Shown: in pieces, positions 1 to 54,764 of the stretch | Layout of the letters: every line of letters starts with the position of its first letter | How positions within the stretch are numbered: position 1 is the first letter of the stretch | Assembly: GCA_030646255.1 (NCBI GenBank) | Contig: JAUSNF010000056.1 | Coordinates: forward strand, 1 to 54,764 | DNA: 54,764 bases | DNA from: Candidatus Burarchaeum sp. | Lineage (GTDB): Archaea; Micrarchaeota; Micrarchaeia; Burarchaeales; Burarchaeaceae | Reading direction: 5' to 3' | Translations under genes and position numbers: made by a program | The notes under the pieces: generated by a model | Databases searched by the model: none | What the model was told of the DNA's origin: nothing | Seen by the model: only the letters and a program-made list of their open reading frames with translations

Positions 1-1
1 G

Positions 2-388
2 TGGGTGCGCAGCGGGAAGTGGTGCAGCGAGGACAAGAACCCGACCAAGCTGACTGTGAACAGCATGGGCTACCTGCAGCCAGGGCTTGCAATAAATCCC
101 TTGGAGGCGACATGCTACCTGCGAGTATTCCTCGGCGCAATCTCGCCCGAGGCCGAAAGCCAGGAGGATTTCCTGAAGCGCCTGAATGTGCGCGAGGGCG
201 GGAGGAAAGGAGGTGCAATAAGAAGCCTGTTCTACATGCGCTTCCTTGACAAGGAAATGCTCACGCTATTCGCCGCAATCGGCTACCAGAAAAAGAACGT
301 GTGCGTGTGCGAGGAAATTCCAAAGCTGGTCGCGCCCCACATGCAAAACCAAAAGCAGGCACCAGGCAAAGGAGCTATTCAACAGTAA
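2..388 (+). CDS. 3' end of a gene entering from upstream of the window (hypothetical protein, C-terminal ~128 aa)
   Basis: Frame 2 is open from the window edge to TAA at 386-388 with ordinary amino-acid composition. The overlapping frame-1 ORF 1..249 is Arg/Pro/Ala-rich GC noise. The gene converges on glmS. No family recognised. Confidence 0.4.
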   Translation, partial: WVRSGKWCSEDKNPTKLTVNSMGYLQPGLAINPLEATCYLRVFLGAISPEAESQEDFLKRLNVREGGRKGGAIRSLFYMRFLDKEMLTLFAAIGYQKKNVCVCEEIPKLVAPHMQNQKQAPGKGAIQQ

Positions 389-2195
389 CGCTCTTCGCCA
401 AATTCCTCGGCTTGTCCGGGTCGTGGCCACGCTCGAGGCACGAGTAGTATGCGAGAAGCTGGAGCGGAATGATGTAGAGCAAGGGCGAGAGCTCCTCGCT
501 CACGGGCGGCATTGCAACCTTCCACTTCCCTTCCTCGAGCAGGTGCGGGCTGTCGCTCAGCGCCATTATCTTGCCCCCGCGCGCCTTGCACTCCTTTATG
601 TTGCCCAGCATCTTGTGGTGCGTCTCGCCACTCGCAGGCGCTATAGCTATCACCGGCACACCATCTGCGATGAGGCTGAGAGGGCCGTGCTTCAGCTCGC
701 CCGCAGGGTATGCTTCGGCATGCACATATGCTATTTCCTTCAGCTTGAGCGCGCCCTCCATTGCAACCGGTGCTGCCAACCCGCGGCCTATGAAGAAGTA
801 GTCGTTGGTCGTGCGCAACGAGTGCGCAATTTCCTTCATCTTGGGCGCGAGCGCGAGAACAGTTTTTATTTTCTTCGAGAAGCCGTTAATCGCCAATTTT
901 TTCCCTGCAACTGCAAGCGCGAGCTTTGTGAGCACTGCCACTTGAGATGTAAATGTCTTGGTCGCCACTACCCCAACCTCGGGCCCTGCGCCTATGTAAA
1001 TATTTGCGTCAGAGCCGCGCGCCAGCGAGCTGCCCACTACATTTGTAATCGCAACCACTTTCGCGCCGTGCGCGCGCGCGTGCTTCACTGCAAGCATGGT
1101 ATCAATGGTCTCGCCGGACTGGCTGACCGCAACCACGAGCGTCCCGGGGCCCACAACTGCGCCTTCCTTGTACTCCGAAGCAACCCAGGCCTCTGCCTCG
1201 CGGCCGGCAAGCCGCGCGAGGAGGTGCCTGAAGACCAGGCATGCATGATAAGAGGTGCCGCAGCCGATTACGTGGATGTGCCTGGCCCCGCGCATGAGCT
1301 TTGCGGCCTTTCCAACATCAACACGCAGCGCAGCCGGTATGCTCAAAATCTGCTCGTTTATCTCCTTTATGGTGAAGTGCGGATAGCCCTCCTTCTGCGC
1401 CATTTTCGCAGTCCAGCTCACGTGCATGCGCTTGCGCTTTATCGGCCTTCCCTCATGCTCAAACCTTGCCCCGCGCCTGTCAATTACAACCAGATCGCCG
1501 TCCTCCATGAATGCGAAATCGCGCGTGTGGCTGAGCAGCGCCGGCACGTCGCTGGCTGCAAACATCTCATTCCCCTCATTCTCGGCGCTCCGAGAATGGG
1601 GCCCCTTTCCGCTTGCGGAAAGAGGGTTGCCGAAGCCGATAACAAGCGGCGAGCCGTTGCGCGCCAGCACCAGCTTGTCCTCGCCGGCCTTCAGCACCGC
1701 AAAAGCGTAATTGCCCCTGAAGCGCGCAACCGCCTTCCTTACAGCCTCCTCGAAACTAGCCTGCTTCCTGCCCGCCCCGTGCTTTAGATTTTCCTCAATG
1801 AGATGCACGGCCACTTCAGTGTCTGTCTCGGATTTGAACTTGTGCCCCTTCCGCAGCAGCTCGTGCTTAATCTCCATGTAATTCTCAATCACGCCATTGT
1901 GCACAATCGCAAGCCTGCCCGTGCAGTCGCAGAGCGGGTGCGCATTCAGCTGGCTCGGCGCGCCGTGGGTGGCCCATCTGGTATGCCCTATGCCTGCATG
2001 ACCTTCCAAGTCCTCCAAATCATGCTTCTTGTGCACTTCCGCTATTTTCCCCACATCGCGCTTCACAGTAATTCTTCCATCATGCGAAGTGGCAATGCCT
2101 GCGCTGTCGTAGCCCCTGTATTCAAGTGCCTTGAGGCACCCGAAGATTGTCGGAGCAGCCTTTCGATAGCCAATGTAACCTACAATGCCGCACAT
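375..2195 (-). CDS. glmS: glutamine--fructose-6-phosphate aminotransferase (isomerising)
   Basis: The sequence MCGIVGYIGYR has the Ntn catalytic Cys2 and is followed by GHTRWATHG. There are two SIS domains (GCGTSYHA, SQSGETIDT) and the characteristic C-terminus ...AKSVTVE. Start trimmed from the track ORF to ATG 2195, because the 60 upstream residues are not GlmS-like. Confidence 0.95.
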   Translation of the reverse strand: MCGIVGYIGYRKAAPTIFGCLKALEYRGYDSAGIATSHDGRITVKRDVGKIAEVHKKHDLEDLEGHAGIGHTRWATHGAPSQLNAHPLCDCTGRLAIVHNGVIENYMEIKHELLRKGHKFKSETDTEVAVHLIEENLKHGAGRKQASFEEAVRKAVARFRGNYAFAVLKAGEDKLVLARNGSPLVIGFGNPLSASGKGPHSRSAENEGNEMFAASDVPALLSHTRDFAFMEDGDLVVIDRRGARFEHEGRPIKRKRMHVSWTAKMAQKEGYPHFTIKEINEQILSIPAALRVDVGKAAKLMRGARHIHVIGCGTSYHACLVFRHLLARLAGREAEAWVASEYKEGAVVGPGTLVVAVSQSGETIDTMLAVKHARAHGAKVVAITNVVGSSLARGSDANIYIGAGPEVGVVATKTFTSQVAVLTKLALAVAGKKLAINGFSKKIKTVLALAPKMKEIAHSLRTTNDYFFIGRGLAAPVAMEGALKLKEIAYVHAEAYPAGELKHGPLSLIADGVPVIAIAPASGETHHKMLGNIKECKARGGKIMALSDSPHLLEEGKWKVAMPPVSEELSPLLYIIPLQLLAYYSCLERGHDPDKPRNLAKSVTVE

Positions 2196-2224
2196 GGTGA
2201 TTTGCAGTGGATTTTGAGGTTCTG

Positions 2225-2234
2225 TTTTATAAAT
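2225..2234. promoter_or_regulatory. TATA box (TTTTATAAAT) in the 55-bp divergent glmS / HExxH-gene intergenic region
   Basis: This is the only AT-rich element between starts 2195 (-) and 2251/2257 (+). Its centre lies about 27 nt from ATG 2257 and about 34 nt from the glmS ATG. Confidence 0.45.
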
Positions 2235-2250
2235 CCGTGATGCTGCATTT

Positions 2251-3198
2251 ATGGCGATGGAAACGTCTAAAACGGCAGGGCAGTATGGGGCAGCCACCGA
2301 ACAGCAAATCGAGTGGCTTTCCAAGGCACGCGAATATCTGAAGGAAAATCTTCTCAAAAACCTGCAAGCAGGCATGCAGACATTTGATCCGAACTTCTCG
2401 TTTTCTAAGCAGGATTGGCAAAGGCTGTCCGATGTGACAATAAAGGAGTTTATGGCTGCCGACGCTCATTTTTACTTCCCTGACCCTAGCCAAGCCGGAT
2501 TTTTTTACGGAAAAACCGAGTTCGGAGGGTTTTATGATGGAAGCTGCATCAATCTTTCCTCTAAAGAAATCAAATCATATTTTGATATGCTGCGCACAAT
2601 TACGCACGAGTTTTTTCACTACTTGCAGGAGATTGGAGGATGCCCCGCAGAACCCCATGTTTCCGACCCTGCCCGGCAGCTCCTATCCGTTTCATTTAGC
2701 GAGGGCAGCGCGGAGTTTCTTACTCAACTCGCGTTATGCCAAGATGCGGTATTCAAACGCTATATGGATGCGGCGGCCGTTAACAAAAATATGGCGGGAC
2801 AAATCGAGTTTGCAGTGCCCTATCCATCCGAAACCTTCTGCATATATGCGCTTCTTAAGACGGGCACCGTAAGTCCGACTGCGTTTTTAGACGCTAGCCT
2901 GGGTTATATGCATAAGGCCGAGAACACCGAATTCGTCGGCTTCGAGCCCGGAGCGTCGTTCAAGACCCAGATAACCGATTCCTTGGGTGAAAAAATATTC
3001 ACACAACTTTTCAGCCCAAACAAAGCCAAATCCCCATGGACTTACGATCATGCCGTGGATATGGTGCGCCTCCTATATGCCGCCCTCAGGAAGAACGGAG
3101 TAAATACGTATGCGCTTGAAGAGAATGCGGGCTCGGACCTGGCCCTGTTCTCCAAGCCCTTCTCATCAGCGCAATCGTCAGGTTCGCTTTTCGGCTAA
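2251..3198 (+). CDS. hypothetical protein with HExxH zinc-metalloprotease-like motif
   Basis: Contains TITHEFFHYLQE (HExxH) with a downstream acidic EGSAEF. No signal peptide. An alternative start at ATG 2257 fits a leaderless transcript. Family not recognised. Confidence 0.6.
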   Translation: MAMETSKTAGQYGAATEQQIEWLSKAREYLKENLLKNLQAGMQTFDPNFSFSKQDWQRLSDVTIKEFMAADAHFYFPDPSQAGFFYGKTEFGGFYDGSCINLSSKEIKSYFDMLRTITHEFFHYLQEIGGCPAEPHVSDPARQLLSVSFSEGSAEFLTQLALCQDAVFKRYMDAAAVNKNMAGQIEFAVPYPSETFCIYALLKTGTVSPTAFLDASLGYMHKAENTEFVGFEPGASFKTQITDSLGEKIFTQLFSPNKAKSPWTYDHAVDMVRLLYAALRKNGVNTYALEENAGSDLALFSKPFSSAQSSGSLFG

Positions 3199-3220
3199 TT
3201 CATGGTTTAACGCAAATTCA

Positions 3221-3418
3221 TTACTGCACAACCTCTCCTATGGCAAAAGTCCTGCGCACAGCAGTTACCATTATGCGCACGTCCTGCCCCACCTGCACGC
3301 CAGGTATGAAAATCACGAAGCCATCGTAGTGCGCAATCCCGTCGCCCTTGCTCCCCTGCGCGTCTATCTTCACGTCATACTCCCTGCCTTCCTCAACCGG
3401 CGCATTTCCTTCCCTCAT
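3221..3418 (-). CDS. small TRAM-domain protein
   Basis: EGREYDVKIDAQGSKGDGIAHYDGFVIFIPGVQVGQDVRIMVTAVRRTFAIGEVV matches the about 65-aa archaeal stand-alone TRAM proteins. ATG 3418 is preceded by the SD-like GAGGGGTGG. The track ORF begins at an upstream TTG. Confidence 0.8.
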   Translation of the reverse strand: MREGNAPVEEGREYDVKIDAQGSKGDGIAHYDGFVIFIPGVQVGQDVRIMVTAVRRTFAIGEVVQ

Positions 3419-3537
3419 GGCCCCACCCCTCAATTAGCTTCTCTCTCTGCAGGAGCTTCTCGGCCGCGTTATTTAAGCTTTATTCACACTGAAAGGCGAA
3501 CAAAAACTGAACAAAAGCGCAGTCCCCGGAAGTCATG

Positions 3538-3545
3538 TTTATATA
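3538..3545 (+). promoter_or_regulatory. TATA box (TTTATATA) of the histone gene, leaderless spacing
   Basis: Centre is about 25.5 nt upstream of ATG 3567 and there is no SD in between. Confidence 0.55.
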
Positions 3546-3566
3546 GCGTATCTTCGATTTCCCTGC

Positions 3567-3806
3567 ATGGCCAAGAAGGGCGCGCCAGGCGGCGTGCGCA
3601 AGGAGGGCAAGATTCTTCCGCGCGCAGCAGTTGAGCGCCTTATCCGGCGCGCAGGCGCAGACCGCGTGAGTTCGAGTGCCGCAGAAGCGCTGGCCGAAGT
3701 GCTCGAGCATGCAGGTCTTTCCCTGGCCTCGCGGGCCTCGACAATCGCAAGGCACGCGGGCAGAAAAACAATTACTTCGAGTGATATAGAAATAGCGAAA
3801 GCGTAG
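3567..3806 (+). CDS. archaeal histone (HMf family) with a 15-residue Lys/Gly-rich N-terminal extension
   Basis: ILPRAAVERLIRRAGADRVSSSAAEALAEVLEHAGLSLASRASTIARHAGRKTITSSDIEIA aligns by eye along the whole HMfB histone fold (..LPIAPIGRIIKDAGAERVS...ARHAGRKTI..EDIELA). It is preceded by MAKKGAPGGVRKEGK. Confidence 0.9.
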   Translation: MAKKGAPGGVRKEGKILPRAAVERLIRRAGADRVSSSAAEALAEVLEHAGLSLASRASTIARHAGRKTITSSDIEIAKA

Positions 3807-3829
3807 ATGATAAAAAACGAGGTGAGGCT

Positions 3830-4600
3830 TTGAAATACATTGGAATTCTGGGAGTCTTATTGGTGGCCATCATGCTACTGGGCTGCACAGGCGGGCAGCA
3901 AACAGCCCCTACTTCGCCGCAGGGCCAGCCTGAAGTTCCGCCGAACGCGCAGGGCGGCTATGTGGGCGGGCCTACCTCGCCGGACACTGCGAGCGTTGAA
4001 AATTCTCAAACTCCTGCTGAGCCGGCAGGGCAGGGCACAACGCCCGCAGAGGCAAGCGGTTCTGGCTTTGATGCATTCGCAGCCAAAATAAGTGCTGCCG
4101 AGTACAAGGCCACCTATAGTGTGGTCTTCTCAGGCCAGACCTCCACACGGACCCAGGTCATGAAGGGGACGAAGGTGCGTTTTGACAGTACATCCCAGGG
4201 GCAGACCAGCTCCGTATATGTGATCGACAGGATGGCATACATCTGCATGAGCCTCGAGGGCAGCCCCATATGCTACAGCACGACTATGCCTGACGATGAT
4301 CTGAGCACGACCGTTGCAAAAGAGACAGCCAAATACACCATCACGCCGCTGCCCCTGCGCACAGTGGCGGGCCTGGTCGGCAGCTGCTGGAGCTTCTCGG
4401 GCGATGAAATTGAAGGCACAATGGAGTCCTGCTATTCTGCCGAGGGCGTGCTGCTGTACTCTTCCGTAATCGTGCAGGGCCAGGCCATGGTCACTGAGGC
4501 GACAAGCGTGCAGATAGGCAATGTAGCCGACTCCGAATTCACGCTGCCCGCAGAGCCAACGGCTCTTCCGACCTATGGCGACTACGGCGGCTATGGCTAA
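3830..4600 (+). CDS. secreted/lipoprotein-like hypothetical protein
   Basis: TTG start lies 5 nt after GAGGTGA. There is a signal peptide with a lipobox-like LLGC|TGG, then a Pro/Gln/Gly-rich linker, then a roughly 170-aa Cys-containing domain. Confidence 0.6.
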   Translation: MKYIGILGVLLVAIMLLGCTGGQQTAPTSPQGQPEVPPNAQGGYVGGPTSPDTASVENSQTPAEPAGQGTTPAEASGSGFDAFAAKISAAEYKATYSVVFSGQTSTRTQVMKGTKVRFDSTSQGQTSSVYVIDRMAYICMSLEGSPICYSTTMPDDDLSTTVAKETAKYTITPLPLRTVAGLVGSCWSFSGDEIEGTMESCYSAEGVLLYSSVIVQGQAMVTEATSVQIGNVADSEFTLPAEPTALPTYGDYGGYG

Positions 4601-4650
4601 GCGGCGGACTGCGCAGCGCATCTGCCTAAATAGGCCTATGTAGTCCGGCC

Positions 4651-4672
4651 TTCTTTTTCCTTTTTATTTTTA
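4651..4672 (+). terminator. oligo-T tract (archaeal-type terminator) after the lipoprotein gene
   Basis: ttctttttcctttttattttta lies 50 nt downstream of the stop at 4600. Confidence 0.4.
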
Positions 4673-4704
4673 TCTGATTCAATCCAGCCCAATAACGTGA
4701 GCTT

Positions 4705-6201
4705 ATGGGTATATTCGAACGGCTTGCCTCAAATGTCCTGGCGAAGAAGGGGCTGGATGCCGCCGCAATCCTGTTTTTCGCATGCATAGTCCTCCTGCCC
4801 ATACTCTACCTGCTGCTTCTCAACCCATCCTTCAACATCTCGCCCGAGATGTGGGGCGCTCTCTGGAATTCATTCACCATTGCGGCCATTGCAACCGTAA
4901 TTGACGTCGTGTTTGGCCTGCCTCTTGCATGGATACTTACAAGGCGCAAGTTCCGCGGCAAGACCATAATCAGCTCGCTGGTGGACCTGCCGCTCGTAAT
5001 CCCAACGAGCACGCTCGGCCTTTCCATAGGCCTTTTCTGGGGTGCGGGCGGGCTCGGCGTGCTGGCTGAAGGCTACTGGCTCATACTCGCGCTCCACATA
5101 GTCTTCACCCTTCCCTATGTGGTCACAACAACCGCAGCGGCAATAGAGTCCATCGAGCCCACACTTGAGACTGCCTCGCGCTCGCTCGGCGCAACCGCAT
5201 TCACCTCTTTCAGGACCATCTGGTTCCCGCTCCTGCGCTCGGGCCTGCTCATAGGCGCGCTGCTCGCATTCACGCGCTCGCTGAATGAGACGGGCGCAAC
5301 CATGGTAGTTGCGGGCGCGGTCAACACCGTGCCCACGCTCGCGCTGGCAAGCAAGAATGCGGGTGATGTGAATGGCGCAGTCTCGCTCAGCATTCTCCTC
5401 CTTGTGGTAGCCGGTCTCGCCTTTGCGCTCCTCCGCTCCTTCTCGGGCGGGAAACGCTACTCGCTCGGCGCGGTCGACAGGGCAAGGGACCTGATGCTCG
5501 GCTCGCGCAGCACCATTGTGTACCTTCTTTCAGCACTCTTCCTCCTCTCCATAGTGCTCCTCCCGTCCTTCTACTTCATACGCTCGGCCGACACTGCGAT
5601 TGACTACGGCCTCGTTCTGCCAGCGCTCCTCACCTCGCTCATAATTGCATTCGCCGCAACCGCCATCAGCCTGGTCTTCGGCTTCCCGATGGCGCAGATA
5701 ATTGCGCGCAGGACGCGGCTGGGCCATGTGCTCGATTCCCTGCTCGATGTCGTACTCATGATGCCGACAGTCTCAGTAGGCATGTCCCTTTCGCTCTTCC
5801 TCGGGGGCAGGGCCGAGTGGCTCGCACTCCTTGTCGCGCACATAGCCATGGTCTACCCCTTCGTGGTGAAGCCCATCTCGGGTGCGATAGTTGAAGTCGA
5901 TAAGACCCTTATCGAGGCCGCCCGCTCTCTCGGCGCCAAGCCCTTCCATGCATTCCGCACAATACTTCTTCCGCTGGTCATGCCCGCTGTGCTCGCGGGC
6001 AGTGTGCTGGCCTTCATGCGCTCGCTCAGCGACACGGGCGCCACAATCGCGGTATCGAAAACAATAAAACCAGTATCTGTGCTTATAGTTCAGCTTGCGA
6101 AGGCGGGCAACATGGCCGAGGCAAGCTCGGCGAGCCTCCTGGTGCTCGCATTTTCGCTGCTTGCAATAGTTGCCCTGCGCAAGCTCGCATACAAACGATG
6201 A
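4705..6201 (+). CDS. ABC importer permease, fused double MetI/CysTW-type domain
   Basis: Two tandem permease halves each carry an EAA loop (IESIEPTLETASRSLGATAFTSFRTIWFP and VEVDKTLIEAARSLGAKPFHAFRTILLP), giving about 12 TM segments. The architecture resembles FbpB/ThiP-type fused permeases. Confidence 0.9.
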   Translation: MGIFERLASNVLAKKGLDAAAILFFACIVLLPILYLLLLNPSFNISPEMWGALWNSFTIAAIATVIDVVFGLPLAWILTRRKFRGKTIISSLVDLPLVIPTSTLGLSIGLFWGAGGLGVLAEGYWLILALHIVFTLPYVVTTTAAAIESIEPTLETASRSLGATAFTSFRTIWFPLLRSGLLIGALLAFTRSLNETGATMVVAGAVNTVPTLALASKNAGDVNGAVSLSILLLVVAGLAFALLRSFSGGKRYSLGAVDRARDLMLGSRSTIVYLLSALFLLSIVLLPSFYFIRSADTAIDYGLVLPALLTSLIIAFAATAISLVFGFPMAQIIARRTRLGHVLDSLLDVVLMMPTVSVGMSLSLFLGGRAEWLALLVAHIAMVYPFVVKPISGAIVEVDKTLIEAARSLGAKPFHAFRTILLPLVMPAVLAGSVLAFMRSLSDTGATIAVSKTIKPVSVLIVQLAKAGNMAEASSASLLVLAFSLLAIVALRKLAYKR

Positions 6202-6336
6202 TGAAAAGATGAAAAGCAGGAAATGAAAAAACAGAAAATGAAAAAACAAAAAAATGAAAAACAGGAAATGAAAAAAGAAGATGAAAAACAGAAAATGAAA
6301 AACAAAACTTGAAAAGATGAAAAACAAACGATGAAG
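6197..6336 (+). repeat. purine-rich degenerate tandem repeat, about 10 copies of ATGAAAA(A)C/G.. at a 13-15 bp period
   Basis: ATGAAAA recurs at 6200, 6209, 6223, 6238, 6254, 6268, 6281, 6295 and 6317, with ATGAAG at 6330. The plus strand is almost pure A/G in an otherwise GC-rich locus. The repeat fills the permease-ATPase intergenic gap. Confidence 0.8.
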
Positions 6337-6353
6337 GATCGGAGATGTAAACT

Positions 6354-7382
6354 ATGCCATCTGTTGAAACAAAAGCAATCTCGAAAAATTTCGGAAAGGT
6401 CACTGCGCTTGACAGCGTAAGCATCAGCATCAGGGACGGCGAATATGCGGTGCTGCTCGGGCCGAGCGGCTGCGGCAAGACTACTCTGCTGAAAGCTATC
6501 GCAGGCATAATCAACCCAAGCTCGGGCTCGGTGCTCATCAACGGCTCCGACGTCACCAGCCTGCCTCCTGAGGACCGCGGCATAGGCTTCATATTCCAAA
6601 ACTACGCGCTATTCCCGCACATGAGCGTGCTCGACAATGCGCGTTACGGGCTGATTGCGCGCGGCTCAGAGCCCGGGAAGGCGGCGAAGATAGCGCGCGA
6701 GATGCTCTCGCTAGTAATGCTCGAGGGAAGGGATGACGACCTGCCCGCCCACCTGTCGGGCGGAATGCAGCAGAGGCTTGCAGTCTCTCGTGCGATTGCA
6801 ACTGGCTCGCACCTGATGTTCCTAGACGAGCCCCTGAGCGCGCTGGATGCAAAATTAGCGAGCGAGCTGCGCGTGGAGCTCAGGCGCATGATAAAGGAGC
6901 GCGGCCTGACCGCACTCCACGTCACGCACAGCCAGGAGGAGGCCATGATGCTCGCGGACAAGATAATAGTCATGCGCGCCGGTACTGTGCAGCAGGTGGG
7001 AACTCCAGCTGAGATTTACAACCAGCCCGCGAACCTCTTCGTGGCCGGCTTCATCGGCGCGCCCAATTTCCTGCTTGCCGCAGTGAAAAACGGGTCGACT
7101 GAGCTGCTGGGCAAAACCGTGCGCGTGAAGCTCGAAGACGGGGAGTATGTCGCGATGCTCAGGCAGGAGCATGTGCTCTTCGGCACCGGCATTCCGGCGA
7201 AAATCACGAACAGCAGGCTCATGGGCCCCTACACCAGTTACGAAGTGGATGCGGGCGACCAGCACCTTGTAGTGCGCTCCCGCGAACAGCTTTCGGGGAG
7301 CGTGCACATCTCTTTTGATGAGCAGAAGGTGATATTCTTCCCGTATCCTGCGCGAGGGCTCGAGGCGGAATTGTCGATATGA
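6354..7382 (+). CDS. ABC transporter ATP-binding protein (PotA/FbpC/MalK-like with C-terminal TOBE-type domain)
   Basis: Walker A GPSGCGKTT, signature LSGGMQQR, Walker B LMFLDEPLSALD and an H-loop HVTHSQ are present. A C-terminal extension of about 100 aa follows. GGAG lies 10 nt upstream of the ATG. Confidence 0.95.
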   Translation: MPSVETKAISKNFGKVTALDSVSISIRDGEYAVLLGPSGCGKTTLLKAIAGIINPSSGSVLINGSDVTSLPPEDRGIGFIFQNYALFPHMSVLDNARYGLIARGSEPGKAAKIAREMLSLVMLEGRDDDLPAHLSGGMQQRLAVSRAIATGSHLMFLDEPLSALDAKLASELRVELRRMIKERGLTALHVTHSQEEAMMLADKIIVMRAGTVQQVGTPAEIYNQPANLFVAGFIGAPNFLLAAVKNGSTELLGKTVRVKLEDGEYVAMLRQEHVLFGTGIPAKITNSRLMGPYTSYEVDAGDQHLVVRSREQLSGSVHISFDEQKVIFFPYPARGLEAELSI

Positions 7383-7426
7383 TAAGGGAGGTCTTAGGAA
7401 CCGTAGGTTTCTAATGAGGTGATGAA

Positions 7427-8047
7427 ATGGACGTTCTTGAATGGCTGGGCGATAGGAGCGAAGGGAAGATGATGGCGTCCCTACGGGAGACTTCCAAATA
7501 CATGCTCAAGTCAAGCAGCGCAGTGGTGTTTATGCTCGGCGGCGAGGCGCGGCTCGAAGAGCTCCGCGCCTACGAGCGCGAGACTGATGCGATTCGGAAG
7601 CGCATAGCTGCTGGCCTCGTAAAGAGCGAGCTCGAAAGGATGGACAAGCTCACATTTTCCTCCCTTGCAAAGCACGTGAACCGCGTGGTGGACCACCTTT
7701 ACGCGGTCGGGAAGCTCGCCGACATGCTGCAGCCATCGGGCCAGGTGCTCGCAAAGGCCAAGCTCATACAGGCGAAGAATGACGAGTGCATCGCGACGCT
7801 TTCGAAGTGCATGGACGCGTTTGCCAAGGGCAACAGGGCCGAGGCCCTGAGGCTCGCGGACGAGGTCGAGCGGTTCGAGGAGGAGAACGACGAGATCTAT
7901 GCGGCAGCCCGGCGCATGATGCTCAAGATGAAGGGCATGGACACGCCCGCGTTCCTGATGACCTATGAGCTCTTCTCGGAGCTCGAGAACGTGAGCGACG
8001 CGTGCGAGAAGGCGTGCGATGACATACGGCTGCTGCTCGTGAAATGA
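7427..8047 (+). CDS. DUF47 / PhoU-related helical protein (putative transport accessory/regulator)
   Basis: The roughly 205-aa all-helical protein has size and pattern (..ERETDAIRKRI.., C-terminal ..LENVSDACEKACDDIRLLLVK) resembling the TIGR00153/DUF47 family. GAGGTGAT lies 8 nt upstream of the ATG, so it is probably the last gene of the ABC operon. Confidence 0.55.
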   Translation: MDVLEWLGDRSEGKMMASLRETSKYMLKSSSAVVFMLGGEARLEELRAYERETDAIRKRIAAGLVKSELERMDKLTFSSLAKHVNRVVDHLYAVGKLADMLQPSGQVLAKAKLIQAKNDECIATLSKCMDAFAKGNRAEALRLADEVERFEEENDEIYAAARRMMLKMKGMDTPAFLMTYELFSELENVSDACEKACDDIRLLLVK

Positions 8048-8086
8048 GTGTAACTCGGCTGTAAATTTATCGGAAGCAGAAAAAGT

Positions 8087-8296
8087 TCACTGCCTTTCCT
8101 TTGCAGCCACCTTGTGCACTGCACGCGGCTCGGCAATCTTGCATTTCCTGACAGACCTGTCCAAGCAATAGACGTTCCCTATGTATTCCTGCGCAATCTC
8201 GTCAAAAGTAATATTGCGCTGGGCCGCAATCTTCATGAGCTCGACGGTTATGTAACGCAGCTCCGCATTCACGCCAACAAGCTCTTCTTCCATCAT
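8087..8296 (-). CDS. small hypothetical protein (69 aa)
   Basis: The ORF has non-biased composition. Its own TATA (AATATAT, 8320-8326) is centred 27 nt upstream of ATG 8296, which is the leaderless geometry used elsewhere in the window. Confidence 0.45.
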   Translation of the reverse strand: MMEEELVGVNAELRYITVELMKIAAQRNITFDEIAQEYIGNVYCLDRSVRKCKIAEPRAVHKVAAKERQ

Positions 8297-8384
8297 GAAC
8301 TTTCATTTGCGGGACAATCAATATATGCTTTCTGCGCCCGCGCGCAGGCAAGCATTATAAATATTGTTCGGCGCGTCTTCTTCC

Positions 8385-9020
8385 ATGGACTTTATCTGCC
8401 CCCGCTGCGGCGCGAAGAGCAGCGAGAAAAAGTTTGTCGAGAGCTTCTGCATCGACTGCTTCAAGCGCTACATTGACATAGACACGCCCGCTGCCGTGGA
8501 AATTCCCGTGTGCAGGCAGTGCGACCGCGTGAAGCTCGCGCAATGGCAGGAGAAAGATTCCGAGGCGATTGGAAAGTATATTCTCAAACAGTGCAAGGTC
8601 GACTACGATACGGCGAAGGCGGAAGTGACCGACAGGGGCGAGTGCGACATCAGCTTCGTGATAAACGCGAAGGGCGCGCGCATAGAGGTCAGTGAGCATG
8701 TGGGCATAAAATTCCTGCCCACAATGTGCGAAAATTGCTCGCGCACGACCAGCGGCTATTTCGAGGCCATCATCCAGCTGCGCGGGAGCGATGAGAATGT
8801 CGAGAAGGCGATGCAGCGGCTCATGCCCGTTCTCGAGAAAAACTCTTTCATCTCAAAAATAAAGGAGGACAGGCGCGGCGTTGACCTGTATGTGGGCTCA
8901 AAGCAGATAGCTGCCGCGGCCATTTCGCACATGAACCTAACTCCCAAAATATCGAACAAGCTGCATGGCGTGAGGGACGGGCAAAGAATCTACAGGACCA
9001 CTTTCAGCGTCAGGGTCTAG
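8385..9020 (+). CDS. NMD3-family protein, N-terminal zinc-cluster domain only (short form)
   Basis: Four CxxC pairs (CPRCG, CIDCF, CRQCD, CENCS) and GYFEAIIQLRG match the NMD3 N-domain. The TATA TTATAAATAT (8355-8364) is centred about 25 nt upstream of ATG 8385. Confidence 0.65.
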   Translation: MDFICPRCGAKSSEKKFVESFCIDCFKRYIDIDTPAAVEIPVCRQCDRVKLAQWQEKDSEAIGKYILKQCKVDYDTAKAEVTDRGECDISFVINAKGARIEVSEHVGIKFLPTMCENCSRTTSGYFEAIIQLRGSDENVEKAMQRLMPVLEKNSFISKIKEDRRGVDLYVGSKQIAAAAISHMNLTPKISNKLHGVRDGQRIYRTTFSVRV

Positions 9021-10153
9021 CTGCGGTCCGCTTTGGTTGACGCCCGCCGCACGCTTATTATCCTCGTCTTCCCCCTCATCCCGCCGCTCTCTTCTTTCCT
9101 CTCAACCATCTTTGCCTCAAGCACGCCCAGCTTCACGAGCCTGTTCACGTGCTCCTCGACCACGCGCTCGTGCTCATCAAAAAGCTTGTAGAGCCCGCCG
9201 CTCGTGATTCCGCCATGCCCGCGTTCACCCGCTTTCTTCACGGCCTCATAAATTTCCTTCTGCAGCCCCTCAAGCCGCGGCTCGAGCTCCTCGCGCGTTG
9301 GCTTCTGCTCCTCAACGTCCAATTTCACCCGCTTCACATGCTCAACCGAGACCATGCGCGCATTCTCGCGCTCAGCCAGCTTGCCAGCCCGCCAGAGCGC
9401 ATTCAGCGCCAGCCGCGCATCGCCCCCGTGCTTTGCGCCTATGGCTGCGCACACCGGTACGACTTCCGCATCCAGGGCCTCAGGCAAAAACGCGACCTTC
9501 GCCCTCTCGCGCAAAATATCCTTGAGCTGCACTGGCGAATACTGCGCGAACTTCACCTGCCTTTGCGCTAGCGAGCTCTTCACGCGCGCATCCATGCCCG
9601 CCGTAATCTCCTCATTGTTCGTAATTGAAATCAGGCCTATGCGCGCGCCCAGCAGCTCATTGCCCCGCGAGAGGTCGTAGAGAATGCGCCATTCCTCGTG
9701 CTTGGCCGCGAATAGGCGGTCCACTTCATCGAGAACTACAACAATGCTCTTGCCGCTCTTTGCAAGCGCCTCTGCAAAGCTGTCGAAAATCTCGTCGCTT
9801 GCAATGCCGCGCCTCGGCGTAGCCTCGCCCATTGCATTTGCAAGCTTCGCAAGAATGCCGTGCCGCGTGCCGAGCTCCCAGCAGTTTATGTACGTAGTCA
9901 CGACGCGCTGCGAGTATTCCTCAAGCTCGCGCAGCACGTAGCGCGAAACCGATGTCTTGCCCGTGCCCGGCGGGCCTGTCAGCAAAAGGTTCTCAGCCCC
10001 TCTTCCTTCGGCCGTGCCTGCAAGCGCATCCGCCAGCTCCCTTATCTCGCGGTCGCGGTGCGGCAGCACGTCGGGCAGGAACTCCGGCATGAGCGCCCGC
10101 TCGTCCCTGAATATGCGGCTCTCGGCCCTGCCTTTTGAGAAGATGTTGGCCAT
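9017..10153 (-). CDS. cdc6: Orc1/Cdc6 replication initiator
   Basis: The N-terminus ..IFRDERALMPEFLPDVLPHRDREIRELADAL is typical of the family. Walker A GPPGTGKTS, Walker B VVVLDEVD and a C-terminal winged helix are present. Start set at ATG 10153, because the 37 upstream residues of the track ORF are not family-like. Confidence 0.93.
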   Translation of the reverse strand: MANIFSKGRAESRIFRDERALMPEFLPDVLPHRDREIRELADALAGTAEGRGAENLLLTGPPGTGKTSVSRYVLRELEEYSQRVVTTYINCWELGTRHGILAKLANAMGEATPRRGIASDEIFDSFAEALAKSGKSIVVVLDEVDRLFAAKHEEWRILYDLSRGNELLGARIGLISITNNEEITAGMDARVKSSLAQRQVKFAQYSPVQLKDILRERAKVAFLPEALDAEVVPVCAAIGAKHGGDARLALNALWRAGKLAERENARMVSVEHVKRVKLDVEEQKPTREELEPRLEGLQKEIYEAVKKAGERGHGGITSGGLYKLFDEHERVVEEHVNRLVKLGVLEAKMVERKEESGGMRGKTRIISVRRASTKADRS

Positions 10154-10174
10154 GGCTGAATTTCGGCAGAAAGG

Positions 10175-10184
10175 CATAAATATG
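10175..10184. promoter_or_regulatory. single palindromic TATA box (CATAAATATG) shared by divergent leaderless genes
   Basis: The centre at 10179.5 is exactly 26.5 nt from the cdc6 ATG (10153, minus) and 26.5 nt from ATG 10206 (plus). Confidence 0.5.
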
Positions 10185-10205
10185 GCCAAATCCATAATCC
10201 AATCA

Positions 10206-10721
10206 ATGGCTGAAACGGAAACGCGCGTTTTCACCAAAGCAGCAGACCAACTTATAGCTGACATTCTAAATCTGACTGACGGTTACGGCCCTAAAAAGCC
10301 GCTTGAAGGCTGGCATCCATTCAATCGCCACTGCGCAGGCCTCTGCAAGCTATTTGATGATGCGCAGGCTGCACAACCCAACAAGCAACCCGAGCTGAAT
10401 GAGGAGCAAATAAATAATTTGGTCGAAGTGATGACGCGGCTGTCGGAGAACAAGTGCATTACCATAATCGGGCTTCTTGACTATTATGGCGGCGCGGACG
10501 TGGTTAAGCTTCTTGAGCGTAGGGCGGAATGCGAGAAGAACGATGCCGTGCGAACAATCTTACGCGATGCGGTTGATTGGATCCAGCTGCGGCGCAAGAA
10601 CAGGCAGAAACCGCTCGAGCAGAAGCCGAACACGGCCACGCCCGTATCTCCGCGCCAGCCCGGAAATCAGGCAACGCCACCGCCAACCGCAGGCGGTTTT
10701 CGCAAGGCCGTTAGCGGCTGA
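10206..10721 (+). CDS. hypothetical helical protein with Pro/Gln-rich C-terminal tail
   Basis: Only the part of track ORF 9957..10721 that does not overlap cdc6 is taken. ATG 10206 fits the leaderless geometry; ATG 10182 is an alternative start. HEAT-like helices are present (..ITIIGLLDYYGGADVVKLLERR..). Confidence 0.5.
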   Translation: MAETETRVFTKAADQLIADILNLTDGYGPKKPLEGWHPFNRHCAGLCKLFDDAQAAQPNKQPELNEEQINNLVEVMTRLSENKCITIIGLLDYYGGADVVKLLERRAECEKNDAVRTILRDAVDWIQLRRKNRQKPLEQKPNTATPVSPRQPGNQATPPPTAGGFRKAVSG

Positions 10722-10785
10722 GAGCGCCCTTCAGCATCTCTCAAAAACCCCTGCCTGTGCGCGCGGACAAAACTAGTCCGATAGG

Positions 10786-10793
10786 TATAAATA
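10786..10793 (+). promoter_or_regulatory. TATA box (TATAAATA)
   Basis: Lies about 24 nt upstream of ATG 10817. Confidence 0.5.
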
Positions 10794-10816
10794 ACATCAA
10801 AGCCATATTTTTTCCA

Positions 10817-11683
10817 ATGGCCGAGCAACCTGGCGCATCCGAATACTCTGCGTCCAAATATGTAGTGCGGCTCCGTGACGACCTGGCTTCTTTCGAGAAC
10901 GCCAAACAAACTAAAGGCGACCTCATTTCTCTGGGGCAATCCATTAAATCACATCTTTACCATATTGCAGCAACAAACTGCGTGCTAACAAAAGATGATG
11001 CAGCAAGTATGCTGGACATGCTTGCTTCGGCCTCTGATGAAAGCATAAGGAAGCACATGGCGGAGGTGCTCTCTGCCAAGGAGGCGTGCAAGAACTTCGA
11101 TTCGGCCCTTCTGAGGCCACGTGATGCGGAGAAACCAGCTGAAGTTCCAGCGGAATTCGTCATTAATGCAGTTGTGCAGGTCCCAGAGCCGCGTATGCGC
11201 AAGATGTTAGTTGACATATTGAAAGATAGTAGCGGCACGGTCAGCGAGAAGACGGTGGTTGAGCTGGTGGCACGCGCAGTGGAGCTGATACCCACCAAAT
11301 TTACTGGCGTGCAATTAGTAAACGCATTCAAGGACGATCCCATCGGAGCCCAGCTGCGGAAGGAGTTGAACAGGCGTTTCGACACCATGGATGACGGGCG
11401 CGACTCTGGCATTTCCCAAAATCCCAAGAAGCGGGTTGGAGAAGTCCTTTCCTACCTCCTGAGCGAAATATACAGGAAAATGCCCGAGGGAAGCGAGAAA
11501 GACCGGCTGGAAGGGAGAATAAGAGAGGTAAAATGCGAACTTCAAAATCTTCTTACAGTCGACACGAAGCGGGCTTCAGAAAAGCCGGGCCTGGCTTCGA
11601 AATGGGCCAAGGTATGCCCTGAAGCTCCTGAAAGGGGTGCTGACCAACGACCTCCAGGTCCTGGTCGAAAAATCGGCAGATAG
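10817..11683 (+). CDS. hypothetical helical-repeat protein
   Basis: Start set at ATG 10817 (MAEQPG..) downstream of the TATA. All-alpha composition. No family recognised. Confidence 0.55.
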   Translation: MAEQPGASEYSASKYVVRLRDDLASFENAKQTKGDLISLGQSIKSHLYHIAATNCVLTKDDAASMLDMLASASDESIRKHMAEVLSAKEACKNFDSALLRPRDAEKPAEVPAEFVINAVVQVPEPRMRKMLVDILKDSSGTVSEKTVVELVARAVELIPTKFTGVQLVNAFKDDPIGAQLRKELNRRFDTMDDGRDSGISQNPKKRVGEVLSYLLSEIYRKMPEGSEKDRLEGRIREVKCELQNLLTVDTKRASEKPGLASKWAKVCPEAPERGADQRPPGPGRKIGR

Positions 11684-11744
11684 CCCGTTTCCCATACCCT
11701 TAAATTCCTGCGCAAACAGAATGCAGTAGCCAAGGCATGATTGA

Positions 11745-12905
11745 ATGGGCGTACAACTGGAATTCGATCCAAAGACAAAAGTCATCACGGTCAGCCAGGC
11801 CGAGAGCGTCAGCTCTCTCGTGCGCGGCTACTACGGAATCATGCACCGCGGCGTAATAACACTCTTCCCGGACGAGGCGCTCTACCTGATGGACATACGC
11901 AATGCGCGCTGCTTTGACTCTAGTGGAAATGAGTACAAGTTCAACGACATAGCCGACAGCTACCATGTGCGCAAGAAGATGGCGCGCTATTTCACGTACA
12001 AGGACTGGCGCGACCGCGGCCTGATAGCGCGGCCTATTGAGGAAAGCGCGGGCGGCTACGGCAGGAGCACAGTGAAGCGCTATCCATCGGGCACGTTTGC
12101 GGCGCCCCAATATTCCCTGCAGGGCATGTTCTTCCCGGACGACTTGTACACGGTAATTGACGACGAGGAAGTAGGCCGCAAGCTCTACCACGACTACTGG
12201 CTTGGCCAGTTCGGCTCGTACAAGGCTGAGCACCGCGGCAGGCTGAGCAAGCTCGATGCCTATGAAACTGTGTTCATGATGAAACATTGCGGCCTGTCGT
12301 TGAAAAACGCCAGCCAGGAAAAGGTTGTGCGCGAGGCCACGAAGAGGCGCAAGGACTTCCCACTAATGTACGAAGTTTACGAGGACTGGAGATTACGTGG
12401 CTTTGTACTCAAGACCGGCTTCAAGTTCGGCACGCACTTCCGCCTTTACTTCCCAGGCGCCTCACCCGTACGCGATATAGACGAGTGGATTCACTCAAAG
12501 CACGTCATCCACGTCTTCCCGCGCAACAGCAAGATGCTCATTTCAGAATGGGCCAGGGCCATAAGAGTAGCGCACAGCGTGAAGAAGACTTTCATCCTGG
12601 CCATACCAGGCAAGGGCAAGATTGCGAAGGCAGAGCTGGACTTCCTGCTATTCCACCGCAACAAGGGCGGCATTGAAAATCCAAAGGAGGGCAAGCCCAA
12701 GTATCTGATGTTCTCCTTGAGCGAGGAGGAATACATCGGCGGCGAGGAGCTGGCCAAGGCGATTGAAAAAGCAAAGGACGCGGGACTGGAGCTTTTGCTC
12801 GCAATAGCGGACCGCGAGAGCGGCGTAACCTATTACCACGTGAAGCGCATCATCCTGCCGGGCTCGAAGTACGAGTACTACGAGATTGAGTGGGAGCAGC
12901 CATAG
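11745..12905 (+). CDS. endA: tRNA-splicing endonuclease, long (386 aa) multi-unit form
   Basis: The central catalytic unit reads YEVYEDWRLRGFVLKTGFKFGTHFRLYFPG ... HSKHVIHVF ... RVAHSVKKTFILAI, a Tyr/His/Lys triad context. There is a degenerate N-terminal unit (ITLFPDEALYLMD .. YFTYKDWRDRGLIARP). An extra C-terminal unit ends ..LLLAIADRESGVTYYHVKRI. Confidence 0.85.
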   Translation: MGVQLEFDPKTKVITVSQAESVSSLVRGYYGIMHRGVITLFPDEALYLMDIRNARCFDSSGNEYKFNDIADSYHVRKKMARYFTYKDWRDRGLIARPIEESAGGYGRSTVKRYPSGTFAAPQYSLQGMFFPDDLYTVIDDEEVGRKLYHDYWLGQFGSYKAEHRGRLSKLDAYETVFMMKHCGLSLKNASQEKVVREATKRRKDFPLMYEVYEDWRLRGFVLKTGFKFGTHFRLYFPGASPVRDIDEWIHSKHVIHVFPRNSKMLISEWARAIRVAHSVKKTFILAIPGKGKIAKAELDFLLFHRNKGGIENPKEGKPKYLMFSLSEEEYIGGEELAKAIEKAKDAGLELLLAIADRESGVTYYHVKRIILPGSKYEYYEIEWEQP

Positions 12906-12917
12906 TTTTTCCACGAC

Positions 12918-13499
12918 CTACTTGTCGGTACCTGCCTCCCCCATCATGATATCTGGTAGTTTTTCCAAGTCGTTTTTGTGGAGTAATTGGTCCGCCCCAT
13001 TTTTTCTTGCAAGGTTCAGGCATTCCCAGGATGACGATTGCGCCAGGATTGGCGTTTTAGGAAATTCCTTTTTTGCGGTGCGTATTAGCTTTAGCCCGGC
13101 CATCACTGTGTGGTCTACGTCATCGGCATCCCTTACCACGATTGGTCCGCCCCTCTTCTTCGGGAATACTATGTCCGTTATCAACATCGAAGCCGGGTCG
13201 GAGAGAACGCGCAGCGACCCCAACGCATCCTGCAGGTTGCATGCAGTTTTCACTTCATCAAGCTCGAACTTCCTGATCAGTTCGAGTATCTGCGCCATTC
13301 TCTCCGGTAGGTCTTCCACTATTAGCACGCTGCGCACGCGCGCAATAGTGCCGACCAGCGGCCGCATGCTTTCGATGGGCGGCCTCCTGATGCCCTGCGT
13401 TTCAGTCGCCAGCTGCCTGCTTGCGAGTGCAATCTCGGCACCCGGGTTCAGGCGCCTAAGTGCCGTCATCCCAATCACCCGGGTCTTCAGGCTTGACAC
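12918..13499 (-). CDS. CheY-like receiver-domain protein (stand-alone; start uncertain)
   Basis: VLIVEDLP.. (acidic pair), ..MLITDIVFP (phospho-acceptor Asp context), ..TPILAQSS and ..LLHKNDL (Lys) follow the receiver pattern, with an insertion after the Asp. ATG 13367 would give a compact 149-aa receiver. The longest ORF overlaps the upstream HTH gene by 44 nt. Confidence 0.55.
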   Translation of the reverse strand: MSSLKTRVIGMTALRRLNPGAEIALASRQLATETQGIRRPPIESMRPLVGTIARVRSVLIVEDLPERMAQILELIRKFELDEVKTACNLQDALGSLRVLSDPASMLITDIVFPKKRGGPIVVRDADDVDHTVMAGLKLIRTAKKEFPKTPILAQSSSWECLNLARKNGADQLLHKNDLEKLPDIMMGEAGTDK

Positions 13500-13650
13500 T
13501 GCGCAGCGCCCTCCACACAGACATGTGCGACATGCCGAATATTCTCGCCAGCTCGCGGAGGCTCGTGCTCTCGCTAAATGCCATGGTTTTAAGCTCCGAC
13601 AGTTTCTCGCCGCTTAGTTTTCTGGGGCGTCCTCTGCGGGATTCAGGCAC
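13456..13650 (-). CDS. small helix-turn-helix protein (IS630/resolvase-type HTH), copy 1
   Basis: GTG start. RGRPRKLSGEKLSELKTMAFSESTSLRELARIFGMSHMSVWRAL is a classic GRP..L + HTH module. It is paralogous to the frame at 16556-16768. Confidence 0.6.
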   Translation of the reverse strand: MPESRRGRPRKLSGEKLSELKTMAFSESTSLRELARIFGMSHMSVWRALRSVKPEDPGDWDDGT

Positions 13651-13780
13651 AGCGCCAACAGCGCCGCATAAAGGAATAGGATGAATACTGCTTCAGTTCG
13701 CTTCGCTGGCTTTCCTTCCGTCCGATTTCCCTTACAAGTCCCAGTCCCAATCCTTCTTCCAACCTTCTATCCTCCAGTCC

Positions 13781-13863
13781 CATTTTTCTCAGCTCCGCAC
13801 GCTTGCCCGCGTGCTCTTGCGATTGTGAAGCGGGCGATATTTAAAGATATGTAACAAAATGCG
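13781..13863 (-). repeat. conserved upstream segment, copy 1 (TTTTGTTACATATCTTTAAATATCG ... GTGCGGAGCTGAGAAAAATG on the minus strand)
   Basis: Aligns by eye with 16797-16873. It begins immediately after the stop of the preceding enzyme gene and contains a TATA-like TTTAAATAT. Confidence 0.6.
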
Positions 13864-13866
13864 AGG

Positions 13867-14940
13867 CTACAGCTCGCCGTTCCCGACCTGCCTTATCACC
13901 TGCGCGAATGTCGAAGAGCCTATCTCGTAGCACTGGATTGCAAAGCTCAGCTTGACATTCGTGCCTTCGTCCGAAGGTTGAACATCGAGGCCTTTCTCAA
14001 ACACAAGCACCGGCGGGACTTCCATGCCCATTCCCCTGGCCGGCGCCACTATTTTTTCCTCAATCTCGTCCGTACTGCACATGTCCTGCCCGAGCACCAT
14101 CACCTTTTCGTTGGATTTGATGAATTCCAACACGTCTTTCCTCGCGTGCTCCTGCTTAAGCCCCATGCTCATATTGACTATGTAGTAGTTGGTGGCGAAT
14201 ACGTGAACGAGGCTCATGTCCTCCTTTGCCCAGACGCCTCTGCCGAAGAGCTGGTTCAGCTCGTCATGCCATTGCACTATGAACTTCTCCTCGCCCAAGC
14301 ACAGCGAAGTGCTTTTCGCCACTGAGGGGTATCCTGTCTTCCTGTCGAGCAGCGTGACTGCATGCAGCCCCATCCCGCTCATGTCTTCCTTTAGTCCCCC
14401 GAACAGCCTGGCCAAGCTAGACACGATGCAGTCTCCGACCCGCCAAACGTTCTTGCCAACGCTCGACCACTTGTCTTCGCCTGCTAACGGCGGGGCTATC
14501 AGCCTGCCCCGCGGCCCGCTGGTGTCATGGTACTCGTCAGCCATCAGGAAGACCGGGACTTCGTCGAAAAGATGCCAGTATACTGCCTCAAAGTGCTTCG
14601 CGCCCCGCGTGACGTCCACGAAAACATCGCATAGCTTTCCAATGTCGCTCCTTCCCAAGGCCTCATCGAACTCGAAAATCTTCTGGGAACTGTTCAGCTT
14701 TTTAACGGTCGCGATGCCTTCCTCGAGCAGCATCCGCTTGGGCCAAATGCCGCGTGCTCCTTTCGGCAGGTTCTCCAGCCCGGTTATCAGGTTCTTCAAT
14801 GTCGCATTGTTGTGCTCTATGCCCAAGGTTACAACTGCCTCGTCCGGCCTCTTGGCCAGCTCCCGCACCAGGCCCTGGCCGTACCTGCCTGCAATGCCGC
14901 GTATGCCCACCCGTATGGGGTTGTTCATTTTCGATTGCAT
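13867..14940 (-). CDS. highly divergent archaeal type-II GAPDH-like NAD(P) dehydrogenase
   Basis: Collinear by eye with archaeal GAPDH. IRVGIRGIAGRYGQ corresponds to VAINGYGTVGKR, VWRVGDCIVSSLARL to TRVVSCNTTGLCR (Cys kept), AVTLLDRKTG to AVIVRRGAD, and STDEIEEKI to STAEIMEYA. AGGTGGG lies 3 nt before the ATG. Confidence 0.6.
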   Translation of the reverse strand: MQSKMNNPIRVGIRGIAGRYGQGLVRELAKRPDEAVVTLGIEHNNATLKNLITGLENLPKGARGIWPKRMLLEEGIATVKKLNSSQKIFEFDEALGRSDIGKLCDVFVDVTRGAKHFEAVYWHLFDEVPVFLMADEYHDTSGPRGRLIAPPLAGEDKWSSVGKNVWRVGDCIVSSLARLFGGLKEDMSGMGLHAVTLLDRKTGYPSVAKSTSLCLGEEKFIVQWHDELNQLFGRGVWAKEDMSLVHVFATNYYIVNMSMGLKQEHARKDVLEFIKSNEKVMVLGQDMCSTDEIEEKIVAPARGMGMEVPPVLVFEKGLDVQPSDEGTNVKLSFAIQCYEIGSSTFAQVIRQVGNGEL

Positions 14941-14948
14941 AAGCCCAC

Positions 14949-15791
14949 CTAGTTCACCGGTCCTTTCCGCAGCTCGGCCGTTTCAAGAAGGCGGCTAACA
15001 ACGGCATCTTCCAGGACCGCTATTGTATTGATGACTGGCAAGCCCGCGTCTGGCTCTGAAATCAGGAGCGGCAAATCCGTGCAGCCGAGAATTATGCCTT
15101 GCGCCCCTCTCCGCTCCATGCCCTTCATTATTTCCAGAAGCTTATGCCGGTCATCTGCAGTGGCTTCGCGGTTGATTATTCTCACTATGCAATCGCTGAC
15201 AAATCCTTGGGCGTTGTTATCCGGCACAATGACTGCGATTCCTGTTTTGTCGAGTTCGTTGGCATGCAGCCTTTCGTTCACGGTCTTGGTCGATGAAAGC
15301 AGCCCGGCACACCTTATACCGAGCCCTGCCGCTTTCTTGGCCGTTTCCTCCAGAATGCTGAGTATAGGTGCCTTCGAAATGGCCCGCAGTTCCTCGATGA
15401 AAACATGGACCGTGTTGCATGGAATGGCGATCAGGTCCACCTTTGCTTTGTTGAACAGGGCCATTGTCTCCTCCAGCAGCCTGAAATGCTCCTCCGAAAC
15501 GCCTCCATGGATTAATCTTTCCTCGCTTTCGCCCGTAATGGGAAGATTGACCACTATCAAGTGCGGCTGGCTGCCCGTCTCCGCTTTGAATTTGTCGTTT
15601 ATGTTCAAGCTGAACCTGAAGCCGGTTTCCGGGCCAAGGCCTCCAACCACGCCCAATATCTTTTTTCCCCGCTCATGCCACCTCATCCATTCAGCAGTGT
15701 CTGCCGACACTCTATGCCCCGTCGTTTCCGCACTGCGGCCGCTCCGCTCGCTCACGCGGCGCTCCAGCTTCCGCTCGCTTGCGTCAGACAT
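14949..15791 (-). CDS. aspartate/glutamate-family racemase
   Basis: ILGVVGGLGPETG, PCNTVH and GCTDLPLL give the two catalytic-Cys motifs. ATG 15791 overlaps the upstream stop (ATGTCTGA). ATG 15686 is an alternative that removes a basic N-terminal extension. Confidence 0.8.
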   Translation of the reverse strand: MSDASERKLERRVSERSGRSAETTGHRVSADTAEWMRWHERGKKILGVVGGLGPETGFRFSLNINDKFKAETGSQPHLIVVNLPITGESEERLIHGGVSEEHFRLLEETMALFNKAKVDLIAIPCNTVHVFIEELRAISKAPILSILEETAKKAAGLGIRCAGLLSSTKTVNERLHANELDKTGIAVIVPDNNAQGFVSDCIVRIINREATADDRHKLLEIMKGMERRGAQGIILGCTDLPLLISEPDAGLPVINTIAVLEDAVVSRLLETAELRKGPVN

Positions 15792-16554
15792 CGGAACCAC
15801 CATCAGCCCGCTCGTCGCTTTCCTTTTGCCCGCGCTGGCTCTGCGCCCACTCTTTGATTTTGGCCCGCAAAATCTCACTTCGCCGCATATTCAGGAACGT
15901 GCCCGTACAAACAAGCACAGCCGCCAGGATTTCAAAACCAGCCAGTACAAGCGAGTGTGCGCCGGAAGCCACCATGTTGAGAAGCACGATGTTGCCGAGT
16001 ACATGTACGTGTAGGAAAACACCGATATCCTGCCTGAAGCTTTCCTGTTCCTTCTTAATTTCATCCGTTTCTCCGTGCATTTGCACCAGTTTCTCCAGCC
16101 GCTTTCCGCGCAGCGTGCCGAATTTGTGCATGTCAACTGCTGAGCTCACTATGGCGCCGATCGAACTAGCCATAACCACTATGTGCATGGCTGAAATAGG
16201 CGGTTGGTCCGGCCAGAAGATAGGGCCTATTTTCGAGGAGACGAATGCAAGCACGGTGCCTGTGACGGCCATTTGCACTGTTTTCTCGCCCGTCTCCTTC
16301 CAGAAGTTTCTGTGGATGCGCCACATTTTGGAGTCTATTTTTTCCAGTTCTTCATCTTTTTGTTCCAATACTGGTTTGGTTCCGTGATTCAGCGCTTGCG
16401 CAGGTTTATTGAGTGCACCTTTTCCACTCCATGCTTCACTGCCCAGCCTGTCCGGCTCTAGCTTCGCATTCCTGCACGCAGGCGTCATCCGGTCCCGGCC
16501 TGCCGATGGCTTCCTCTCGGGTGGTTGCTTCTTTTGGAATTCCATGGCACCCAC
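15784..16554 (-). CDS. hypothetical membrane protein (about 4 TM, hydrophilic N-terminus)
   Basis: A GTG (16554) or ATG (16545) start lies directly after the HTH-2 stop. Hydrophobic segments include VTGTVLAFVSSKIGPIF, ISAMHIVVMASSIGAIVSS, VLGNIVLLNMVASGAH and LVLAGFEILAAVLVCTGTF. Confidence 0.55.
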   Translation of the reverse strand: MGAMEFQKKQPPERKPSAGRDRMTPACRNAKLEPDRLGSEAWSGKGALNKPAQALNHGTKPVLEQKDEELEKIDSKMWRIHRNFWKETGEKTVQMAVTGTVLAFVSSKIGPIFWPDQPPISAMHIVVMASSIGAIVSSAVDMHKFGTLRGKRLEKLVQMHGETDEIKKEQESFRQDIGVFLHVHVLGNIVLLNMVASGAHSLVLAGFEILAAVLVCTGTFLNMRRSEILRAKIKEWAQSQRGQKESDERADGGSDV

Positions 16555-16555
16555 C

Positions 16556-16768
16556 CTAGGCCCTCAGCAGCTCGTTGAACTCATCCGAGTTCACGGTGCG
16601 CCAGACGGACATGTGCGAAACGCCCAGCCACTTCGCAATCTCGCGAAGGCTGGCGCTCTCGCTCAGCCAGATTTGCTTCAGTTCCAGCAGCTTCTCGCCC
16701 CTCAGCTTCGAAGGGCGCCCCCTAGGCGATTCAGAATTAGCAGTCCGTATAAAGGAAATTCCTTTCCG
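16556..16768 (-). pseudogene. HTH paralogue, copy 2, with no ATG/GTG/TTG upstream of the HTH
   Basis: My minus-strand translation is ..NSESPRGRPSKLRGEKLLELKQIWLSESASLREIAKWLGVSHMSVWRTVNSDEFNELLRA*. It is open between TAG 16769-71 and TAG 16556-58. The only in-frame Met lies inside the recognition helix. It is either degraded or expressed unconventionally. Confidence 0.4.
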
Positions 16769-16796
16769 CTACTTCCGAACACCCCCTGTTTGAATT

Positions 16797-16873
16797 CATT
16801 CTCTCACTCCGCACGTTTCCGTGCAATTGTAATTACGAGTTCCCGATTTTTAAAGTTATGTAACGAAAAGGCG
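16797..16873 (-). repeat. conserved upstream segment, copy 2 (TTTCGTTACATAACTTTAAAAATCG ... GTGCGGAGTGAGAGAATG)
   Basis: Same order and orientation as 13781-13863. It overlaps the stop codon of the decarboxylase-like gene. Confidence 0.6.
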
Positions 16874-18169
16874 CGTCACATCCTCGAGCGTCTGCCTTCT
16901 TGCTATCAGGTGTATTTCATCATTCTTAACCAGCCAGGCAGAGGGCCTGAGCTTTCCAAGGTAATTTGATCCCGACATTGAATATCCGTATGCACCTGCA
17001 AATAGCACCATGATGGGGTCGCCCGGTGCCAGTGAAGACGGGAACTTAGCTTCACCAAGTACATCTGCGCGCAGCGTGCTGTAACCCCGGACTATTGAAT
17101 CTAACGCAAGTTCTTCATCGAGTTTTTCTACTGCAACTATTGGGTGGTTTATCCCATAAATCCAGTAGCGGCTGAACTGGGTGCATGAAGCGTCGACATT
17201 CACTACCTGTCTGTCCTTCCGACCCTTCACATCCACAACCCTTGTCAGCAGAACTCCTGCCTTTGCGAATATGCTCCTGCCTGGCTCAATCGCCAGCTCG
17301 GTGCCTGCTGAGCAGATGTTCTTCAGGAGTTCTAACCTGCCTCTAATTTCCATGCCGTAGCTAACGAAGTCAAAATCAGACTGGGAACCGCCGTAATCTA
17401 TTCCAAATCCGCCACCAATATTTATCGTCTTGAGCCTCTTCCGGAATTCTGCGGGTATTGTTTTTATGAATTCGATGAAATGATCAACTATCTTGAGGTT
17501 CTCGCGGTAGTCAAGAATATTGGTGCCGGGGTAGATGTGAAGCCCGGTTATAATCACGCAATTTTTTTCCGCTTGCCTGATGCTTTCCGCAACATCCTGC
17601 ACAGGAATGCCTATAGTGCTCTCAGCCCCTATTGCGGGAACGCGCGTGCCTGGCGGCGGTTCGATGTCAAGCTGCACCCGCAGGCCGCATTCCCTCCCGC
17701 CTTCTAATGCAAACGTATCTAGCTGGCCGCGAGAATCCAGATTCACGTATATTTTTTGTCTGGCCAGAACTGCAAGGTCTTCCGACGGTATGCCCGAAGA
17801 GGTTACTATGATGCGTTCAGGCTTCAGCATCAGTTGCTCGGGTTTCGAATGCGCATAGGCCATGAGAATGTTAACCTCGTCCAAAGTATTGCACAGAATT
17901 CCCCCGTTTGCTATCAGCTTATCGCATTCTGCCACCAGGGGCGGAAGCCCTACGGTAAAAAGCGGAACGTACATGCGCGTGCCATCGGGCATCGCCCTAT
18001 TGATGAACTTCACTTGCTCGGCAATGGTGTTCAGGTCATGGCAGTAAGTAGGTGTCGTCATTCTGCCCTCTATTTTTGCCGAATTTTCCAACACTTCCTT
18101 GTAGTGCTTCAGAATGAATGGAGGAATGCAACGTTCAGCAACTGGCCTGGCAGTATGGTTCTTTATCAT
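16856..18169 (-). CDS. fold-type III (Orn/DAP/Arg decarboxylase-like) protein with atypical active-site residues
   Basis: TPTYCHD.., GLHIYPGTN, NIGGGFGI, EPGRSI and AGAYGYSMSGSNY follow the group IV decarboxylase pattern. ATG 18169 lies 6 nt after GGAGGTG, and the track's GTG 18178 is part of that SD. Confidence 0.8.
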   Translation of the reverse strand: MIKNHTARPVAERCIPPFILKHYKEVLENSAKIEGRMTTPTYCHDLNTIAEQVKFINRAMPDGTRMYVPLFTVGLPPLVAECDKLIANGGILCNTLDEVNILMAYAHSKPEQLMLKPERIIVTSSGIPSEDLAVLARQKIYVNLDSRGQLDTFALEGGRECGLRVQLDIEPPPGTRVPAIGAESTIGIPVQDVAESIRQAEKNCVIITGLHIYPGTNILDYRENLKIVDHFIEFIKTIPAEFRKRLKTINIGGGFGIDYGGSQSDFDFVSYGMEIRGRLELLKNICSAGTELAIEPGRSIFAKAGVLLTRVVDVKGRKDRQVVNVDASCTQFSRYWIYGINHPIVAVEKLDEELALDSIVRGYSTLRADVLGEAKFPSSLAPGDPIMVLFAGAYGYSMSGSNYLGKLRPSAWLVKNDEIHLIARRQTLEDVTRLFVT

Positions 18170-18267
18170 CTCATCCACCTCCCGCCAGCATTAGCCCATT
18201 TTCAGAAAATAAACATATGTAGAGAAAAGTTTGACAAAAGAAAAAGAATTTAAAGAAATACTTTCAT

Positions 18268-19263
18268 ATGACAACTATGGTCGAAGTGCAAGGGCAGGGG
18301 CTCGACGTGAAGGATAGGTGGCTCCTTTACGCACTGGATAGGAACGCGCGCCAGCCGCTCGCGGCGCTCGGCAGGGCTGCGAAGGTGTCAAAGCAGGTAG
18401 CTGCCTACCGGCTGCAGGGCCTGATCGAGCGAGGCATAGTCAAAGGTTTCATAACTGTGCCGAACGTCTCGAAGTTCGGTTACAAGTCGCACAAACTCCT
18501 CCTGCGCTTCCAGAATCTGGGCCCTGAAAAAGAGGGCGAACTCATACGATACCTAGTGAAACATCCTGCGGTTGGATGGCTCGTGAGGTGCGTGGGGCGC
18601 TGGGATGTCGTACTTGTAGTCTGGTCCAAAAATGACCTAGACTTCGCGACATTCCTGCAGGAGCTCGAGAACAAGTATGGTGCCTACATATTGGAGCGGG
18701 ACATTTCAGTCATGCTCTCTGTGCACTATTACTTCAGGAGTTATCTCGTTGGAAGGGAAAGACGCGAAACGGATTACTTTTTGCTCGAGGGCGTGCCACA
18801 GGGAGAATTCAAGACAGATGAGACCGATGTGAAGCTAGTGCAGCTGCTCTCGCAGAATGCGCGCGCCTCGCTGGCTGAGCTGGCTGAAAAGTTGGGAATG
18901 ACTGGGCCAGCCGTGAATTATCGGCTCAGGCGGCTTCTGAAGGAAGGCGCTATTCTTGGCTTCAGGCCGAGCCTCAACCTGCCCGTGCTGGGCTACCAAT
19001 ATTACAAAGTTTTTTTCAGGATGCAGAACCTGACCGCAAAGCGGGAGATCGAGCTTTTCCGCTACTTCGGCCAGCACCCGAACATAACCTATGCCACGCG
19101 GTCTATAGGTGCGTCGAATGTCGAGATCGAGGTTGAGATAGAAGATGCACTGAAGTTCAATGCCCTGCTGATGGACCTGCGGAAGCAGTTTGCAGATATT
19201 GTGCGGGATTACGATTCGCTGCTGATATATGAGGAGTACAAGCACGGCCACATGCCGGGCTAG
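18268..19263 (+). CDS. tandem (two-unit) Lrp/AsnC-family transcriptional regulator
   Basis: There are two HTH_AsnC modules (DRWLLYALDRNARQPLAALGRAAKVSKQVAAYRLQGLIERGIV and DVKLVQLLSQNARASLAELAEKLGMTGPAVNYRLRRLLKEGAI). Each is followed by a RAM-like domain. The gene is divergent from the cassette. Confidence 0.85.
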   Translation: MTTMVEVQGQGLDVKDRWLLYALDRNARQPLAALGRAAKVSKQVAAYRLQGLIERGIVKGFITVPNVSKFGYKSHKLLLRFQNLGPEKEGELIRYLVKHPAVGWLVRCVGRWDVVLVVWSKNDLDFATFLQELENKYGAYILERDISVMLSVHYYFRSYLVGRERRETDYFLLEGVPQGEFKTDETDVKLVQLLSQNARASLAELAEKLGMTGPAVNYRLRRLLKEGAILGFRPSLNLPVLGYQYYKVFFRMQNLTAKREIELFRYFGQHPNITYATRSIGASNVEIEVEIEDALKFNALLMDLRKQFADIVRDYDSLLIYEEYKHGHMPG

Positions 19264-19292
19264 TTATTAAATATAAACTGAGAAAACACGTT

Positions 19293-20399
19293 ATGGACCT
19301 CGAATCCCGCCTTGCGCTCATCACACGCGCCCCCACTGAAGAGGTGGTCACGCACGAGGAGCTGCGCGCGCTGCTGCAGAAGCAGGAGAATCCAATAGCC
19401 TACAATGGCTGGGAGCCTTCGGGCCTAGTACACTTGGGCACGGGACTGATGTGCGCGTACAAGATGCGCGACTTCATTGATGCGGGCGTGCGCTTCAAGG
19501 CCTACCTCTCGACCTGGCATGCCTGGCTGAACAACAAGCTGGGCGGCGACATGGAGGCCATAAAGAAGGCCGCGCAGCATTTCAAGCACGCGTGGATTGC
19601 GTGCGGCGTGCCCGAGGACAAGGTGGAGTTCGTTCTTTCCGAGGCTCTTTATGATGACATTACTTACTGGGAGAAGGTAATCAAGGTTGCAAAAGAACTA
19701 ACTGTAGCGCGAACAGTGCGCACGCTCGAGATTGCGGGAAGGGGCGAAGATTCCGAGGAGGGCCGGAAAGTTGCCGAGCTCCTTTACACGCCCATGCAGG
19801 TCGCCGACATATTCCACCTCAACATTGAATTGTGCCAGCTCGGCACAGACCAGCGCAAGGCCAACATGGTCGCGCGCGAGGTGGGCGAGAAGCTGGGCTT
19901 CTGGAAGCCTGTGTGCGTGCACCATCACCTGCTGCAGGGGCTTGCCAAGCCGCCGCAATGGCCGCTGCCCGCGGATGCGACTGAAAGAAAGCAAGTACTC
20001 TCATCTGTGAAGATGAGCAAGAGCAAGCCAGACACGTGCATTTACATCTACGATGAGCCAGCTGAGATAAAGCGCAAATTGGGCAATGCATTCTGCCCTG
20101 AGCGCGAATTGGATTTCAATCCCGTGATGGACATTGCCAAGCACATAGTCTTCCGCGAGCGCGAGGCGAGCGGCATCATAATCGAGCGGCCTGCCAAGTT
20201 CGGCGGGAACCTCGAGCTGCAGAATTTCGAGGAGCTTGCAAACGCTTACAGGGAAGGCAAGCTGCACCCAATGGACCTCAAGAACTCGGTTGCAAGCGAG
20301 CTGACTCTCATTCTAGAGCCTGTGCGCGACTACTTCGTGAAGAATAAGGAGGCGCACGAGACGCTGAAGTTCATGCAGTCGCGCAAGATTACAAGATAG
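19293..20399 (+). CDS. tyrS: tyrosyl-tRNA synthetase, archaeal type
   Basis: Collinear by eye with M. jannaschii TyrRS. Shared segments are EELRALL..IAYNGWEPSG.VHLG, YTPMQVADIFHL, QRKANMVAREV, KMSKSKP, FNPVMDIAKH, KFGGNLEL and LHPMDLKNSVASEL. A TATA (TTAAATATAAA) lies about 20 nt upstream of the ATG. Confidence 0.92.
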   Translation: MDLESRLALITRAPTEEVVTHEELRALLQKQENPIAYNGWEPSGLVHLGTGLMCAYKMRDFIDAGVRFKAYLSTWHAWLNNKLGGDMEAIKKAAQHFKHAWIACGVPEDKVEFVLSEALYDDITYWEKVIKVAKELTVARTVRTLEIAGRGEDSEEGRKVAELLYTPMQVADIFHLNIELCQLGTDQRKANMVAREVGEKLGFWKPVCVHHHLLQGLAKPPQWPLPADATERKQVLSSVKMSKSKPDTCIYIYDEPAEIKRKLGNAFCPERELDFNPVMDIAKHIVFREREASGIIIERPAKFGGNLELQNFEELANAYREGKLHPMDLKNSVASELTLILEPVRDYFVKNKEAHETLKFMQSRKITR

Positions 20400-20493
20400 G
20401 CGCGCAGGACTGTGCGGGCGCGAACTGTAACGCGCCAGGCGTGCCAGTCTGGTGCAGTCTCAGCCGATTATGCACTAGCAAATCTCCAACTGC

Positions 20494-21618
20494 CTAGCCG
20501 CTCGCCTTCGGCCTCCAACCCTTCTTCTCCATCGCATCATCGATTATCTTCCGCGAGATTTCCATCGCGGCATCGCGCGGGTATTTCTTCTCATCGCGGG
20601 CCTTCTCGAGCACGAGCTTGGTATTCTTCCTTATGGTATTCTCCACCCTCTCAAACATCTCCTCGGGCGTCCCGCCAATCATCTCAGTGTAGGACGAGAT
20701 TATGCCGCCCGCGTTCGCGACAAAGTCCGGCACAATCAGCACCTTCTTCTCATCAGCCAGCTTCTTCTCAATCTCAGGCCGAATCGGTATGTTCGCGCCC
20801 GGCACAATTATTTTGGCCTTTATGTCCTGCCAGTTGTGCTCGTCAATCGCATCAGGCCTCGCGCCCGGCACGAGCACGTCGCACTCGAGCCCAAACAGTT
20901 TTTCCTTTGCAAAATGCTCGCACTTTCCGCCCACCAGCCTAACCAAAGTCTTCCTCTTGGCCTTTTCCTTTATGAGGTGCGAAACTTCGAGGCCGCCAGG
21001 GTCATAGAGCGTGCCAGCGCGCTCGCTCACAGCAATTATCTTGGCGCCCCAGCTCGAGAGGTGCTTTGCCGTGAAAGAGCCCACATTTCCAAATCCTTCA
21101 ATCACAATGCGCGCGCCATTAATGGGAACGCCTGCAAACTCGAGCGCAACTGCAACGCTGTGCGCAACCCCAAAGCCTGTTGAGCCCAGCTCGTGCGGCA
21201 GCCCGCCCATGTCGCGCGGCTTTCCTGTCGCCGATTTCGGCGTGCCAACCTCATTGGCAAAAGCCGCCATCTCGGCCTCGCCCGTATTCATGTCAGGCCC
21301 TGCCACGTATTTGTGGGGTATGACGTCCTTTATGCCGCGCGCAAGCGCACGCAGCGCCTCCTGCCTGTCCACCTTGTACGGGTCTGCGCGTATGCCTGCC
21401 TTGGCCCCGCCGAGAGGAAGGCCTGCCATTGCATTCTTCCATGTCATGGCCCGAGCCAGCCGTGCAACTTCATCTACCGTAATGTCCGGCATGAGGCGCA
21501 CGCCGCCCTTGCCCGGCCCGAGCGCCGTATTGTCTATAACTAGGTAGCCATGAATGCCTGTCTTCGGGTCCTGCACCATCACGACTTCCTCAGGCCCGTA
21601 ATCGTCAAAGCTTACCAT
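20494..21618 (-). CDS. gdhA: Glu/Leu/Phe/Val dehydrogenase family, probably short glutamate dehydrogenase
   Basis: LGPGKGGVRLMPD, MTWKNAMAGLPLGGAKAGIRADP and the Rossmann motif IEGFGNVG are present. ATG 21618 lies 6 nt after GAGGGGGTG. Confidence 0.85.
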   Translation of the reverse strand: MVSFDDYGPEEVVMVQDPKTGIHGYLVIDNTALGPGKGGVRLMPDITVDEVARLARAMTWKNAMAGLPLGGAKAGIRADPYKVDRQEALRALARGIKDVIPHKYVAGPDMNTGEAEMAAFANEVGTPKSATGKPRDMGGLPHELGSTGFGVAHSVAVALEFAGVPINGARIVIEGFGNVGSFTAKHLSSWGAKIIAVSERAGTLYDPGGLEVSHLIKEKAKRKTLVRLVGGKCEHFAKEKLFGLECDVLVPGARPDAIDEHNWQDIKAKIIVPGANIPIRPEIEKKLADEKKVLIVPDFVANAGGIISSYTEMIGGTPEEMFERVENTIRKNTKLVLEKARDEKKYPRDAAMEISRKIIDDAMEKKGWRPKASG

Positions 21619-21744
21619 GTCGAGCACCCCCTCTAAATCAAATCATTTGCACTTTCAATTTTGAGAATGATGGAGCTAGCTTTTAAGCGTTTTGTTGGCT
21701 CCGTCCTTCCATCTTAATCTGAGCCAACACTGGGTATCTGTTTG

Positions 21745-23220
21745 CTAGCACATGAGTAGGAACATCCAAAGCGGAAGGTAGAGAATATCTTCCTTCAACT
21801 CCAGCGTATTTTCTGTGACTATGACTGCCAGCTTGTAGTTCGAAGTTTCTAGGAACTCGTAAATGCCTCTTATGTCCGTCGGTGTCTTACGGAATTTTAT
21901 CTCTACAGGGAGCTTAATTGAATGGCGCGGCAGGTCAAGAATAAAGTCCACATCGCCGCGTTTACCACGGAAGCAGAATATATGGCCTGGCGCAGATGAA
22001 TTAAGTTTGTATGCGAGCCGCATAAGGTGGTCGTAGGAAACAGTTTCTGCAATATGCCCTAAATCTATGCGCTCCATTGGCGCATCCAGCAGACCCATCT
22101 GCGCATTTCTGAGCCCAATATCTCCGAAATATATTTTTGGGTGCTTCGTGCTTCCGAGTTTAGAGCCACTATGGACTTGCACCAGAGAAATTATTCCAAG
22201 GGATGCAAGATAATCGATGTATTTGTTGACTGTCATGGAGTTCGAGCCTGAAATTCGCTTCAGCAACGCACTTGCGTTCAGCTCCTCTCCTGAAATGGAT
22301 GCAAGTAGATATAGGAGTTTTTCGGCCGTAGAAAAATCACGTATACCGAACCATGGCATAAGGTCCTTGACTATAACGTCGTTTGCATAGCTGCGCAGAA
22401 GCTTTTGGCACGTTGAAACGTCCGCCGTTGTTATTATCTCTGGATATCCTCCCTTAGAAAAATAGTGTATCAGACCTGCCGTCAGTTCAGTTTCCATAGT
22501 TGCCATTTCCATATACTTTTCCTTTGCGTAGCCGAAAAAACCACCAAAAGATTTTTTTACAAGTGCCTCTTCGAATTTTGCCCGCAGACCATAGCTGAAT
22601 GTTGTGAGTCGAACAAGATCGAGTTTGCCGCCATATGTCGTCTGTCTGAGACTCAACGCATCAGCAAACTTTAACGGATACATGCAAAACAGTTCATGAC
22701 GTCCGGGTAGTGTTTCCTTACTCTTTTGAGATATGATGAAACTAGCAGAACCTGTAGCCAGAATATGTAGGTGCTTGTTGGCTGCAAGCAATGCTTTAAC
22801 GTGCTCGGCCCAGTCCTCGACTCGTTGCACTTCATCAAGGAACAAATATATATCGTTCTGCGTCGTGTTAAGGTCTTCCAGCAGAACGTATTTCTGATAT
22901 ACTGAAAGAATCTCCGTGAGTAGGTTCTTCGGACATGCAAGGCGCAGTTCTACATCGTCAAGCTGAACATACAGTACTTGCTTAGGCGCAATTTTTCTTG
23001 TTTCGATCAGCTCATAAATAAGTTGCATGACCAGCGTTGTCTTGCCTATTTGTCGCGGTCCTATTAGCGTGATCGCCCTTGGTTCACCCAACTTATCGCT
23101 GACATACTTGAAATCCCTGCGTCGGAACTGCGGAACGACGATCTTGCCGCCGTTCCACCACTTGTTGAATCTTGTCGAGAGCAGCTGGACGATTTTCTTT
23201 TCAGTTTCAGCATCCGCCAT
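21745..23220 (-). CDS. AAA-superfamily ATPase of the COG1373/DUF4143 type
   Basis: Walker A LIGPRQIGKTT and Walker B YLFLDEVQ are followed by a long C-terminal domain typical of this archaeal family. GC content is visibly lower than in the neighbours. A leaderless TATA lies in the AT-rich flank. Confidence 0.85.
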   Translation of the reverse strand: MADAETEKKIVQLLSTRFNKWWNGGKIVVPQFRRRDFKYVSDKLGEPRAITLIGPRQIGKTTLVMQLIYELIETRKIAPKQVLYVQLDDVELRLACPKNLLTEILSVYQKYVLLEDLNTTQNDIYLFLDEVQRVEDWAEHVKALLAANKHLHILATGSASFIISQKSKETLPGRHELFCMYPLKFADALSLRQTTYGGKLDLVRLTTFSYGLRAKFEEALVKKSFGGFFGYAKEKYMEMATMETELTAGLIHYFSKGGYPEIITTADVSTCQKLLRSYANDVIVKDLMPWFGIRDFSTAEKLLYLLASISGEELNASALLKRISGSNSMTVNKYIDYLASLGIISLVQVHSGSKLGSTKHPKIYFGDIGLRNAQMGLLDAPMERIDLGHIAETVSYDHLMRLAYKLNSSAPGHIFCFRGKRGDVDFILDLPRHSIKLPVEIKFRKTPTDIRGIYEFLETSNYKLAVIVTENTLELKEDILYLPLWMFLLMC

Positions 23221-23231
23221 GAACCCACAAA

Positions 23232-23360
23232 CTTAATTATGAGTATATATATTTATAAACTTATCTATTATTATAAGTTAATAATTTTGTATTAATATAT
23301 GTATTTATATTATATGAAATACTCACATTTATATATGTTCGTAGTTTAACTTTATTCATG
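23232..23360. other. extremely AT-rich intergenic tract with short direct and inverted repeats
   Basis: The sequence is cttaattatgagtatatatatttataaacttatctattattataagttaataattttgtattaatatatgtatttatattatatga.. It contains TATATATGT twice and the imperfect inverted repeat ATAAACTTAT/ATAAGTTAAT. It includes the AAA-ATPase promoter. Confidence 0.7.
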
Positions 23361-23434
23361 CTACTTTTCCCTAACCTCGTAAATTCAGTTGTTTTTAGGG
23401 GCATACTTACAATTGCCAGACCTCCAACGCCCGG

Positions 23435-24046
23435 CTAGCCCGTGCCCCATACCTTGATTATCGCACCCTGCGTCTTATTCAGCAGCACATTCAGCGTGCT
23501 GTTGTCTGAGGCAGACTTCCAGTCCACGAGCCACACGTTGTAATGGGTGGGCTCCTCGGGCGGATAGCCCGCGCTCTCGTCGTAGAACTTCGCGGTCGGC
23601 ACGGCATCCGGGTGTGCCAGGACATAGCTGCTCACCTGCTCCGCGCCAGGCCGCGTGTGGCTGGCTATGACTGCCTCTTCCTCGAAGAAGAGCAGGCACT
23701 TGTCGGGCGTCAGGTTTATGCAGACCTCGCACGTGCCCAGCTGCTTTCCCTTAGTTATCTCTTCTGCGCGCACAGCATAGCCGAACTCCGGGTAAGTATA
23801 GTATGCGTGCAGGCGCGTGGGGCATGCGGTGCCATAGTCGAACGTTACCCGCGCCTTGATATTCCAGTTCGCACCCTCCTTCTGCGCCGATATTATCTCG
23901 TGCAGCGTGCCCGGGTACTTGGCCTCCAGGTCATCGTTCACGAACCGCTGGGCCTCGTCCTTGCTGGGCACTGCCTTGGGTGCGAAGACTATGAAGCCCA
24001 GTATAATGACGAGGACCAGGAGCAGGGCCGGAATAACCTTGTTCAT
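23435..24046 (-). CDS. N-terminally anchored extracytoplasmic hypothetical protein
   Basis: A single N-terminal TM/signal anchor (VIPALLLVLVIILGFIVFA) is followed by a Cys-containing soluble domain. Confidence 0.6.
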   Translation of the reverse strand: MNKVIPALLLVLVIILGFIVFAPKAVPSKDEAQRFVNDDLEAKYPGTLHEIISAQKEGANWNIKARVTFDYGTACPTRLHAYYTYPEFGYAVRAEEITKGKQLGTCEVCINLTPDKCLLFFEEEAVIASHTRPGAEQVSSYVLAHPDAVPTAKFYDESAGYPPEEPTHYNVWLVDWKSASDNSTLNVLLNKTQGAIIKVWGTG

Positions 24047-24117
24047 TTCAAATCAACCGAAACCATTACTTGACCAAAAGCTATTAATTAAGCTATATAA
24101 AAAGGTTTGCAGACGTA

Positions 24118-24564
24118 ATGGGCCTATTCCGGCCCTTTGTGCCGAGCGATAACATGACCCTGCCATTGTTCCTCCGCGTGTTCCTGCTTTCATGCGCAGC
24201 CTCGCTCATGGCATATGTGCTCTTTCCAATGCCTTTGCTCGACCTGTCCAAGCTGCTCGCACTCTCGCTTGCATTAACTATGCTAGTGCCGCTTGCCTAC
24301 CCGCACATACGCGGCGTGAGGCGCGGGGATTCTGTGGACGTCGTGAACGAGCCGCAGCGCGCGATGCTGCCCCTGCAGATTCCCTTCCTTCATTTCGGCG
24401 GCACGCACCTCTCGCTCGATGACGGCAGGATTGGCTCGCGCATACGCATCTCAATGCCCGACGGCACATGGCGCGAGGCCGTCATAGTCTCGTACTCCGG
24501 CTTCCTTTCTCCTGCGCGCGTGCAGCTTCTTCAGACCGCCGAATTCAGCATGAGCATCCTCTGA
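24118..24564 (+). CDS. hypothetical membrane protein
   Basis: Two N-terminal hydrophobic segments are followed by a soluble C-terminal domain. The start is uncertain (ATG 24118 or 24154). Confidence 0.5.
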   Translation: MGLFRPFVPSDNMTLPLFLRVFLLSCAASLMAYVLFPMPLLDLSKLLALSLALTMLVPLAYPHIRGVRRGDSVDVVNEPQRAMLPLQIPFLHFGGTHLSLDDGRIGSRIRISMPDGTWREAVIVSYSGFLSPARVQLLQTAEFSMSIL

Positions 24565-24607
24565 ACTGCATATTGATTTCTGGCAAGCATTTCTGGAAAG
24601 TGATTGA

Positions 24608-25210
24608 ATGGACAAAGACGAAATAAAAGACATACTCATATCTGTGCTCGCCCTCTCGCTTGCATTCACCGTGGCGCGGCTTGACGGGATTTTCGGCATT
24701 GTGCGCGGCGCATCGCTCACGCTGGCAGATGGCGCGCTGCTCTTCCTGGTTTCGCTTTTCACGCTCGGCATAGGCTTTGTGCTGCACGAGATGGCGCACA
24801 AGTATATGGCCATCAGGTACGGCTCGTGGGCAGCCTACCGCGCCTGGCCGATGGGCCTCATGCTCGCGCTCGGAGGCTCGCTCTTCGGCGTGGTCTTTGC
24901 AGCGCCCGGCGCCACCTACATCTACACGCCCTACATGGGCAGGCGCGAGAGCGGCATAATCTCGCTAGTGGGCCCGCTCACCAACGTCGCGCTCGCCTTT
25001 GCCTTCCTCCTCGCAGCCCCGCTAATCCTCCTCGCCCTGCCGCCCCTGGTCGCGGAAATGCTTATCGCGCAGGGCATCGGCATAAACCTCTGGCTGGCGC
25101 TCTTCAACATGCTTCCCATTGGCCCGCTCGACGGAAAGAAGGTGCTGGACTGGAGCCTGCCCATCTGGGCCGTAGTGGCGGGCGGAATATTTGCGCTGCT
25201 GTTTCTCTAG
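24608..25210 (+). CDS. site-2 protease family (M50) intramembrane zinc metalloprotease, short form
   Basis: HEMAHKYMA (HExxH) lies in a TM helix, and NMLPIGPLDGKKV is the NxxPxxxLDG motif. There are about 6 TM segments. Confidence 0.85.
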   Translation: MDKDEIKDILISVLALSLAFTVARLDGIFGIVRGASLTLADGALLFLVSLFTLGIGFVLHEMAHKYMAIRYGSWAAYRAWPMGLMLALGGSLFGVVFAAPGATYIYTPYMGRRESGIISLVGPLTNVALAFAFLLAAPLILLALPPLVAEMLIAQGIGINLWLALFNMLPIGPLDGKKVLDWSLPIWAVVAGGIFALLFL

Positions 25211-25265
25211 CCTTCGCGCAGCAATCGGTGGCTATTTAAATCAGTATGACTAAGTATGACTAGGT

Positions 25266-26111
25266 ATGAATATGGGTGTGCAGAAGATCGGAAAGGAAAA
25301 GATAGCAATCAGCATAGATGCAGGGCTGCTGAAGCGCGTGGACTCGCGCGTGGACGGCACGAACGTGAAGTCGCGCTCGCACGCAATCGAACTTCTGCTC
25401 ACGCAGGCGCTGGGCGGCGGGGCCGACGTAAGCGCGCTCGTGCTGTGCGGCGGCGAGAAGCGCGGCTTGACGCCAGCAACCTACCACCTGCCGCGCGCAA
25501 TGGTCGAGGTTGGCGGCAAGCCCATACTGCAGCGCATAATCGAGTGGCTGAAGGCCAACGGCGTGAGGCGCATTGCGCTCGCAATAGGCCGGAATGACAG
25601 CGAGATTGAATCTTATTTCAAGGATGGCAGCGGCTTCGGGGTCGAAATAGTTTATTTGCGCGAGAGCAAGCCGCTCGGCACTGCAGGCGCGGTAAAAAAT
25701 ACAAAGGAAAAACTGAACGGAACCTTTGTCGTCCTTAATGGCGATGTCCTGTGCGATTTTGATTTGCGCGCAATGCTCGAAGCTCACCGCAAGAGCAACG
25801 CGCTCGCGACAATGGCGCTCAAGTCAGTGCGGGACGAGGGAAGATACGGCGTGGCGGAGACTGAGGGCGAGAAAATAGTGAAGTTTGAGGAAAGGGCAAA
25901 GCAAAAGGGCGAGAGCAGGCTCGTGAACGCGGGCGTCTATGTGCTGAGCGAGAAGATTTTCGATTACCTGCCCGAGCAGGGCATGCTCGAGCGCGAAGTT
26001 TTCCCCAAGCTGGCGCAGAAGGGCCTGATGCGCGGCTATGTTTTCAGCGGCAAGTGGCTCGACGTGGGCGACAGGGCGAGCCTGCAGAGGGCGGAGAAAG
26101 AGTTGGAGTAA
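25266..26111 (+). CDS. ribbon-helix-helix domain fused to a sugar-1-phosphate nucleotidyltransferase
   Basis: The N-terminus KIAISIDAGLLKRVDSRV....SRSHAIELLLTQAL is CopG/MetJ-like. It is followed by ALVLCGGEKRGLTPATYHLPRAMVEVGGKPILQRIIEWL, LGTAGA and a VLNGDVL NTP-transferase core. A TATA (TATTTAAAT) lies about 22 nt upstream. Confidence 0.8.
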   Translation: MNMGVQKIGKEKIAISIDAGLLKRVDSRVDGTNVKSRSHAIELLLTQALGGGADVSALVLCGGEKRGLTPATYHLPRAMVEVGGKPILQRIIEWLKANGVRRIALAIGRNDSEIESYFKDGSGFGVEIVYLRESKPLGTAGAVKNTKEKLNGTFVVLNGDVLCDFDLRAMLEAHRKSNALATMALKSVRDEGRYGVAETEGEKIVKFEERAKQKGESRLVNAGVYVLSEKIFDYLPEQGMLEREVFPKLAQKGLMRGYVFSGKWLDVGDRASLQRAEKELE

Positions 26112-26139
26112 CTGGCGACTAGTGAAAGAGGTTGATGAA

Positions 26140-27279
26140 ATGAAAATAATGCATGCTTTTGGTACTCGTGCCTGTTCAATAAAAATGGCGCCATTGGTGC
26201 GCGAGAGCCTGAAGCGCGGCCACGACACGAAGATACTTTACTCGGGCCAGCACTATTCATCCCATTTATATGAGGAAGTTTTCGATGACCTGGAGTTGCC
26301 CAGGCCTGACTACGACATCGAGGCGCGAGGCACGCCTGCCGAGATGGGCGCAAGGATGATTGTCGAGGCCGAGAAGATTTTGAAAAAGGAGAAGCCGGAC
26401 ATCATACTCACGCACGGCGACACGTTCACGGCCATGTTCCTCTCTCTTGCAGGCGCGCTCGCGCTCACGCCCGTCGGCCATGTGGAAGCGGGCCTGCGCA
26501 CAAACTCCTGGGAGCCCTACCCTGAGCAGATTTGCACGCGCACAAATGACGCATGCTCCGCACTCTTCTTCGCGGCTACGGCGAAGAACCAGAAGGCTCT
26601 TTTATCCGAAGGCGCGCCAGCCGACCGCATCTTCGTAGTGGGAAACACCATAGTGGATGCCGCACTGCAGAACGCGGAGATTGCGCGCAGGAAAAGCAGG
26701 ATACTGGAAGAGCTGAAGCTGACTAACGAAAAAAATCTCATCTTCTGGTCGGTGCACCGCAAGGAGAACATGCTGCACGAGGAGCGCATGCGCGGCATCT
26801 TCGAGTCCCTGCTCGACCTCAAGGAGTACAAAATATTCTGCTCAGTGCTGCCGAGCACGCAGCAGGCCGCTGAAAGGTACGGCTATGCCGACCAGCTTGC
26901 CAAAGCCAAGCATTTGATCTGGGTTCCATGCCTGCCGAAATACACCGATGCACTGCGCATAATGCTCGAGAGCAAGCTCATCCTGACTGACAGCGGCGGG
27001 CTGCAGGAGGAGGGCTGCTCGCTCGACATCCCATGCCTTACAATACGATATGTGACTGACAGGCCCGAGAGCATCGAGGCGGGCGCCAACAGGTGCGTGG
27101 GCACCGAGAAGGACAGCATCTGCGAGTGGACCAGGAAAGTGATGGAAGATGAAAAACTGGCGCAGAAAATGCGTAATGCGCCAAACCCATACGGGGATGG
27201 CAAGAGCGCGGGCAGGATAATTGATATAATTGAGAAGTTCGAAGGCAAGATGGAAAGATGGGAGAAGAAGATTGTGTGA
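26140..27279 (+). CDS. wecB: UDP-N-acetylglucosamine 2-epimerase (non-hydrolysing type)
   Basis: MKIMHAFGTRACSIKMAPL.., HGDTFTAM, HVEAGLRT and LTDSGGLQEE are hallmark segments. GAGGT lies 8 nt upstream of ATG 26140. Confidence 0.9.
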   Translation: MKIMHAFGTRACSIKMAPLVRESLKRGHDTKILYSGQHYSSHLYEEVFDDLELPRPDYDIEARGTPAEMGARMIVEAEKILKKEKPDIILTHGDTFTAMFLSLAGALALTPVGHVEAGLRTNSWEPYPEQICTRTNDACSALFFAATAKNQKALLSEGAPADRIFVVGNTIVDAALQNAEIARRKSRILEELKLTNEKNLIFWSVHRKENMLHEERMRGIFESLLDLKEYKIFCSVLPSTQQAAERYGYADQLAKAKHLIWVPCLPKYTDALRIMLESKLILTDSGGLQEEGCSLDIPCLTIRYVTDRPESIEAGANRCVGTEKDSICEWTRKVMEDEKLAQKMRNAPNPYGDGKSAGRIIDIIEKFEGKMERWEKKIV

Positions 27280-27356
27280 GCGAGATGCGGGCAGGTAATG
27301 AAACTCCTGCAAGCGGTAAATGGAAAGAAAAGTTTGATGATGCGGGTGAATTTGCA

Positions 27357-28118
27357 ATGAAACTCAACGTTGTCTTGCTGGCAGGCGGATATGCGACGCG
27401 CCTATGGCCGCTCACAAAGAATATGCCGAAGGCGCTGCTCGCAGTGGGCGAGAAGACTATACTCGGGCACGTGCTGCACCAGCTCGAGAAAGTGCCTTCC
27501 GTAGACACAATCTACCTGACCACGAATGAGAAGTTCGCACGGCATTTCCGCCTTTTCCTCCTGCTGTGGAGATTGGAGGCAAAGAAGCGGGTTGAGCTCA
27601 TAGTGGAGGCGGGCACGAGCGAGGAGATGAAGAAGGGCGCAGTGGGCGCGCTTTTGCACATGCACAACAAGGGGCTGCTGAACGAGCGTACGCTCATAAT
27701 GGCCGCAGACAACCTGTTCGGCCCTGACATAACCAATCTGCTTAATGAAATAGCCGCGAATGAAAATGAGAATGCCGTAGTATTGGTCGATGTGAAACGC
27801 AAGGCTACTGCAAAGCACTATGGCATCTGCGCAGTTGACAAGGGCGGCACCATCGTGGGCTTCCAAGAAAAGCCAAAAATGCCGAAGAGCACGCTCGCCT
27901 CAACCGGTTGCTACGTTCTCAGCAAGGAGCTGCTTGACAGGCTGCCTGAATATGCACAAGGGGGCGGGCCGATGGACAGGATTGGCGATTTCATAGGCTG
28001 GCTAGTGCCGCGCGCGCACCTGAAAGGCCACACCTACACTGGCAAGTGGTTTGACATCGGCACGCACGAGGAGCTGGAGAGGGCGAGGAAGGAGCACAGA
28101 AAAGGTTTAAAAGCTTGA
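27357..28118 (+). CDS. sugar-1-phosphate nucleotidyltransferase (glucose-1-P thymidylyl/uridylyltransferase-like)
   Basis: MKLNVVLLAGGYATRLWPLTKNMPKALL is the G-G-x-x-T-R-L .. P-K signature. A WFDIGTHEEL motif lies near the C-terminus. Confidence 0.85.
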   Translation: MKLNVVLLAGGYATRLWPLTKNMPKALLAVGEKTILGHVLHQLEKVPSVDTIYLTTNEKFARHFRLFLLLWRLEAKKRVELIVEAGTSEEMKKGAVGALLHMHNKGLLNERTLIMAADNLFGPDITNLLNEIAANENENAVVLVDVKRKATAKHYGICAVDKGGTIVGFQEKPKMPKSTLASTGCYVLSKELLDRLPEYAQGGGPMDRIGDFIGWLVPRAHLKGHTYTGKWFDIGTHEELERARKEHRKGLKA

Positions 28119-28157
28119 AAAGACATATAAATTCCTTATTCTGGTGAGGTGTGTTTG

Positions 28158-29639
28158 ATGAATATGCAAGCGTCCGTTCCTAAGCCTGTTTTTGATTTAC
28201 GTGCAACACCCCTGCAGCCCGGCAATAATTCTTCCCCAAAGCGCGTGATCGCCGCAAATAAGATGGCCCATGACCTGCCCCTGACCACGATAATCGCGCG
28301 TTCCGATGCCGCCCGTGGAAGCTTCTTCTGCAGAATTTTCAGGACAGGCCTTTTGGAGGTATTTAAGGTGGCCGAGAAAACATGCGCCTTAGATACACTT
28401 AAGGATACAACTGAAGTTGATCTAATCAAGTATACGCTGGATGCTGCAGGCAAAAACGGTGCGGACAACGAAGCTGCTGGCAAAGAAAGCGCAGACAACG
28501 TCGCAGACCAAAAACCCGCGGACAAGTTAGATGCCTATAAATCCTTGCTGCGGGTTCTTGGTTTCAACGGTGCGTCAAACGCTATTCAGGAGAACCTGGG
28601 CCCCCTGGCTGCCCTGGAATTCCAGGCAACCGTGGCAGTTCAAACCAATGATTCAGGTTGCCTTGAGATAGCAGCCGGACTTGCCCGAAATTTAGATCAA
28701 GGTCATGGTGACAAATTGCCAGTGCTTGAACGCGTGAAAGCACTTGACATCGGACTTCAATTGCTGCTTTTTAAAGGGGAGGCGCCACTCAGGATGGCCC
28801 ATAATAGGAGTGATAAGGCCGAGCTGCTAATCGAGGCGGCGAAAGGGGCGGAAAAAGATGTGGCTGCGAATTACTACAACATGGCAGCGGCTGCATATGA
28901 TGAAGAAGCTGCATATTCTTCCAAACTTAAGACGGACACGGGCGATGCAAGGGCAACTCGTGCAAGCGAAAAGGCTGTAGAAGCCGGACAGCTGGCAGCA
29001 AAACTAACTTCGGAAATAGAAACCGATAAAAAGACTGCGCAAAGCCTCGCGCTTCTGCAATCCGAAAACAACGGGGATTGGCCAGCGGGCCTCGCAGAAT
29101 TGCGGGAGTTCTTGGGCGCTGATAAGGCATTGGAATTTATGAACGCAAAGTTAGGCCTTGAAAAAACCCTTGAGCTGTTGCGTGCGGCGCCTGAGAACGA
29201 TGCGGTCAGTTCCGCGCAGGCGAAAGACGTCTTCCAATTGATCTGCACTAACTTTAAACAGGCTGTAGGTTCCAATCTAAAAACGTTAGCACAATTGCTA
29301 TCGCCGCTACGCAAATCCGGTAATTTTAACGCTGGCGACCGCAGTGCTTTCATGGTTGCGCTGAAACTTGCCCGAGATTTGCTCAGCAATCCAGAACTTT
29401 CAGAACACCAATTTCATACAGTCATGAATTCCCTTCAAGGCGTTGAAGGCAGACGAGAGACAGTGGGCAGTACAACCTATACGGTTAAACCGGATGTTTA
29501 TGGGCCCGCTGCCAGAAACCTCGTCGATATGACTAAGGCGCTTAAGGATCTGCTCGGAGAAGCGAACTGTGCGATACTGTTGGCGCGTGCGGACGTTCTT
29601 GAGCCAGGAATCGTAAGTCGCATGCAGACTTCGCAATAG
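28158..29639 (+). CDS. hypothetical all-helical protein (about 493 aa)
   Basis: ATG 28158 lies 6 nt after GGTGAGGTG. The protein is Ala/Leu/Lys/Glu-rich and helical, with no TM or signal peptide. No family recognised. Confidence 0.6.
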   Translation: MNMQASVPKPVFDLRATPLQPGNNSSPKRVIAANKMAHDLPLTTIIARSDAARGSFFCRIFRTGLLEVFKVAEKTCALDTLKDTTEVDLIKYTLDAAGKNGADNEAAGKESADNVADQKPADKLDAYKSLLRVLGFNGASNAIQENLGPLAALEFQATVAVQTNDSGCLEIAAGLARNLDQGHGDKLPVLERVKALDIGLQLLLFKGEAPLRMAHNRSDKAELLIEAAKGAEKDVAANYYNMAAAAYDEEAAYSSKLKTDTGDARATRASEKAVEAGQLAAKLTSEIETDKKTAQSLALLQSENNGDWPAGLAELREFLGADKALEFMNAKLGLEKTLELLRAAPENDAVSSAQAKDVFQLICTNFKQAVGSNLKTLAQLLSPLRKSGNFNAGDRSAFMVALKLARDLLSNPELSEHQFHTVMNSLQGVEGRRETVGSTTYTVKPDVYGPAARNLVDMTKALKDLLGEANCAILLARADVLEPGIVSRMQTSQ

Positions 29640-29658
29640 TTGGTCCCAGGTGATGCAT

Positions 29659-30345
29659 ATGCACAAACGAGCAGCACCCATATTGAGCCGCCAGCCCGGC
29701 CTGCTTGAGGTTTTTAGCGCATTGAAAACGGAAATCCACTATGAGCGTGGCCGCCACCCCATAACAGAGTCCTTTGTAAAAGCATTCGAGGTCATGAATG
29801 GTCATAGAACTGCCAGCGATCTCTGGGGCCGGATTGCCTATAGGCGAATTGATCCGGAAACAAAGTACGGAAATGCGGTTGTTGAGCACATTGCTGCTTT
29901 GGTTATTTTGGAACAGTCTGTTGCGGATGGTGCCCTGCGAAGTAAAGCATTGCAGAGCCTGCGGGAGCTGCTCGGAGACGAGGGGGCAAGAACGGCCATG
30001 AATGACCGAAGACTTCATTACATGCACGAGTTTTCAGCTGGCACTCCGAGCCGAGTTTCCGAATCAATATGGAATCTGCTCCAGGACAGCGAACACCCGT
30101 CCCGCCATTTGATCTACGATCGTATGCGAAACACCATGAAACTGATCAATCTCCAACTGGCTCTTGGCGACTTGGTTTCTGTCATCTACAGTGATGCGTA
30201 CGCCAAACCCTACTATGCGTCTGCACAGGAATACTGCCACTCGCTCTTGGGGGCTTCAGATGCCATTCTGACTAAGGCAGGCCTCAGTCGAGACCGCATC
30301 AGTTATCTGGCAGAAGAGCTAACCACAAAAACTCGCCAAAATTGA
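29659..30345 (+). CDS. hypothetical HEAT-like protein, paralogue A
   Basis: Shares ..(S/T)(F/L)(V/K)KAFEV(M/V)NG(H/Y)RTA(S/D)DLWGR(I/L)AY.. and ..GD/GALRS(K/M)ALQSL(R/Q)EL.GDE.. with 30518-31264. AGGTGA precedes the start. Confidence 0.6.
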   Translation: MHKRAAPILSRQPGLLEVFSALKTEIHYERGRHPITESFVKAFEVMNGHRTASDLWGRIAYRRIDPETKYGNAVVEHIAALVILEQSVADGALRSKALQSLRELLGDEGARTAMNDRRLHYMHEFSAGTPSRVSESIWNLLQDSEHPSRHLIYDRMRNTMKLINLQLALGDLVSVIYSDAYAKPYYASAQEYCHSLLGASDAILTKAGLSRDRISYLAEELTTKTRQN

Positions 30346-30517
30346 AGCGCGCCCCTCAGGCGCAATCAGGTAAAGCTGCATTGAAATTTAACGGGCTTCA
30401 TGCCGTGCGGCTGAGCTTTTCGCACACCTTACAGCGCAGCAAAAAGACGCAACTAGTGTGGATATGTTTATAAGTCTGAAAACGCATAAGAATTAGCTAT
30501 TCCTGAGAGGTGAATGT

Positions 30518-31264
30518 ATGGTATATGAACCTATGAGAGTTCCAATACTGGCAAATAAGCCAACTCCACGTGAGGTTTCAGCTGCAATGCGCACGTTCAT
30601 ATCCTATGACACGAGCCGATATCCAGTAATAGATTCCCTTAAAAAGGCATTCGAAGTCGTCAATGGTTATAGGACTGCGGACGATCTCTGGGGCAGACTT
30701 GCCTATAACCTAAGCCGCCCGAAAACAATGCGCAGATATGCGATTGTTGAGAGCACCGCTGCTTTGGATATTTTGAAAAGCTCTGCAGATGGTGACCTGC
30801 GAAGTATGGCGTTGCAGAGCCTGCAGGAGCTTCATGGAGATGAGGCAAAACATGCTCTCTATACAAAAATACGGGAGTATGATGGCGTTGGCAGCCCGCG
30901 CGATATTTCTGATGCAATAAGGTTGCTGCCTCCTGGCATTCACAACAACGACCCTGCTTCCGATAAGAGCATCAGCCCACTTCTACAGCGGGTCATGGAA
31001 CTGATCAATCTTGACATTGCTTTCGGAGACCTGTCTCTCTCGGTTGACGTGAAAGAGGGCCGCACTGCCTTCGAAGGCTCTACAAATTACTACCAGTCTG
31101 CGCGGGTTTATTGCAAGGCCCTTCTGGAGGCCTCTGACTCTGCCCTGACTGCAGCAGGCCTCAACAGGAATCAAATCAACGAGTTGGCAGGCAAGCTAAC
31201 TGAAAAACTCAATAAACTCGAGGAGCTGCGCACGCCCGCGCAAGTAAGGCCATCGGGAACTTGA
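30518..31264 (+). CDS. hypothetical HEAT-like protein, paralogue B
   Basis: Tandem paralogue of 29659-30345. GAGAGGTGA lies 4 nt before the ATG. Confidence 0.65.
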   Translation: MVYEPMRVPILANKPTPREVSAAMRTFISYDTSRYPVIDSLKKAFEVVNGYRTADDLWGRLAYNLSRPKTMRRYAIVESTAALDILKSSADGDLRSMALQSLQELHGDEAKHALYTKIREYDGVGSPRDISDAIRLLPPGIHNNDPASDKSISPLLQRVMELINLDIAFGDLSLSVDVKEGRTAFEGSTNYYQSARVYCKALLEASDSALTAAGLNRNQINELAGKLTEKLNKLEELRTPAQVRPSGT

Positions 31265-31272
31265 GCCAACAG

Positions 31273-32448
31273 CTATGCTTGCGAACGACTAAGTTTTTCG
31301 CACACCTTCCCAAACCGCGTTAGGAACTTCTCCCACGAGAAGTCCCTCTCTGCCCTCTTCCTTCCCTCCTTACCCATCTGCTCAGCGAGCTTGGGCCTGT
31401 CCGCTAGATATGCCATCTTGGCAGCCAGCTCATTCGTATTATTGACCAAATAGCCAGTCTTTCCATCCTGCACAATCTCGCGCGGCCCGCCCTCGTTCCA
31501 TGCCAGCACGGGCTTGCGCGAGGCAAAGCCTTCCAATGGCACGATGCCGAAGTCCTCGTGCACCGGCGTATAGAGTACTGCATAGCAGCGTGCATACAAG
31601 TCCTTCAGCTGTTCGTGCGATATGTCCACCAGAAGCTCAATGTCAGAATCCTTCGAGGCCAGCTCAGCGAGCTTGTCGTAGTAGGCTGAATGGTGCTTCA
31701 TGCCGCGGTGCAGCGCGCCTGCAAGCACGAGCTTCCACCTCTCGCGCCTTGCATTGCCGCCCGCGGCTTTCCTCGCTTTCCTGAATTTCTCAAACGCCTC
31801 AATCGCGAGCTCGAACCGCTTCTCGGGCACGATGCGCGATGGGTAGAAGAAGAATTTCTCATAGCCCTTGCACTCGAACTCCCTGCAGTCCACGCCCGGG
31901 TGCAGCACTTCCGCGTCCTTGCGGTGCAGATATTTAGCGATGCGCTCTTTAGTAGTCTCGCTGTTTGCGAATATGTGCTCAATCTTCGGCACTGTCTGGA
32001 ACTCAAAGTGCTTGTACATCTGCACAAACGAGTGGTAGACTGCGCGCTCCGCAATGTTGCGCTGCTTCTGCCGCCATTCATAGAGCACGAAGGCTTCCCG
32101 GTTGGGGCTGTGGCAATACCACACGACCGGCTTATTGCGGTGCCTCACCCACTCGCTCGGCGTGCCCTGGGCGTTCACGACGTCAAACTCATCGGGCGCC
32201 TTCCAGCCCCAGAACTGGCTTCCGGCCAGTGCGGCTTCGCGCGCCCGCTTCGGGAAGAGCGTGAAGACGTGCTTTATGTGCCCGTGCGGCAGGGTTTCAA
32301 TGTCAATGTCGGCGAATTCGGAATAAGTCCTGTGCTTGTCGTACTCAGTGCAGAAAATCTTCGCGTCAAAGCGCTGCGCTATCTTGAGCACTACCTTTTC
32401 AGCCCCTCCTTTTGTGTGCAGGAACGGGTGCGCTATTGCCAGCCTCAT
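31273..32448 (-). CDS. GT-B glycosyltransferase (family 4 / Glycos_transf_1)
   Basis: MRLAIAHPFLHTKGGAEKVV.. is the N-domain. ..YTPVHEDFGIVPLEGFASRKPVLAWNEGGPREIV is the E-x7-E region. Start set at ATG 32448. Confidence 0.88.
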   Translation of the reverse strand: MRLAIAHPFLHTKGGAEKVVLKIAQRFDAKIFCTEYDKHRTYSEFADIDIETLPHGHIKHVFTLFPKRAREAALAGSQFWGWKAPDEFDVVNAQGTPSEWVRHRNKPVVWYCHSPNREAFVLYEWRQKQRNIAERAVYHSFVQMYKHFEFQTVPKIEHIFANSETTKERIAKYLHRKDAEVLHPGVDCREFECKGYEKFFFYPSRIVPEKRFELAIEAFEKFRKARKAAGGNARRERWKLVLAGALHRGMKHHSAYYDKLAELASKDSDIELLVDISHEQLKDLYARCYAVLYTPVHEDFGIVPLEGFASRKPVLAWNEGGPREIVQDGKTGYLVNNTNELAAKMAYLADRPKLAEQMGKEGRKRAERDFSWEKFLTRFGKVCEKLSRSQA

Positions 32449-32513
32449 GAAATCAACTCGGCGTTGTCCGAACAATCTCGAAACCTTATTAAATAACCCC
32501 CAATTTATAAGTG

Positions 32514-32999
32514 ATGGTGGCTTCCATGAACTCGCACAAGGCACAGACGACGATTGAGTACCTGCTTCTGATTTCCGTGGTGGTGCTTATTTTTGCAGGA
32601 GTGCTGATGACAGTCAATTCGCTCAAGCAGGAGGCCGAGAAGCCGGTGAACATAACTGGCAAGGAGGAGACTCCGGTGGGTGCGATGGGCACGCAGCTCG
32701 AGAAGCTGCGGCAGATAAGCACGCCCCCGAGCGAGGCGCCGGCCACCAATCTTGCAATTGCGTTTGAGCCAGAGCTTGTCTGCGCCTACGAGTCCATCAT
32801 AGTTGCGGTTACGAACGAGAACGGGCCAGTCGAGGGTGCATTGGTAAAGCTCAACAGCGAGACCACAACAGTCGACAGCAAGACCTCGGGCGCTGACGGA
32901 AAGGTCGCTTTCACGCCGCAGGCAATGGGTGCCTACACTGCGGTTGCGGAGAAGAGCGGCAATGCGCCAGCCTCGAAGCAGCTCTCGGTCGTGTGCTGA
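32514..32999 (+). CDS. archaeal type IV prepilin-like protein (class III signal peptide) with C-terminal beta-sandwich domain
   Basis: The class III motif is ..NSHKA|QTTIEYLLLISVVVLIF. The C-terminal VTNENGPVEGALVKLNSETTTVDSKTSGADGKVAF resembles a carboxypeptidase-regulatory-like fold. The start could be 32511, 32514 or 32526. Confidence 0.8.
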   Translation: MVASMNSHKAQTTIEYLLLISVVVLIFAGVLMTVNSLKQEAEKPVNITGKEETPVGAMGTQLEKLRQISTPPSEAPATNLAIAFEPELVCAYESIIVAVTNENGPVEGALVKLNSETTTVDSKTSGADGKVAFTPQAMGAYTAVAEKSGNAPASKQLSVVC

Positions 33000-33020
33000 G
33001 CTGGAAGAACGGGCGATCAG

Positions 33021-33452
33021 ATGAATATGCGGAAAACGCGCAAGGGGCAAATTGCAATCGAGTTTATGCTCGTGCTCGCCATCAGCTCGCTCATCTTCAT
33101 GATTGCGCTTCTCACATTCCAGCAGGGCGTGGGCGGCATAAAGAGCGCCTCGGGCGCCACGAGGTTTGTGAACTCTCTCGAGTCCATCTTCAACGCGGCC
33201 GACTCCATACAGCCGGGTTCGCAGAAGCACGTGCAGCTCAGCATACCGCCGGGCCTTGAGAACTTCCAGGCCATCGGCATAGGCGGCGGCTGGTACGTGA
33301 TAAAATTCAATTTCAACGGACAGGAGTGGAGCAGGCGCGTGCCCTACAAGCTATCTTTCATACCGCAGGACATCATCAACCAGCCGGGAGAATATTCCGG
33401 CCTGGTGTATGCGCGCGAGCCCGGCGACGTTGTAATACAGATTCTTTCGTAG
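33021..33452 (+). CDS. prepilin-like protein (class III signal peptide)
   Basis: MNMRKTRKG|QIAIEFMLVLAISSLIFMIALL. Confidence 0.8.
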   Translation: MNMRKTRKGQIAIEFMLVLAISSLIFMIALLTFQQGVGGIKSASGATRFVNSLESIFNAADSIQPGSQKHVQLSIPPGLENFQAIGIGGGWYVIKFNFNGQEWSRRVPYKLSFIPQDIINQPGEYSGLVYAREPGDVVIQILS

Positions 33453-33508
33453 TCTACAGGAGCGAAGTCAGGAGTGAAGTTGTCAGTGTCTTGTAGTGTT
33501 GTGAGTGA

Positions 33509-33910
33509 ATGGCAAAAGGTCAACTGGGCATGGAGTTTTCAATGACTGTAGCTTCCGCAGTCATAGTATTCGCATCGCTCCTCTATATAGCGGGCGGGGT
33601 GAAGGATACGCTGGAGGACAGCAGCGCGCGCATCGCGGCGGTTTCCGTGGGCCAGCGCACGGTGATGGCTGTGGATGCCCTGATGCGGGATGCGTGCGGC
33701 TTCAAGTGCTCGACCACCATAATCATGCCCCGCAGGCTCGACTCGATGGGCCGCTCGCTCGACTATAATGTGACTTTCTCAGGCAGCAAGGTGGTCGTGG
33801 GCTACGGCGAGGGGAGCGCGGCGGTAGAGTCGGGCAGGCCGCTGGGCGCCCTGCTTCTCGAGACGCGCACGCAGGGCAATGGCAAGATACTGGTGATAAA
33901 CTATGAATAA
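33509..33910 (+). CDS. prepilin-like protein (class III signal peptide)
   Basis: MAKG|QLGMEFSMTVASAVIVFASLLYI. Confidence 0.7.
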   Translation: MAKGQLGMEFSMTVASAVIVFASLLYIAGGVKDTLEDSSARIAAVSVGQRTVMAVDALMRDACGFKCSTTIIMPRRLDSMGRSLDYNVTFSGSKVVVGYGEGSAAVESGRPLGALLLETRTQGNGKILVINYE

Positions 33911-34352
33911 GTCCAGGCACGATGGGCGAGACGCGGCACGAGCGCGGAAGGGCATCTTCACATTCGGGAGCGCGCAAGCATCCGGCGCGCACAGGGGCAT
34001 CTTCACGTTCGAGGACTTCATACTCGCACTCGTCATACTGTCGATTGCGACCGCGCTCGTCATATCGAACCTTTTTATATTTGACCACCGAACTGTCGAG
34101 CAGATGCTGGCTGCGCGGACCGCATGGGGCTCCGACAGCGCGGCAGACATGATTGTGAAAAAATATATGGCCGGCTCGGGCGAACTCGAACTGGGCGCAC
34201 TGCGCGACAGGCCCATGCCTGACAGGGTTCAGGTGACTGTGGGCGCACTGCGCTTCGGCTCCGAGGCGCCCCTGGCTTCCGAGGTGTTTGTCAGCAACCG
34301 GCTCGTGTTCATGAACGGCAGGGCCGAGCTCCTGACGGTAAAAACGTGGTGA
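33903..34352 (+). CDS. prepilin-like protein with duplicated cleavage-site motif
   Basis: ..ARKGIFTFGSAQASGAHRG|IFTFEDFILALVILSIATALVISNLFIF. The start overlaps the preceding stop by 8 nt. Confidence 0.65.
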   Translation: MNKSRHDGRDAARARKGIFTFGSAQASGAHRGIFTFEDFILALVILSIATALVISNLFIFDHRTVEQMLAARTAWGSDSAADMIVKKYMAGSGELELGALRDRPMPDRVQVTVGALRFGSEAPLASEVFVSNRLVFMNGRAELLTVKTW

Positions 34353-34415
34353 GTGGTGATTGATTTGTTGCTTGAAGGACGCGGAAAATTTGTGTGCGGG
34401 AATGGCGCGGGCTGC

Positions 34416-35654
34416 ATGAAGGGCCAGACCACTATTGAGTTCCTGCTCCTGCTCAGCGTGGTCGTGCTGCTCATACTGGCCGCCATCACCACAGTCAATG
34501 ACATTACTAAGATGCAGCAGAATACGACGCAGGCCGTGCGCTCGGGCGTCGAGAATGCATCGCTCTCGCTCCTGCAACAGTTCGCGGAGCAGCGCGTGGG
34601 CCTTCAACTCACCAATGTAACTGAAGTGGACCCTTCCTATGTGCGGCTCGAGGTTGCAAAGAGCGACCCGTATTTCTCCAACCAGCCCTCCATCATACAG
34701 GTCATGGCATGGAATGATTATGCAGGCGTAATGCTCATACCTGAAATACGGGCCTCAATAACAGGGCCTGATGGGAAGGAGATGGTCTCCTCGCCCGGCT
34801 CGGAAATCAACCTCACAATCACGCTCGTGCGCTCGGTCACAGTCACCTTCCTGCCCCCGCAGATTGGCAATTACAATGTAACCGTTACTGCGATAGGTGC
34901 AGAGGGGCAGGTGCTCAAGCAGAAGAAGGTTGCATTCACTGTTGTAGGCGGCGGCGTGGGCGGCTCTGAGTTCACGCTGGAGCGCCACGTAGTCGCGGCG
35001 CGCAATGCCACTGCCCGCAGTGCGCACTTCGTTGACACCGTGCTTCTTCCAAATGCAAGCGTGCGCTCGGCAACCCTTGAGCTGTACGATACGCACGCCT
35101 ACGAGCAGAGGAATCTTTCTGCCTATGCCTATGATGCCGTGTTCAAGTGGGCCAGCATCCAGGGCGTCGGCTCTACAACTGCGGCCGGCGCTGCAGCTGC
35201 ATACAAGTATTCGAACTCGCCGCTCGATGTTGTGCTGCCCCAGGATGCGGTAATCTCTGATGCCGAGCTCGTAATCGGCGGCGCCAACGTGTGGCTGGAC
35301 GGCGAACTTTTCACCGTAACTGTTGACAAGACCAAGCTCCTGCCGCTCCTCAGGCCGGGCAGCAACCTGCTGAACGTGCAGGCTACTGACCAGATTGGCA
35401 CGTGCGGCTCGCTCAGCTGCTCGACCATCAATACGGTCGGCGAGGCGCGGCTGCGTGTCTCCTATTACGCGCCCAGCGCATTCACGGCCGCGCCCGAAGA
35501 CATAATGTTCGGGATAAAAATCAATGGCAAGGACGTGCCCATGGTGGCCACTGCCATGGACATCTCGCCCTACCTGGGCCCGGGCCTCAACACCATAAAC
35601 TTCACCTATGTCAACGGCACGTTCACCTACAGGCTGCGCGTGGTAACAGGGTAA
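34416..35654 (+). CDS. large prepilin-like protein (possible tip/adhesin subunit)
   Basis: MKG|QTTIEFLLLLSVVVLLILAAITTV is followed by about 390 aa of beta-rich sequence with several NxS/T sequons. Start set at ATG 34416. Confidence 0.8.
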   Translation: MKGQTTIEFLLLLSVVVLLILAAITTVNDITKMQQNTTQAVRSGVENASLSLLQQFAEQRVGLQLTNVTEVDPSYVRLEVAKSDPYFSNQPSIIQVMAWNDYAGVMLIPEIRASITGPDGKEMVSSPGSEINLTITLVRSVTVTFLPPQIGNYNVTVTAIGAEGQVLKQKKVAFTVVGGGVGGSEFTLERHVVAARNATARSAHFVDTVLLPNASVRSATLELYDTHAYEQRNLSAYAYDAVFKWASIQGVGSTTAAGAAAAYKYSNSPLDVVLPQDAVISDAELVIGGANVWLDGELFTVTVDKTKLLPLLRPGSNLLNVQATDQIGTCGSLSCSTINTVGEARLRVSYYAPSAFTAAPEDIMFGIKINGKDVPMVATAMDISPYLGPGLNTINFTYVNGTFTYRLRVVTG

Positions 35655-35658
35655 TCTG

Positions 35659-36090
35659 ATGCAGGAGACAACGAGGCGCGGACAGGCGCTTACGCTCGAG
35701 GCCGTGCTGGCGCTTTTCATAGCAATCCTATTCATCTACCTCCTGCTGGGCACGGGCACCGGCGAGACGTGGGATATGCGGCTCGAGCGCGCGGGCTATG
35801 ACTTCGTGAACGCAGTCTATCTTGACGACGCAATACACAGCACGCTCGTAGATGGGGCCGAGCGGGGCACATATGATGCGGCCGAGCTTTCCACTGTGAA
35901 TAGCCGGCTTGAGCAATACGCCACCATGCTCGGCCTAAGCCGCGTGGACGTCGAGGTTGAGGGTGCGGGCAAGTTCTCGGGCATACACAAGGACGCGCCC
36001 GAGCCTCTGCAGAAGGAAACATTCTATGCGCTGCTGCCGCTGAGGGGCGGCGAGGACAACAGGCTTGTGACAGTTACGGTTTGGATGTGA
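35659..36090 (+). CDS. prepilin-like protein
   Basis: MQETTRRG|QALTLEAVLALFIAILFIYLLL. Confidence 0.7.
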   Translation: MQETTRRGQALTLEAVLALFIAILFIYLLLGTGTGETWDMRLERAGYDFVNAVYLDDAIHSTLVDGAERGTYDAAELSTVNSRLEQYATMLGLSRVDVEVEGAGKFSGIHKDAPEPLQKETFYALLPLRGGEDNRLVTVTVWM

Positions 36091-36184
36091 GGGTGTGCGG
36101 AAACGATGTGCGTGTAAGTGCGAGCGAGAACGGGATGGGCGCGCAGTAACTGCATGCGTGTAAGTATTGTGCGGATGTGAAAAT

Positions 36185-36547
36185 ATGAAACGCTCGATGA
36201 AAGGCATGGCCGGAATGTTCATAGTCATAATCGTGCTTCTCGGCACGATAGCCTGGGTGTTCCAGAACAATGTGCGCGAGGCTCGCCTTATCTCAAAGGA
36301 GGCCGTCATAAACGAGGTGCGGAGCAACAGGCTTGCAACCCTGCGCAACGTGATTGAGAAAACCTACCCTTCGGTCGAGCCCAAGAACCGCGCCGCATGG
36401 TCTGCGGCCGTGCAGGAGAAGCTCGGGCCCAAGTACGGCATCGAGCTTGGCATTTCCTATGGCAGCTACCCGCCCTACGCGGTGCTCGAGGACCGCACCT
36501 ATGGCATGAGCTCGAGGTTCTATCTGTCATCGGGAAGGACTGAATAA
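36185..36547 (+). CDS. prepilin-like / N-terminally anchored small protein
   Basis: MKRSMKG|MAGMFIVIIVLLGTIAWVF. It is the last gene of the co-directional pilin array. Confidence 0.55.
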   Translation: MKRSMKGMAGMFIVIIVLLGTIAWVFQNNVREARLISKEAVINEVRSNRLATLRNVIEKTYPSVEPKNRAAWSAAVQEKLGPKYGIELGISYGSYPPYAVLEDRTYGMSSRFYLSSGRTE

Positions 36548-36595
36548 GGCACTACAGTTCGTTTGCTTTTTCTGTTCGCTGCCTAGCCTACCGAC

Positions 36596-37546
36596 CTATC
36601 CTATCAGCACAGTCTGCAGCACAGTCATTGAGATTATGAATACTGCCGCAGCCACGCCGAGCATGAAGGGCAGGAAGCGCACAATGCCTTTCTTCACCGA
36701 GCCGTACCTGACCTGGCCGATATAAACCGCGTCAAGGCAGACTGCAATAACCATGTAGCAGAGCAGCGTGAAGAGCAGCAGGCCCTTGTCATTGGCCGAG
36801 TAGAGCGTGGCGCCCAAAAGGTTCTCAAGAATTGCGAGAATCGTGAAGCCAACGCCTGCGAAGAGCGGGTAGAAGAGCGCGCTCGAGGCGAACACCATCC
36901 ACACCGACAGCCCTGTCCTGCTGTTCTTGTCATCGCGCGCCTGCATTGTCTGCTGGATGTCGCTCGTCATCATGTTCAGCGTCTTGCCTATGTCCACGCC
37001 GCTCTCAATGGAGAACGAGATGATGTCGAATGTGCGCGAAATGTAGCGGTTGCCGAGGTTCTTGAGCCTGAAGAATGCCTGGCCAACATCTGATGTGGCC
37101 TCGTAGATGCGCATCGCACTCAAAAGCTCAGGAGTGAGCTGCCCATAATCTATGTGCGTGCTCATTATCAGCGCATCGCGCATGTTCTTCCTGCTCGCGT
37201 AGGTCGACACTAGATGTGAAAGGAAGAGCGGGAGCGAGCGCTCAATCGCATCCACCTTGTTGTGCGCAGCAGTCTGCGGGAAGGTCGTGACCGCATAGCC
37301 TGCGAAAAAGCCTATTACCGGGCCGGCTGCAAGTGCGTAGAATACATTGCCCATCAGCACGAGCACGAGCAGGAACCCGAGCACAAAGCCGGCAAGGCCT
37401 GCGGTAATCGTCGTGCGCGCCCAGTAGTCCGGCCCCTTTGGCCCGCCCACAATGTCGCAGTAGGTTGCCAGCTTCTTCACTAAATATTCGTGCAGCCTGG
37501 CGTAAATCCTGAGCTTGAACCTCCCCTGCGGCTGCGCCCCTGCCAT
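36596..37546 (-). CDS. type IV filament platform protein, T2SS-F domain (TadC/FlaJ-half-like)
   Basis: It has a polytopic membrane topology with a soluble helical domain (..IERSLPLFLSHLVSTYASRKNMRDAL..DVGQAFFRL..) characteristic of GspF/TadBC/FlaJ repeats. Its ATG abuts the stop of the upstream paralogue. Confidence 0.8.
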   Translation of the reverse strand: MAGAQPQGRFKLRIYARLHEYLVKKLATYCDIVGGPKGPDYWARTTITAGLAGFVLGFLLVLVLMGNVFYALAAGPVIGFFAGYAVTTFPQTAAHNKVDAIERSLPLFLSHLVSTYASRKNMRDALIMSTHIDYGQLTPELLSAMRIYEATSDVGQAFFRLKNLGNRYISRTFDIISFSIESGVDIGKTLNMMTSDIQQTMQARDDKNSRTGLSVWMVFASSALFYPLFAGVGFTILAILENLLGATLYSANDKGLLLFTLLCYMVIAVCLDAVYIGQVRYGSVKKGIVRFLPFMLGVAAAVFIISMTVLQTVLIG

Positions 37547-38578
37547 CTAAACACCCGGTGAGGACTTTACGAGCCTCACAGTCAGTAAGTACTTGATGAG
37601 CGGGAAGGCGATGAGGTAGACGGGCAGGAGGTAGATTACGGGCACCCTGATTGACGAGATGACCGAGCCCTGCGAAATCATGAAGACCAGCAGGCCAGGT
37701 ATTACTCCGGTTACAATCACCATGAATGTCGATAGCCTGATGGCCTCGTTTGCATAGAGCGAAATCTCGTTGGCCTGCGTGAATGTGAGCTCCTCTATAT
37801 AGGCCTTGAGCGCGCCCTCGATGTTCGCGCCGCTCGCGGTTGCGTAGCTCAACGTGGCGACGAAGCGCTGGAACTGCAGCGACTGCGTGCGCTCCGCGGT
37901 TATGCGGAATGCCTCGTCCACGTCCTCGCCTCCCTTTATGAGCACAGTGCTCTCGCGGAACAGCTCGCTCACCATCCCATAGTCCTCGTTTGCAATGGAC
38001 TCAATGGCAGTTGCAAGCGGCACGCCCGCGCTCAGCTCGCTCAGCAGGTGCCTCAGCGCATCCAGAAGGTTTACATCCACCTCGCGTATGCGCCTCTGCA
38101 CCGTAAAGACAATGTAGTGGTGCGCGATGAGCGGCGAGATTATCGTGATTGCAAGCGCCATGAGGAAGGCGGTGAGGGACGGGAAGTTGAAGATTACTGA
38201 GAGCGAGAGGAAGAAGAATGACGAGAGAACGAATGCGCTGAGCGCCGCGCCCATCACGAGCGAAACGTACTCATATGGGCCAATAGTGTACATGCTCTTG
38301 AGCAGCAGCTCAGCCATGTTCCTCTGCGTGCGTTCAACCGTCTTGCGCACGAGCCGCGGCGTTATGAATGCAACTATCAGCGCAAATATCGGGATGAGAT
38401 ATACTGGCAGGCCAAAGGAAACCGAGAGCGCGAGGAAGATGAAAATAGAGAGGATGAATGCGCCCGCAGCTGCTCCGAGCTCCATTACCCGGCCTGCCTC
38501 CACATGCCTGTTCCTGAAGACGCCTGCCCACCACTTTGCAAATCCTTCTATTATGCCCTTTGCCTCGGAATCAGCCAC
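37547..38578 (-). CDS. type IV filament platform protein, T2SS-F domain (TadB/FlaJ-half-like)
   Basis: Same architecture as the neighbour (..VDVNLLDALRHLLSELSAGVPLATAIESIA..DVDEAFRITA..). Together the two genes equal one two-repeat FlaJ/PilC. Confidence 0.8.
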   Translation of the reverse strand: MADSEAKGIIEGFAKWWAGVFRNRHVEAGRVMELGAAAGAFILSIFIFLALSVSFGLPVYLIPIFALIVAFITPRLVRKTVERTQRNMAELLLKSMYTIGPYEYVSLVMGAALSAFVLSSFFFLSLSVIFNFPSLTAFLMALAITIISPLIAHHYIVFTVQRRIREVDVNLLDALRHLLSELSAGVPLATAIESIANEDYGMVSELFRESTVLIKGGEDVDEAFRITAERTQSLQFQRFVATLSYATASGANIEGALKAYIEELTFTQANEISLYANEAIRLSTFMVIVTGVIPGLLVFMISQGSVISSIRVPVIYLLPVYLIAFPLIKYLLTVRLVKSSPGV

Positions 38579-38589
38579 TCGAGAACCAC

Positions 38590-40314
38590 CTACTTCTTCT
38601 TAATTCCCTTCAGGAGATTGGAAACATAGGCATCGCGCTGGTCCATTTGCGTTGTGGAATAGTCGTAGACAACGCCGCCCACGCTCTCATAGGATGTAAT
38701 GTCCTTTGAAACCAGGTATTCCATGATGGCTGTGCGCCTTTTCATCTCCTCGCCAACCTGCTTCTCAGTAAGGCCGAACCTCTTGCCATAGCGTGCAAGC
38801 AGCGAGGAGTCTGCGCCTGTGCCCAGGAACTTCTTCTCGCGGTCGTCGAACTCGTAAATAGTATTCAGGTAGGCCGCTTCCTCGCCCTCCTGCCACACCT
38901 TGCCCAGCATGCTCTGCGAAAGGTTCTTGGCCTTGAGTGCGTTCTCGACCTTCTCGGGAATGTCTCCGCGCGAGTGCCACAATATCTCGGAGCACTGCGC
39001 AATGCGGCGCTTCTTGTCTATGTCCGTGCCGAGCGTGATGACTAAATCCAGCATTGTAATCATATTGGTGGGCACTGACATGGGCGGGTTGCGCATCCTC
39101 TTGATGACTGCAGTGCCGAATTCCTGCGAGTGCAGGGTCGTCATGAACGGGATGCCCCAGTTGGCGCCCGAGAAGAGCTCCACGGCCTCCTCACCCCTTG
39201 TTTCTCCTACAACGAGCCGGTCGGGCCTCATGCGCAGGGCATTCATAATCTGGTCGAGCACTGTGCGCAGCTGGCTCACCTCAATGCCGCGCCTCATGGC
39301 CTCCTCCTTCTTTTCCTTGTACACGCCGATAAGCGGAATCCAGTTGATGAACCTGTCGTAGAAGCGCAGCTCATTAATTTCCTCCTCAATGCTCACCACG
39401 CGCTCGCCGCGCGGGATGAACACCAGCAGGGAGCTGAGCATGCTAGTCTTTCCTGTCGCAGGCGCGCCCGTTACGATAATCTGCGCGTTCTTGAGTTCTA
39501 CAACCATCCAGAGGAATGCGCCAATCTCGGGCGTGGCCGTGCCGAACTTCACCATCTTCGCGAAAGTCCAGGGGTCCGTGCCCAGTAACCTTATGTTTGC
39601 AGTTGCGCCCGTGAGCGAGGCCGGGTAAATCTGTGCGTGCAGACGAGAGCCATCGGGCAGCTGCGCATCCACAACCGGGTGCATGGGGTCAAGCTGTTTG
39701 CCCAAAGGCCGAAGCACTGCATTCATAATCCTCCTGAACGAGCGCTCGTTCGAGAAGCGCAGGTTGGTTATGCACCTCCCATGCTTCCTGTGGTAAACAT
39801 GGATTTCGCGCATCGGGTGGTCGACTTCAATTTCTTCCAGGTTCTCGCGGTCGTTGATCCACAAGTATTCAATTGGTCCGAAGCCCACGGTGTCAGTTGC
39901 AATTATCTCTGCGATGATATTCTTCTTGTCCGCCGGCAGCTGCGGGTAGATGAGGTTGCACATCTCGAACGCAATTTCCTTGGCCTTTATGAGCACCGCC
40001 GACCTTGTTGCCACATCAAACTTCTCCGGGTGCAGCTGCTCGACGTATTTCTCGGCTATTCTTGCCGTTGTATAGTGTTTCACCACTTCAGCAGCCTGCC
40101 AGTCCTCGGGAATCAGCTGGGGGAACTGTATGTAGTACGTGCGGCCTATATCTTCAATGTCGTAGATGCCTACCCTGCCGTAGGACTCGACCAGCTTGGC
40201 CTTCTTCTGCGGCGGAAGCTCGAGCGCGCGGAAGCAGATGCTCGTTGCGCTTCCAGTGTTCGCCAGCGCAGTCTCCTTGTAAATCACTGTCGGGAGGTTT
40301 TTTCCATCCCCCAC
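38590..40314 (-). CDS. type II/IV secretion-family assembly ATPase (FlaI/PilB/TadA-like)
   Basis: Walker A GAPATGKTS, an Asp box and Walker B ..PDRLVVGETRGEEA, and a His box TTLHS are present. GTG start at 40314, the only in-frame start near the N-terminus. Confidence 0.9.
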   Translation of the reverse strand: MGDGKNLPTVIYKETALANTGSATSICFRALELPPQKKAKLVESYGRVGIYDIEDIGRTYYIQFPQLIPEDWQAAEVVKHYTTARIAEKYVEQLHPEKFDVATRSAVLIKAKEIAFEMCNLIYPQLPADKKNIIAEIIATDTVGFGPIEYLWINDRENLEEIEVDHPMREIHVYHRKHGRCITNLRFSNERSFRRIMNAVLRPLGKQLDPMHPVVDAQLPDGSRLHAQIYPASLTGATANIRLLGTDPWTFAKMVKFGTATPEIGAFLWMVVELKNAQIIVTGAPATGKTSMLSSLLVFIPRGERVVSIEEEINELRFYDRFINWIPLIGVYKEKKEEAMRRGIEVSQLRTVLDQIMNALRMRPDRLVVGETRGEEAVELFSGANWGIPFMTTLHSQEFGTAVIKRMRNPPMSVPTNMITMLDLVITLGTDIDKKRRIAQCSEILWHSRGDIPEKVENALKAKNLSQSMLGKVWQEGEEAAYLNTIYEFDDREKKFLGTGADSSLLARYGKRFGLTEKQVGEEMKRRTAIMEYLVSKDITSYESVGGVVYDYSTTQMDQRDAYVSNLLKGIKKK

Positions 40315-40504
40315 GAATTGGACCTGGTCCTCGCCTGCGGTAAAAGTTTGCTCTGCCGTCTGATCACCGCCATGTAATCGGGCAGGTGGTTTAAAAGTGT
40401 TTGGGCTCGTGCGAAAGGCCGTAGTGCTTAGTCTGACTTTTTCTCAGCTTCCTTGGGCGTCGGTACAAGGAGCACAAGATAACGTACCTGCCGTACAGGC
40501 ACGA

Positions 40505-40762
40505 CTAACGACGGAACTTTTCCTCCTCAGCCTTCTTTTTCTTCAGCTTCTCAACTTCTCGTGCAGCAGGCATAATGAATCTGTACACGAACACGTAACT
40601 TATGGCGGCCGCCATGAAAACAAAGACATAGGGCGACGTGCGTTTCATAATCGCATTAGCGTAGAAGAAGAGGATAATTATAGGGATGGCTTCAAGTGCT
40701 AAGAAAATGTACATTTTTCTTTGCGCTGCCCAAATCTCATAATCAATGGTCATCTGTTTCAC
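40505..40762 (-). CDS. small two-TM protein with Lys/Glu-rich tail
   Basis: Hydrophobic segments are YIFLALEAIPIIILFFYANAI and YVFVFMAAAISYVFVY, and the tail is KLKKKKAEEEKFRR. GTG 40762 lies 27 nt from the shared TATA centre; ATG 40753 is an alternative start. Confidence 0.5.
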   Translation of the reverse strand: MKQMTIDYEIWAAQRKMYIFLALEAIPIIILFFYANAIMKRTSPYVFVFMAAAISYVFVYRFIMPAAREVEKLKKKKAEEEKFRR

Positions 40763-40784
40763 TCATGCCTATTTCAAAGGCGAC

Positions 40785-40793
40785 TATTTTTAA
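40785..40793. promoter_or_regulatory. single TATA box (TATTTTTAA) shared by divergent genes
   Basis: The centre at 40789 is 27 nt from GTG 40762 (minus) and 27 nt from the Pelota ATG 40816 (plus). Confidence 0.5.
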
Positions 40794-40815
40794 CCTGCTC
40801 GTTCAAACTGAGTGC

Positions 40816-41862
40816 ATGCGCGCATCTTTGAACCACGCCACGGGCGAGGCCCGGCTCACGCCTGAGAGCGACGAGGACATCTGGCACATCGAGCGGGTGC
40901 TGGGCCCCGGCGACATTGTGAAGTCCAAGAGCATGCGCAGGTTCAAGCCCGGCGAGGGCGATAGCGGCGACAAGCGGCCCGTTAGCGTCGAGATTGTGGC
41001 CGAAAAGATTGAGTTCCACGAGGGCACAGGCCACCTGCGCATTACGGGCAAGATAAAGAGCGGCAGCCCCGAGGAATATGTGCAGATTGGAAACTACCAC
41101 ACGGTTGACGTCATAGCGGGCGAGCTCATCACGGTCACAAAACAGTGGAAGCCCTATCAGCTTGAGCGGCTGAAGGAGGCGCAGGCAGAGGCCAAGAGGC
41201 CAAAGCTCGCCATAATTGCAATGGATGATGAGAAGGCCACCGTGGCGCTCGTGAAGGGCTACGGCGTGCGCAAGGTGTGCGAGATTGAGAGCAAGGCGAG
41301 CAAGAAGGACACGCAGAAGGTGCACGAGCTGGCGGTCGCCAAATATTACGGCGCGATTCTCGAAAAGGTGAAGGGTTACAAGCACCGCACAATCATCGCA
41401 GGCCCGGGCTTTGAGAAGGACAACTTCAAGAAATTCGTCGAGGCTAATGACAGGGAGAAAAAGGTGCTGCCCCTGCTCTCATTCGAGAGCTGCAGCAACC
41501 CTGAGATTACCGGCATCTATGAGCTCATGAGGCAGGGCATAGTGTCGAAGATTGCGGGGCAGGAAAGGGCAGCGCGCGAGCTTAACCTGGTGAATGAATT
41601 CATCTCTGCGACTTCCGGTGCTGGCGGTGCGCTGACTGCCTATGGCCGCAAGGCCGTTGGCGAGGCTTTGCAGTTCGGTGCCATTGATAGGCTGCTAGTG
41701 AATGACGAGCTGGTGAGGCAGGACGAGGAAATTGAGACGCTGGCCGAGAAGTGCGAGGAGGCTGGCGCAAAAGTCACATACTTCAATGTGCAGGATTATG
41801 CCGGCAGGCAGCTCGAGGGCTTCGGCGGCATTGCGGCATTCCTGAAGTTCAAGGTAAAATAA
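40816..41862 (+). CDS. pelA: Pelota (Dom34) mRNA-surveillance / ribosome-rescue factor
   Basis: ..PESDEDIWHIERVLGPGDIV.., LRITGKI.., GNYHTVDV, IIAGPGFEKDNF, AYGRKAVGEALQFGAIDRLLV and LEGFGGIAAFLKFKV are collinear with Pelota/eRF1 domains. Start set at ATG 40816. Confidence 0.9.
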   Translation: MRASLNHATGEARLTPESDEDIWHIERVLGPGDIVKSKSMRRFKPGEGDSGDKRPVSVEIVAEKIEFHEGTGHLRITGKIKSGSPEEYVQIGNYHTVDVIAGELITVTKQWKPYQLERLKEAQAEAKRPKLAIIAMDDEKATVALVKGYGVRKVCEIESKASKKDTQKVHELAVAKYYGAILEKVKGYKHRTIIAGPGFEKDNFKKFVEANDREKKVLPLLSFESCSNPEITGIYELMRQGIVSKIAGQERAARELNLVNEFISATSGAGGALTAYGRKAVGEALQFGAIDRLLVNDELVRQDEEIETLAEKCEEAGAKVTYFNVQDYAGRQLEGFGGIAAFLKFKVK

Positions 41863-41871
41863 GTTGGTTGC

Positions 41872-42339
41872 ATGACTCTGCCTCCAAAATTGATTTCTCC
41901 TTTCGTGATGTGGGCACTCGTATTCATAGGTTTCATGCTTTCCTTCTTACTCGTGCCGGATGCAGCCCTTTTCCAAACCAACCTCTTCACCTCCGCATTT
42001 TTCTTCCTTGCAGGCGCCAACTGGCTTTACTTTTTCGCCTTCGCACTTGCGGAAAACCGCTATGCGGCAAGGAGCGCGGCTTCTGTCAAGAGCCTCGTGA
42101 CTACTGGCGTATATTCCAAGGTGCGGCATCCCATCTATTCAGCAGACATCTTCTTCGCATGGGGCATTTTCCTATTTTCGCCAACCATCAGGATTTTTGC
42201 ATGTGCGGCATGGCTGACCGTCGTGCTGTTGCTCTGGATGCGGCTTGAGGAAAATGCGCTGCTGAAAAGATTCAGTGCCCAGTACGCACGCTACCGCGCG
42301 AAAACGCCGATGCTGGTTCCGGATTATTTTAGGAAATAG
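41872..42339 (+). CDS. isoprenylcysteine carboxyl methyltransferase (ICMT/PEMT) family membrane methyltransferase
   Basis: LVTTGVYSKVRHPIYSADIFFAWGIFL ... LEENALLKRFSAQYARYRAKTPMLVP is the family signature. Confidence 0.8.
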   Translation: MTLPPKLISPFVMWALVFIGFMLSFLLVPDAALFQTNLFTSAFFFLAGANWLYFFAFALAENRYAARSAASVKSLVTTGVYSKVRHPIYSADIFFAWGIFLFSPTIRIFACAAWLTVVLLLWMRLEENALLKRFSAQYARYRAKTPMLVPDYFRK

Positions 42340-42345
42340 TGGCCG

Positions 42346-42882
42346 CTAGCCTATTCCGCGCCGCATGTAGGCAACTTTTGTCAAATCATACGCCAGCGTG
42401 TATGTAGTGAATGCGATGAACGGCGCCCAGGCGCCCGTCAGCACGCCATAGATTGCGGTAGGAATCGGATAATAGAGCATCGCCTCGCTGAGCACGTACT
42501 TCCAGCCGCGCAGGCCCAGCACGTCATCCGCATAATCCTTGATCGCTCCGAAGACCGTGAACACGAGGAAGAAGGGCAGGAAAATGGAGTAGTCGAATGC
42601 CGCGAAGAGGAAGAATGAAATGACTATCATGAGTGCGGCAAGTATGTGGTTCGGGTAGTCGAGCCTGCGCCTTAACACAAAGCCCGCAACCATGGCCAGC
42701 ATCGTATTCGCAATCGCATCGTTGTAGAGTACGAGCATTGAGCCGAACATGCCCCAGGCAACGCCCGCGAGCCAGTCCGCGCCCCTAAACCATTTCAGCC
42801 CGTGCTCGTCGAGCAAATCCGCTACCTTCATGGAATAGCCGAAGAGCGCAGAAATAGAAATCAGGTACAGCAGATCATACAT
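42346..42882 (-). CDS. hypothetical polytopic membrane protein
   Basis: Start trimmed to ATG 42882, because the longer track ORF would read through the tRNA gene. There are 5-6 hydrophobic segments. No family recognised. Confidence 0.6.
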   Translation of the reverse strand: MYDLLYLISISALFGYSMKVADLLDEHGLKWFRGADWLAGVAWGMFGSMLVLYNDAIANTMLAMVAGFVLRRRLDYPNHILAALMIVISFFLFAAFDYSIFLPFFLVFTVFGAIKDYADDVLGLRGWKYVLSEAMLYYPIPTAIYGVLTGAWAPFIAFTTYTLAYDLTKVAYMRRGIG

Positions 42883-42938
42883 GAGTGCGGTTCTCTTTCC
42901 GCTCGGGCGGAAAGGGACCCCTTTCCGTGAAACGGAAA

Positions 42939-43065
42939 TGCGGCTGCCGGGATTTGAACCCGGGTTTCGAGATTTTCGCATAGCGGTTCTTTTCCGCGGG
43001 CGCTTTTCTTTTTAAGAAAAGGGCCCTTGGCAACCTCGAGTCCTACCAGACTAGACTACGGCCGC
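42939..43065 (-). tRNA. tRNA-Gly(GCC) with a 54-nt intron at the canonical 37/38 position
   Basis: Hand-folded as GCGGCCG TA GTCT-AGTCTGGTA-GGAC T CGAGG-TTGCCA[intron 43027-42974]A-TCTCG AAAC CCGGG-TTCAAAT-CCCGG CAGCCGC A. It has all four arms, the T-loop TTCAAAT and a 73-nt mature length. There is one C6:A67 acceptor mismatch and no encoded CCA. Confidence 0.85.
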
Positions 43066-43175
43066 GAAAGAAACCTACGGTTTCTTTCAGACTTCCCTTT
43101 ACATGAGCAAAGGTTCCTTTGCCCAACTTCCTTTTATCGTGGCTCTTCTTTACGCCTTAAAGTAATTAAAAAGCT

Positions 43176-43595
43176 TTATTTCCGCGCGGCGGCCTCGACC
43201 TTCTTCCGATACTCTTCCTCCTGCGCCCTGCTCTCGTACTTCTTCCTGTCCCAGCCCAGCCGCATGGTGTCATGCGAGAAGCGGGGTATGAGGTGCACGT
43301 GCGCGTGGAACACGAGCTGGCCCGCAGCCTTGCCTATATTGTGCAAGAGGTTGATGCCCTCGCAGCCAGTAGCCTTCTTCACTGCCCTGCCCAGCTTCAC
43401 ACTGGCCTTTGCAAGCGCAACGCCCTCGGCCTCGGGCATCTCGAGCACAGTCTCATAGTGCTTTTTCGGTATGACCAGCGTGTGCCCATGGTTCACGGGG
43501 TTGATGTCCAGGAACGCGAAAATGTTCTCGTCCTCATAAACTTTCGAGCACGGAATCTCACCCTTCACCAGCTTGCAGAAAATACAGTCGTCCAT
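43176..43595 (-). CDS. HIT-family (histidine triad) nucleotide hydrolase/transferase
   Basis: MDDCIFCKLVKGEIPCSKVYEDE.. and the triad HAHVHLIPR are present. Confidence 0.92.
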   Translation of the reverse strand: MDDCIFCKLVKGEIPCSKVYEDENIFAFLDINPVNHGHTLVIPKKHYETVLEMPEAEGVALAKASVKLGRAVKKATGCEGINLLHNIGKAAGQLVFHAHVHLIPRFSHDTMRLGWDRKKYESRAQEEEYRKKVEAAARK

Positions 43596-43610
43596 TTTCC
43601 CACCGCGCGC

Positions 43611-44390
43611 TCAGCGCCTCCCGAGAATTTTCAGCAGAAGCTCTTTAATAAGTTCAAGCATGCCCTCGCTGCCAACAGGCCTCATGCGCCTCTCGAGCCC
43701 CAGGCTCACCGTTAGCTCATTGAATGCTTTGCTTACATCTGACTTCGGCGCATGCACTACGACAGGCACATGGCAGCCGATGCTCTCGGGCACAATCCTG
43801 TCCTCCCTTATGGTCGCAAGTATCCTCTGCTCGCACGTGTCCTCTATCTCCTTGTAGTGCATCTCATACGTCTTTCCCTGCACGCGGTTGAGCACTATGC
43901 CGTTGACTTTCACACCGCGGTCAGCGGCCATGTCGCACATCTTCACCGCGCTCATCGTGCTCGCCATGTCGGGCGTCACAACTATTATTATGTCAGTGCA
44001 CGCGGAAACAATTTCCTTCACCTCGCGCGACATGCCCGGCGGGGTGTCGATGACGAAATTCTCATACTTTGTCTTGTGCAGGATTTCCTTCAGCCTGTCC
44101 AGCTTCACCTCGCTTTCATAGCCTAAGGTGGATGGCATCACGCGCACGCCGGTCATCGGGTGCACAATTAGCGTTTCCTCAAACCCGCATTTCCCGGCAA
44201 GCACCTTCTGCAGCCCGTCAGCATGGCCGAGCATCCCGAGGTGGAGGCCTGTACTGGGGTTTCCCGTGTCGCCGTCAATAAGCACGACGGGCATTCCCTC
44301 TTTTGCGGCCAGCGCGGCTAGGTTAACGGCTATCGTTGTCTTGCCAACCCCGCCCTTGCCCGAGACAACCTCAAGAATGCGCTTTGCCAT
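43611..44390 (-). CDS. MinD/ParA-family P-loop ATPase, copy 1
   Basis: The deviant Walker A is SGKGGVGKTT and Walker B is FVIDTPPG. The C-terminus GMLELIKELLLKILGRR looks amphipathic, like a membrane-targeting helix. Confidence 0.88.
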   Translation of the reverse strand: MAKRILEVVSGKGGVGKTTIAVNLAALAAKEGMPVVLIDGDTGNPSTGLHLGMLGHADGLQKVLAGKCGFEETLIVHPMTGVRVMPSTLGYESEVKLDRLKEILHKTKYENFVIDTPPGMSREVKEIVSACTDIIIVVTPDMASTMSAVKMCDMAADRGVKVNGIVLNRVQGKTYEMHYKEIEDTCEQRILATIREDRIVPESIGCHVPVVVHAPKSDVSKAFNELTVSLGLERRMRPVGSEGMLELIKELLLKILGRR

Positions 44391-44429
44391 GAGCTGATGA
44401 TTGAAAGCAGAAACTATTAATATGCGGCC

Positions 44430-45215
44430 TCAGCCGCCGCCGAAGCGCCTTGAGAGCCAGGCGAAGAAGCGAGACATGGGATTCCTGCCAACAGCAGCAC
44501 CTCCAAGGATTCCCCGGCCGCCAAAGCCAAGCTCAACAGCGAGGTCATTGAAGTTCCTGCTCACGGCAGAGCGGGGCGCATAAAGCACTGCAGGCATGCG
44601 CGCCGAGATGCTTTCAGGAACTGCCTTGTCTTCCAGTATGGTTGTGAGTATGCGCGCATTGCACGTGCTTTCTATCTCCTTCGAGTGCATCTCATACTTC
44701 TTATTCTGCACCCTGTTCAGCACAAGGCCCGCCACCTTTACCTTCGACTGCTCGGCCAGCTCGATTATCTTCACCGCGCTCATGACACTGGGTATGTCCG
44801 GCGTGACCACTACAATAGTTTCAGTGCACGCGGCTAGTATGTCCTCAACACTTGAGGAAACTCCTGGCGGCGAGTCTATCACCACGTTCTCATGAGGCGC
44901 GCCTTCCAGCACTTCCTTGAACCTCGATGTCTTCACGCCCCGCTGGTACTCAAGCGAGGAAGGCACGACGCGGATGCCTGTTGCAGGATGCATGATGATG
45001 GCCTGCTCGAGCTTGCACTTCCCGTTCAGCACGTTCTGGAGCCCGTTCATGTAGCCCCAAAGCCCGAGCTGAAGCCCCACAGTTGGATTGCCCAAATCTC
45101 CGTCGACAAGCACAATCTCACTATGCGCAGCAGCAAGCGCGCTGAGGTTCACTGCAATAGTTGTCTTGCCAACGCCTCCTTTCCCTGAAAGGACGCTGAT
45201 AATTCGCTTTGCCAT
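44430..45215 (-). CDS. MinD/ParA-family P-loop ATPase, copy 2
   Basis: Tandem paralogue with SGKGGVGKTT and VVIDSPPG. The C-terminal PMSRFFAWLSRRFGGG is also amphipathic and basic. Confidence 0.88.
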   Translation of the reverse strand: MAKRIISVLSGKGGVGKTTIAVNLSALAAAHSEIVLVDGDLGNPTVGLQLGLWGYMNGLQNVLNGKCKLEQAIIMHPATGIRVVPSSLEYQRGVKTSRFKEVLEGAPHENVVIDSPPGVSSSVEDILAACTETIVVVTPDIPSVMSAVKIIELAEQSKVKVAGLVLNRVQNKKYEMHSKEIESTCNARILTTILEDKAVPESISARMPAVLYAPRSAVSRNFNDLAVELGFGGRGILGGAAVGRNPMSRFFAWLSRRFGGG

Positions 45216-45280
45216 GCAATTCTTTTCTCGATGGGCTACTCTCAGCTATCCTATAAATATCTTTGCACTCTGCAGCGGGC

Positions 45281-47011
45281 TCAGTCAATCTCAGTCTTCA
45301 CGAGCTTCCTCAGCGACTTGGCATATTCCAGCCTCTCCTCGCTGAATTGCGCCCCTCCCCGGCCTTCGCCCCTTCTTCTCAGGAACAGGTAGCCAAATAT
45401 GAGCATGATTGCCATAACGCCCGCAAGCGCAACATCGCCCGGTCTAACTGATATTGCGAGCTGGGAGGCTGCAGGCGGGGCAGCTGCTTCAGATGTCATG
45501 ACTATCGGCAGCCGCGCGCTCACCTGCCCGTCATCCGTGAAAAGCACGAATCTCACCAGCTGCGACTCAACGGCATCTTCGGGCGGAGTGACGTCAAAGC
45601 GCGCCGTAAATGTATTGCGCGGCAGCAGGACAACGCTCAGGTAGCTCGGGTCGACGATGAAGCCTGCCGGCGCCTCGAGCGTGAGCGTGACAGGCAGCGG
45701 CTCCTCGCCCATATATAATACAGTTGCAACAACCTGCCCTGCCTCTCCCCTCTTCATTGCGCTGGCGCTCAGGTCCATAATCTGCACAACATTGGAAAGG
45801 TCCACTTTCTTGGTGACCACCAGTTCGGAGTTGTAGTCATTCACATACGGCGAGTATTCTGTGAGAACGCCGGAAAGCGCGTAGGAGACGCCCACCTGCT
45901 CGTGCGAGAGCAGTTCGGGGAACTCCCAGCTAAGGTATTTTTTGCCCTCAAGCGTCAGCACTTCCCCGGGCTTGTCGAGGAATTCCACCCTATCCTTGTC
46001 CATCTCTGTCGGCAGGGTGTCGAACAGCAGCGTGCGCTTCATGTCCTTTGCGCTTGGGTTTCGCACTGAAATGCTCACAAACGTCTTCTTGCCTATGCGG
46101 TCCACCTCTATTGTCCTGAGGAGGATTGGCTGGGTGCGCGCAGGGCTCACGCCCTTTACGCGCAGTATCATGAAGTCCGTGCTGACATCCTGCGCGCTTG
46201 CACCCGTTGCATCAAGCTTCACAAGGTAGTCTCCCTCCATTGCATTCTCAGGCACGCTTATGGCAAGGTCTATCTTCCTTTTCTCACCCGGCATCATCGT
46301 TATCTCGCCCGGCGTGCTGACCCGGAGCCAGTCTGCATCAACCCCTGCGGCCGAGAGCTTCACAACCTGCGCCTCTGCCCGCCGGTTCTCAAACTCAACA
46401 TTCTGGACCGCGGACTGGCCCGCAATCATTTCCTTGAGTACCGGGACTTTTGTGAAGTCAACAGGCCCGCCCATCTTGGGCACCAGCGGAGGCAGGGGCA
46501 CGAACTGTATCGGTTTTAGTTTCTGCTCAGTGTCGGGCTGCAGCCCTCCGCCTCCTCCTCCCGTTCCTCCCCCGCCCACAATGGCAAAGCTGAGCGAAAG
46601 CTCGTTGCTTACGGCCGTCGAGCCGTCGCCAGGGTCATAGGTTACATTGGCCCTTGCAGTGTATGCGCCCACCGGCAACATTCCAGTGGACCATGCCTTC
46701 TGCTGCGTTATCTGCTGGTTGGGCACTATTGAAATGGCACTGTAGTTCACAGTATCAACGAGCACGCTCGCCGCATTGAAGATGTAGACGCGCGCAGTCG
46801 CAGTAGTCGAGGCGGTGCCCGTATTCTCAAACGTGACTGAAAAATCCGTGCTGGAGCCTGCAGTAACCTGGTCCGAGGGCATGGTGAAGCTGTTCAGGAC
46901 TATGGTTGAGTAAAGCTCGCTGTTTATGAAATATGCGCGCGAGCCTGCAAAGTCCGAGTTAGCAATAGGGGCGAGGAGCAGAAGTGCAAGGAACGCCCAA
47001 CCACATTTCAC
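45281..47011 (-). CDS. large secreted surface protein with CARDB/NEW3-like beta-sandwich repeats and C-terminal TM anchor
   Basis: The signal peptide is MKCGWAFLALLLLAPIANS|DFAGSRAYF. There is a poly-Gly linker GGGGTGGGGGG. Repeats of the type ..GDYLVKLDATGASAQDVSTDFMILRVKG resemble the COG1470 family. The C-terminus has the TM segment VALAGVMAIMLIFGYLFL followed by RRRGEG. Confidence 0.7.
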   Translation of the reverse strand: MKCGWAFLALLLLAPIANSDFAGSRAYFINSELYSTIVLNSFTMPSDQVTAGSSTDFSVTFENTGTASTTATARVYIFNAASVLVDTVNYSAISIVPNQQITQQKAWSTGMLPVGAYTARANVTYDPGDGSTAVSNELSLSFAIVGGGGTGGGGGGLQPDTEQKLKPIQFVPLPPLVPKMGGPVDFTKVPVLKEMIAGQSAVQNVEFENRRAEAQVVKLSAAGVDADWLRVSTPGEITMMPGEKRKIDLAISVPENAMEGDYLVKLDATGASAQDVSTDFMILRVKGVSPARTQPILLRTIEVDRIGKKTFVSISVRNPSAKDMKRTLLFDTLPTEMDKDRVEFLDKPGEVLTLEGKKYLSWEFPELLSHEQVGVSYALSGVLTEYSPYVNDYNSELVVTKKVDLSNVVQIMDLSASAMKRGEAGQVVATVLYMGEEPLPVTLTLEAPAGFIVDPSYLSVVLLPRNTFTARFDVTPPEDAVESQLVRFVLFTDDGQVSARLPIVMTSEAAAPPAASQLAISVRPGDVALAGVMAIMLIFGYLFLRRRGEGRGGAQFSEERLEYAKSLRKLVKTEID

Positions 47012-47033
47012 TCATATCGTCCCCATCCAAGCA

Positions 47034-47924
47034 TCATGCCGCACCCTTTTCCTTCACTACGACCGTTATCTGGAAGTAGGGCCTGTCGAGTCCGGACGAG
47101 AACGCGCTGGTGACGTACTTGGTCCTGTAAATTTTGAACCACTCCTTCTCCATATCTGATGGAGGCGGGCCCGGATTCACGCCTATCACGTAGTTGCCGG
47201 GCTTTGCGTCAGGCTTGACCTGGACGTGCACAAGCTGCTTCTGCGCCCAGTCCTCGCCGAATATCGGGAAGGACGGGCCTATCAGCATGCCCTTCGGCTC
47301 AAAGCTGACCTCGAACTGTTTCGCCGCTTCTACCGGGTCCTGCACAACCTTGAAGCCGACCTGCTCGTAGGATACGGAAGAGCTGGCAGGGTATAGCAGC
47401 TCAGCGCCGACGCCCTGGTAAGTCTGCACGAGCCAGCTGGAATATATGTAAGTGGTTGCAGTGAAGGAAGTTCCCTGGTCCGTCTCCACCATCATGTCAC
47501 TCGGGTACACGCCTATGCCCCAAGCGCCCCACCTGTCCCTGGGCGGGTTCTGCATCATGTTCAAGCCAGCGCCTTCGAAGCTTGGGTACCACTCCGGCTG
47601 TTTCCAGTACTCCTCGCCAATGTCCTGCAGGTCCAGCTTTCCGTACTGCACGAGAACACGCATTTCATAAAAGTCCTTTGGGAAGGCTGGAAGGTTCTGG
47701 TAGACTACTTCGGGCAGGTAATCAGGCCTCTTGCTTATCGCCTCGGCCCTCTGCTTCTGTGCCTCTATCAAAAGCTCTATCGGCGTCTTGTCCTTTGCCT
47801 GCTCGGCGGCAGGTGCCGGCGTGGCATTCTGCTGCCCTCCAACCGGGGGCGCAACCTCCTGCTGCGCGCACCCGAAAAGCAGGAGCGCTACCGCGAAAAC
47901 TGCCATGATTGCGAAAAGCCTCAT
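47034..47924 (-). CDS. lipoprotein-like extracytoplasmic protein, family member A
   Basis: ATG 47924 follows GGAGGGGATGGG. The signal and lipobox are MRLFAIMAVFAVALLLFGC|AQQ. It is paralogous to 48764-49684. Confidence 0.65.
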   Translation of the reverse strand: MRLFAIMAVFAVALLLFGCAQQEVAPPVGGQQNATPAPAAEQAKDKTPIELLIEAQKQRAEAISKRPDYLPEVVYQNLPAFPKDFYEMRVLVQYGKLDLQDIGEEYWKQPEWYPSFEGAGLNMMQNPPRDRWGAWGIGVYPSDMMVETDQGTSFTATTYIYSSWLVQTYQGVGAELLYPASSSVSYEQVGFKVVQDPVEAAKQFEVSFEPKGMLIGPSFPIFGEDWAQKQLVHVQVKPDAKPGNYVIGVNPGPPPSDMEKEWFKIYRTKYVTSAFSSGLDRPYFQITVVVKEKGAA

Positions 47925-47971
47925 CCCATCCCCTCCTATATCTTGAAAGAAAAAAAACCAAAAGAATCCCA

Positions 47972-48664
47972 TCAGGTCGTCGGCTGGCTTATGTGCGTCA
48001 GGTTGCGCGTAACTGCGCCGGTTCCGACAGTGCCGGCCGCTGCCGGGAAGTTGTCAAAGAACGCCCACACCCACAGGCTCCTGGACTGCTGGGGCTGAAG
48101 GTCGGCTATGAACGGGCTTGCAGTGTTCGTAATGTTCTTGCACCTGTAGTTTGCTTCCCCTGCGACCGCTTCATGGTCGGGCGCCTTTGTGAGCCCTACA
48201 ATACCTCCCGCCAGGCCGCAGCCCAAGCCGCCTGTTGCAAGCAGGCCGCCCAAGGTTCCTCCGTTCGTGCCGTTGGACGCGGTCACGTTCACGCCCGGAG
48301 GCATGGTCGTGCCGTTGAAGGACAGCGAGATGTTCAGGGGCACAGTGCCGGTGTTCGTGTAATTGAATATCGGGACCGCATCAGTCTGCACGTTCGTAGG
48401 GCCGACGCTGGCGTTTATCCATGCATAGCTCACGTTGGAGGTGTTGAACTCAATTTCCGAAGTAAAGACTGCGTTTCCCTGAGGCAGCGAAAGGTTCGTC
48501 GAACTCGTCGCATTGGTCAGCTGCCCCGGCAGGGTGACGGTAAACGAAATTGCGTGCCTCAAAATGAAGAACACGCGCGTGCTCGCGAAGTCCGCATATA
48601 CAATCGCGGAAAGCAGGAGCAGCATCCCGACAAAAATCACAAAACCAAGAGTTCCAATCTTCAT
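47972..48664 (-). CDS. secreted, sequon-dense Gly/Thr/Asn-rich protein
   Basis: The signal peptide ends ..LLLLSAIVYA|DFASTRVFF. There are 12 NxS/T sequons in 230 aa by my count. The post-signal motif is shared with 45281-47011. Confidence 0.6.
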   Translation of the reverse strand: MKIGTLGFVIFVGMLLLLSAIVYADFASTRVFFILRHAISFTVTLPGQLTNATSSTNLSLPQGNAVFTSEIEFNTSNVSYAWINASVGPTNVQTDAVPIFNYTNTGTVPLNISLSFNGTTMPPGVNVTASNGTNGGTLGGLLATGGLGCGLAGGIVGLTKAPDHEAVAGEANYRCKNITNTASPFIADLQPQQSRSLWVWAFFDNFPAAAGTVGTGAVTRNLTHISQPTT

Positions 48665-48763
48665 ATTTCCACCCCGTTAAGTCGCCAGTATTTTACGGCA
48701 CGCTAATCTGCTTTTGCCATGTTTATAAGCTTTTCCAATTTTTTCGGCGTTGGCCTGGTGCTT

Positions 48764-49684
48764 TCACTCCAGCACGCGCACATGAATCGCATAATATGGC
48801 CTGTCCAGCCCGCTCATGAAGCTGGGCGAAACGTAGGCGAGGCCCTCGGCAGCCCATTTTTCCGCAGCCTCTTCTGAAGGCGGCACAACGTCAAAGTATA
48901 TCTGGTACTTGCCCGGTTTTACATTGCCGCTGACTTTCACATCCACGACAACCTTCTGCGCCCAGTTCTCCTCAAAGACCGGCCACGCAACCCCGAGGAT
49001 GAACTCGCGCGGCCCAATTGAAATGTTGAAGTAGCTGGCCGCCTCTTCCGCACTCACATTCGTGCCTTCTTCCACAACGACATGCGGCTCAAGCGCAACT
49101 GCCTGCCTGTTCATCACAAGCCAGCTCGTTGTGAAGAAGTTGGCTGAAACGAACGCGCCCCCTGCACTGGCATCAACAAAATGCTCTACAGGATAGCCGC
49201 GCATGCCTGATGCGCCCCACCTGTTCTGAGGCGGCTCCTGCATCAGGCCCACGCCGCTGAGCCAGAAGCCCGGGTAGAATTCGGGCTGTTTCCAGTATTC
49301 CTCCCCGAGGGCAGCAAGCTCGCTCCCGTTCAGGTAGTTGAGCGTAACAAAAACCGCGGCCTTGTGCAAGTCCTTCGGGAACTCCGGAAGCTGCGCGAAT
49401 AGCGAGGCTGAAAGGTCGTGGCCGCGGGAGCCATTCATCTTCTCGGGCCCGAGCATGAGCCCAAGCCGTTCGCACGACACGTTGTGCCCGCTGCGCGAGT
49501 AAAAGCACGGAGGTTCCACGGTCTTGTTGAGTTCAGGAGGCTTGACGGGCGGGCTCTGCCCTGCAGAATCCTGCATTGAAACATATGCGAGCGCGAGCAC
49601 CAGCAGGATGGCTGCGGCTGCAAGTACGAGCTGTTGGCTATTTTGTTTCTGTACGTTCTTGCGCATGTCAATCTCTTCGTTCAA
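48764..49684 (-). CDS. N-terminally anchored extracytoplasmic protein, family member B
   Basis: The TM anchor is LVLAAAAILLVLALAYVSM. It shares EEYWKQPE(W/F)YP, NRWGA, (S/T)SWLV, (D/N)WAQK and SGLDRPY(F/Y) with 47034-47924. Confidence 0.65.
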   Translation of the reverse strand: MNEEIDMRKNVQKQNSQQLVLAAAAILLVLALAYVSMQDSAGQSPPVKPPELNKTVEPPCFYSRSGHNVSCERLGLMLGPEKMNGSRGHDLSASLFAQLPEFPKDLHKAAVFVTLNYLNGSELAALGEEYWKQPEFYPGFWLSGVGLMQEPPQNRWGASGMRGYPVEHFVDASAGGAFVSANFFTTSWLVMNRQAVALEPHVVVEEGTNVSAEEAASYFNISIGPREFILGVAWPVFEENWAQKVVVDVKVSGNVKPGKYQIYFDVVPPSEEAAEKWAAEGLAYVSPSFMSGLDRPYYAIHVRVLE

Positions 49685-49695
49685 TAAACTTTACA

Positions 49696-50130
49696 TCAAC
49701 TTTTCGTTTCCTCCTCAAAGCGCTTCTTAAGCTCGGGCAGGAAACTCACCGCGAAGCCCAGCGCCTCCTTGCATGTTTCGGGCGATATATGCGCAGCGCC
49801 GTACATGCACTTGTTCCTGAGGATCCTGAGCCTGTCGAAAGTGGAAATCAGGTGCTGCGGGAAACCGCAGAATTCCCTGAGGAAAGAAATCTGCGCTTCG
49901 TGCGAATACGGCTTGTATCCTTTCAGTTCCATGAGTGCCTGGGACGCTTCCCTCAGTACCTCATAGGTGCCCTCGAATATGAAGGGCGCAGTATCCTTCC
50001 CTATTTTTTGCGCCCTGACATATCCGAGCCGCGCGTAAGCCCTGCTCATCAACGCAGCCGCGCTCTCCTTATTCGGTGCAGTTTTCTTCACCATTCCCTT
50101 GTCTAAGTAAAACTGGAAGTTTTCTATCAT
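49696..50130 (-). CDS. HEPN-domain protein
   Basis: The roughly 140-aa helical protein has ..FDRLRILRNKCMYGAAH.., an Arg/His region typical of HEPN partners of minimal nucleotidyltransferases. It overlaps the upstream gene by 4 nt. Confidence 0.7.
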   Translation of the reverse strand: MIENFQFYLDKGMVKKTAPNKESAAALMSRAYARLGYVRAQKIGKDTAPFIFEGTYEVLREASQALMELKGYKPYSHEAQISFLREFCGFPQHLISTFDRLRILRNKCMYGAAHISPETCKEALGFAVSFLPELKKRFEEETKS

Positions 50131-50654
50131 TCAATCAACTTCAGATAACCACATAGGGCAATGCCATTCGCGAGATTGTTGAGGAATTCTTTGCTGCATT
50201 CCTTTATCTTAATTTCATAGATGTTCAACTTCCTGCCAAGCCGCGCTTCGAACTTTTTCAAGCCCAGAGCCTTGCTTTTGCCGGTGACAATGGCGATATC
50301 AATATCACTTTTTGAGGTGTCCTCGCCGCAAGCAAAGCTTCCGTACAGAATGATTGCTGCAGGCTCCTCATATTCATCCCTCAAAAAGTCCACAAGCCCC
50401 GAGTCGTGGATTGCCAGCTGGTTGTAGCACGTTTTCAGATGCCGGAACCGCCCGCTTCTAGCTGCAGATACATTTTCAACGAGCCCGCCTCTCTCCGAAA
50501 CCAGCAGGCCCTCTTTTTTCAGGCGCGCCACGATTTTAGAAACGCCGGGGGCGGATAAGTGCGTGAGGCGCGCCATCTGCCTCAGATGAAACTTCTTCTC
50601 AGGGGCGTCGAAAAACAGCTTCATCACTTTGTAATTGTTATCCTTTGTTATCAT
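50127..50654 (-). CDS. winged-HTH + minimal nucleotidyltransferase (MNT) protein
   Basis: An N-terminal wHTH (LRQMARLTHLSAPGVSKIVARLKKEGLL) is followed by ILYGSFACGEDTSKSDIDIAIV, the GSxxxGxxxxxSDxD NTase motif. A leaderless TATA (CTTTAAATAA) lies about 22 nt upstream. Confidence 0.8.
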   Translation of the reverse strand: MITKDNNYKVMKLFFDAPEKKFHLRQMARLTHLSAPGVSKIVARLKKEGLLVSERGGLVENVSAARSGRFRHLKTCYNQLAIHDSGLVDFLRDEYEEPAAIILYGSFACGEDTSKSDIDIAIVTGKSKALGLKKFEARLGRKLNIYEIKIKECSKEFLNNLANGIALCGYLKLIE

Positions 50655-50801
50655 ATGCCAACTTTAGTTAACAACTGTTATTTAAAGTTTACGGTTGGCA
50701 AAGCGCATGCACGTAATGGAGGCTCGGAAGCCACTCAGGCACCGGTTATTTAATCCGGGCATAACGCTTTTAAGCACCCGAATGATAACTTAGCGAGCGA
50801 C

Positions 50802-52289
50802 ATGTTTTCCAAAGGCCAGGCGCGCTTTCCGCTGCTGCTAACCATCTTCCTTCTCGCAGGCCTTGCCATCTCGCAGACCGAGCCTCTTCCGCCCTCCCTC
50901 ATGTGGAATTCGCAGAGTACTGCTGCAAGTTTCGACGGCTCGGCCTACAATTCCGCGAACACGCTTGCAGTGGGCAGCGTGCCCGCAGGCACAATCAGCG
51001 TGCTGATAGCCGGCTGCCCTTCGGACTGGGTGTGCATTGCAGACCCCGCAACCTTTGAGCACGCGGGTTCGGATGCAAGCTATCCTATCAGTTTGCTCAT
51101 AATTGCGCCGCAGGGTTCAACCGGCACAATATCCGCAACCGCATCCAGAGGCTCAGGTGCAACTTCGGGCGAATGGACTGTAAGCTTAACAGCCCAGCAG
51201 CCTGCTGAACAGCCGCCAGAGCAGCCGCCCGCACAGGAAGCCCCTCCTTCGCCAGCGGAGTTCACAGAAGTTTACGGCTGTGGCGAACTGCGCGGCAATT
51301 CAGTGCTTGTGCAGGATATACTTGCAGGGGATTTCGAGGAAGGCAGGCCCTTCTGCTTCATGCTTGCGCCAGACCTTCCTGAAAAATCAGTGCTGGACTG
51401 CCAGGGTCATAGCATAATAGGAAACGGTGAAGGCAGCGGAATCTTCTATTCTGACCATGCCGACAATGGATGGGAAATAAGGAACTGCGTTGTAATGAAT
51501 TTTGAGCTCGGCCTTTTCACGGACTCGGACGACCTGACTGTGCGCAATGTTGAGGTGCGCAACACCGACATTGCATGGCAGCTAGGAGGCGGCTCGCCGA
51601 TAGCAGCCATAGATTCGAGCTTCTCGGACTCGCGCCTCGGAATAGTGTTCTATTACACCCTTCCGACAGTGTTCACGAACGTAAAGGTCAACCGCATAAC
51701 AGAATACCCGTTCGTCTTCGAAGGCATACGGGGCGCAGAGATTGATGAGAACAAGGTTGCAAACCTCACAACGTCCGGCCCCTCGCTGGTAATCAAAAGC
51801 ACAGACTTTGAGATAGTCAACTCGAGGCTGGGTGGATTGGAGTTCGAGGATGGCGACGTAACATCCAACAACATCGTTCTCACAGAAACCAAGCTAACGC
51901 GCGTCGGAGGGGGCGATGCGGAGGAGTGCGATCCCATATCTGGATGCGTGCACAGCCAAGGCTACTGGGAGGCCCACCCTGAGGAATGGCCCGAGGTTGA
52001 GGGCGGGGCGGGCTGGTTCAACGTCACTACGATGACGACGCCTCCTGCAGGAAATGCGTGGTACATGCTGGCGCACCAGTACATGGCGGCAGTGCTGAAC
52101 AGGGAATCCGGCGCCGCCGTTCCGCCAGCCATAGCAGGGGCACTCGAGGATTCCGAGGATCTGTTGGGAGATGAAATTTACGAGATCGGTCCCGACCACC
52201 CTGACAGGGCACTGGCAATAAGCCTTGCGGACACGCTTGAGGCATATAATGCAGGGGGCGGCAATGGACGCGGTCAGGGGCAAAGATAA
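50802..52289 (+). CDS. secreted right-handed parallel beta-helix (NosD/PbH1-like) protein
   Basis: The signal peptide is RFPLLLTIFLLAGLAISQ and there is a Pro/Glu/Gln linker. ..LDCQGHSIIGNGEGSGIFYS..WEIRNCVVMNFELGLF.. is followed by repeated beta-helix rungs. Confidence 0.75.
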   Translation: MFSKGQARFPLLLTIFLLAGLAISQTEPLPPSLMWNSQSTAASFDGSAYNSANTLAVGSVPAGTISVLIAGCPSDWVCIADPATFEHAGSDASYPISLLIIAPQGSTGTISATASRGSGATSGEWTVSLTAQQPAEQPPEQPPAQEAPPSPAEFTEVYGCGELRGNSVLVQDILAGDFEEGRPFCFMLAPDLPEKSVLDCQGHSIIGNGEGSGIFYSDHADNGWEIRNCVVMNFELGLFTDSDDLTVRNVEVRNTDIAWQLGGGSPIAAIDSSFSDSRLGIVFYYTLPTVFTNVKVNRITEYPFVFEGIRGAEIDENKVANLTTSGPSLVIKSTDFEIVNSRLGGLEFEDGDVTSNNIVLTETKLTRVGGGDAEECDPISGCVHSQGYWEAHPEEWPEVEGGAGWFNVTTMTTPPAGNAWYMLAHQYMAAVLNRESGAAVPPAIAGALEDSEDLLGDEIYEIGPDHPDRALAISLADTLEAYNAGGGNGRGQGQR

Positions 52290-52443
52290 CGGCGATGACA
52301 AGGGGAAGGCGCACAGGCGGATGAAAACAACGGCGGATGAACTGCAGTCCGAAAATCGGTGGATGAGATGCGATTGCCTGTAGCAGCTGCCCCTTCCGCT
52401 TCTTCATCATTCGGATTTTATAGTGTATTGGTTGGGTTGTAGC

Positions 52444-54764
52444 ATGCGGGCATTGTTGGCAAGTTTGTTGTTTTTGGTTTTGGCCGCCGGCTTCGCAGCC
52501 GCCGCGCCCCTACAGATACTGGCTAATGACTCCATCGCAGAGCAGACCACCACCAGTTCGACTCAAGTGCCCGCTGCCAATATTACTTTCACACCGCAGG
52601 GCGGAAACAACAACAGATGCTACCTCCTCATGGCAAGCGGGGAAGTGTCACAGAGCAATGCAAACAACGAAGTCCGAGTCAACTTTACAGTGGATTCGTT
52701 AACGATAGGCACGAGCAACTTTGAGCCGCAGTCCACGGCCAGTTATTACTCAGTCGCATTCCATAATGTCACTTGCTTTGCAGACCAGAACGCACATGAC
52801 GCCACTTTATATTTCTCCAGAGATGCGACTACTGCGGCGATAAGAAACGCGCGCGTCATTGCGTTGGGCATAAACAACAGCGCGGACTACATAGCCAACT
52901 TCACTATCCCAAAGACGCTCACCACAGGCAACGTCTACAGGCCCTACCTGAACCTCACATTCACCGTGCCCTCCTCAGGCACGCACAACTACCTGCTGCT
53001 GGGAAGCCTTGAGTTCGACCATGGCGCAACAGCTGTCGCCTCCTCAATAATCGTGCGGTTCCAGCTGGACAACGTTGTTATAGCCGAGTCGAACTTCTCC
53101 GGCCAGAGCGGCAATGCAGTCGGCGCCTTCACCTTCATGGCCCACAATGTTTCCACGCTCAGCGCCGGCTCGCACAAGCTGAACATCTCGGTAATGCAGG
53201 CGGGCGGCACGGCAGGGCTCATAAGGCGCGTGAGGCTTACGGTGGTGAACCTGACAGGCTACAGCTATGCTGCCAATGAAAGCGTTCCGGTAAAAAAAGA
53301 CACGGCTGCCAGCTATCTGCCTGTTACGAGCGTGAGCATGCCCTTCATATTCAACAAAGACTTCATAGCGCTCGCCTCCTCTGTGGCCAGCACCTCGGCT
53401 ACTAGTGCAAGGGTGCGCAACATCCTGTTCCCACCATATGATCTGGCACCTAGCTGGCGCACCACGGTTGATGTTGCGATTGCCAACGAGAACTTCTCCT
53501 TCTTCGCTCTTTGGAATGACACGTGGGACAGCGCGAGCGAGCCCGAGCACCTTATGAATCTTTCCCACGGCTCGGAGGACGGCTCTACTGAAATAAGAAC
53601 GGGGCACGCCAGCATAAGCGTGATATGGGTGCCCCTGAGCTGCGGTACGCTCACAGCGAGCACCACATTGGATATCGACCTCACCACAACAGGCACCTGC
53701 TTCACCATAGGCGCGGACAGCATAACGCTGGACTGCAACGGGCACACGATAACCGGCTCAGGAAGCACCGCCGGGAGCGGTTTCGGAGTGATGAACACGC
53801 AGTACGACAACGTGGTCATACGGAACTGCGTGATAACTAATTTTGAAAAGGGAATCTACTTCACGGGCGCCTCGGACAACGCAATATTCATAAACGACAC
53901 GATAAGCGCGGTGACCGAAGGGGTTTACGTAAACATAAGCAGCACCCCGCGCATGTGGAACCTCTCAATAACCTCCCCCTCGCGCGCAGGCATCCTCCTG
54001 AACCGCTCGAACTGGGGCGGCATATTCAACACAACCGTGGATTCAACATCGGTTCTCCCTCTAACGGAGCTGTATGACATCTACCTGTACATGTCCAACT
54101 TCTCATTCATCCACAACGTGACCGTCGCCACGAGCCAGTTCCTCGCGCAGAGCTACGGCATAGCGCTCGAGAGCTCAAATACGACCACCATCTCAAACTA
54201 TTCCTCGCCACAGTCAGAGACCGGGCTTTACATCTTCCTCTCGAACATGACGCGCGTGGAGAACTCGAGCCTCGACCAGTTCAGCGCCTACGGCATATTC
54301 CTGTCGAGCTCCAACAACTCGTTCATACGCAACGTAACGCTGAACAACGGCTCGATAGGCCCTGTCCTTTCCGGCACCGGCATCTACCTGTCCGGCAGCT
54401 GGTTCAACCTCTTCCAGAACCTCAGCGTATGGAACAACAGCGGCCCCGGGGCCACAATCTCGCTATCAAATAACAACTCGTTTGAGAACAGCTCGTTCAG
54501 GCGGAATGCGTGGTCCGTGGCCGGCGGCTCCGGGGTCTCCCTATCATCCTCCAGCAACAACACCTTCTGGAACATCACTGTAGAAGACCAATCCGGCGCA
54601 ACAGGCAACACCGGCATCGACCTAATCTCCAGTTCCAATGACAACAGGTTCCTGAACGTAACTTCGCGCAACAACTCTGCGGGCTTCAACTTTACAGCTT
54701 CTGACCGGAACCTCATAGTAAATTCAACGGCAGCCAACAACAGCTACGGAGTTTACTTCTCGAA
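52444..54764 (+). CDS. very large secreted, sequon-dense beta-helix surface protein (5' partial, continues beyond the window)
   Basis: This ORF is not in the supplied track. I read ATG 52444 in frame to the last base (773 codons) without a stop. The signal peptide is MRALLASLLFLVLAAGFAAAAP. ..ITLDCNGHTITGSGSTAGSGFGV..VVIRNCVITNFEKGIYF.. is followed by many about 22-aa rungs (NNS.I.N.T..NN..). A TATA (GATTTTATAG) lies about 24 nt upstream. Confidence 0.75.
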   Translation, partial: MRALLASLLFLVLAAGFAAAAPLQILANDSIAEQTTTSSTQVPAANITFTPQGGNNNRCYLLMASGEVSQSNANNEVRVNFTVDSLTIGTSNFEPQSTASYYSVAFHNVTCFADQNAHDATLYFSRDATTAAIRNARVIALGINNSADYIANFTIPKTLTTGNVYRPYLNLTFTVPSSGTHNYLLLGSLEFDHGATAVASSIIVRFQLDNVVIAESNFSGQSGNAVGAFTFMAHNVSTLSAGSHKLNISVMQAGGTAGLIRRVRLTVVNLTGYSYAANESVPVKKDTAASYLPVTSVSMPFIFNKDFIALASSVASTSATSARVRNILFPPYDLAPSWRTTVDVAIANENFSFFALWNDTWDSASEPEHLMNLSHGSEDGSTEIRTGHASISVIWVPLSCGTLTASTTLDIDLTTTGTCFTIGADSITLDCNGHTITGSGSTAGSGFGVMNTQYDNVVIRNCVITNFEKGIYFTGASDNAIFINDTISAVTEGVYVNISSTPRMWNLSITSPSRAGILLNRSNWGGIFNTTVDSTSVLPLTELYDIYLYMSNFSFIHNVTVATSQFLAQSYGIALESSNTTTISNYSSPQSETGLYIFLSNMTRVENSSLDQFSAYGIFLSSSNNSFIRNVTLNNGSIGPVLSGTGIYLSGSWFNLFQNLSVWNNSGPGATISLSNNNSFENSSFRRNAWSVAGGSGVSLSSSSNNTFWNITVEDQSGATGNTGIDLISSSNDNRFLNVTSRNNSAGFNFTASDRNLIVNSTAANNSYGVYFS

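Follow-up and report, generated by a model that had tools for sequence, protein, structure and literature searches.

The Schiff-base lysine is treated as a hallmark of PLP enzymes, and engineered Lys mutants of these enzymes are severely impaired. PMP-dependent sugar dehydratases (ColD and E1 type) naturally lack this residue. They are a precedent for a B6 enzyme without an internal-aldimine lysine, but they belong to fold type I rather than fold type III and act on other substrates, and the analogy is functional only. In fold type III, the ODC and D-Orn/D-Lys decarboxylase variants with the Lys or Cys replaced are engineered single mutants. PDB entry 9cpz is, by its title, a C387S variant with PMP and aldehyde, and it associates the fold lacking its proton-donor Cys with decarboxylation-linked transamination. 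The secondary-metabolism proteins BtrK, SbnH, FslC and the exosortase-associated TIGR03099 resemble diaminopimelate (DAP) decarboxylases, and their deposited entries or annotations describe them as PLP-dependent decarboxylases. AZIN1 and AZIN2 are eukaryotic, ODC-derived pseudoenzymes that also lack catalytic residues; antizyme inhibitors are monomeric, act via antizyme and have no decarboxylating activity (PMC4066113).

The window (the whole analysed stretch of 54,764 nucleotides from Candidatus Burarchaeum sp.) contains a DAP-decarboxylase-like gene without the Schiff-base Lys at positions 16856-18169 on the minus strand. The host is a tiny symbiotic DPANN archaeon. The gene encodes a 437-aa protein that starts at an ATG at 18169 after GGAGGTG, a good Shine-Dalgarno sequence, and ends with a stop codon at 16856-16858. 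The frame of 437 codons has no interruption. The motifs first read from this stretch (TPTYCHD, YVPLFTV, HIYPGT, NIGGGFG, EPGRS, GYSTLRAD and GAYGYSMS) are all found in its minus-strand translation. There is a slight dip in GC content across the gene, which is not decisive. An Rfam scan of positions 13000-20000 gave no match.

The 437-aa protein matches both Pfam domains of the Orn/DAP/Arg decarboxylase superfamily, PF02784 (7e-16, 58.7 bits; gathering cutoff 23.4) and PF00278 (1e-8, 35.6 bits; gathering cutoff 23), and has the TIM-barrel plus beta-sandwich fold of this fold-type-III group. The AlphaFold2 model has a pLDDT of 95.3 and a pTM of 0.93. With this predicted model as the query, Foldseek matches DAP decarboxylase structures with an E-value of 1e-29 and TM scores of 0.8-0.9. 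The best phmmer match to DAP decarboxylases in the PDB has an E-value of 8e-28. The assignment to the fold-type-III family is far above chance.

The closest relatives by sequence among the described systems are the LysA enzymes (Aquifex 2p3e, H. pylori 2qgh, E. coli 1knw). They share the two-domain fold (TM 0.8-0.9) and the phosphate and pyridine-N anchors with the window protein, but they contain a Schiff-base Lys, a stacking His, a Cys-Glu pair and DAP-binding loop residues that it lacks. The NCBIfam lysA model (TIGR01048) matches it with an E-value of 1.3e-49 but at 168.8 bits, under the curated equivalog cutoff of 297.9. The 437-aa protein is not a LysA. BtrK, SbnH, FslC and TIGR03099 have the same fold and similar scores; the Lys-less members reach none of those curated cutoffs.

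In the window protein, the canonical position of the Schiff-base Lys (xxA-x-K-A-N) corresponds to L70-F71 (17957-17962, minus strand). The earlier note had aligned the Lys to a Leu. The pairwise alignment to 2p3e places L70 in the Lys column, whereas F71 takes this place in the multiple alignments and in the profile alignment to 2p3e; the absence of the Lys is the same in all of them, and the Leu holds for the pairwise alignment. No Lys occurs within 6 residues on either side of the site in the pairwise, multiple or profile alignments. A Lys supplied by a shifted register is rejected on the basis of these alignments and of the absence of a compensating Lys conserved elsewhere in the Lys-less clade. 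Two other lysines, K315 and K24, are not compensating residues, since K315 is kept equally in canonical enzymes and K24 is located in a subclade-specific N-terminal helix.

The GPxCExxD motif aligns to G362-Y-S-T-L-R-A-D369 (17063-17086, minus strand), in which Thr365 replaces the Cys, Leu366 replaces the Glu and the terminal Asp is kept. The catalytic Cys and Glu are thus missing, as had been claimed. Two further changes had been overlooked. In H211-I-Y213 (17531-17539, minus strand), the PLP-stacking His of HxHxGS is replaced by Tyr213 in the pairwise, clade and profile alignments; in the Lys-less clade, 98% of sequences have a Tyr in this column, and 89% of canonical sequences have a His. 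At position 92, a Leu is present in place of a conserved Asp/Glu. The substitutions are kept in the orthologues and throughout the clade, a point that the first reading had left to be checked.

These replacements bear on whether the protein could be an ordinary diaminopimelate decarboxylase in which a register shift or a different loop supplies the Lys and the Cys. Its overall best matches are LysA enzymes, and its relatives carry the public label "diaminopimelate decarboxylase". Three independent alignments leave the site and its surroundings without a Lys, however, no conserved Lys in the clade compensates for it, and the score is below the lysA cutoff. The DAP-specific residues H174, T179, K185 and F186 show no conservation in the Lys-less clade. 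Neither DHDPS (PF00701) nor the DAP epimerase DapF (PF01678) is matched in the genome; at a genome completeness of 84%, this does not prove that they are absent. This explanation is largely refuted and is extremely improbable.

The residues that grip the cofactor are retained. The phosphate-binding glycine loop G252-G253-G254 (17408-17416, minus strand) is 96-99% conserved in both the Lys-less and the canonical groups. E295-P-G-R298 (17276-17287, minus strand), which contains the pyridine-N contact (Glu) and a phosphate contact (Arg), is invariant, and Y394 of GAYGY (16988-16990, minus strand), a phosphate-contact Tyr, is 100% conserved. The roles of the GGG loop, Glu295 and Arg298 are presumed to be those in established ODC and DAP decarboxylase structures. 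Asp369 is likewise approximately 100% conserved in the Lys-less clade, where conservation of the anchors is 96-100% overall. In the subclade of the window protein, whose members are approximately 30-50% identical to it, 65 of 437 columns are invariant and all 11 cofactor-contact positions chosen beforehand fall among them (hypergeometric P ~4e-10, with positions that are not independent). Retention at 96-100% would argue against a degenerate cofactor site of the antizyme-inhibitor kind.

The Schiff-base Lys is absent in 57 of 257 homologues. The 56 of these that have a residue in the Lys column form one clade with a support of 1.0, which includes the window protein and contains no Lys-bearing members. 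Within this clade, the Lys column is Met in 67% of sequences, followed by Phe, Val and Leu. The clade signature consists of this hydrophobic residue together with Tyr213, Thr216, Asn217, Thr/Ser364, Arg185, Phe403 (conserved at 95%) and Asn73. The Cys-Glu region becomes Thr-(Thr/Val)-(Ala/Phe/Tyr), and Tyr403-Asn becomes Phe-Leu. By profile score, the clade is far nearer to DAP decarboxylases than to ODC and AZIN (304 bits for 2p3e and 91 bits for AZIN). The closest relatives of the window protein are P0003, P0123 and P0124. Related loci were searched with a 5-sequence subclade alignment, as a 49-sequence clade alignment is too divergent, and the loci found with it are mostly canonical enzymes.

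NCBIfam has no dedicated model for the Lys-less clade, and one member (P0004) passes the curated LysA cutoff (304.3 compared to 297.9 bits). A literature search for fold-III families without the Lys, or for any member that has been characterised, found none. The clade is large, conserved, apparently unstudied and mislabelled in databases as an ordinary enzyme. Compared to the engineered ODC and D-Orn/D-Lys variants, its changes are natural, multiple, co-adapted and clade-wide.

The best explanation, to which we give a probability of roughly one half, is an enzyme that holds PLP or PMP non-covalently and has an altered chemistry. On this reading, the folded 437-aa protein is probably a functional member of the large monophyletic Lys-less sister branch of the diaminopimelate decarboxylases. 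Judged from the alignments, the cofactor-gripping part of the pocket is kept in the form of the phosphate cup (the GGG loop, Arg298 and Tyr394), the pyridine-N partner Glu295, Arg164 and Asp369, and the residues for chemistry at C4' and C-alpha have been exchanged in a concerted, conserved manner. PLP (or PMP) would be held without an internal aldimine, and the amino group of the substrate itself would form the aldimine directly. After loss of CO2, the absent proton donors may alter the outcome or the rate, which could result in slow release of the amine or in decarboxylation-linked transamination or oxidation to a carbonyl. The 9cpz variant may serve by analogy as a mechanistic model, as it shows the effect of losing the proton donor. 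The genome contains the PLP synthesis gene PdxS and other PLP enzymes. The severe impairment of engineered Lys mutants counts against the putative catalysis without the Lys in this clade.

The earlier note had left the choice between a pseudoenzyme and altered chemistry, with the antizyme inhibitors as its analogy. Altered chemistry fits better than a dead regulator of the AZIN type, because the anchors are kept at approximately 100% and the replaced positions are strongly conserved (Tyr 98%, Phe403 95%). The genome contains no PF02784 gene besides the Lys-less one, and no canonical paralogue for it to regulate was found. Unlike AZIN1 and AZIN2, the clade is prokaryotic, retains its cofactor anchors and has no partner decarboxylase in the genome. 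A further point in favour of altered chemistry is that clade members are joined, by fusion or coupling, to enzymes that would take up a decarboxylation product.

Among the fusions, Lys-less members are joined to a spermidine-synthase-like domain or a SAM methyltransferase, and P0155 has an ACAD-like C-terminal domain. Coupled GNAT-like and FemAB-like genes occur downstream of bacterial Lys-less genes. Upstream of them are B12-rSAM, SPASM-rSAM, PqqD-like and QueA-like genes, which form RiPP-like cassettes in the order QueA-like, PqqD-like, SPASM-rSAM, ApyD-like B12-rSAM and then the Lys-less protein. The published aminopyruvatide (ApyD) system includes no decarboxylase-like protein. The bacterial members, like BtrK, SbnH, FslC and TIGR03099, are located in specialised-metabolite clusters beside tailoring enzymes. 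There is an established pathway logic in which a flavin N-hydroxylase acts after a decarboxylase, as in valanimycin (PMC7347517). In bacteria, the product would pass to the fused or coupled aminopropyltransferase, methyltransferase, ACAD-like flavoprotein or GNAT-like enzymes, or to the radical-SAM RiPP-like cassettes. The shared trait of the partner enzymes may be amine modification or, alternatively, the use of SAM. The bacterial cassettes point to uncharacterised natural-product chemistry. The spermidine-synthase fusion raised the possibility of a stand-in for AdoMet decarboxylase, which was rejected for the window protein, as a search for a spermidine synthase gave none and there is a gene of the pyruvoyl AdoMetDC family.

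Divergently transcribed from the Lys-less gene is a tandem AsnC/Lrp-type HTH regulator of 331 aa (18268-19263, plus strand). This Lrp/AsnC-type regulator is the sole conserved neighbour in the subclade of the window protein, and it belongs to a paralogue family for which many relatives have some 5-15 matches in each genome. The archaeal gene is probably controlled by this amino-acid-responsive type of regulator. The association is also consistent with a non-catalytic pseudoenzyme, whose pocket would be kept only for ligand binding (PLP, PMP, an amino acid or a phosphorylated molecule) and whose role would be that of a sensor, a carrier or a scaffold, for instance in biosynthetic complexes or with the Lrp-type regulator. 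Four residues of the catalytic centre are replaced, and the family already contains dead regulators in the antizyme inhibitors (PMC4066113). Against this, such a protein would have no canonical paralogue to act on in this genome, and the new residues show strong conservation in place of drift. Clade members are repeatedly fused or translationally coupled to tailoring enzymes, which suggests a step in metabolism; antizyme is, moreover, a eukaryotic circuit. We consider a pseudoenzyme rather doubtful.

An enzyme of altered chemistry can also be placed in a broader scheme, which we put forward only tentatively. The Lys-less clade may be the first natural fold-type-III B6 class without an internal aldimine, with PLP or PMP held only by the phosphate cup, Glu295 and a stacking Tyr. 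Decarboxylation, or decarboxylation-linked transamination or oxidation, would feed amine-tailoring enzymes and radical-SAM peptide-like natural-product pathways. On this view, the window gene would be an archaeal offshoot that was gained by horizontal transfer and is controlled in response to amino acids.

The Lys-less gene had been described as the opening gene of an operon that also contains a racemase and a dehydrogenase. This description finds no support, because a promoter-like element and a small HTH gene open a new unit directly after the gene, and the racemase and 357-aa genes do not accompany it elsewhere. The core of the promoter-like, TATA-containing element (16844-16864, minus strand; approximately 75 nt in full) overlaps the end of the Lys-less gene, with its final codons and its stop. 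Its sequence is duplicated at 13835-13855 (core, minus strand), and these are the only two copies in the whole assembly. A small homeodomain-like HTH frame without a canonical start codon (16559-16768, minus strand) is duplicated as well. Its paralogue, an intact 64-aa gene at 13456-13650 on the minus strand, is 65% identical to it. The remaining minus-strand frames are a 256-aa ORF with hydrophobic, membrane-protein-like stretches and no family match (15784-16554), an Asp/Glu-type amino-acid racemase identified by a family match (14949-15686, probable start ATG at 15686) and a 357-aa ORF with a Rossmann-like N-terminus that starts 8 nt past the racemase stop (13867-14940). The 357-aa ORF owes the label "dehydrogenase" solely to weak similarity to GAPDH-II (E 0.006) and DapB_N (E 0.06); its fold prediction (pLDDT 38) gives no usable model. 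The Lys-less gene is probably monocistronic.

The stretch from 18098 to 19020 is approximately 83% identical in DNA to the metagenome locus L090. This includes the divergent intergenic region (18170-18267), also at approximately 83%, and ends about 25 codons into the decarboxylase-like gene. The end of the similarity probably marks a recombination or replacement breakpoint. The regulators of the two loci are 91% identical, whereas the decarboxylase-like proteins are only 43% identical, which could mean relaxed constraint on the window gene. As part of the best explanation, and as probable as it, the body of the gene at this locus would have been swapped or have diverged very fast.

The window protein carries the clade residues F71, Y213, T216, N217, S364 and T365. 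It deviates from near-invariant residues of the clade at five positions (Y44H, A69P, N73V, R185T and F403Y) and has the longest branch of its subclade. A same-genus genome has no match to the window gene, and the Lys-less type has no match in approximately 400 genomes of the phylum. The deviations, the long branch and the identity of 43% beside a regulator of 91% count against the preferred reading. Together with the missing matches and the rearranged locus with its start-less HTH frame, they would also fit a relic, a gene in decay or without function that drifts as selection relaxes in the reduced genome of a DPANN archaeon, in a clade that may itself be enzymatic. The unbroken frame with its good Shine-Dalgarno sequence, the pLDDT of 95 and the intact state of every cofactor anchor and of the subclade signature argue against decay, and the sharp DNA breakpoint suits allele replacement more than gradual decay. 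A relic is unlikely. Under the preferred reading of an enzyme with altered chemistry, the Lys-less gene in this archaeon would be a rare accessory gene, a component as probable as that reading itself.

A conserved natural clade that lacks the Lys but has an intact cofactor cradle would test how far B6 catalysis needs an internal aldimine, and it could reveal a new reaction specificity. Lys-less proteins carry the DAP decarboxylase label, and P0004 even passes the LysA cutoff. The label "diaminopimelate decarboxylase" can therefore mislead predictions of lysine biosynthesis, above all in reduced genomes like those of DPANN archaea.

The decarboxylase-like gene (16856-18169, - strand) has 437 codons with GGAGGTG ahead of its ATG, and its translation contains every motif quoted in the earlier note. 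The protein matches both Orn/DAP/Arg decarboxylase Pfam domains above their gathering scores. The best NCBIfam match is lysA (1.3e-49), at 168.8 bits well below the cutoff of 297.9 bits. An AlphaFold2 model built from a 49-sequence alignment (pLDDT 95.3, pTM 0.93) matches solved diaminopimelate decarboxylases (DAPDCs) in Foldseek with E ~1e-29 and TM 0.8-0.9. On sequence comparison, the window protein belongs, as a divergent member, to a conserved DAPDC-family branch that lacks the PLP Schiff-base Lys. Identity with LysA itself is rejected on the sub-cutoff lysA score and the replacement of the Lys, His and Cys-Glu residues.

In the phmmer alignment with Aquifex LysA (2p3e), Y-V-P-L-F-T-V lies opposite Y-A-V-K-A-N-F, and G-Y-S-T-L-R-A-D lies opposite G-P-I-C-E-T-G-D. 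In multiple alignments, and when a profile of the Lys-less clade is aligned to 2p3e, the Lys column is F71, one position from the phmmer register (L70). The site is hydrophobic in either register and the nearest Lys is more than six residues away. The loss of the PLP Lys, first proposed by eye, is therefore upheld by pairwise, multiple and profile alignments, none of which shifts a Lys to or near the site; the loss of the Cys and Glu is likewise confirmed. The PLP-stacking His of HxHxGS is replaced by Tyr213, and a conserved acidic residue at position 92 by Leu. No compensating conserved Lys was found in the clade or subclade alignments. K315 is conserved equally in canonical, Lys-bearing enzymes, and K24 lies within an N-terminal helix specific to the window's subclade.

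The Lys is absent from 57 of 257 homologues (at least 330 aa, pooled from two database searches). The 56 with a non-Lys residue in this column form a single clade with a support of 1.0 (FastTree, LG+gamma), which includes no Lys-bearing sequences. Within this clade, the Lys column is Met (67%) or, in the remainder, Phe, Val or Leu. His213 is replaced by Tyr (98%), Ser216 by Thr (88%) and Lys185 by Arg (91%), and position 217 is Asn (82%). P-I-C-E becomes N-T-(T/V)-(A/F/Y) and Tyr403-Asn becomes Phe (95%)-Leu/Cys. Arg164, the GGG loop, Glu295, Arg298, Asp369 and Tyr394 are 96-100% conserved; these are the cofactor phosphate and ring-nitrogen contacts of solved ornithine decarboxylase and DAPDC structures. 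The other four sequences of the window's subclade are ~30-50% identical to the window protein. Of the 437 columns of the subclade alignment, 65 are invariant, and these include all 11 cofactor-contact positions (hypergeometric P ~4e-10, the positions not being independent). The substitutions are thus conserved clade-wide. Because the replacements are conserved and the cofactor contacts kept, the alignments indicate that the clade has a remodelled site under selection, not a decaying one. No published description of such a clade or of a characterised member was found in the literature searched, and no solved structure of a Lys-less member is among the PDB matches.

We infer, with a probability of about 0.5, that the window protein is an enzyme of altered reaction specificity that holds a B6 cofactor non-covalently. 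Altered chemistry was one of two options in the earlier note and is the most probable. The other, an antizyme-inhibitor-type protein, is rejected: the window protein belongs to a conserved Lys-less DAPDC branch with its cofactor contacts kept. A drifting relic copy would fit two features of the window protein, whose branch is the longest of its subclade and which departs from five near-invariant residues of the clade; this reading is improbable.

The partners of the Lys-less clade bear on its chemistry. P0202 is a Lys-less protein fused to a spermidine-synthase domain (PF01564 1e-34) and P0166 is fused to a class-I SAM methyltransferase. The C-terminal half of a third Lys-less protein, P0155, is acyl-CoA-dehydrogenase (ACAD)-like on two weak lines (atlas score 0.95; glutaryl-CoA dehydrogenase 5.8e-4). 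Lys-less proteins are encoded at 14 of 160 fetched loci, in three context types. In the first (L010, L011, L012 and L097, and L013 and L098, both interrupted by contig ends), SnoaL-like, QueA-like (PF02547 1.6e-71), PqqD-like, SPASM radical-SAM and B12 radical-SAM genes precede the Lys-less gene, as in the conserved bacterial cassette at L097:4713-11119. The best match of the B12 radical-SAM protein is the RiPP methylase ApyD (271.7 bits, cutoff 750), and the published ApyD system has no Lys-less decarboxylase-like protein. The QueA-like protein is a homologue of a tRNA-modification enzyme (ribosyltransferase-isomerase). The cassette resembles an uncharacterised pathway of the RiPP type into which this homologue has been recruited. 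In the second type (Bacteroidota; L015, L066, L080, L100, L111 and L115), a GNAT-like gene overlaps the Lys-less stop. A FemAB-like gene is next in L100, and on long contigs more B12 or SPASM radical-SAM genes are close by. The third type comprises the window and its orthologous locus L090, in both of which the gene lies beside a divergently transcribed tandem AsnC/Lrp regulator.

Amines are the typical substrates of aminopropyltransferases, N-methyltransferases, GNATs and ACAD-like N-oxygenases. Pathways in which a flavin N-hydroxylase acts after a decarboxylase are established, as for valanimycin (PMC7347517). Mainly on these two grounds, there is reason to think that the clade may still make a decarboxylation product. 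SAM use is a possible alternative common denominator of the partners. A ligand-binding pseudoenzyme is a less likely reading than catalysis, but a likelier one than the relic.

The L090 orthologue, from a metagenome, is 43% identical to the window protein over its full length. The divergent regulator is the same, with 91% identity over the portion held on the short contig. From 19020 to 18098 the window has ~83% DNA identity with L090, a stretch made up of the regulator gene, the intergenic DNA and ~25 initial codons of the decarboxylase-like gene. Beyond these codons the identity collapses, and the DNA downstream is unrelated. An N-terminal peptide with the consensus TAR-x-x-AERCIP-x-x-ILK-x-YK is common to the three closest relatives. 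We take this to mean that the locus stayed fixed while the gene body was probably replaced or recombined; alternatively, the gene diverged very fast. Either bears on the relic reading. The tandem double-AsnC/Lrp-HTH regulator (18268-19263, + strand, ~330 aa) belongs to a paralogue family that has expanded strongly: many of the related small archaeal genomes have ~5-15 matches each. This is an unusual regulatory investment at a genome size of ~1 Mb.

A TATA-containing element of ~75 nt is present in exactly two copies in the whole assembly, ~3 kb apart in direct orientation (- strand). Copy 1 (16780-16870, core 16844-16864) is at the 3' end of the Lys-less gene and copy 2 (13780-13880, core 13835-13855) follows a 357-aa gene. 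A small homeodomain-like HTH frame lies after each copy, with 65% identity between the two. The copy-2 ORF (13456-13650, - strand, 64 aa) is intact. The copy-1 frame (16559-16768, - strand, 70 codons) has no ATG, GTG or TTG start and would be either a pseudogene or a gene with a non-canonical start; in-frame ATT or ATA codons lie upstream. After it come a membrane-protein-looking 256-aa ORF and an Asp/Glu-type racemase (probable start 15686), whose stop is 8 nt from the start of the 357-aa ORF. Everything from the copy-1 HTH frame to the 357-aa gene thus lies between the two elements, an arrangement that may represent a duplicated promoter-plus-regulator module or a cassette-insertion scar. 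Because the element and HTH frame lie at its 3' end, the decarboxylase-like gene is most likely monocistronic, with the racemase and 357-aa genes in a unit of their own. L090 and two related genomes do not keep the grouping. The operon with a racemase and a dehydrogenase suggested earlier is therefore not supported, and 'dehydrogenase' is a weak label for the 357-aa ORF, for which fold prediction was unsuccessful. In the two related genomes, GalT/HIT-like nucleotidyltransferase and HATPase-domain genes follow the 357-aa homologue (L173:1456-3570; L174:498-2622), and neither genome has a decarboxylase-like match. These neighbours suggest a sugar-nucleotide or nucleotide-linked role for the 357-aa family rather than one in amino-acid metabolism.

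The window is archaeal, as its tRNA-intron endonuclease and archaeal-type TyrRS indicate. In the genome (1.21 Mb, 84% complete), the gene is the sole PF02784 member, and there is no match to DHDPS, DAP epimerase or spermidine synthase. The genome encodes PdxS and several aminotransferases, so PLP is available in this archaeon. It also has a pyruvoyl AdoMetDC-family gene; the only matches to this family are at contig ends (C7:1-159 and C19:17-148) and look like two halves of one assembly-split gene. A same-genus genome has no match to the decarboxylase-like gene. The Lys-less type is rare in the phylum, because in a sample of ~400 genomes the next-best matches score at most 222 bits, versus 654 for the window's gene, and the Lys is present, along with Cys-Glu or Cys-Asp, in all 19 of these that were inspected. 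In the tree, the nearest subclade's located members are bacterial (Bacteroidota, Rhodospirillaceae), which suggests a horizontal origin.

Clade members are labelled 'diaminopimelate decarboxylase' in public sources, and the clade has no dedicated NCBIfam model. The Lys-less homologue P0004, in which the catalytic Lys, His and Cys are absent, scores 304.3 bits on the LysA equivalog model (cutoff 297.9). It would be named diaminopimelate decarboxylase automatically, despite the missing catalytic residues.

What the first reader, a model, noticed from the sequence alone, without database searches (positions are those of the whole stretch)
43611..49684. Duplicated two-gene envelope module followed by two tandem MinD-like ATPases in one co-directional array
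The minus-strand order is anchored protein B (48764-49684), secreted sequon-rich protein (47972-48664), lipoprotein A (47034-47924), large NEW3/CARDB-like anchored protein (45281-47011), MinD-2, MinD-1, then HIT.
- A and B are clear paralogues. They share EEYWKQPE(W/F)YP, NRWGA, SWLV, (D/N)WAQK and SGLDRPY(F/Y).
- Their two downstream partners differ in size, but both begin right after the signal peptide with the same motif DFA(S/G)(T/S)R(V/A)(F/Y)FI.
- The unit [A/B-family protein + DFAxxRxxFI protein] is therefore present twice and is followed by two MinD paralogues.
- Both MinD paralogues carry amphipathic C-terminal tails.

Intergenic gaps are 15-100 bp. I do not recognise the A/B family or the shared N-terminal motif. 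A cytoplasmic positioning ATPase pair genetically coupled to a duplicated surface assembly could be an undescribed envelope or cell-cell contact system. That would be interesting if the organism is an episymbiont.
Basis: partly seen in the sequence, partly recalled or inferred. Interest (0 to 1): 0.66.

Follow-up and report, generated by a model that had tools for sequence, protein, structure and literature searches.

The report
Micrarchaeota surface-protein cassette coupled to MinD
A small groundwater DPANN archaeon carries a conserved, lineage-specific gene cassette that links three uncharacterised cell-surface proteins to a MinD-type positioning ATPase, which most likely places or anchors surface glycoproteins and adhesin-like giants on the cell.

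Summary
The genes, coordinates, A/B paralogy (38% identity), MinD pair (59%) and shared N-terminal motif are all real.

The "duplicated two-gene module" reading is not the best one. Across about 31 related loci, nearly all Micrarchaeota, the conserved unit is S (small sequon-rich protein) → A (membrane-tethered) → L (large NEW3 protein with a C-terminal TM) → MinD. It is complete in 22 loci. B, the second MinD and HIT occur only in the Burarchaeales-like clade.

S and L share only a 12-residue mature N-terminal peptide, and it co-varies within genomes (p≈2e-5) without gene conversion. The S domain also forms the extreme C-terminus of many large surface proteins, including neighbouring β-helix giants. 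Extra A copies sit beside extra S-domain proteins. L carries a conserved basic cytoplasmic tail that is present when MinD is adjacent. Every linked MinD keeps a C-terminal amphipathic helix.

S and A match no Pfam, NCBIfam or PDB family.

Best reading (0.45): a surface anchoring or assembly system that MinD patterns through L's tail. Function and operon structure are untested, and no RNA data exist. This is a new variant of MinD/ParA-coupled envelope machinery.

The parts
48764..49684 (-). B: A-family paralogue with an N-terminal TM anchor instead of a lipobox. It is a clade-specific extra copy.
   Evidence: 38% identity to A, E=4e-50. Aligns over the whole family. A B-like copy upstream of S occurs only in Burarchaeales-like loci L001, L002, L023 and L025. 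6 sequons against 1.3 expected.
47972..48664 (-). S: small secreted sequon-rich protein made of a Sec signal peptide, a conserved N-terminal peptide and the S domain (beta-sandwich).
   Evidence: No Pfam or NCBIfam hit. Family alignment. AF2 model pLDDT 70 with no significant PDB fold match and no PDB sequence match. 390 representative clusters in the exhaustive search.
48557..48592 (-). Mature N-terminal peptide of S (DFASTRVFFILR), alternating-hydrophobic and beta-strand-like.
   Evidence: T29, V31 and F33 are invariant or near-invariant. It is the only segment shared with L. It co-varies with the L peptide within genomes. AF2 leaves it unstructured at low confidence.
47925..47971 (-). S-A intergenic region with an oligo-T run (TTTTGGTTTTTTTTCTTT) and an SD-like GGAGGGG. 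Possibly a partial archaeal terminator after the S gene.
   Evidence: Read directly from the sequence. Function is inferred only.
47034..47924 (-). A: lipobox (LLFGC) lipoprotein with a helical N-domain and an Ig-like beta-sandwich.
   Evidence: 34 clusters in 5.8e9 proteins, all Micrarchaeota where named. All members have either a lipobox Cys or an N-terminal TM. AF2 pLDDT 87.7, pTM 0.77. Foldseek gives only generic Ig-type hits (PapD-like/MSP, cohesin, GH123 N-domain; TMq<=0.30).
45281..47011 (-). L: signal peptide, S-type N-terminal peptide, CARDB/NEW3 Ig-like domains, TM helix, conserved cytoplasmic tail.
   Evidence: PF10633 E=2.8e-10. Sits directly downstream of A in nearly all loci, often overlapping it.
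46919..46954 (-). Mature N-terminal peptide of L (DFAGSRAYFINS), matching the S peptide.
   Evidence: hhalign aligns only these 12 columns between the S and L families. Same-genome S/L similarity is 20.8, cross-genome 9.1 and L-L cross-genome 3.1. Synonymous codons differ.
45284..45436 (-). L's C-terminal TM helix (45380-45436) and 32-aa basic cytoplasmic tail (45284-45379; ...ERLEYAKSLRKLVKTEID).
   Evidence: Motif R-x-x-[YF]-[LIA]-x-x-[LIV]-[KR]-x-x-[LIVM]-K matched in 14 of 20 L proteins, with related variants in four more. It is absent where MinD is non-adjacent (L008, L026) or missing (L021 L-analogue).
44430..45215 (-). MinD-2: MinD-like deviant Walker A ATPase with a C-terminal amphipathic helix (MSRFFAWLSRRFGGG). 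Orthologue of the single MinD in most loci.
   Evidence: TIGR01969 minD_arch 164.6 bits, below the 201.75 cutoff. Motifs. Best phmmer match for most linked MinDs.
43611..44390 (-). MinD-1: clade-specific tandem paralogue (59% identity) with a distinct amphipathic tail (LIKELLLKILGRR).
   Evidence: Closest PDB sequences are archaeal MinDs (1HYQ 4.8e-30, 1G3Q, 1ION). A second MinD occurs only in the window, L002 and L023.
43176..43595 (-). HIT-family hydrolase, 15 bp downstream of MinD-1. A neighbour only in the Burarchaeales-like clade and not part of the conserved cassette.
   Evidence: PF01230 E=1.4e-25. Adjacent only in the window, L002, L023 and L025.
50802..52289 (+). Divergently transcribed NosD/beta-helix surface protein (495 aa). 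A recurrent neighbour of the cassette.
   Evidence: PF13229/PF05048. Homologues adjacent in L001, L002, L004, L023 and L027.
52423..54764 (+). Large NosD/beta-helix protein cut by the window end. It is the positional equivalent of the Burarchaeum 1119-aa giant, whose last ~195 aa are an S-like domain.
   Evidence: PF13229 2e-21, PF05048 7e-20. The L001 giant, residues 942-1115, is 54% identical to S residues 39-227, E=3e-51. That this protein also ends in an S domain is an inference, since its C-terminus lies outside the window.

Best explanation
The locus is a Micrarchaeota-specific cell-surface anchoring or assembly cassette whose conserved core is S -> A -> L -> MinD.

Proposed roles:
- S is an exported, heavily N-glycosylated beta-sandwich protein. 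The same S domain forms the C-terminal module of large adhesin-like surface proteins, including the beta-helix giants next to the cassette.
- A (and its paralogue B) is held at the outer face of the membrane by a lipid or TM anchor. It acts as the dedicated extracytoplasmic partner (holder or assembly factor) of S-domain proteins.
- L is the single-pass membrane anchor. Its mature N-terminus copies the first beta-strand peptide of its own genome's S. The proposal is that this peptide docks into S domains by beta-strand complementation or exchange, tethering S-domain proteins (possibly short S polymers) to the membrane.
- L's short, conserved, basic cytoplasmic tail is the only cytoplasmic element of S, A and L. 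It is proposed to recruit the MinD-like ATPase, which binds the membrane through its C-terminal amphipathic helix. ATP-dependent MinD would then control where, or how many, L-anchored surface assemblies form.

Shown here: gene content, conservation of order, domain architectures, peptide co-variation, tail/MinD co-occurrence.
Inferred: every physical interaction, the strand-docking mechanism, and the positioning role.
For: 1. Synteny. S-A-L-MinD is co-directional and complete in 22 of about 31 non-redundant loci spanning deep divergence, with A-L often overlapping and L-MinD gaps of mostly 19-211 bp.
2. Topology. S and L have Sec signal peptides. Every A-family member has a lipobox Cys or an N-terminal TM.
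3. Shared peptide. S and L share only the 12-aa mature N-terminal peptide on non-homologous domains. Same-genome S/L peptide similarity is 20.8, against 9.1 cross-genome (p~2e-5 with 11 clade representatives). L peptides resemble their own S (20.8) far more than other L peptides (3.1). Synonymous codons differ, so this is not gene conversion.
4. S domain as a C-terminal module. All 42 multi-domain hits (237-1672 aa) among the best 150 have it at the extreme C-terminus. The Burarchaeum giant is 54% identical to S there.
5. Gene pairing. Extra A-family genes sit next to extra S-domain genes in L008, L011, L026 and L029.
6. L tail. The tail motif is conserved when MinD is directly adjacent. It is absent where MinD is displaced (L008, L026) or missing (L021).
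7. MinD features. All linked MinDs keep a deviant Walker A and a C-terminal amphipathic helix.
8. Precedent. Characterised archaeal MinDs position surface machinery and not the Z-ring (bioRxiv 10.1101/2020.04.03.021790; PMC11588486; PMC13228585).
Against: - No expression, localisation or interaction data exist; only DNA runs are available.
- TATA-like boxes before MinD2 and MinD1 allow separate transcription.
- The S model is only moderate (pLDDT 70) and has no significant match to known donor-strand subunits; 7UEG gives E=0.43.
- About 40% of fused S-like domains (16 of 42), including the Burarchaeum giant, keep a weakly similar strand upstream. The peptide may therefore simply be strand 1 of the domain acting in cis.
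- A's fold hits are generic Ig-type only.
- Peptide co-variation could instead reflect a shared processing enzyme.
- Multimer modelling was not available.
Confidence: 0.45

Rival explanations
1. A true donor-strand-complemented fibre, analogous to chaperone-usher pili but without an usher. S polymerises head-to-tail through its N-terminal strand. Giants with a C-terminal S domain act as tip adhesins. L donates its N-terminal strand to the last S and so forms the membrane-anchored base. A/B act as PapD-like chaperones. MinD sets fibre position or number. This is a more specific form of the best explanation.
For: - Gene order runs major subunit, Ig-fold partner, large membrane protein, with an oligo-T tract after S.
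- The N-terminal peptide directly follows the signal-peptide cleavage site and has alternating hydrophobic residues.
- 26 of 42 fused S domains start after the peptide.
- Within-genome co-variation of the S and L peptides.
- A's best fold hits include PapD-like/MSP domains.
- AF2 does not pack the S peptide in cis.
- Archaeal donor-strand filaments exist: threads (PMC9715654), cannulae, bundling pili.
Against: - No significant structural similarity to thread, AbpA, TasA or CU subunits.
- 16 of 42 fused domains retain a strand-like segment.
- PapD-like hits have TMq<=0.30 and are generic.
- No filament has been observed.
Confidence: 0.2
2. The cassette links envelope or S-layer growth to cell division. 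L is a membrane landmark for a division-type MinD, which regulates FtsZ. S, A and L are pseudo-periplasmic wall components inserted at the division site.
For: - The ATPases are closest to archaeal and bacterial MinD and have an MTS.
- Micrarchaeota possess S-layers (bioRxiv 10.1101/2021.04.28.441871).
- L and MinD co-occur.
Against: - Archaeal MinDs studied so far do not position the Z-ring, and a different (Dip) system does this in Haloferax (10.1101/2020.04.03.021790; PMC13228585).
- No FtsZ, SepF or MinC/E-like gene lies in the cassette in any locus.
- None of S, A, L or the beta-helix neighbours scanned matches PF05123, the domain of the published Micrarchaeota S-layer protein.
Confidence: 0.15
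3. S, A and L are surface glycan-binding or glycan-degrading accessory proteins (NEW3/CARDB modules, beta-helix lyase-like neighbours) for nutrient scavenging. MinD is a conserved but functionally unrelated neighbour.
For: - NEW3 domains occur in glycosidases.
- A's top fold hit is the N-terminal domain of a GH123 enzyme.
- NosD/beta-helix neighbours.
Against: - No catalytic domain was detected in S, A or L.
- The fold hits cover only non-catalytic beta-sandwiches.
- The L-MinD link and tail/MinD co-occurrence across deep divergence are hard to explain by chance.
Confidence: 0.1
4. The MinD genes serve the nearby type IV pilus machinery in a TadZ-like role, and S-A-L are unrelated.
For: T2SSE ATPase (38590-40314) and T2SSF platform gene(s) (37547-38578, possibly 36596-37546) lie about 3 kb away on the same strand.
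Against: - No T2SSE or T2SSF homologue occurs within +-10 kb of the cassette in any related locus.
- The pilus genes are separated from the array by a tRNA and two opposite-strand genes.
- S and L have Sec-type, not class III, signal peptides.
Confidence: 0.03

Closest known systems
ParA/MinD-family ATPases dedicated to envelope machines (archaeal MinD4/MinD2 of Haloferax; bacterial FlhG, TadZ/CpaE, BcsQ)
   Same: A small deviant Walker A ATPase with a C-terminal amphipathic membrane-targeting helix, genetically linked to a surface structure it is expected to place or count. The closest sequences and structures are archaeal MinDs.
   Different: - The cargo here is an uncharacterised Sec-exported module (S, A, L), not archaella, chemosensory arrays, T4P or cellulose synthase.
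- The proposed link is the short cytoplasmic tail of a single-pass Ig-repeat protein.
- There is no receiver-like domain as in TadZ.
- Scores fall below the TIGR01969 cutoff.
- It occurs in DPANN, whereas archaeal MinDs were reported as restricted to Euryarchaeota (10.1101/2020.04.03.021790).
Donor-strand-complemented filaments (bacterial chaperone-usher pili; archaeal threads Saci_0406, bundling pili AbpA, cannulae; TasA)
   Same: - Sec-exported, glycosylated beta-sandwich subunit with a conserved strand at the mature N-terminus.
- The same domain sits at the C-terminus of large adhesin-like proteins, as in FimH/PapG pilin domains.
- An Ig-fold partner gene lies next to the subunit gene.
- Subunit-first gene order.
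   Different: - No significant sequence or fold similarity to any of these subunits.
- No usher.
- The base would be a TM protein.
- No known DSC system is coupled to a MinD ATPase.
- Strand exchange is not demonstrated here.
C-terminal sorting or anchoring domains of surface proteins (T9SS CTD, cohesin-dockerin, SLH)
   Same: A conserved beta-sandwich of about 160 aa at the very C-terminus of diverse large passenger proteins, plus dedicated membrane-proximal partner proteins encoded nearby.
   Different: - No homology to these modules.
- The organism is an archaeon without an outer membrane.
- The domain also exists as an abundant stand-alone protein with its own N-terminal peptide.
Micrarchaeota S-layer protein SLP_Mh (Micr_00292; PF05123)
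   Same: A heavily glycosylated surface protein of the same phylum with a NosD-like copper-binding region. The paper notes that a separate membrane stalk protein may be needed for anchoring (bioRxiv 10.1101/2021.04.28.441871).
   Different: S, A, L and the beta-helix neighbours show no PF05123 match. The sizes and architectures differ.

Membership tests
MinD (archaeal MinD subfamily, TIGR01969) | Deviant Walker A with signature lysine (KGGxGK[ST]) | tested here: met
   GKGGVGKT in both proteins and in 26 of the 27 linked MinDs; L008 has GKGGAGRT.
MinD (archaeal MinD subfamily, TIGR01969) | Switch I/II aspartates (DxD...NP; D[ST]PPG) | tested here: met
   DGDTGNP/DTPPG and DGDLGNP/DSPPG.
MinD (archaeal MinD subfamily, TIGR01969) | Score above the curated family cutoff | tested here: not met
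   164.6 and 158.8 bits against a cutoff of 201.75. It is still the best-scoring model.
MinD (archaeal MinD subfamily, TIGR01969) | C-terminal amphipathic membrane-targeting helix | tested here: inconclusive
   An amphipathic basic/hydrophobic C-terminus is present in almost all linked MinDs by sequence. Membrane binding was not tested.
MinD (archaeal MinD subfamily, TIGR01969) | ATP-dependent dimerisation and a partner that stimulates ATPase activity | not testable with these tools
   No MinC/MinE-like gene lies in the locus. The L tail is proposed as the partner by inference only.
Donor-strand-complemented pili (chaperone-usher, threads, TasA/Abp) | Subunit with an N-terminal extension strand immediately after signal-peptide cleavage | tested here: inconclusive
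   A conserved T-x-V-x-F strand sits at the mature N-terminus of S and L. AF2 leaves it unpacked. A similar strand is retained in 16 of 42 fused domains.
Donor-strand-complemented pili (chaperone-usher, threads, TasA/Abp) | Fold or sequence similarity to known DSC subunits | tested here: not met
   Foldseek PDB best E=0.086; AbpA 7UEG E=0.43, TM 0.33/0.40. The HMM against PDB sequences gave no hit.
Donor-strand-complemented pili (chaperone-usher, threads, TasA/Abp) | Inter-subunit strand exchange or an acceptor groove | not testable with these tools
   No multimer prediction or model coordinates were available. Indirect support comes from peptide co-variation.
Donor-strand-complemented pili (chaperone-usher, threads, TasA/Abp) | PapD-type periplasmic chaperone | tested here: inconclusive
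   A's beta-sandwich hits PapD-like/MSP domains (E~2e-6) but with TMq<=0.30, alongside cohesins and other Ig folds.
Type IV pilus / Tad system with TadZ-like ATPase | Conserved linkage to T2SSE ATPase and T2SSF platform; class III signal peptides on subunits | tested here: not met
   T2SSE/F genes are present about 3 kb away in this window but absent from all related loci. S and L have Sec-type AxA|D/E cleavage sites.
Archaeal S-layer protein (PF05123 / SLP_Mh type) | S_layer_N/C domains | tested here: not met
   No PF05123 hit in S, A, B, L or the beta-helix neighbours.
   No Pfam or NCBIfam family. No PDB sequence hit. The fold is a helical domain plus an Ig-like sandwich, not an SBP.

The most novel reading that the evidence does not exclude
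Micrarchaeota build a previously unseen kind of surface fibre or anchoring array. Sec-exported S-domain glycoproteins, including giant beta-helix adhesins, are chained and tethered to a transmembrane base (L) by exchange of a genome-matched N-terminal beta-strand. Lipid-anchored Ig-fold chaperones (A/B) assist. The placement or number of these structures, possibly host-contact structures, is set from the cytoplasm by a MinD ATPase that reads L's tail. This would be the first donor-strand-type system under ParA/MinD spatial control, and the first MinD cargo defined in DPANN archaea.
Probability: 0.2. Interest if true: 0.8.

Novelty: new variant of a known kind. Interest (0 to 1): 0.6.

Why it matters
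DPANN archaea depend on physical contact with hosts, yet the molecules that build and position their contact surfaces are almost unknown.

This cassette offers three things:
- A conserved, compact and therefore tractable candidate: two unannotated protein families (the S domain with about 390 representative clusters, and the A family with about 34 clusters at 90% identity) plus a membrane anchor.
- A concrete, testable cargo hypothesis for an archaeal MinD outside the Euryarchaeota.
- A possible new C-terminal display domain for giant archaeal surface proteins.

If the strand-docking idea holds, it would extend donor-strand-type assembly to a membrane-anchored, ATPase-patterned system.

Tried and rejected
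- Duplication of a two-gene [A/B + DFA-partner] unit: rejected. S and L share only 12 aa, and comparative order is S-A-L-MinD.
- Giants as strictly acceptor-only tip adhesins: weakened. The Burarchaeum giant and 16 of 42 fused domains keep a strand-like segment.
- Gene conversion as the cause of S/L peptide similarity: rejected by differing synonymous codons.
- S homologous to the A sandwich: no.
- S or A related to any solved structure by sequence: no.
- S fold match to thread, AbpA or TasA: not significant.
- A as a solute-binding protein or enzyme: no family hit, and no invariant Cys, His or Ser.
- TadZ-like link to the nearby type IV pilus genes: rejected.
- Identity with the published Micrarchaeota S-layer protein: no PF05123 match (paper).
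- Dip divisome oscillator: an unrelated GTPase system.
- RNA-seq for operon structure: only three DNA groundwater metagenome runs exist.
- The word-indexed homology search under-reported the S family (7 and 29 hits) compared with the exhaustive search (390).

Full report
OBSERVATION

All six minus-strand ORFs exist at the stated coordinates.
- B: 48764-49684
- S: 47972-48664
- A: 47034-47924. The longer ATG at 47972 is unlikely to be the start, because homologues begin at the MRLF... methionine.
- L: 45281-47011
- MinD-2: 44430-45215
- MinD-1: 43611-44390
- HIT: 43176-43595

What checks out:
- A and B are clear paralogues, with 38% identity and E=4e-50.
- The two ATPases are 59% identical.
- L carries a NEW3/NPCBM_assoc domain (PF10633, 2.8e-10) and a C-terminal TM helix.
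- S has 12 N-glycosylation sequons against 3.6 expected.
- The motif shared by S and L just after the signal peptide is weak pairwise (E=0.005). It is nevertheless conserved throughout both families.

ORGANISM AND DISTRIBUTION

The A/B family has only 34 clusters (at 90% identity) among 5.8 billion proteins. Every named member is from Micrarchaeota. The nearest is Ca. Burarchaeum australiense at 69% identity.

S is equally unannotated. Neither S nor A matches Pfam, NCBIfam or any PDB sequence.

The window matches groundwater metagenome DNA runs only. The Burarchaeum genome paper mentions no MinD or surface system, and further searches on Micrarchaeota S-layers, Micrarchaeota with MinD and pili, archaeal donor-strand pili and Haloferax MinDs found no description of this cassette.

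COMPARATIVE ANATOMY

A scan of GTDB species genomes with the A profile gave 29 loci, and four more came from contig look-ups. I searched their six-frame ORFs with the window proteins and then with family HMMs.

The conserved unit is S -> A -> L -> MinD, all co-directional.
- It is complete in 22 of about 31 non-redundant loci, including the most distant ones (L031-L033, with A identity of about 23-30%).
- It is truncated by contig ends in several others.
- A and L frequently overlap or are less than 25 bp apart.
- L-MinD gaps are mostly 19-211 bp.

B, the second MinD and HIT are present only in the Burarchaeales-like clade (window, L001, L002, L023, L025).

THE S DOMAIN

S residues 39-227 are 54% identical (E=3e-51) to the last ~175 residues of the 1119-aa NosD/beta-helix protein that sits divergently next to the cassette in Burarchaeum.

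The window has the same arrangement. A 495-aa beta-helix protein (50802-52289) is followed by a larger one (52423 onwards) that is cut by the window end.

An exhaustive HMMER search of 1.84 billion representatives with the S profile found 390 clusters, 247 of them at E<=1e-10. They show two architectures:
- Stand-alone proteins of ~180-210 aa that match the whole profile, including the signal peptide and N-terminal peptide.
- 42 multi-domain proteins (237-1672 aa) among the best 150, in which the domain always ends within a few residues of the C-terminus.

Passenger regions are mostly unannotated and sequon-rich, and one of the nine scanned has a weak beta-helix match.

Extra A-family genes lie beside extra S-domain genes in L008, L011, L026 and L029. 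The recurrent pair is therefore [S-domain protein -> A-family protein]. In this window, B plausibly partners the divergent giant.

THE SHARED PEPTIDE

Profile-profile comparison shows that S and the first 150 residues of L share only the 12-residue mature N-terminal peptide. The consensus is d~~~T~V~FnVp against df~~t~~~F~~~, and nothing aligns beyond it.

S and L peptides are paralogous segments, so independent evolution should make same-genome and cross-genome similarity equal. Observed values are:
- Same-genome mean BLOSUM 21.1 against cross-genome 11.0 for 17 genomes, p~5e-5.
- 20.8 against 9.1 for 11 clade representatives, p~2e-5.
- L peptides of different genomes score only 3.1 against each other.

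Synonymous codons differ between the two motifs. The match is therefore kept at the protein level and is not recent gene conversion. So L's N-terminus tracks its cognate S.

Caveats:
- A shared processing enzyme could also impose this pattern.
- 16 of 42 fused S domains, and the Burarchaeum giant (ATVVYLPSAAVDVSFTLTLPG), retain a weakly similar strand. The peptide may therefore be strand 1 of the domain.

STRUCTURES

A gives a confident model (pLDDT 87.7, pTM 0.77). It has a helical N-domain and a beta-sandwich with an inserted helix. Foldseek finds only generic Ig-type neighbours: the HYDIN PapD-like domain, MSP domains, cohesins and the GH123 N-terminal domain, with E~1e-6 and TMq<=0.30.

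S gives a moderate model (pLDDT 70). It is a beta-sandwich whose conserved N-terminal peptide is left unstructured. No PDB match is significant. The best is E=0.086, and the Pyrobaculum bundling pilin 7UEG has the highest TM-score (0.33/0.40) at E=0.43.

S and A are not homologous to each other.

THE CYTOPLASMIC LINK

L is the only one of S, A and L with a cytoplasmic segment. After the TM helix there is a 25-56-aa basic tail. A motif R-x-x-[YF]-[LIA]-x-x-[LIV]-[KR]-x-x-[LIVM]-K is matched in 14 of 20 L proteins, with related variants in four more.

The motif is missing in exactly these cases:
- L008 and L026, where MinD is displaced by more than 1 kb and is divergent.
- The variant lineage L021. 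Its L-analogue has the S-type N-terminal peptide and a TM helix, but a poly-Lys tail and no MinD within 10 kb.

All linked MinDs have a deviant Walker A box (canonical KGGxGK[ST] in all but L008), and almost all end in an amphipathic C-terminal helix.

The best family model is archaeal MinD (TIGR01969), at 165 and 159 bits against a cutoff of 201.75. The closest PDB sequences are archaeal MinDs 1HYQ, 1G3Q and 1ION.

Published work shows that Haloferax MinDs position archaella and chemosensory arrays, not the Z-ring. It also shows that a separate Dip GTPase system positions the divisome (10.1101/2020.04.03.021790; PMC11588486; PMC13228585).

TRANSCRIPTION HINTS (SEQUENCE ONLY)

- A BRE/TATA-like GAAAAGCTTATAAA lies about 60 nt upstream of S.
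- An oligo-T run (TTTTGGTTTTTTTTCTTT) follows the S stop. This fits a highly expressed first gene with partial termination.
- The A-L gap (22 bp) and the MinD1-HIT gap (15 bp) contain no promoter-like sequence.
- TATA-like boxes precede MinD2 (ATATTTATAGG) and MinD1 (CATATTAATAG), so internal promoters are possible.

No RNA data are available.

INTERPRETATION

The best-supported reading (confidence 0.45) is a lineage-specific surface anchoring or assembly cassette.
- S-domain glycoproteins, both free S and giant adhesin-like proteins, are handled by membrane-tethered A-family partners.
- They are tethered to the single-pass anchor L, probably through docking of L's S-matched N-terminal strand.
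- A MinD-like ATPase acts on the cytoplasmic face, engaging L's tail and the membrane to pattern the assembly.

A stricter donor-strand fibre version is attractive but unproven (0.2).

Alternatives:
- Division-coupled envelope growth (0.15).
- A glycan-scavenging surface complex with an unrelated MinD (0.1).
- A TadZ-like role for the nearby type IV pilus genes (0.03). These genes are T2SSE at 38590-40314 and T2SSF at 37547-38578. They are absent from every related locus.

COMPARISON AND NOVELTY

Functionally, the cassette resembles known pairings of ParA/MinD ATPases with envelope machines: MinD4, FlhG, TadZ and BcsQ. Its extracytoplasmic logic resembles donor-strand pili or C-terminal display domains.

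It fails membership tests for chaperone-usher, thread and TasA subunits, for Tad/T4P systems, for PF05123 S-layer proteins and for solute-binding proteins. The ATPases fall just below the curated archaeal MinD threshold.

I rate it a new variant of a known kind, built from two previously unannotated protein families. Interest is 0.6.

Noticed in passing
window 42939-43065 (-): Intron-containing tRNA-Gly(GCC) with a ~56-nt insertion in the anticodon-loop region (Rfam RF00005, 47.2 bits, E=4e-9). ARAGORN missed it and reported 0 tRNAs for the whole window. It marks the 3' end of the co-directional array.
   Followed up: yes
window 42346-42981 (-): The 211-aa multi-TM ORF overlaps the tRNA at its 5' end. 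Its real start is probably the ATG at 42882 (MYDLLYL...). It has no Pfam or NCBIfam family, and a 210-aa protein sits at the same position in L002.
   Followed up: partly
window 49696-50654 (-): An overlapping pair: an MNT-type nucleotidyltransferase with a wHTH (50127-50654; PF18765/PF01909) and a weak HEPN-like protein (49696-50130; E=0.024). It is probably a HEPN/MNT toxin-antitoxin module. It is inserted between B (11-bp gap) and the divergent beta-helix genes, and is absent from the Burarchaeum and L002 loci.
   Followed up: partly
window 36596-40314 (-): Type IV pilus/archaellum-type assembly genes: a T2SSE ATPase (574 aa), a T2SSF platform protein (343 aa), and a second 316-aa membrane protein without a Pfam hit. 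They are not linked to the cassette in any related locus.
   Followed up: yes
L002 10934-14410 (+): In this relative the L gene is split. A 636-aa secreted NEW3 protein has the N-terminal peptide but no TM. A separate 502-aa protein carries the TM and the conserved tail.
   Followed up: no
L015, L020, L021, L022: A variant lineage, labelled Woesearchaeota or Methanosarcinales in the records, has giant-S / A / S, or S / A, without MinD. In L021 there is an L-analogue (12014-13399) with a poly-Lys tail and an extra 182-aa lipoprotein between A and S.
   Followed up: partly
L009 1-2426; L010 349-1651: Some loci carry two or three tandem stand-alone S paralogues upstream of A, reminiscent of major and minor subunit sets.
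   Followed up: no
window 40696-42339 (+): A Pelota/aRF1-like gene and an isoprenylcysteine-carboxyl-methyltransferase-like membrane protein lie on the opposite strand, between the array and the pilus genes. Pelota is also a neighbour in L002.
   Followed up: no
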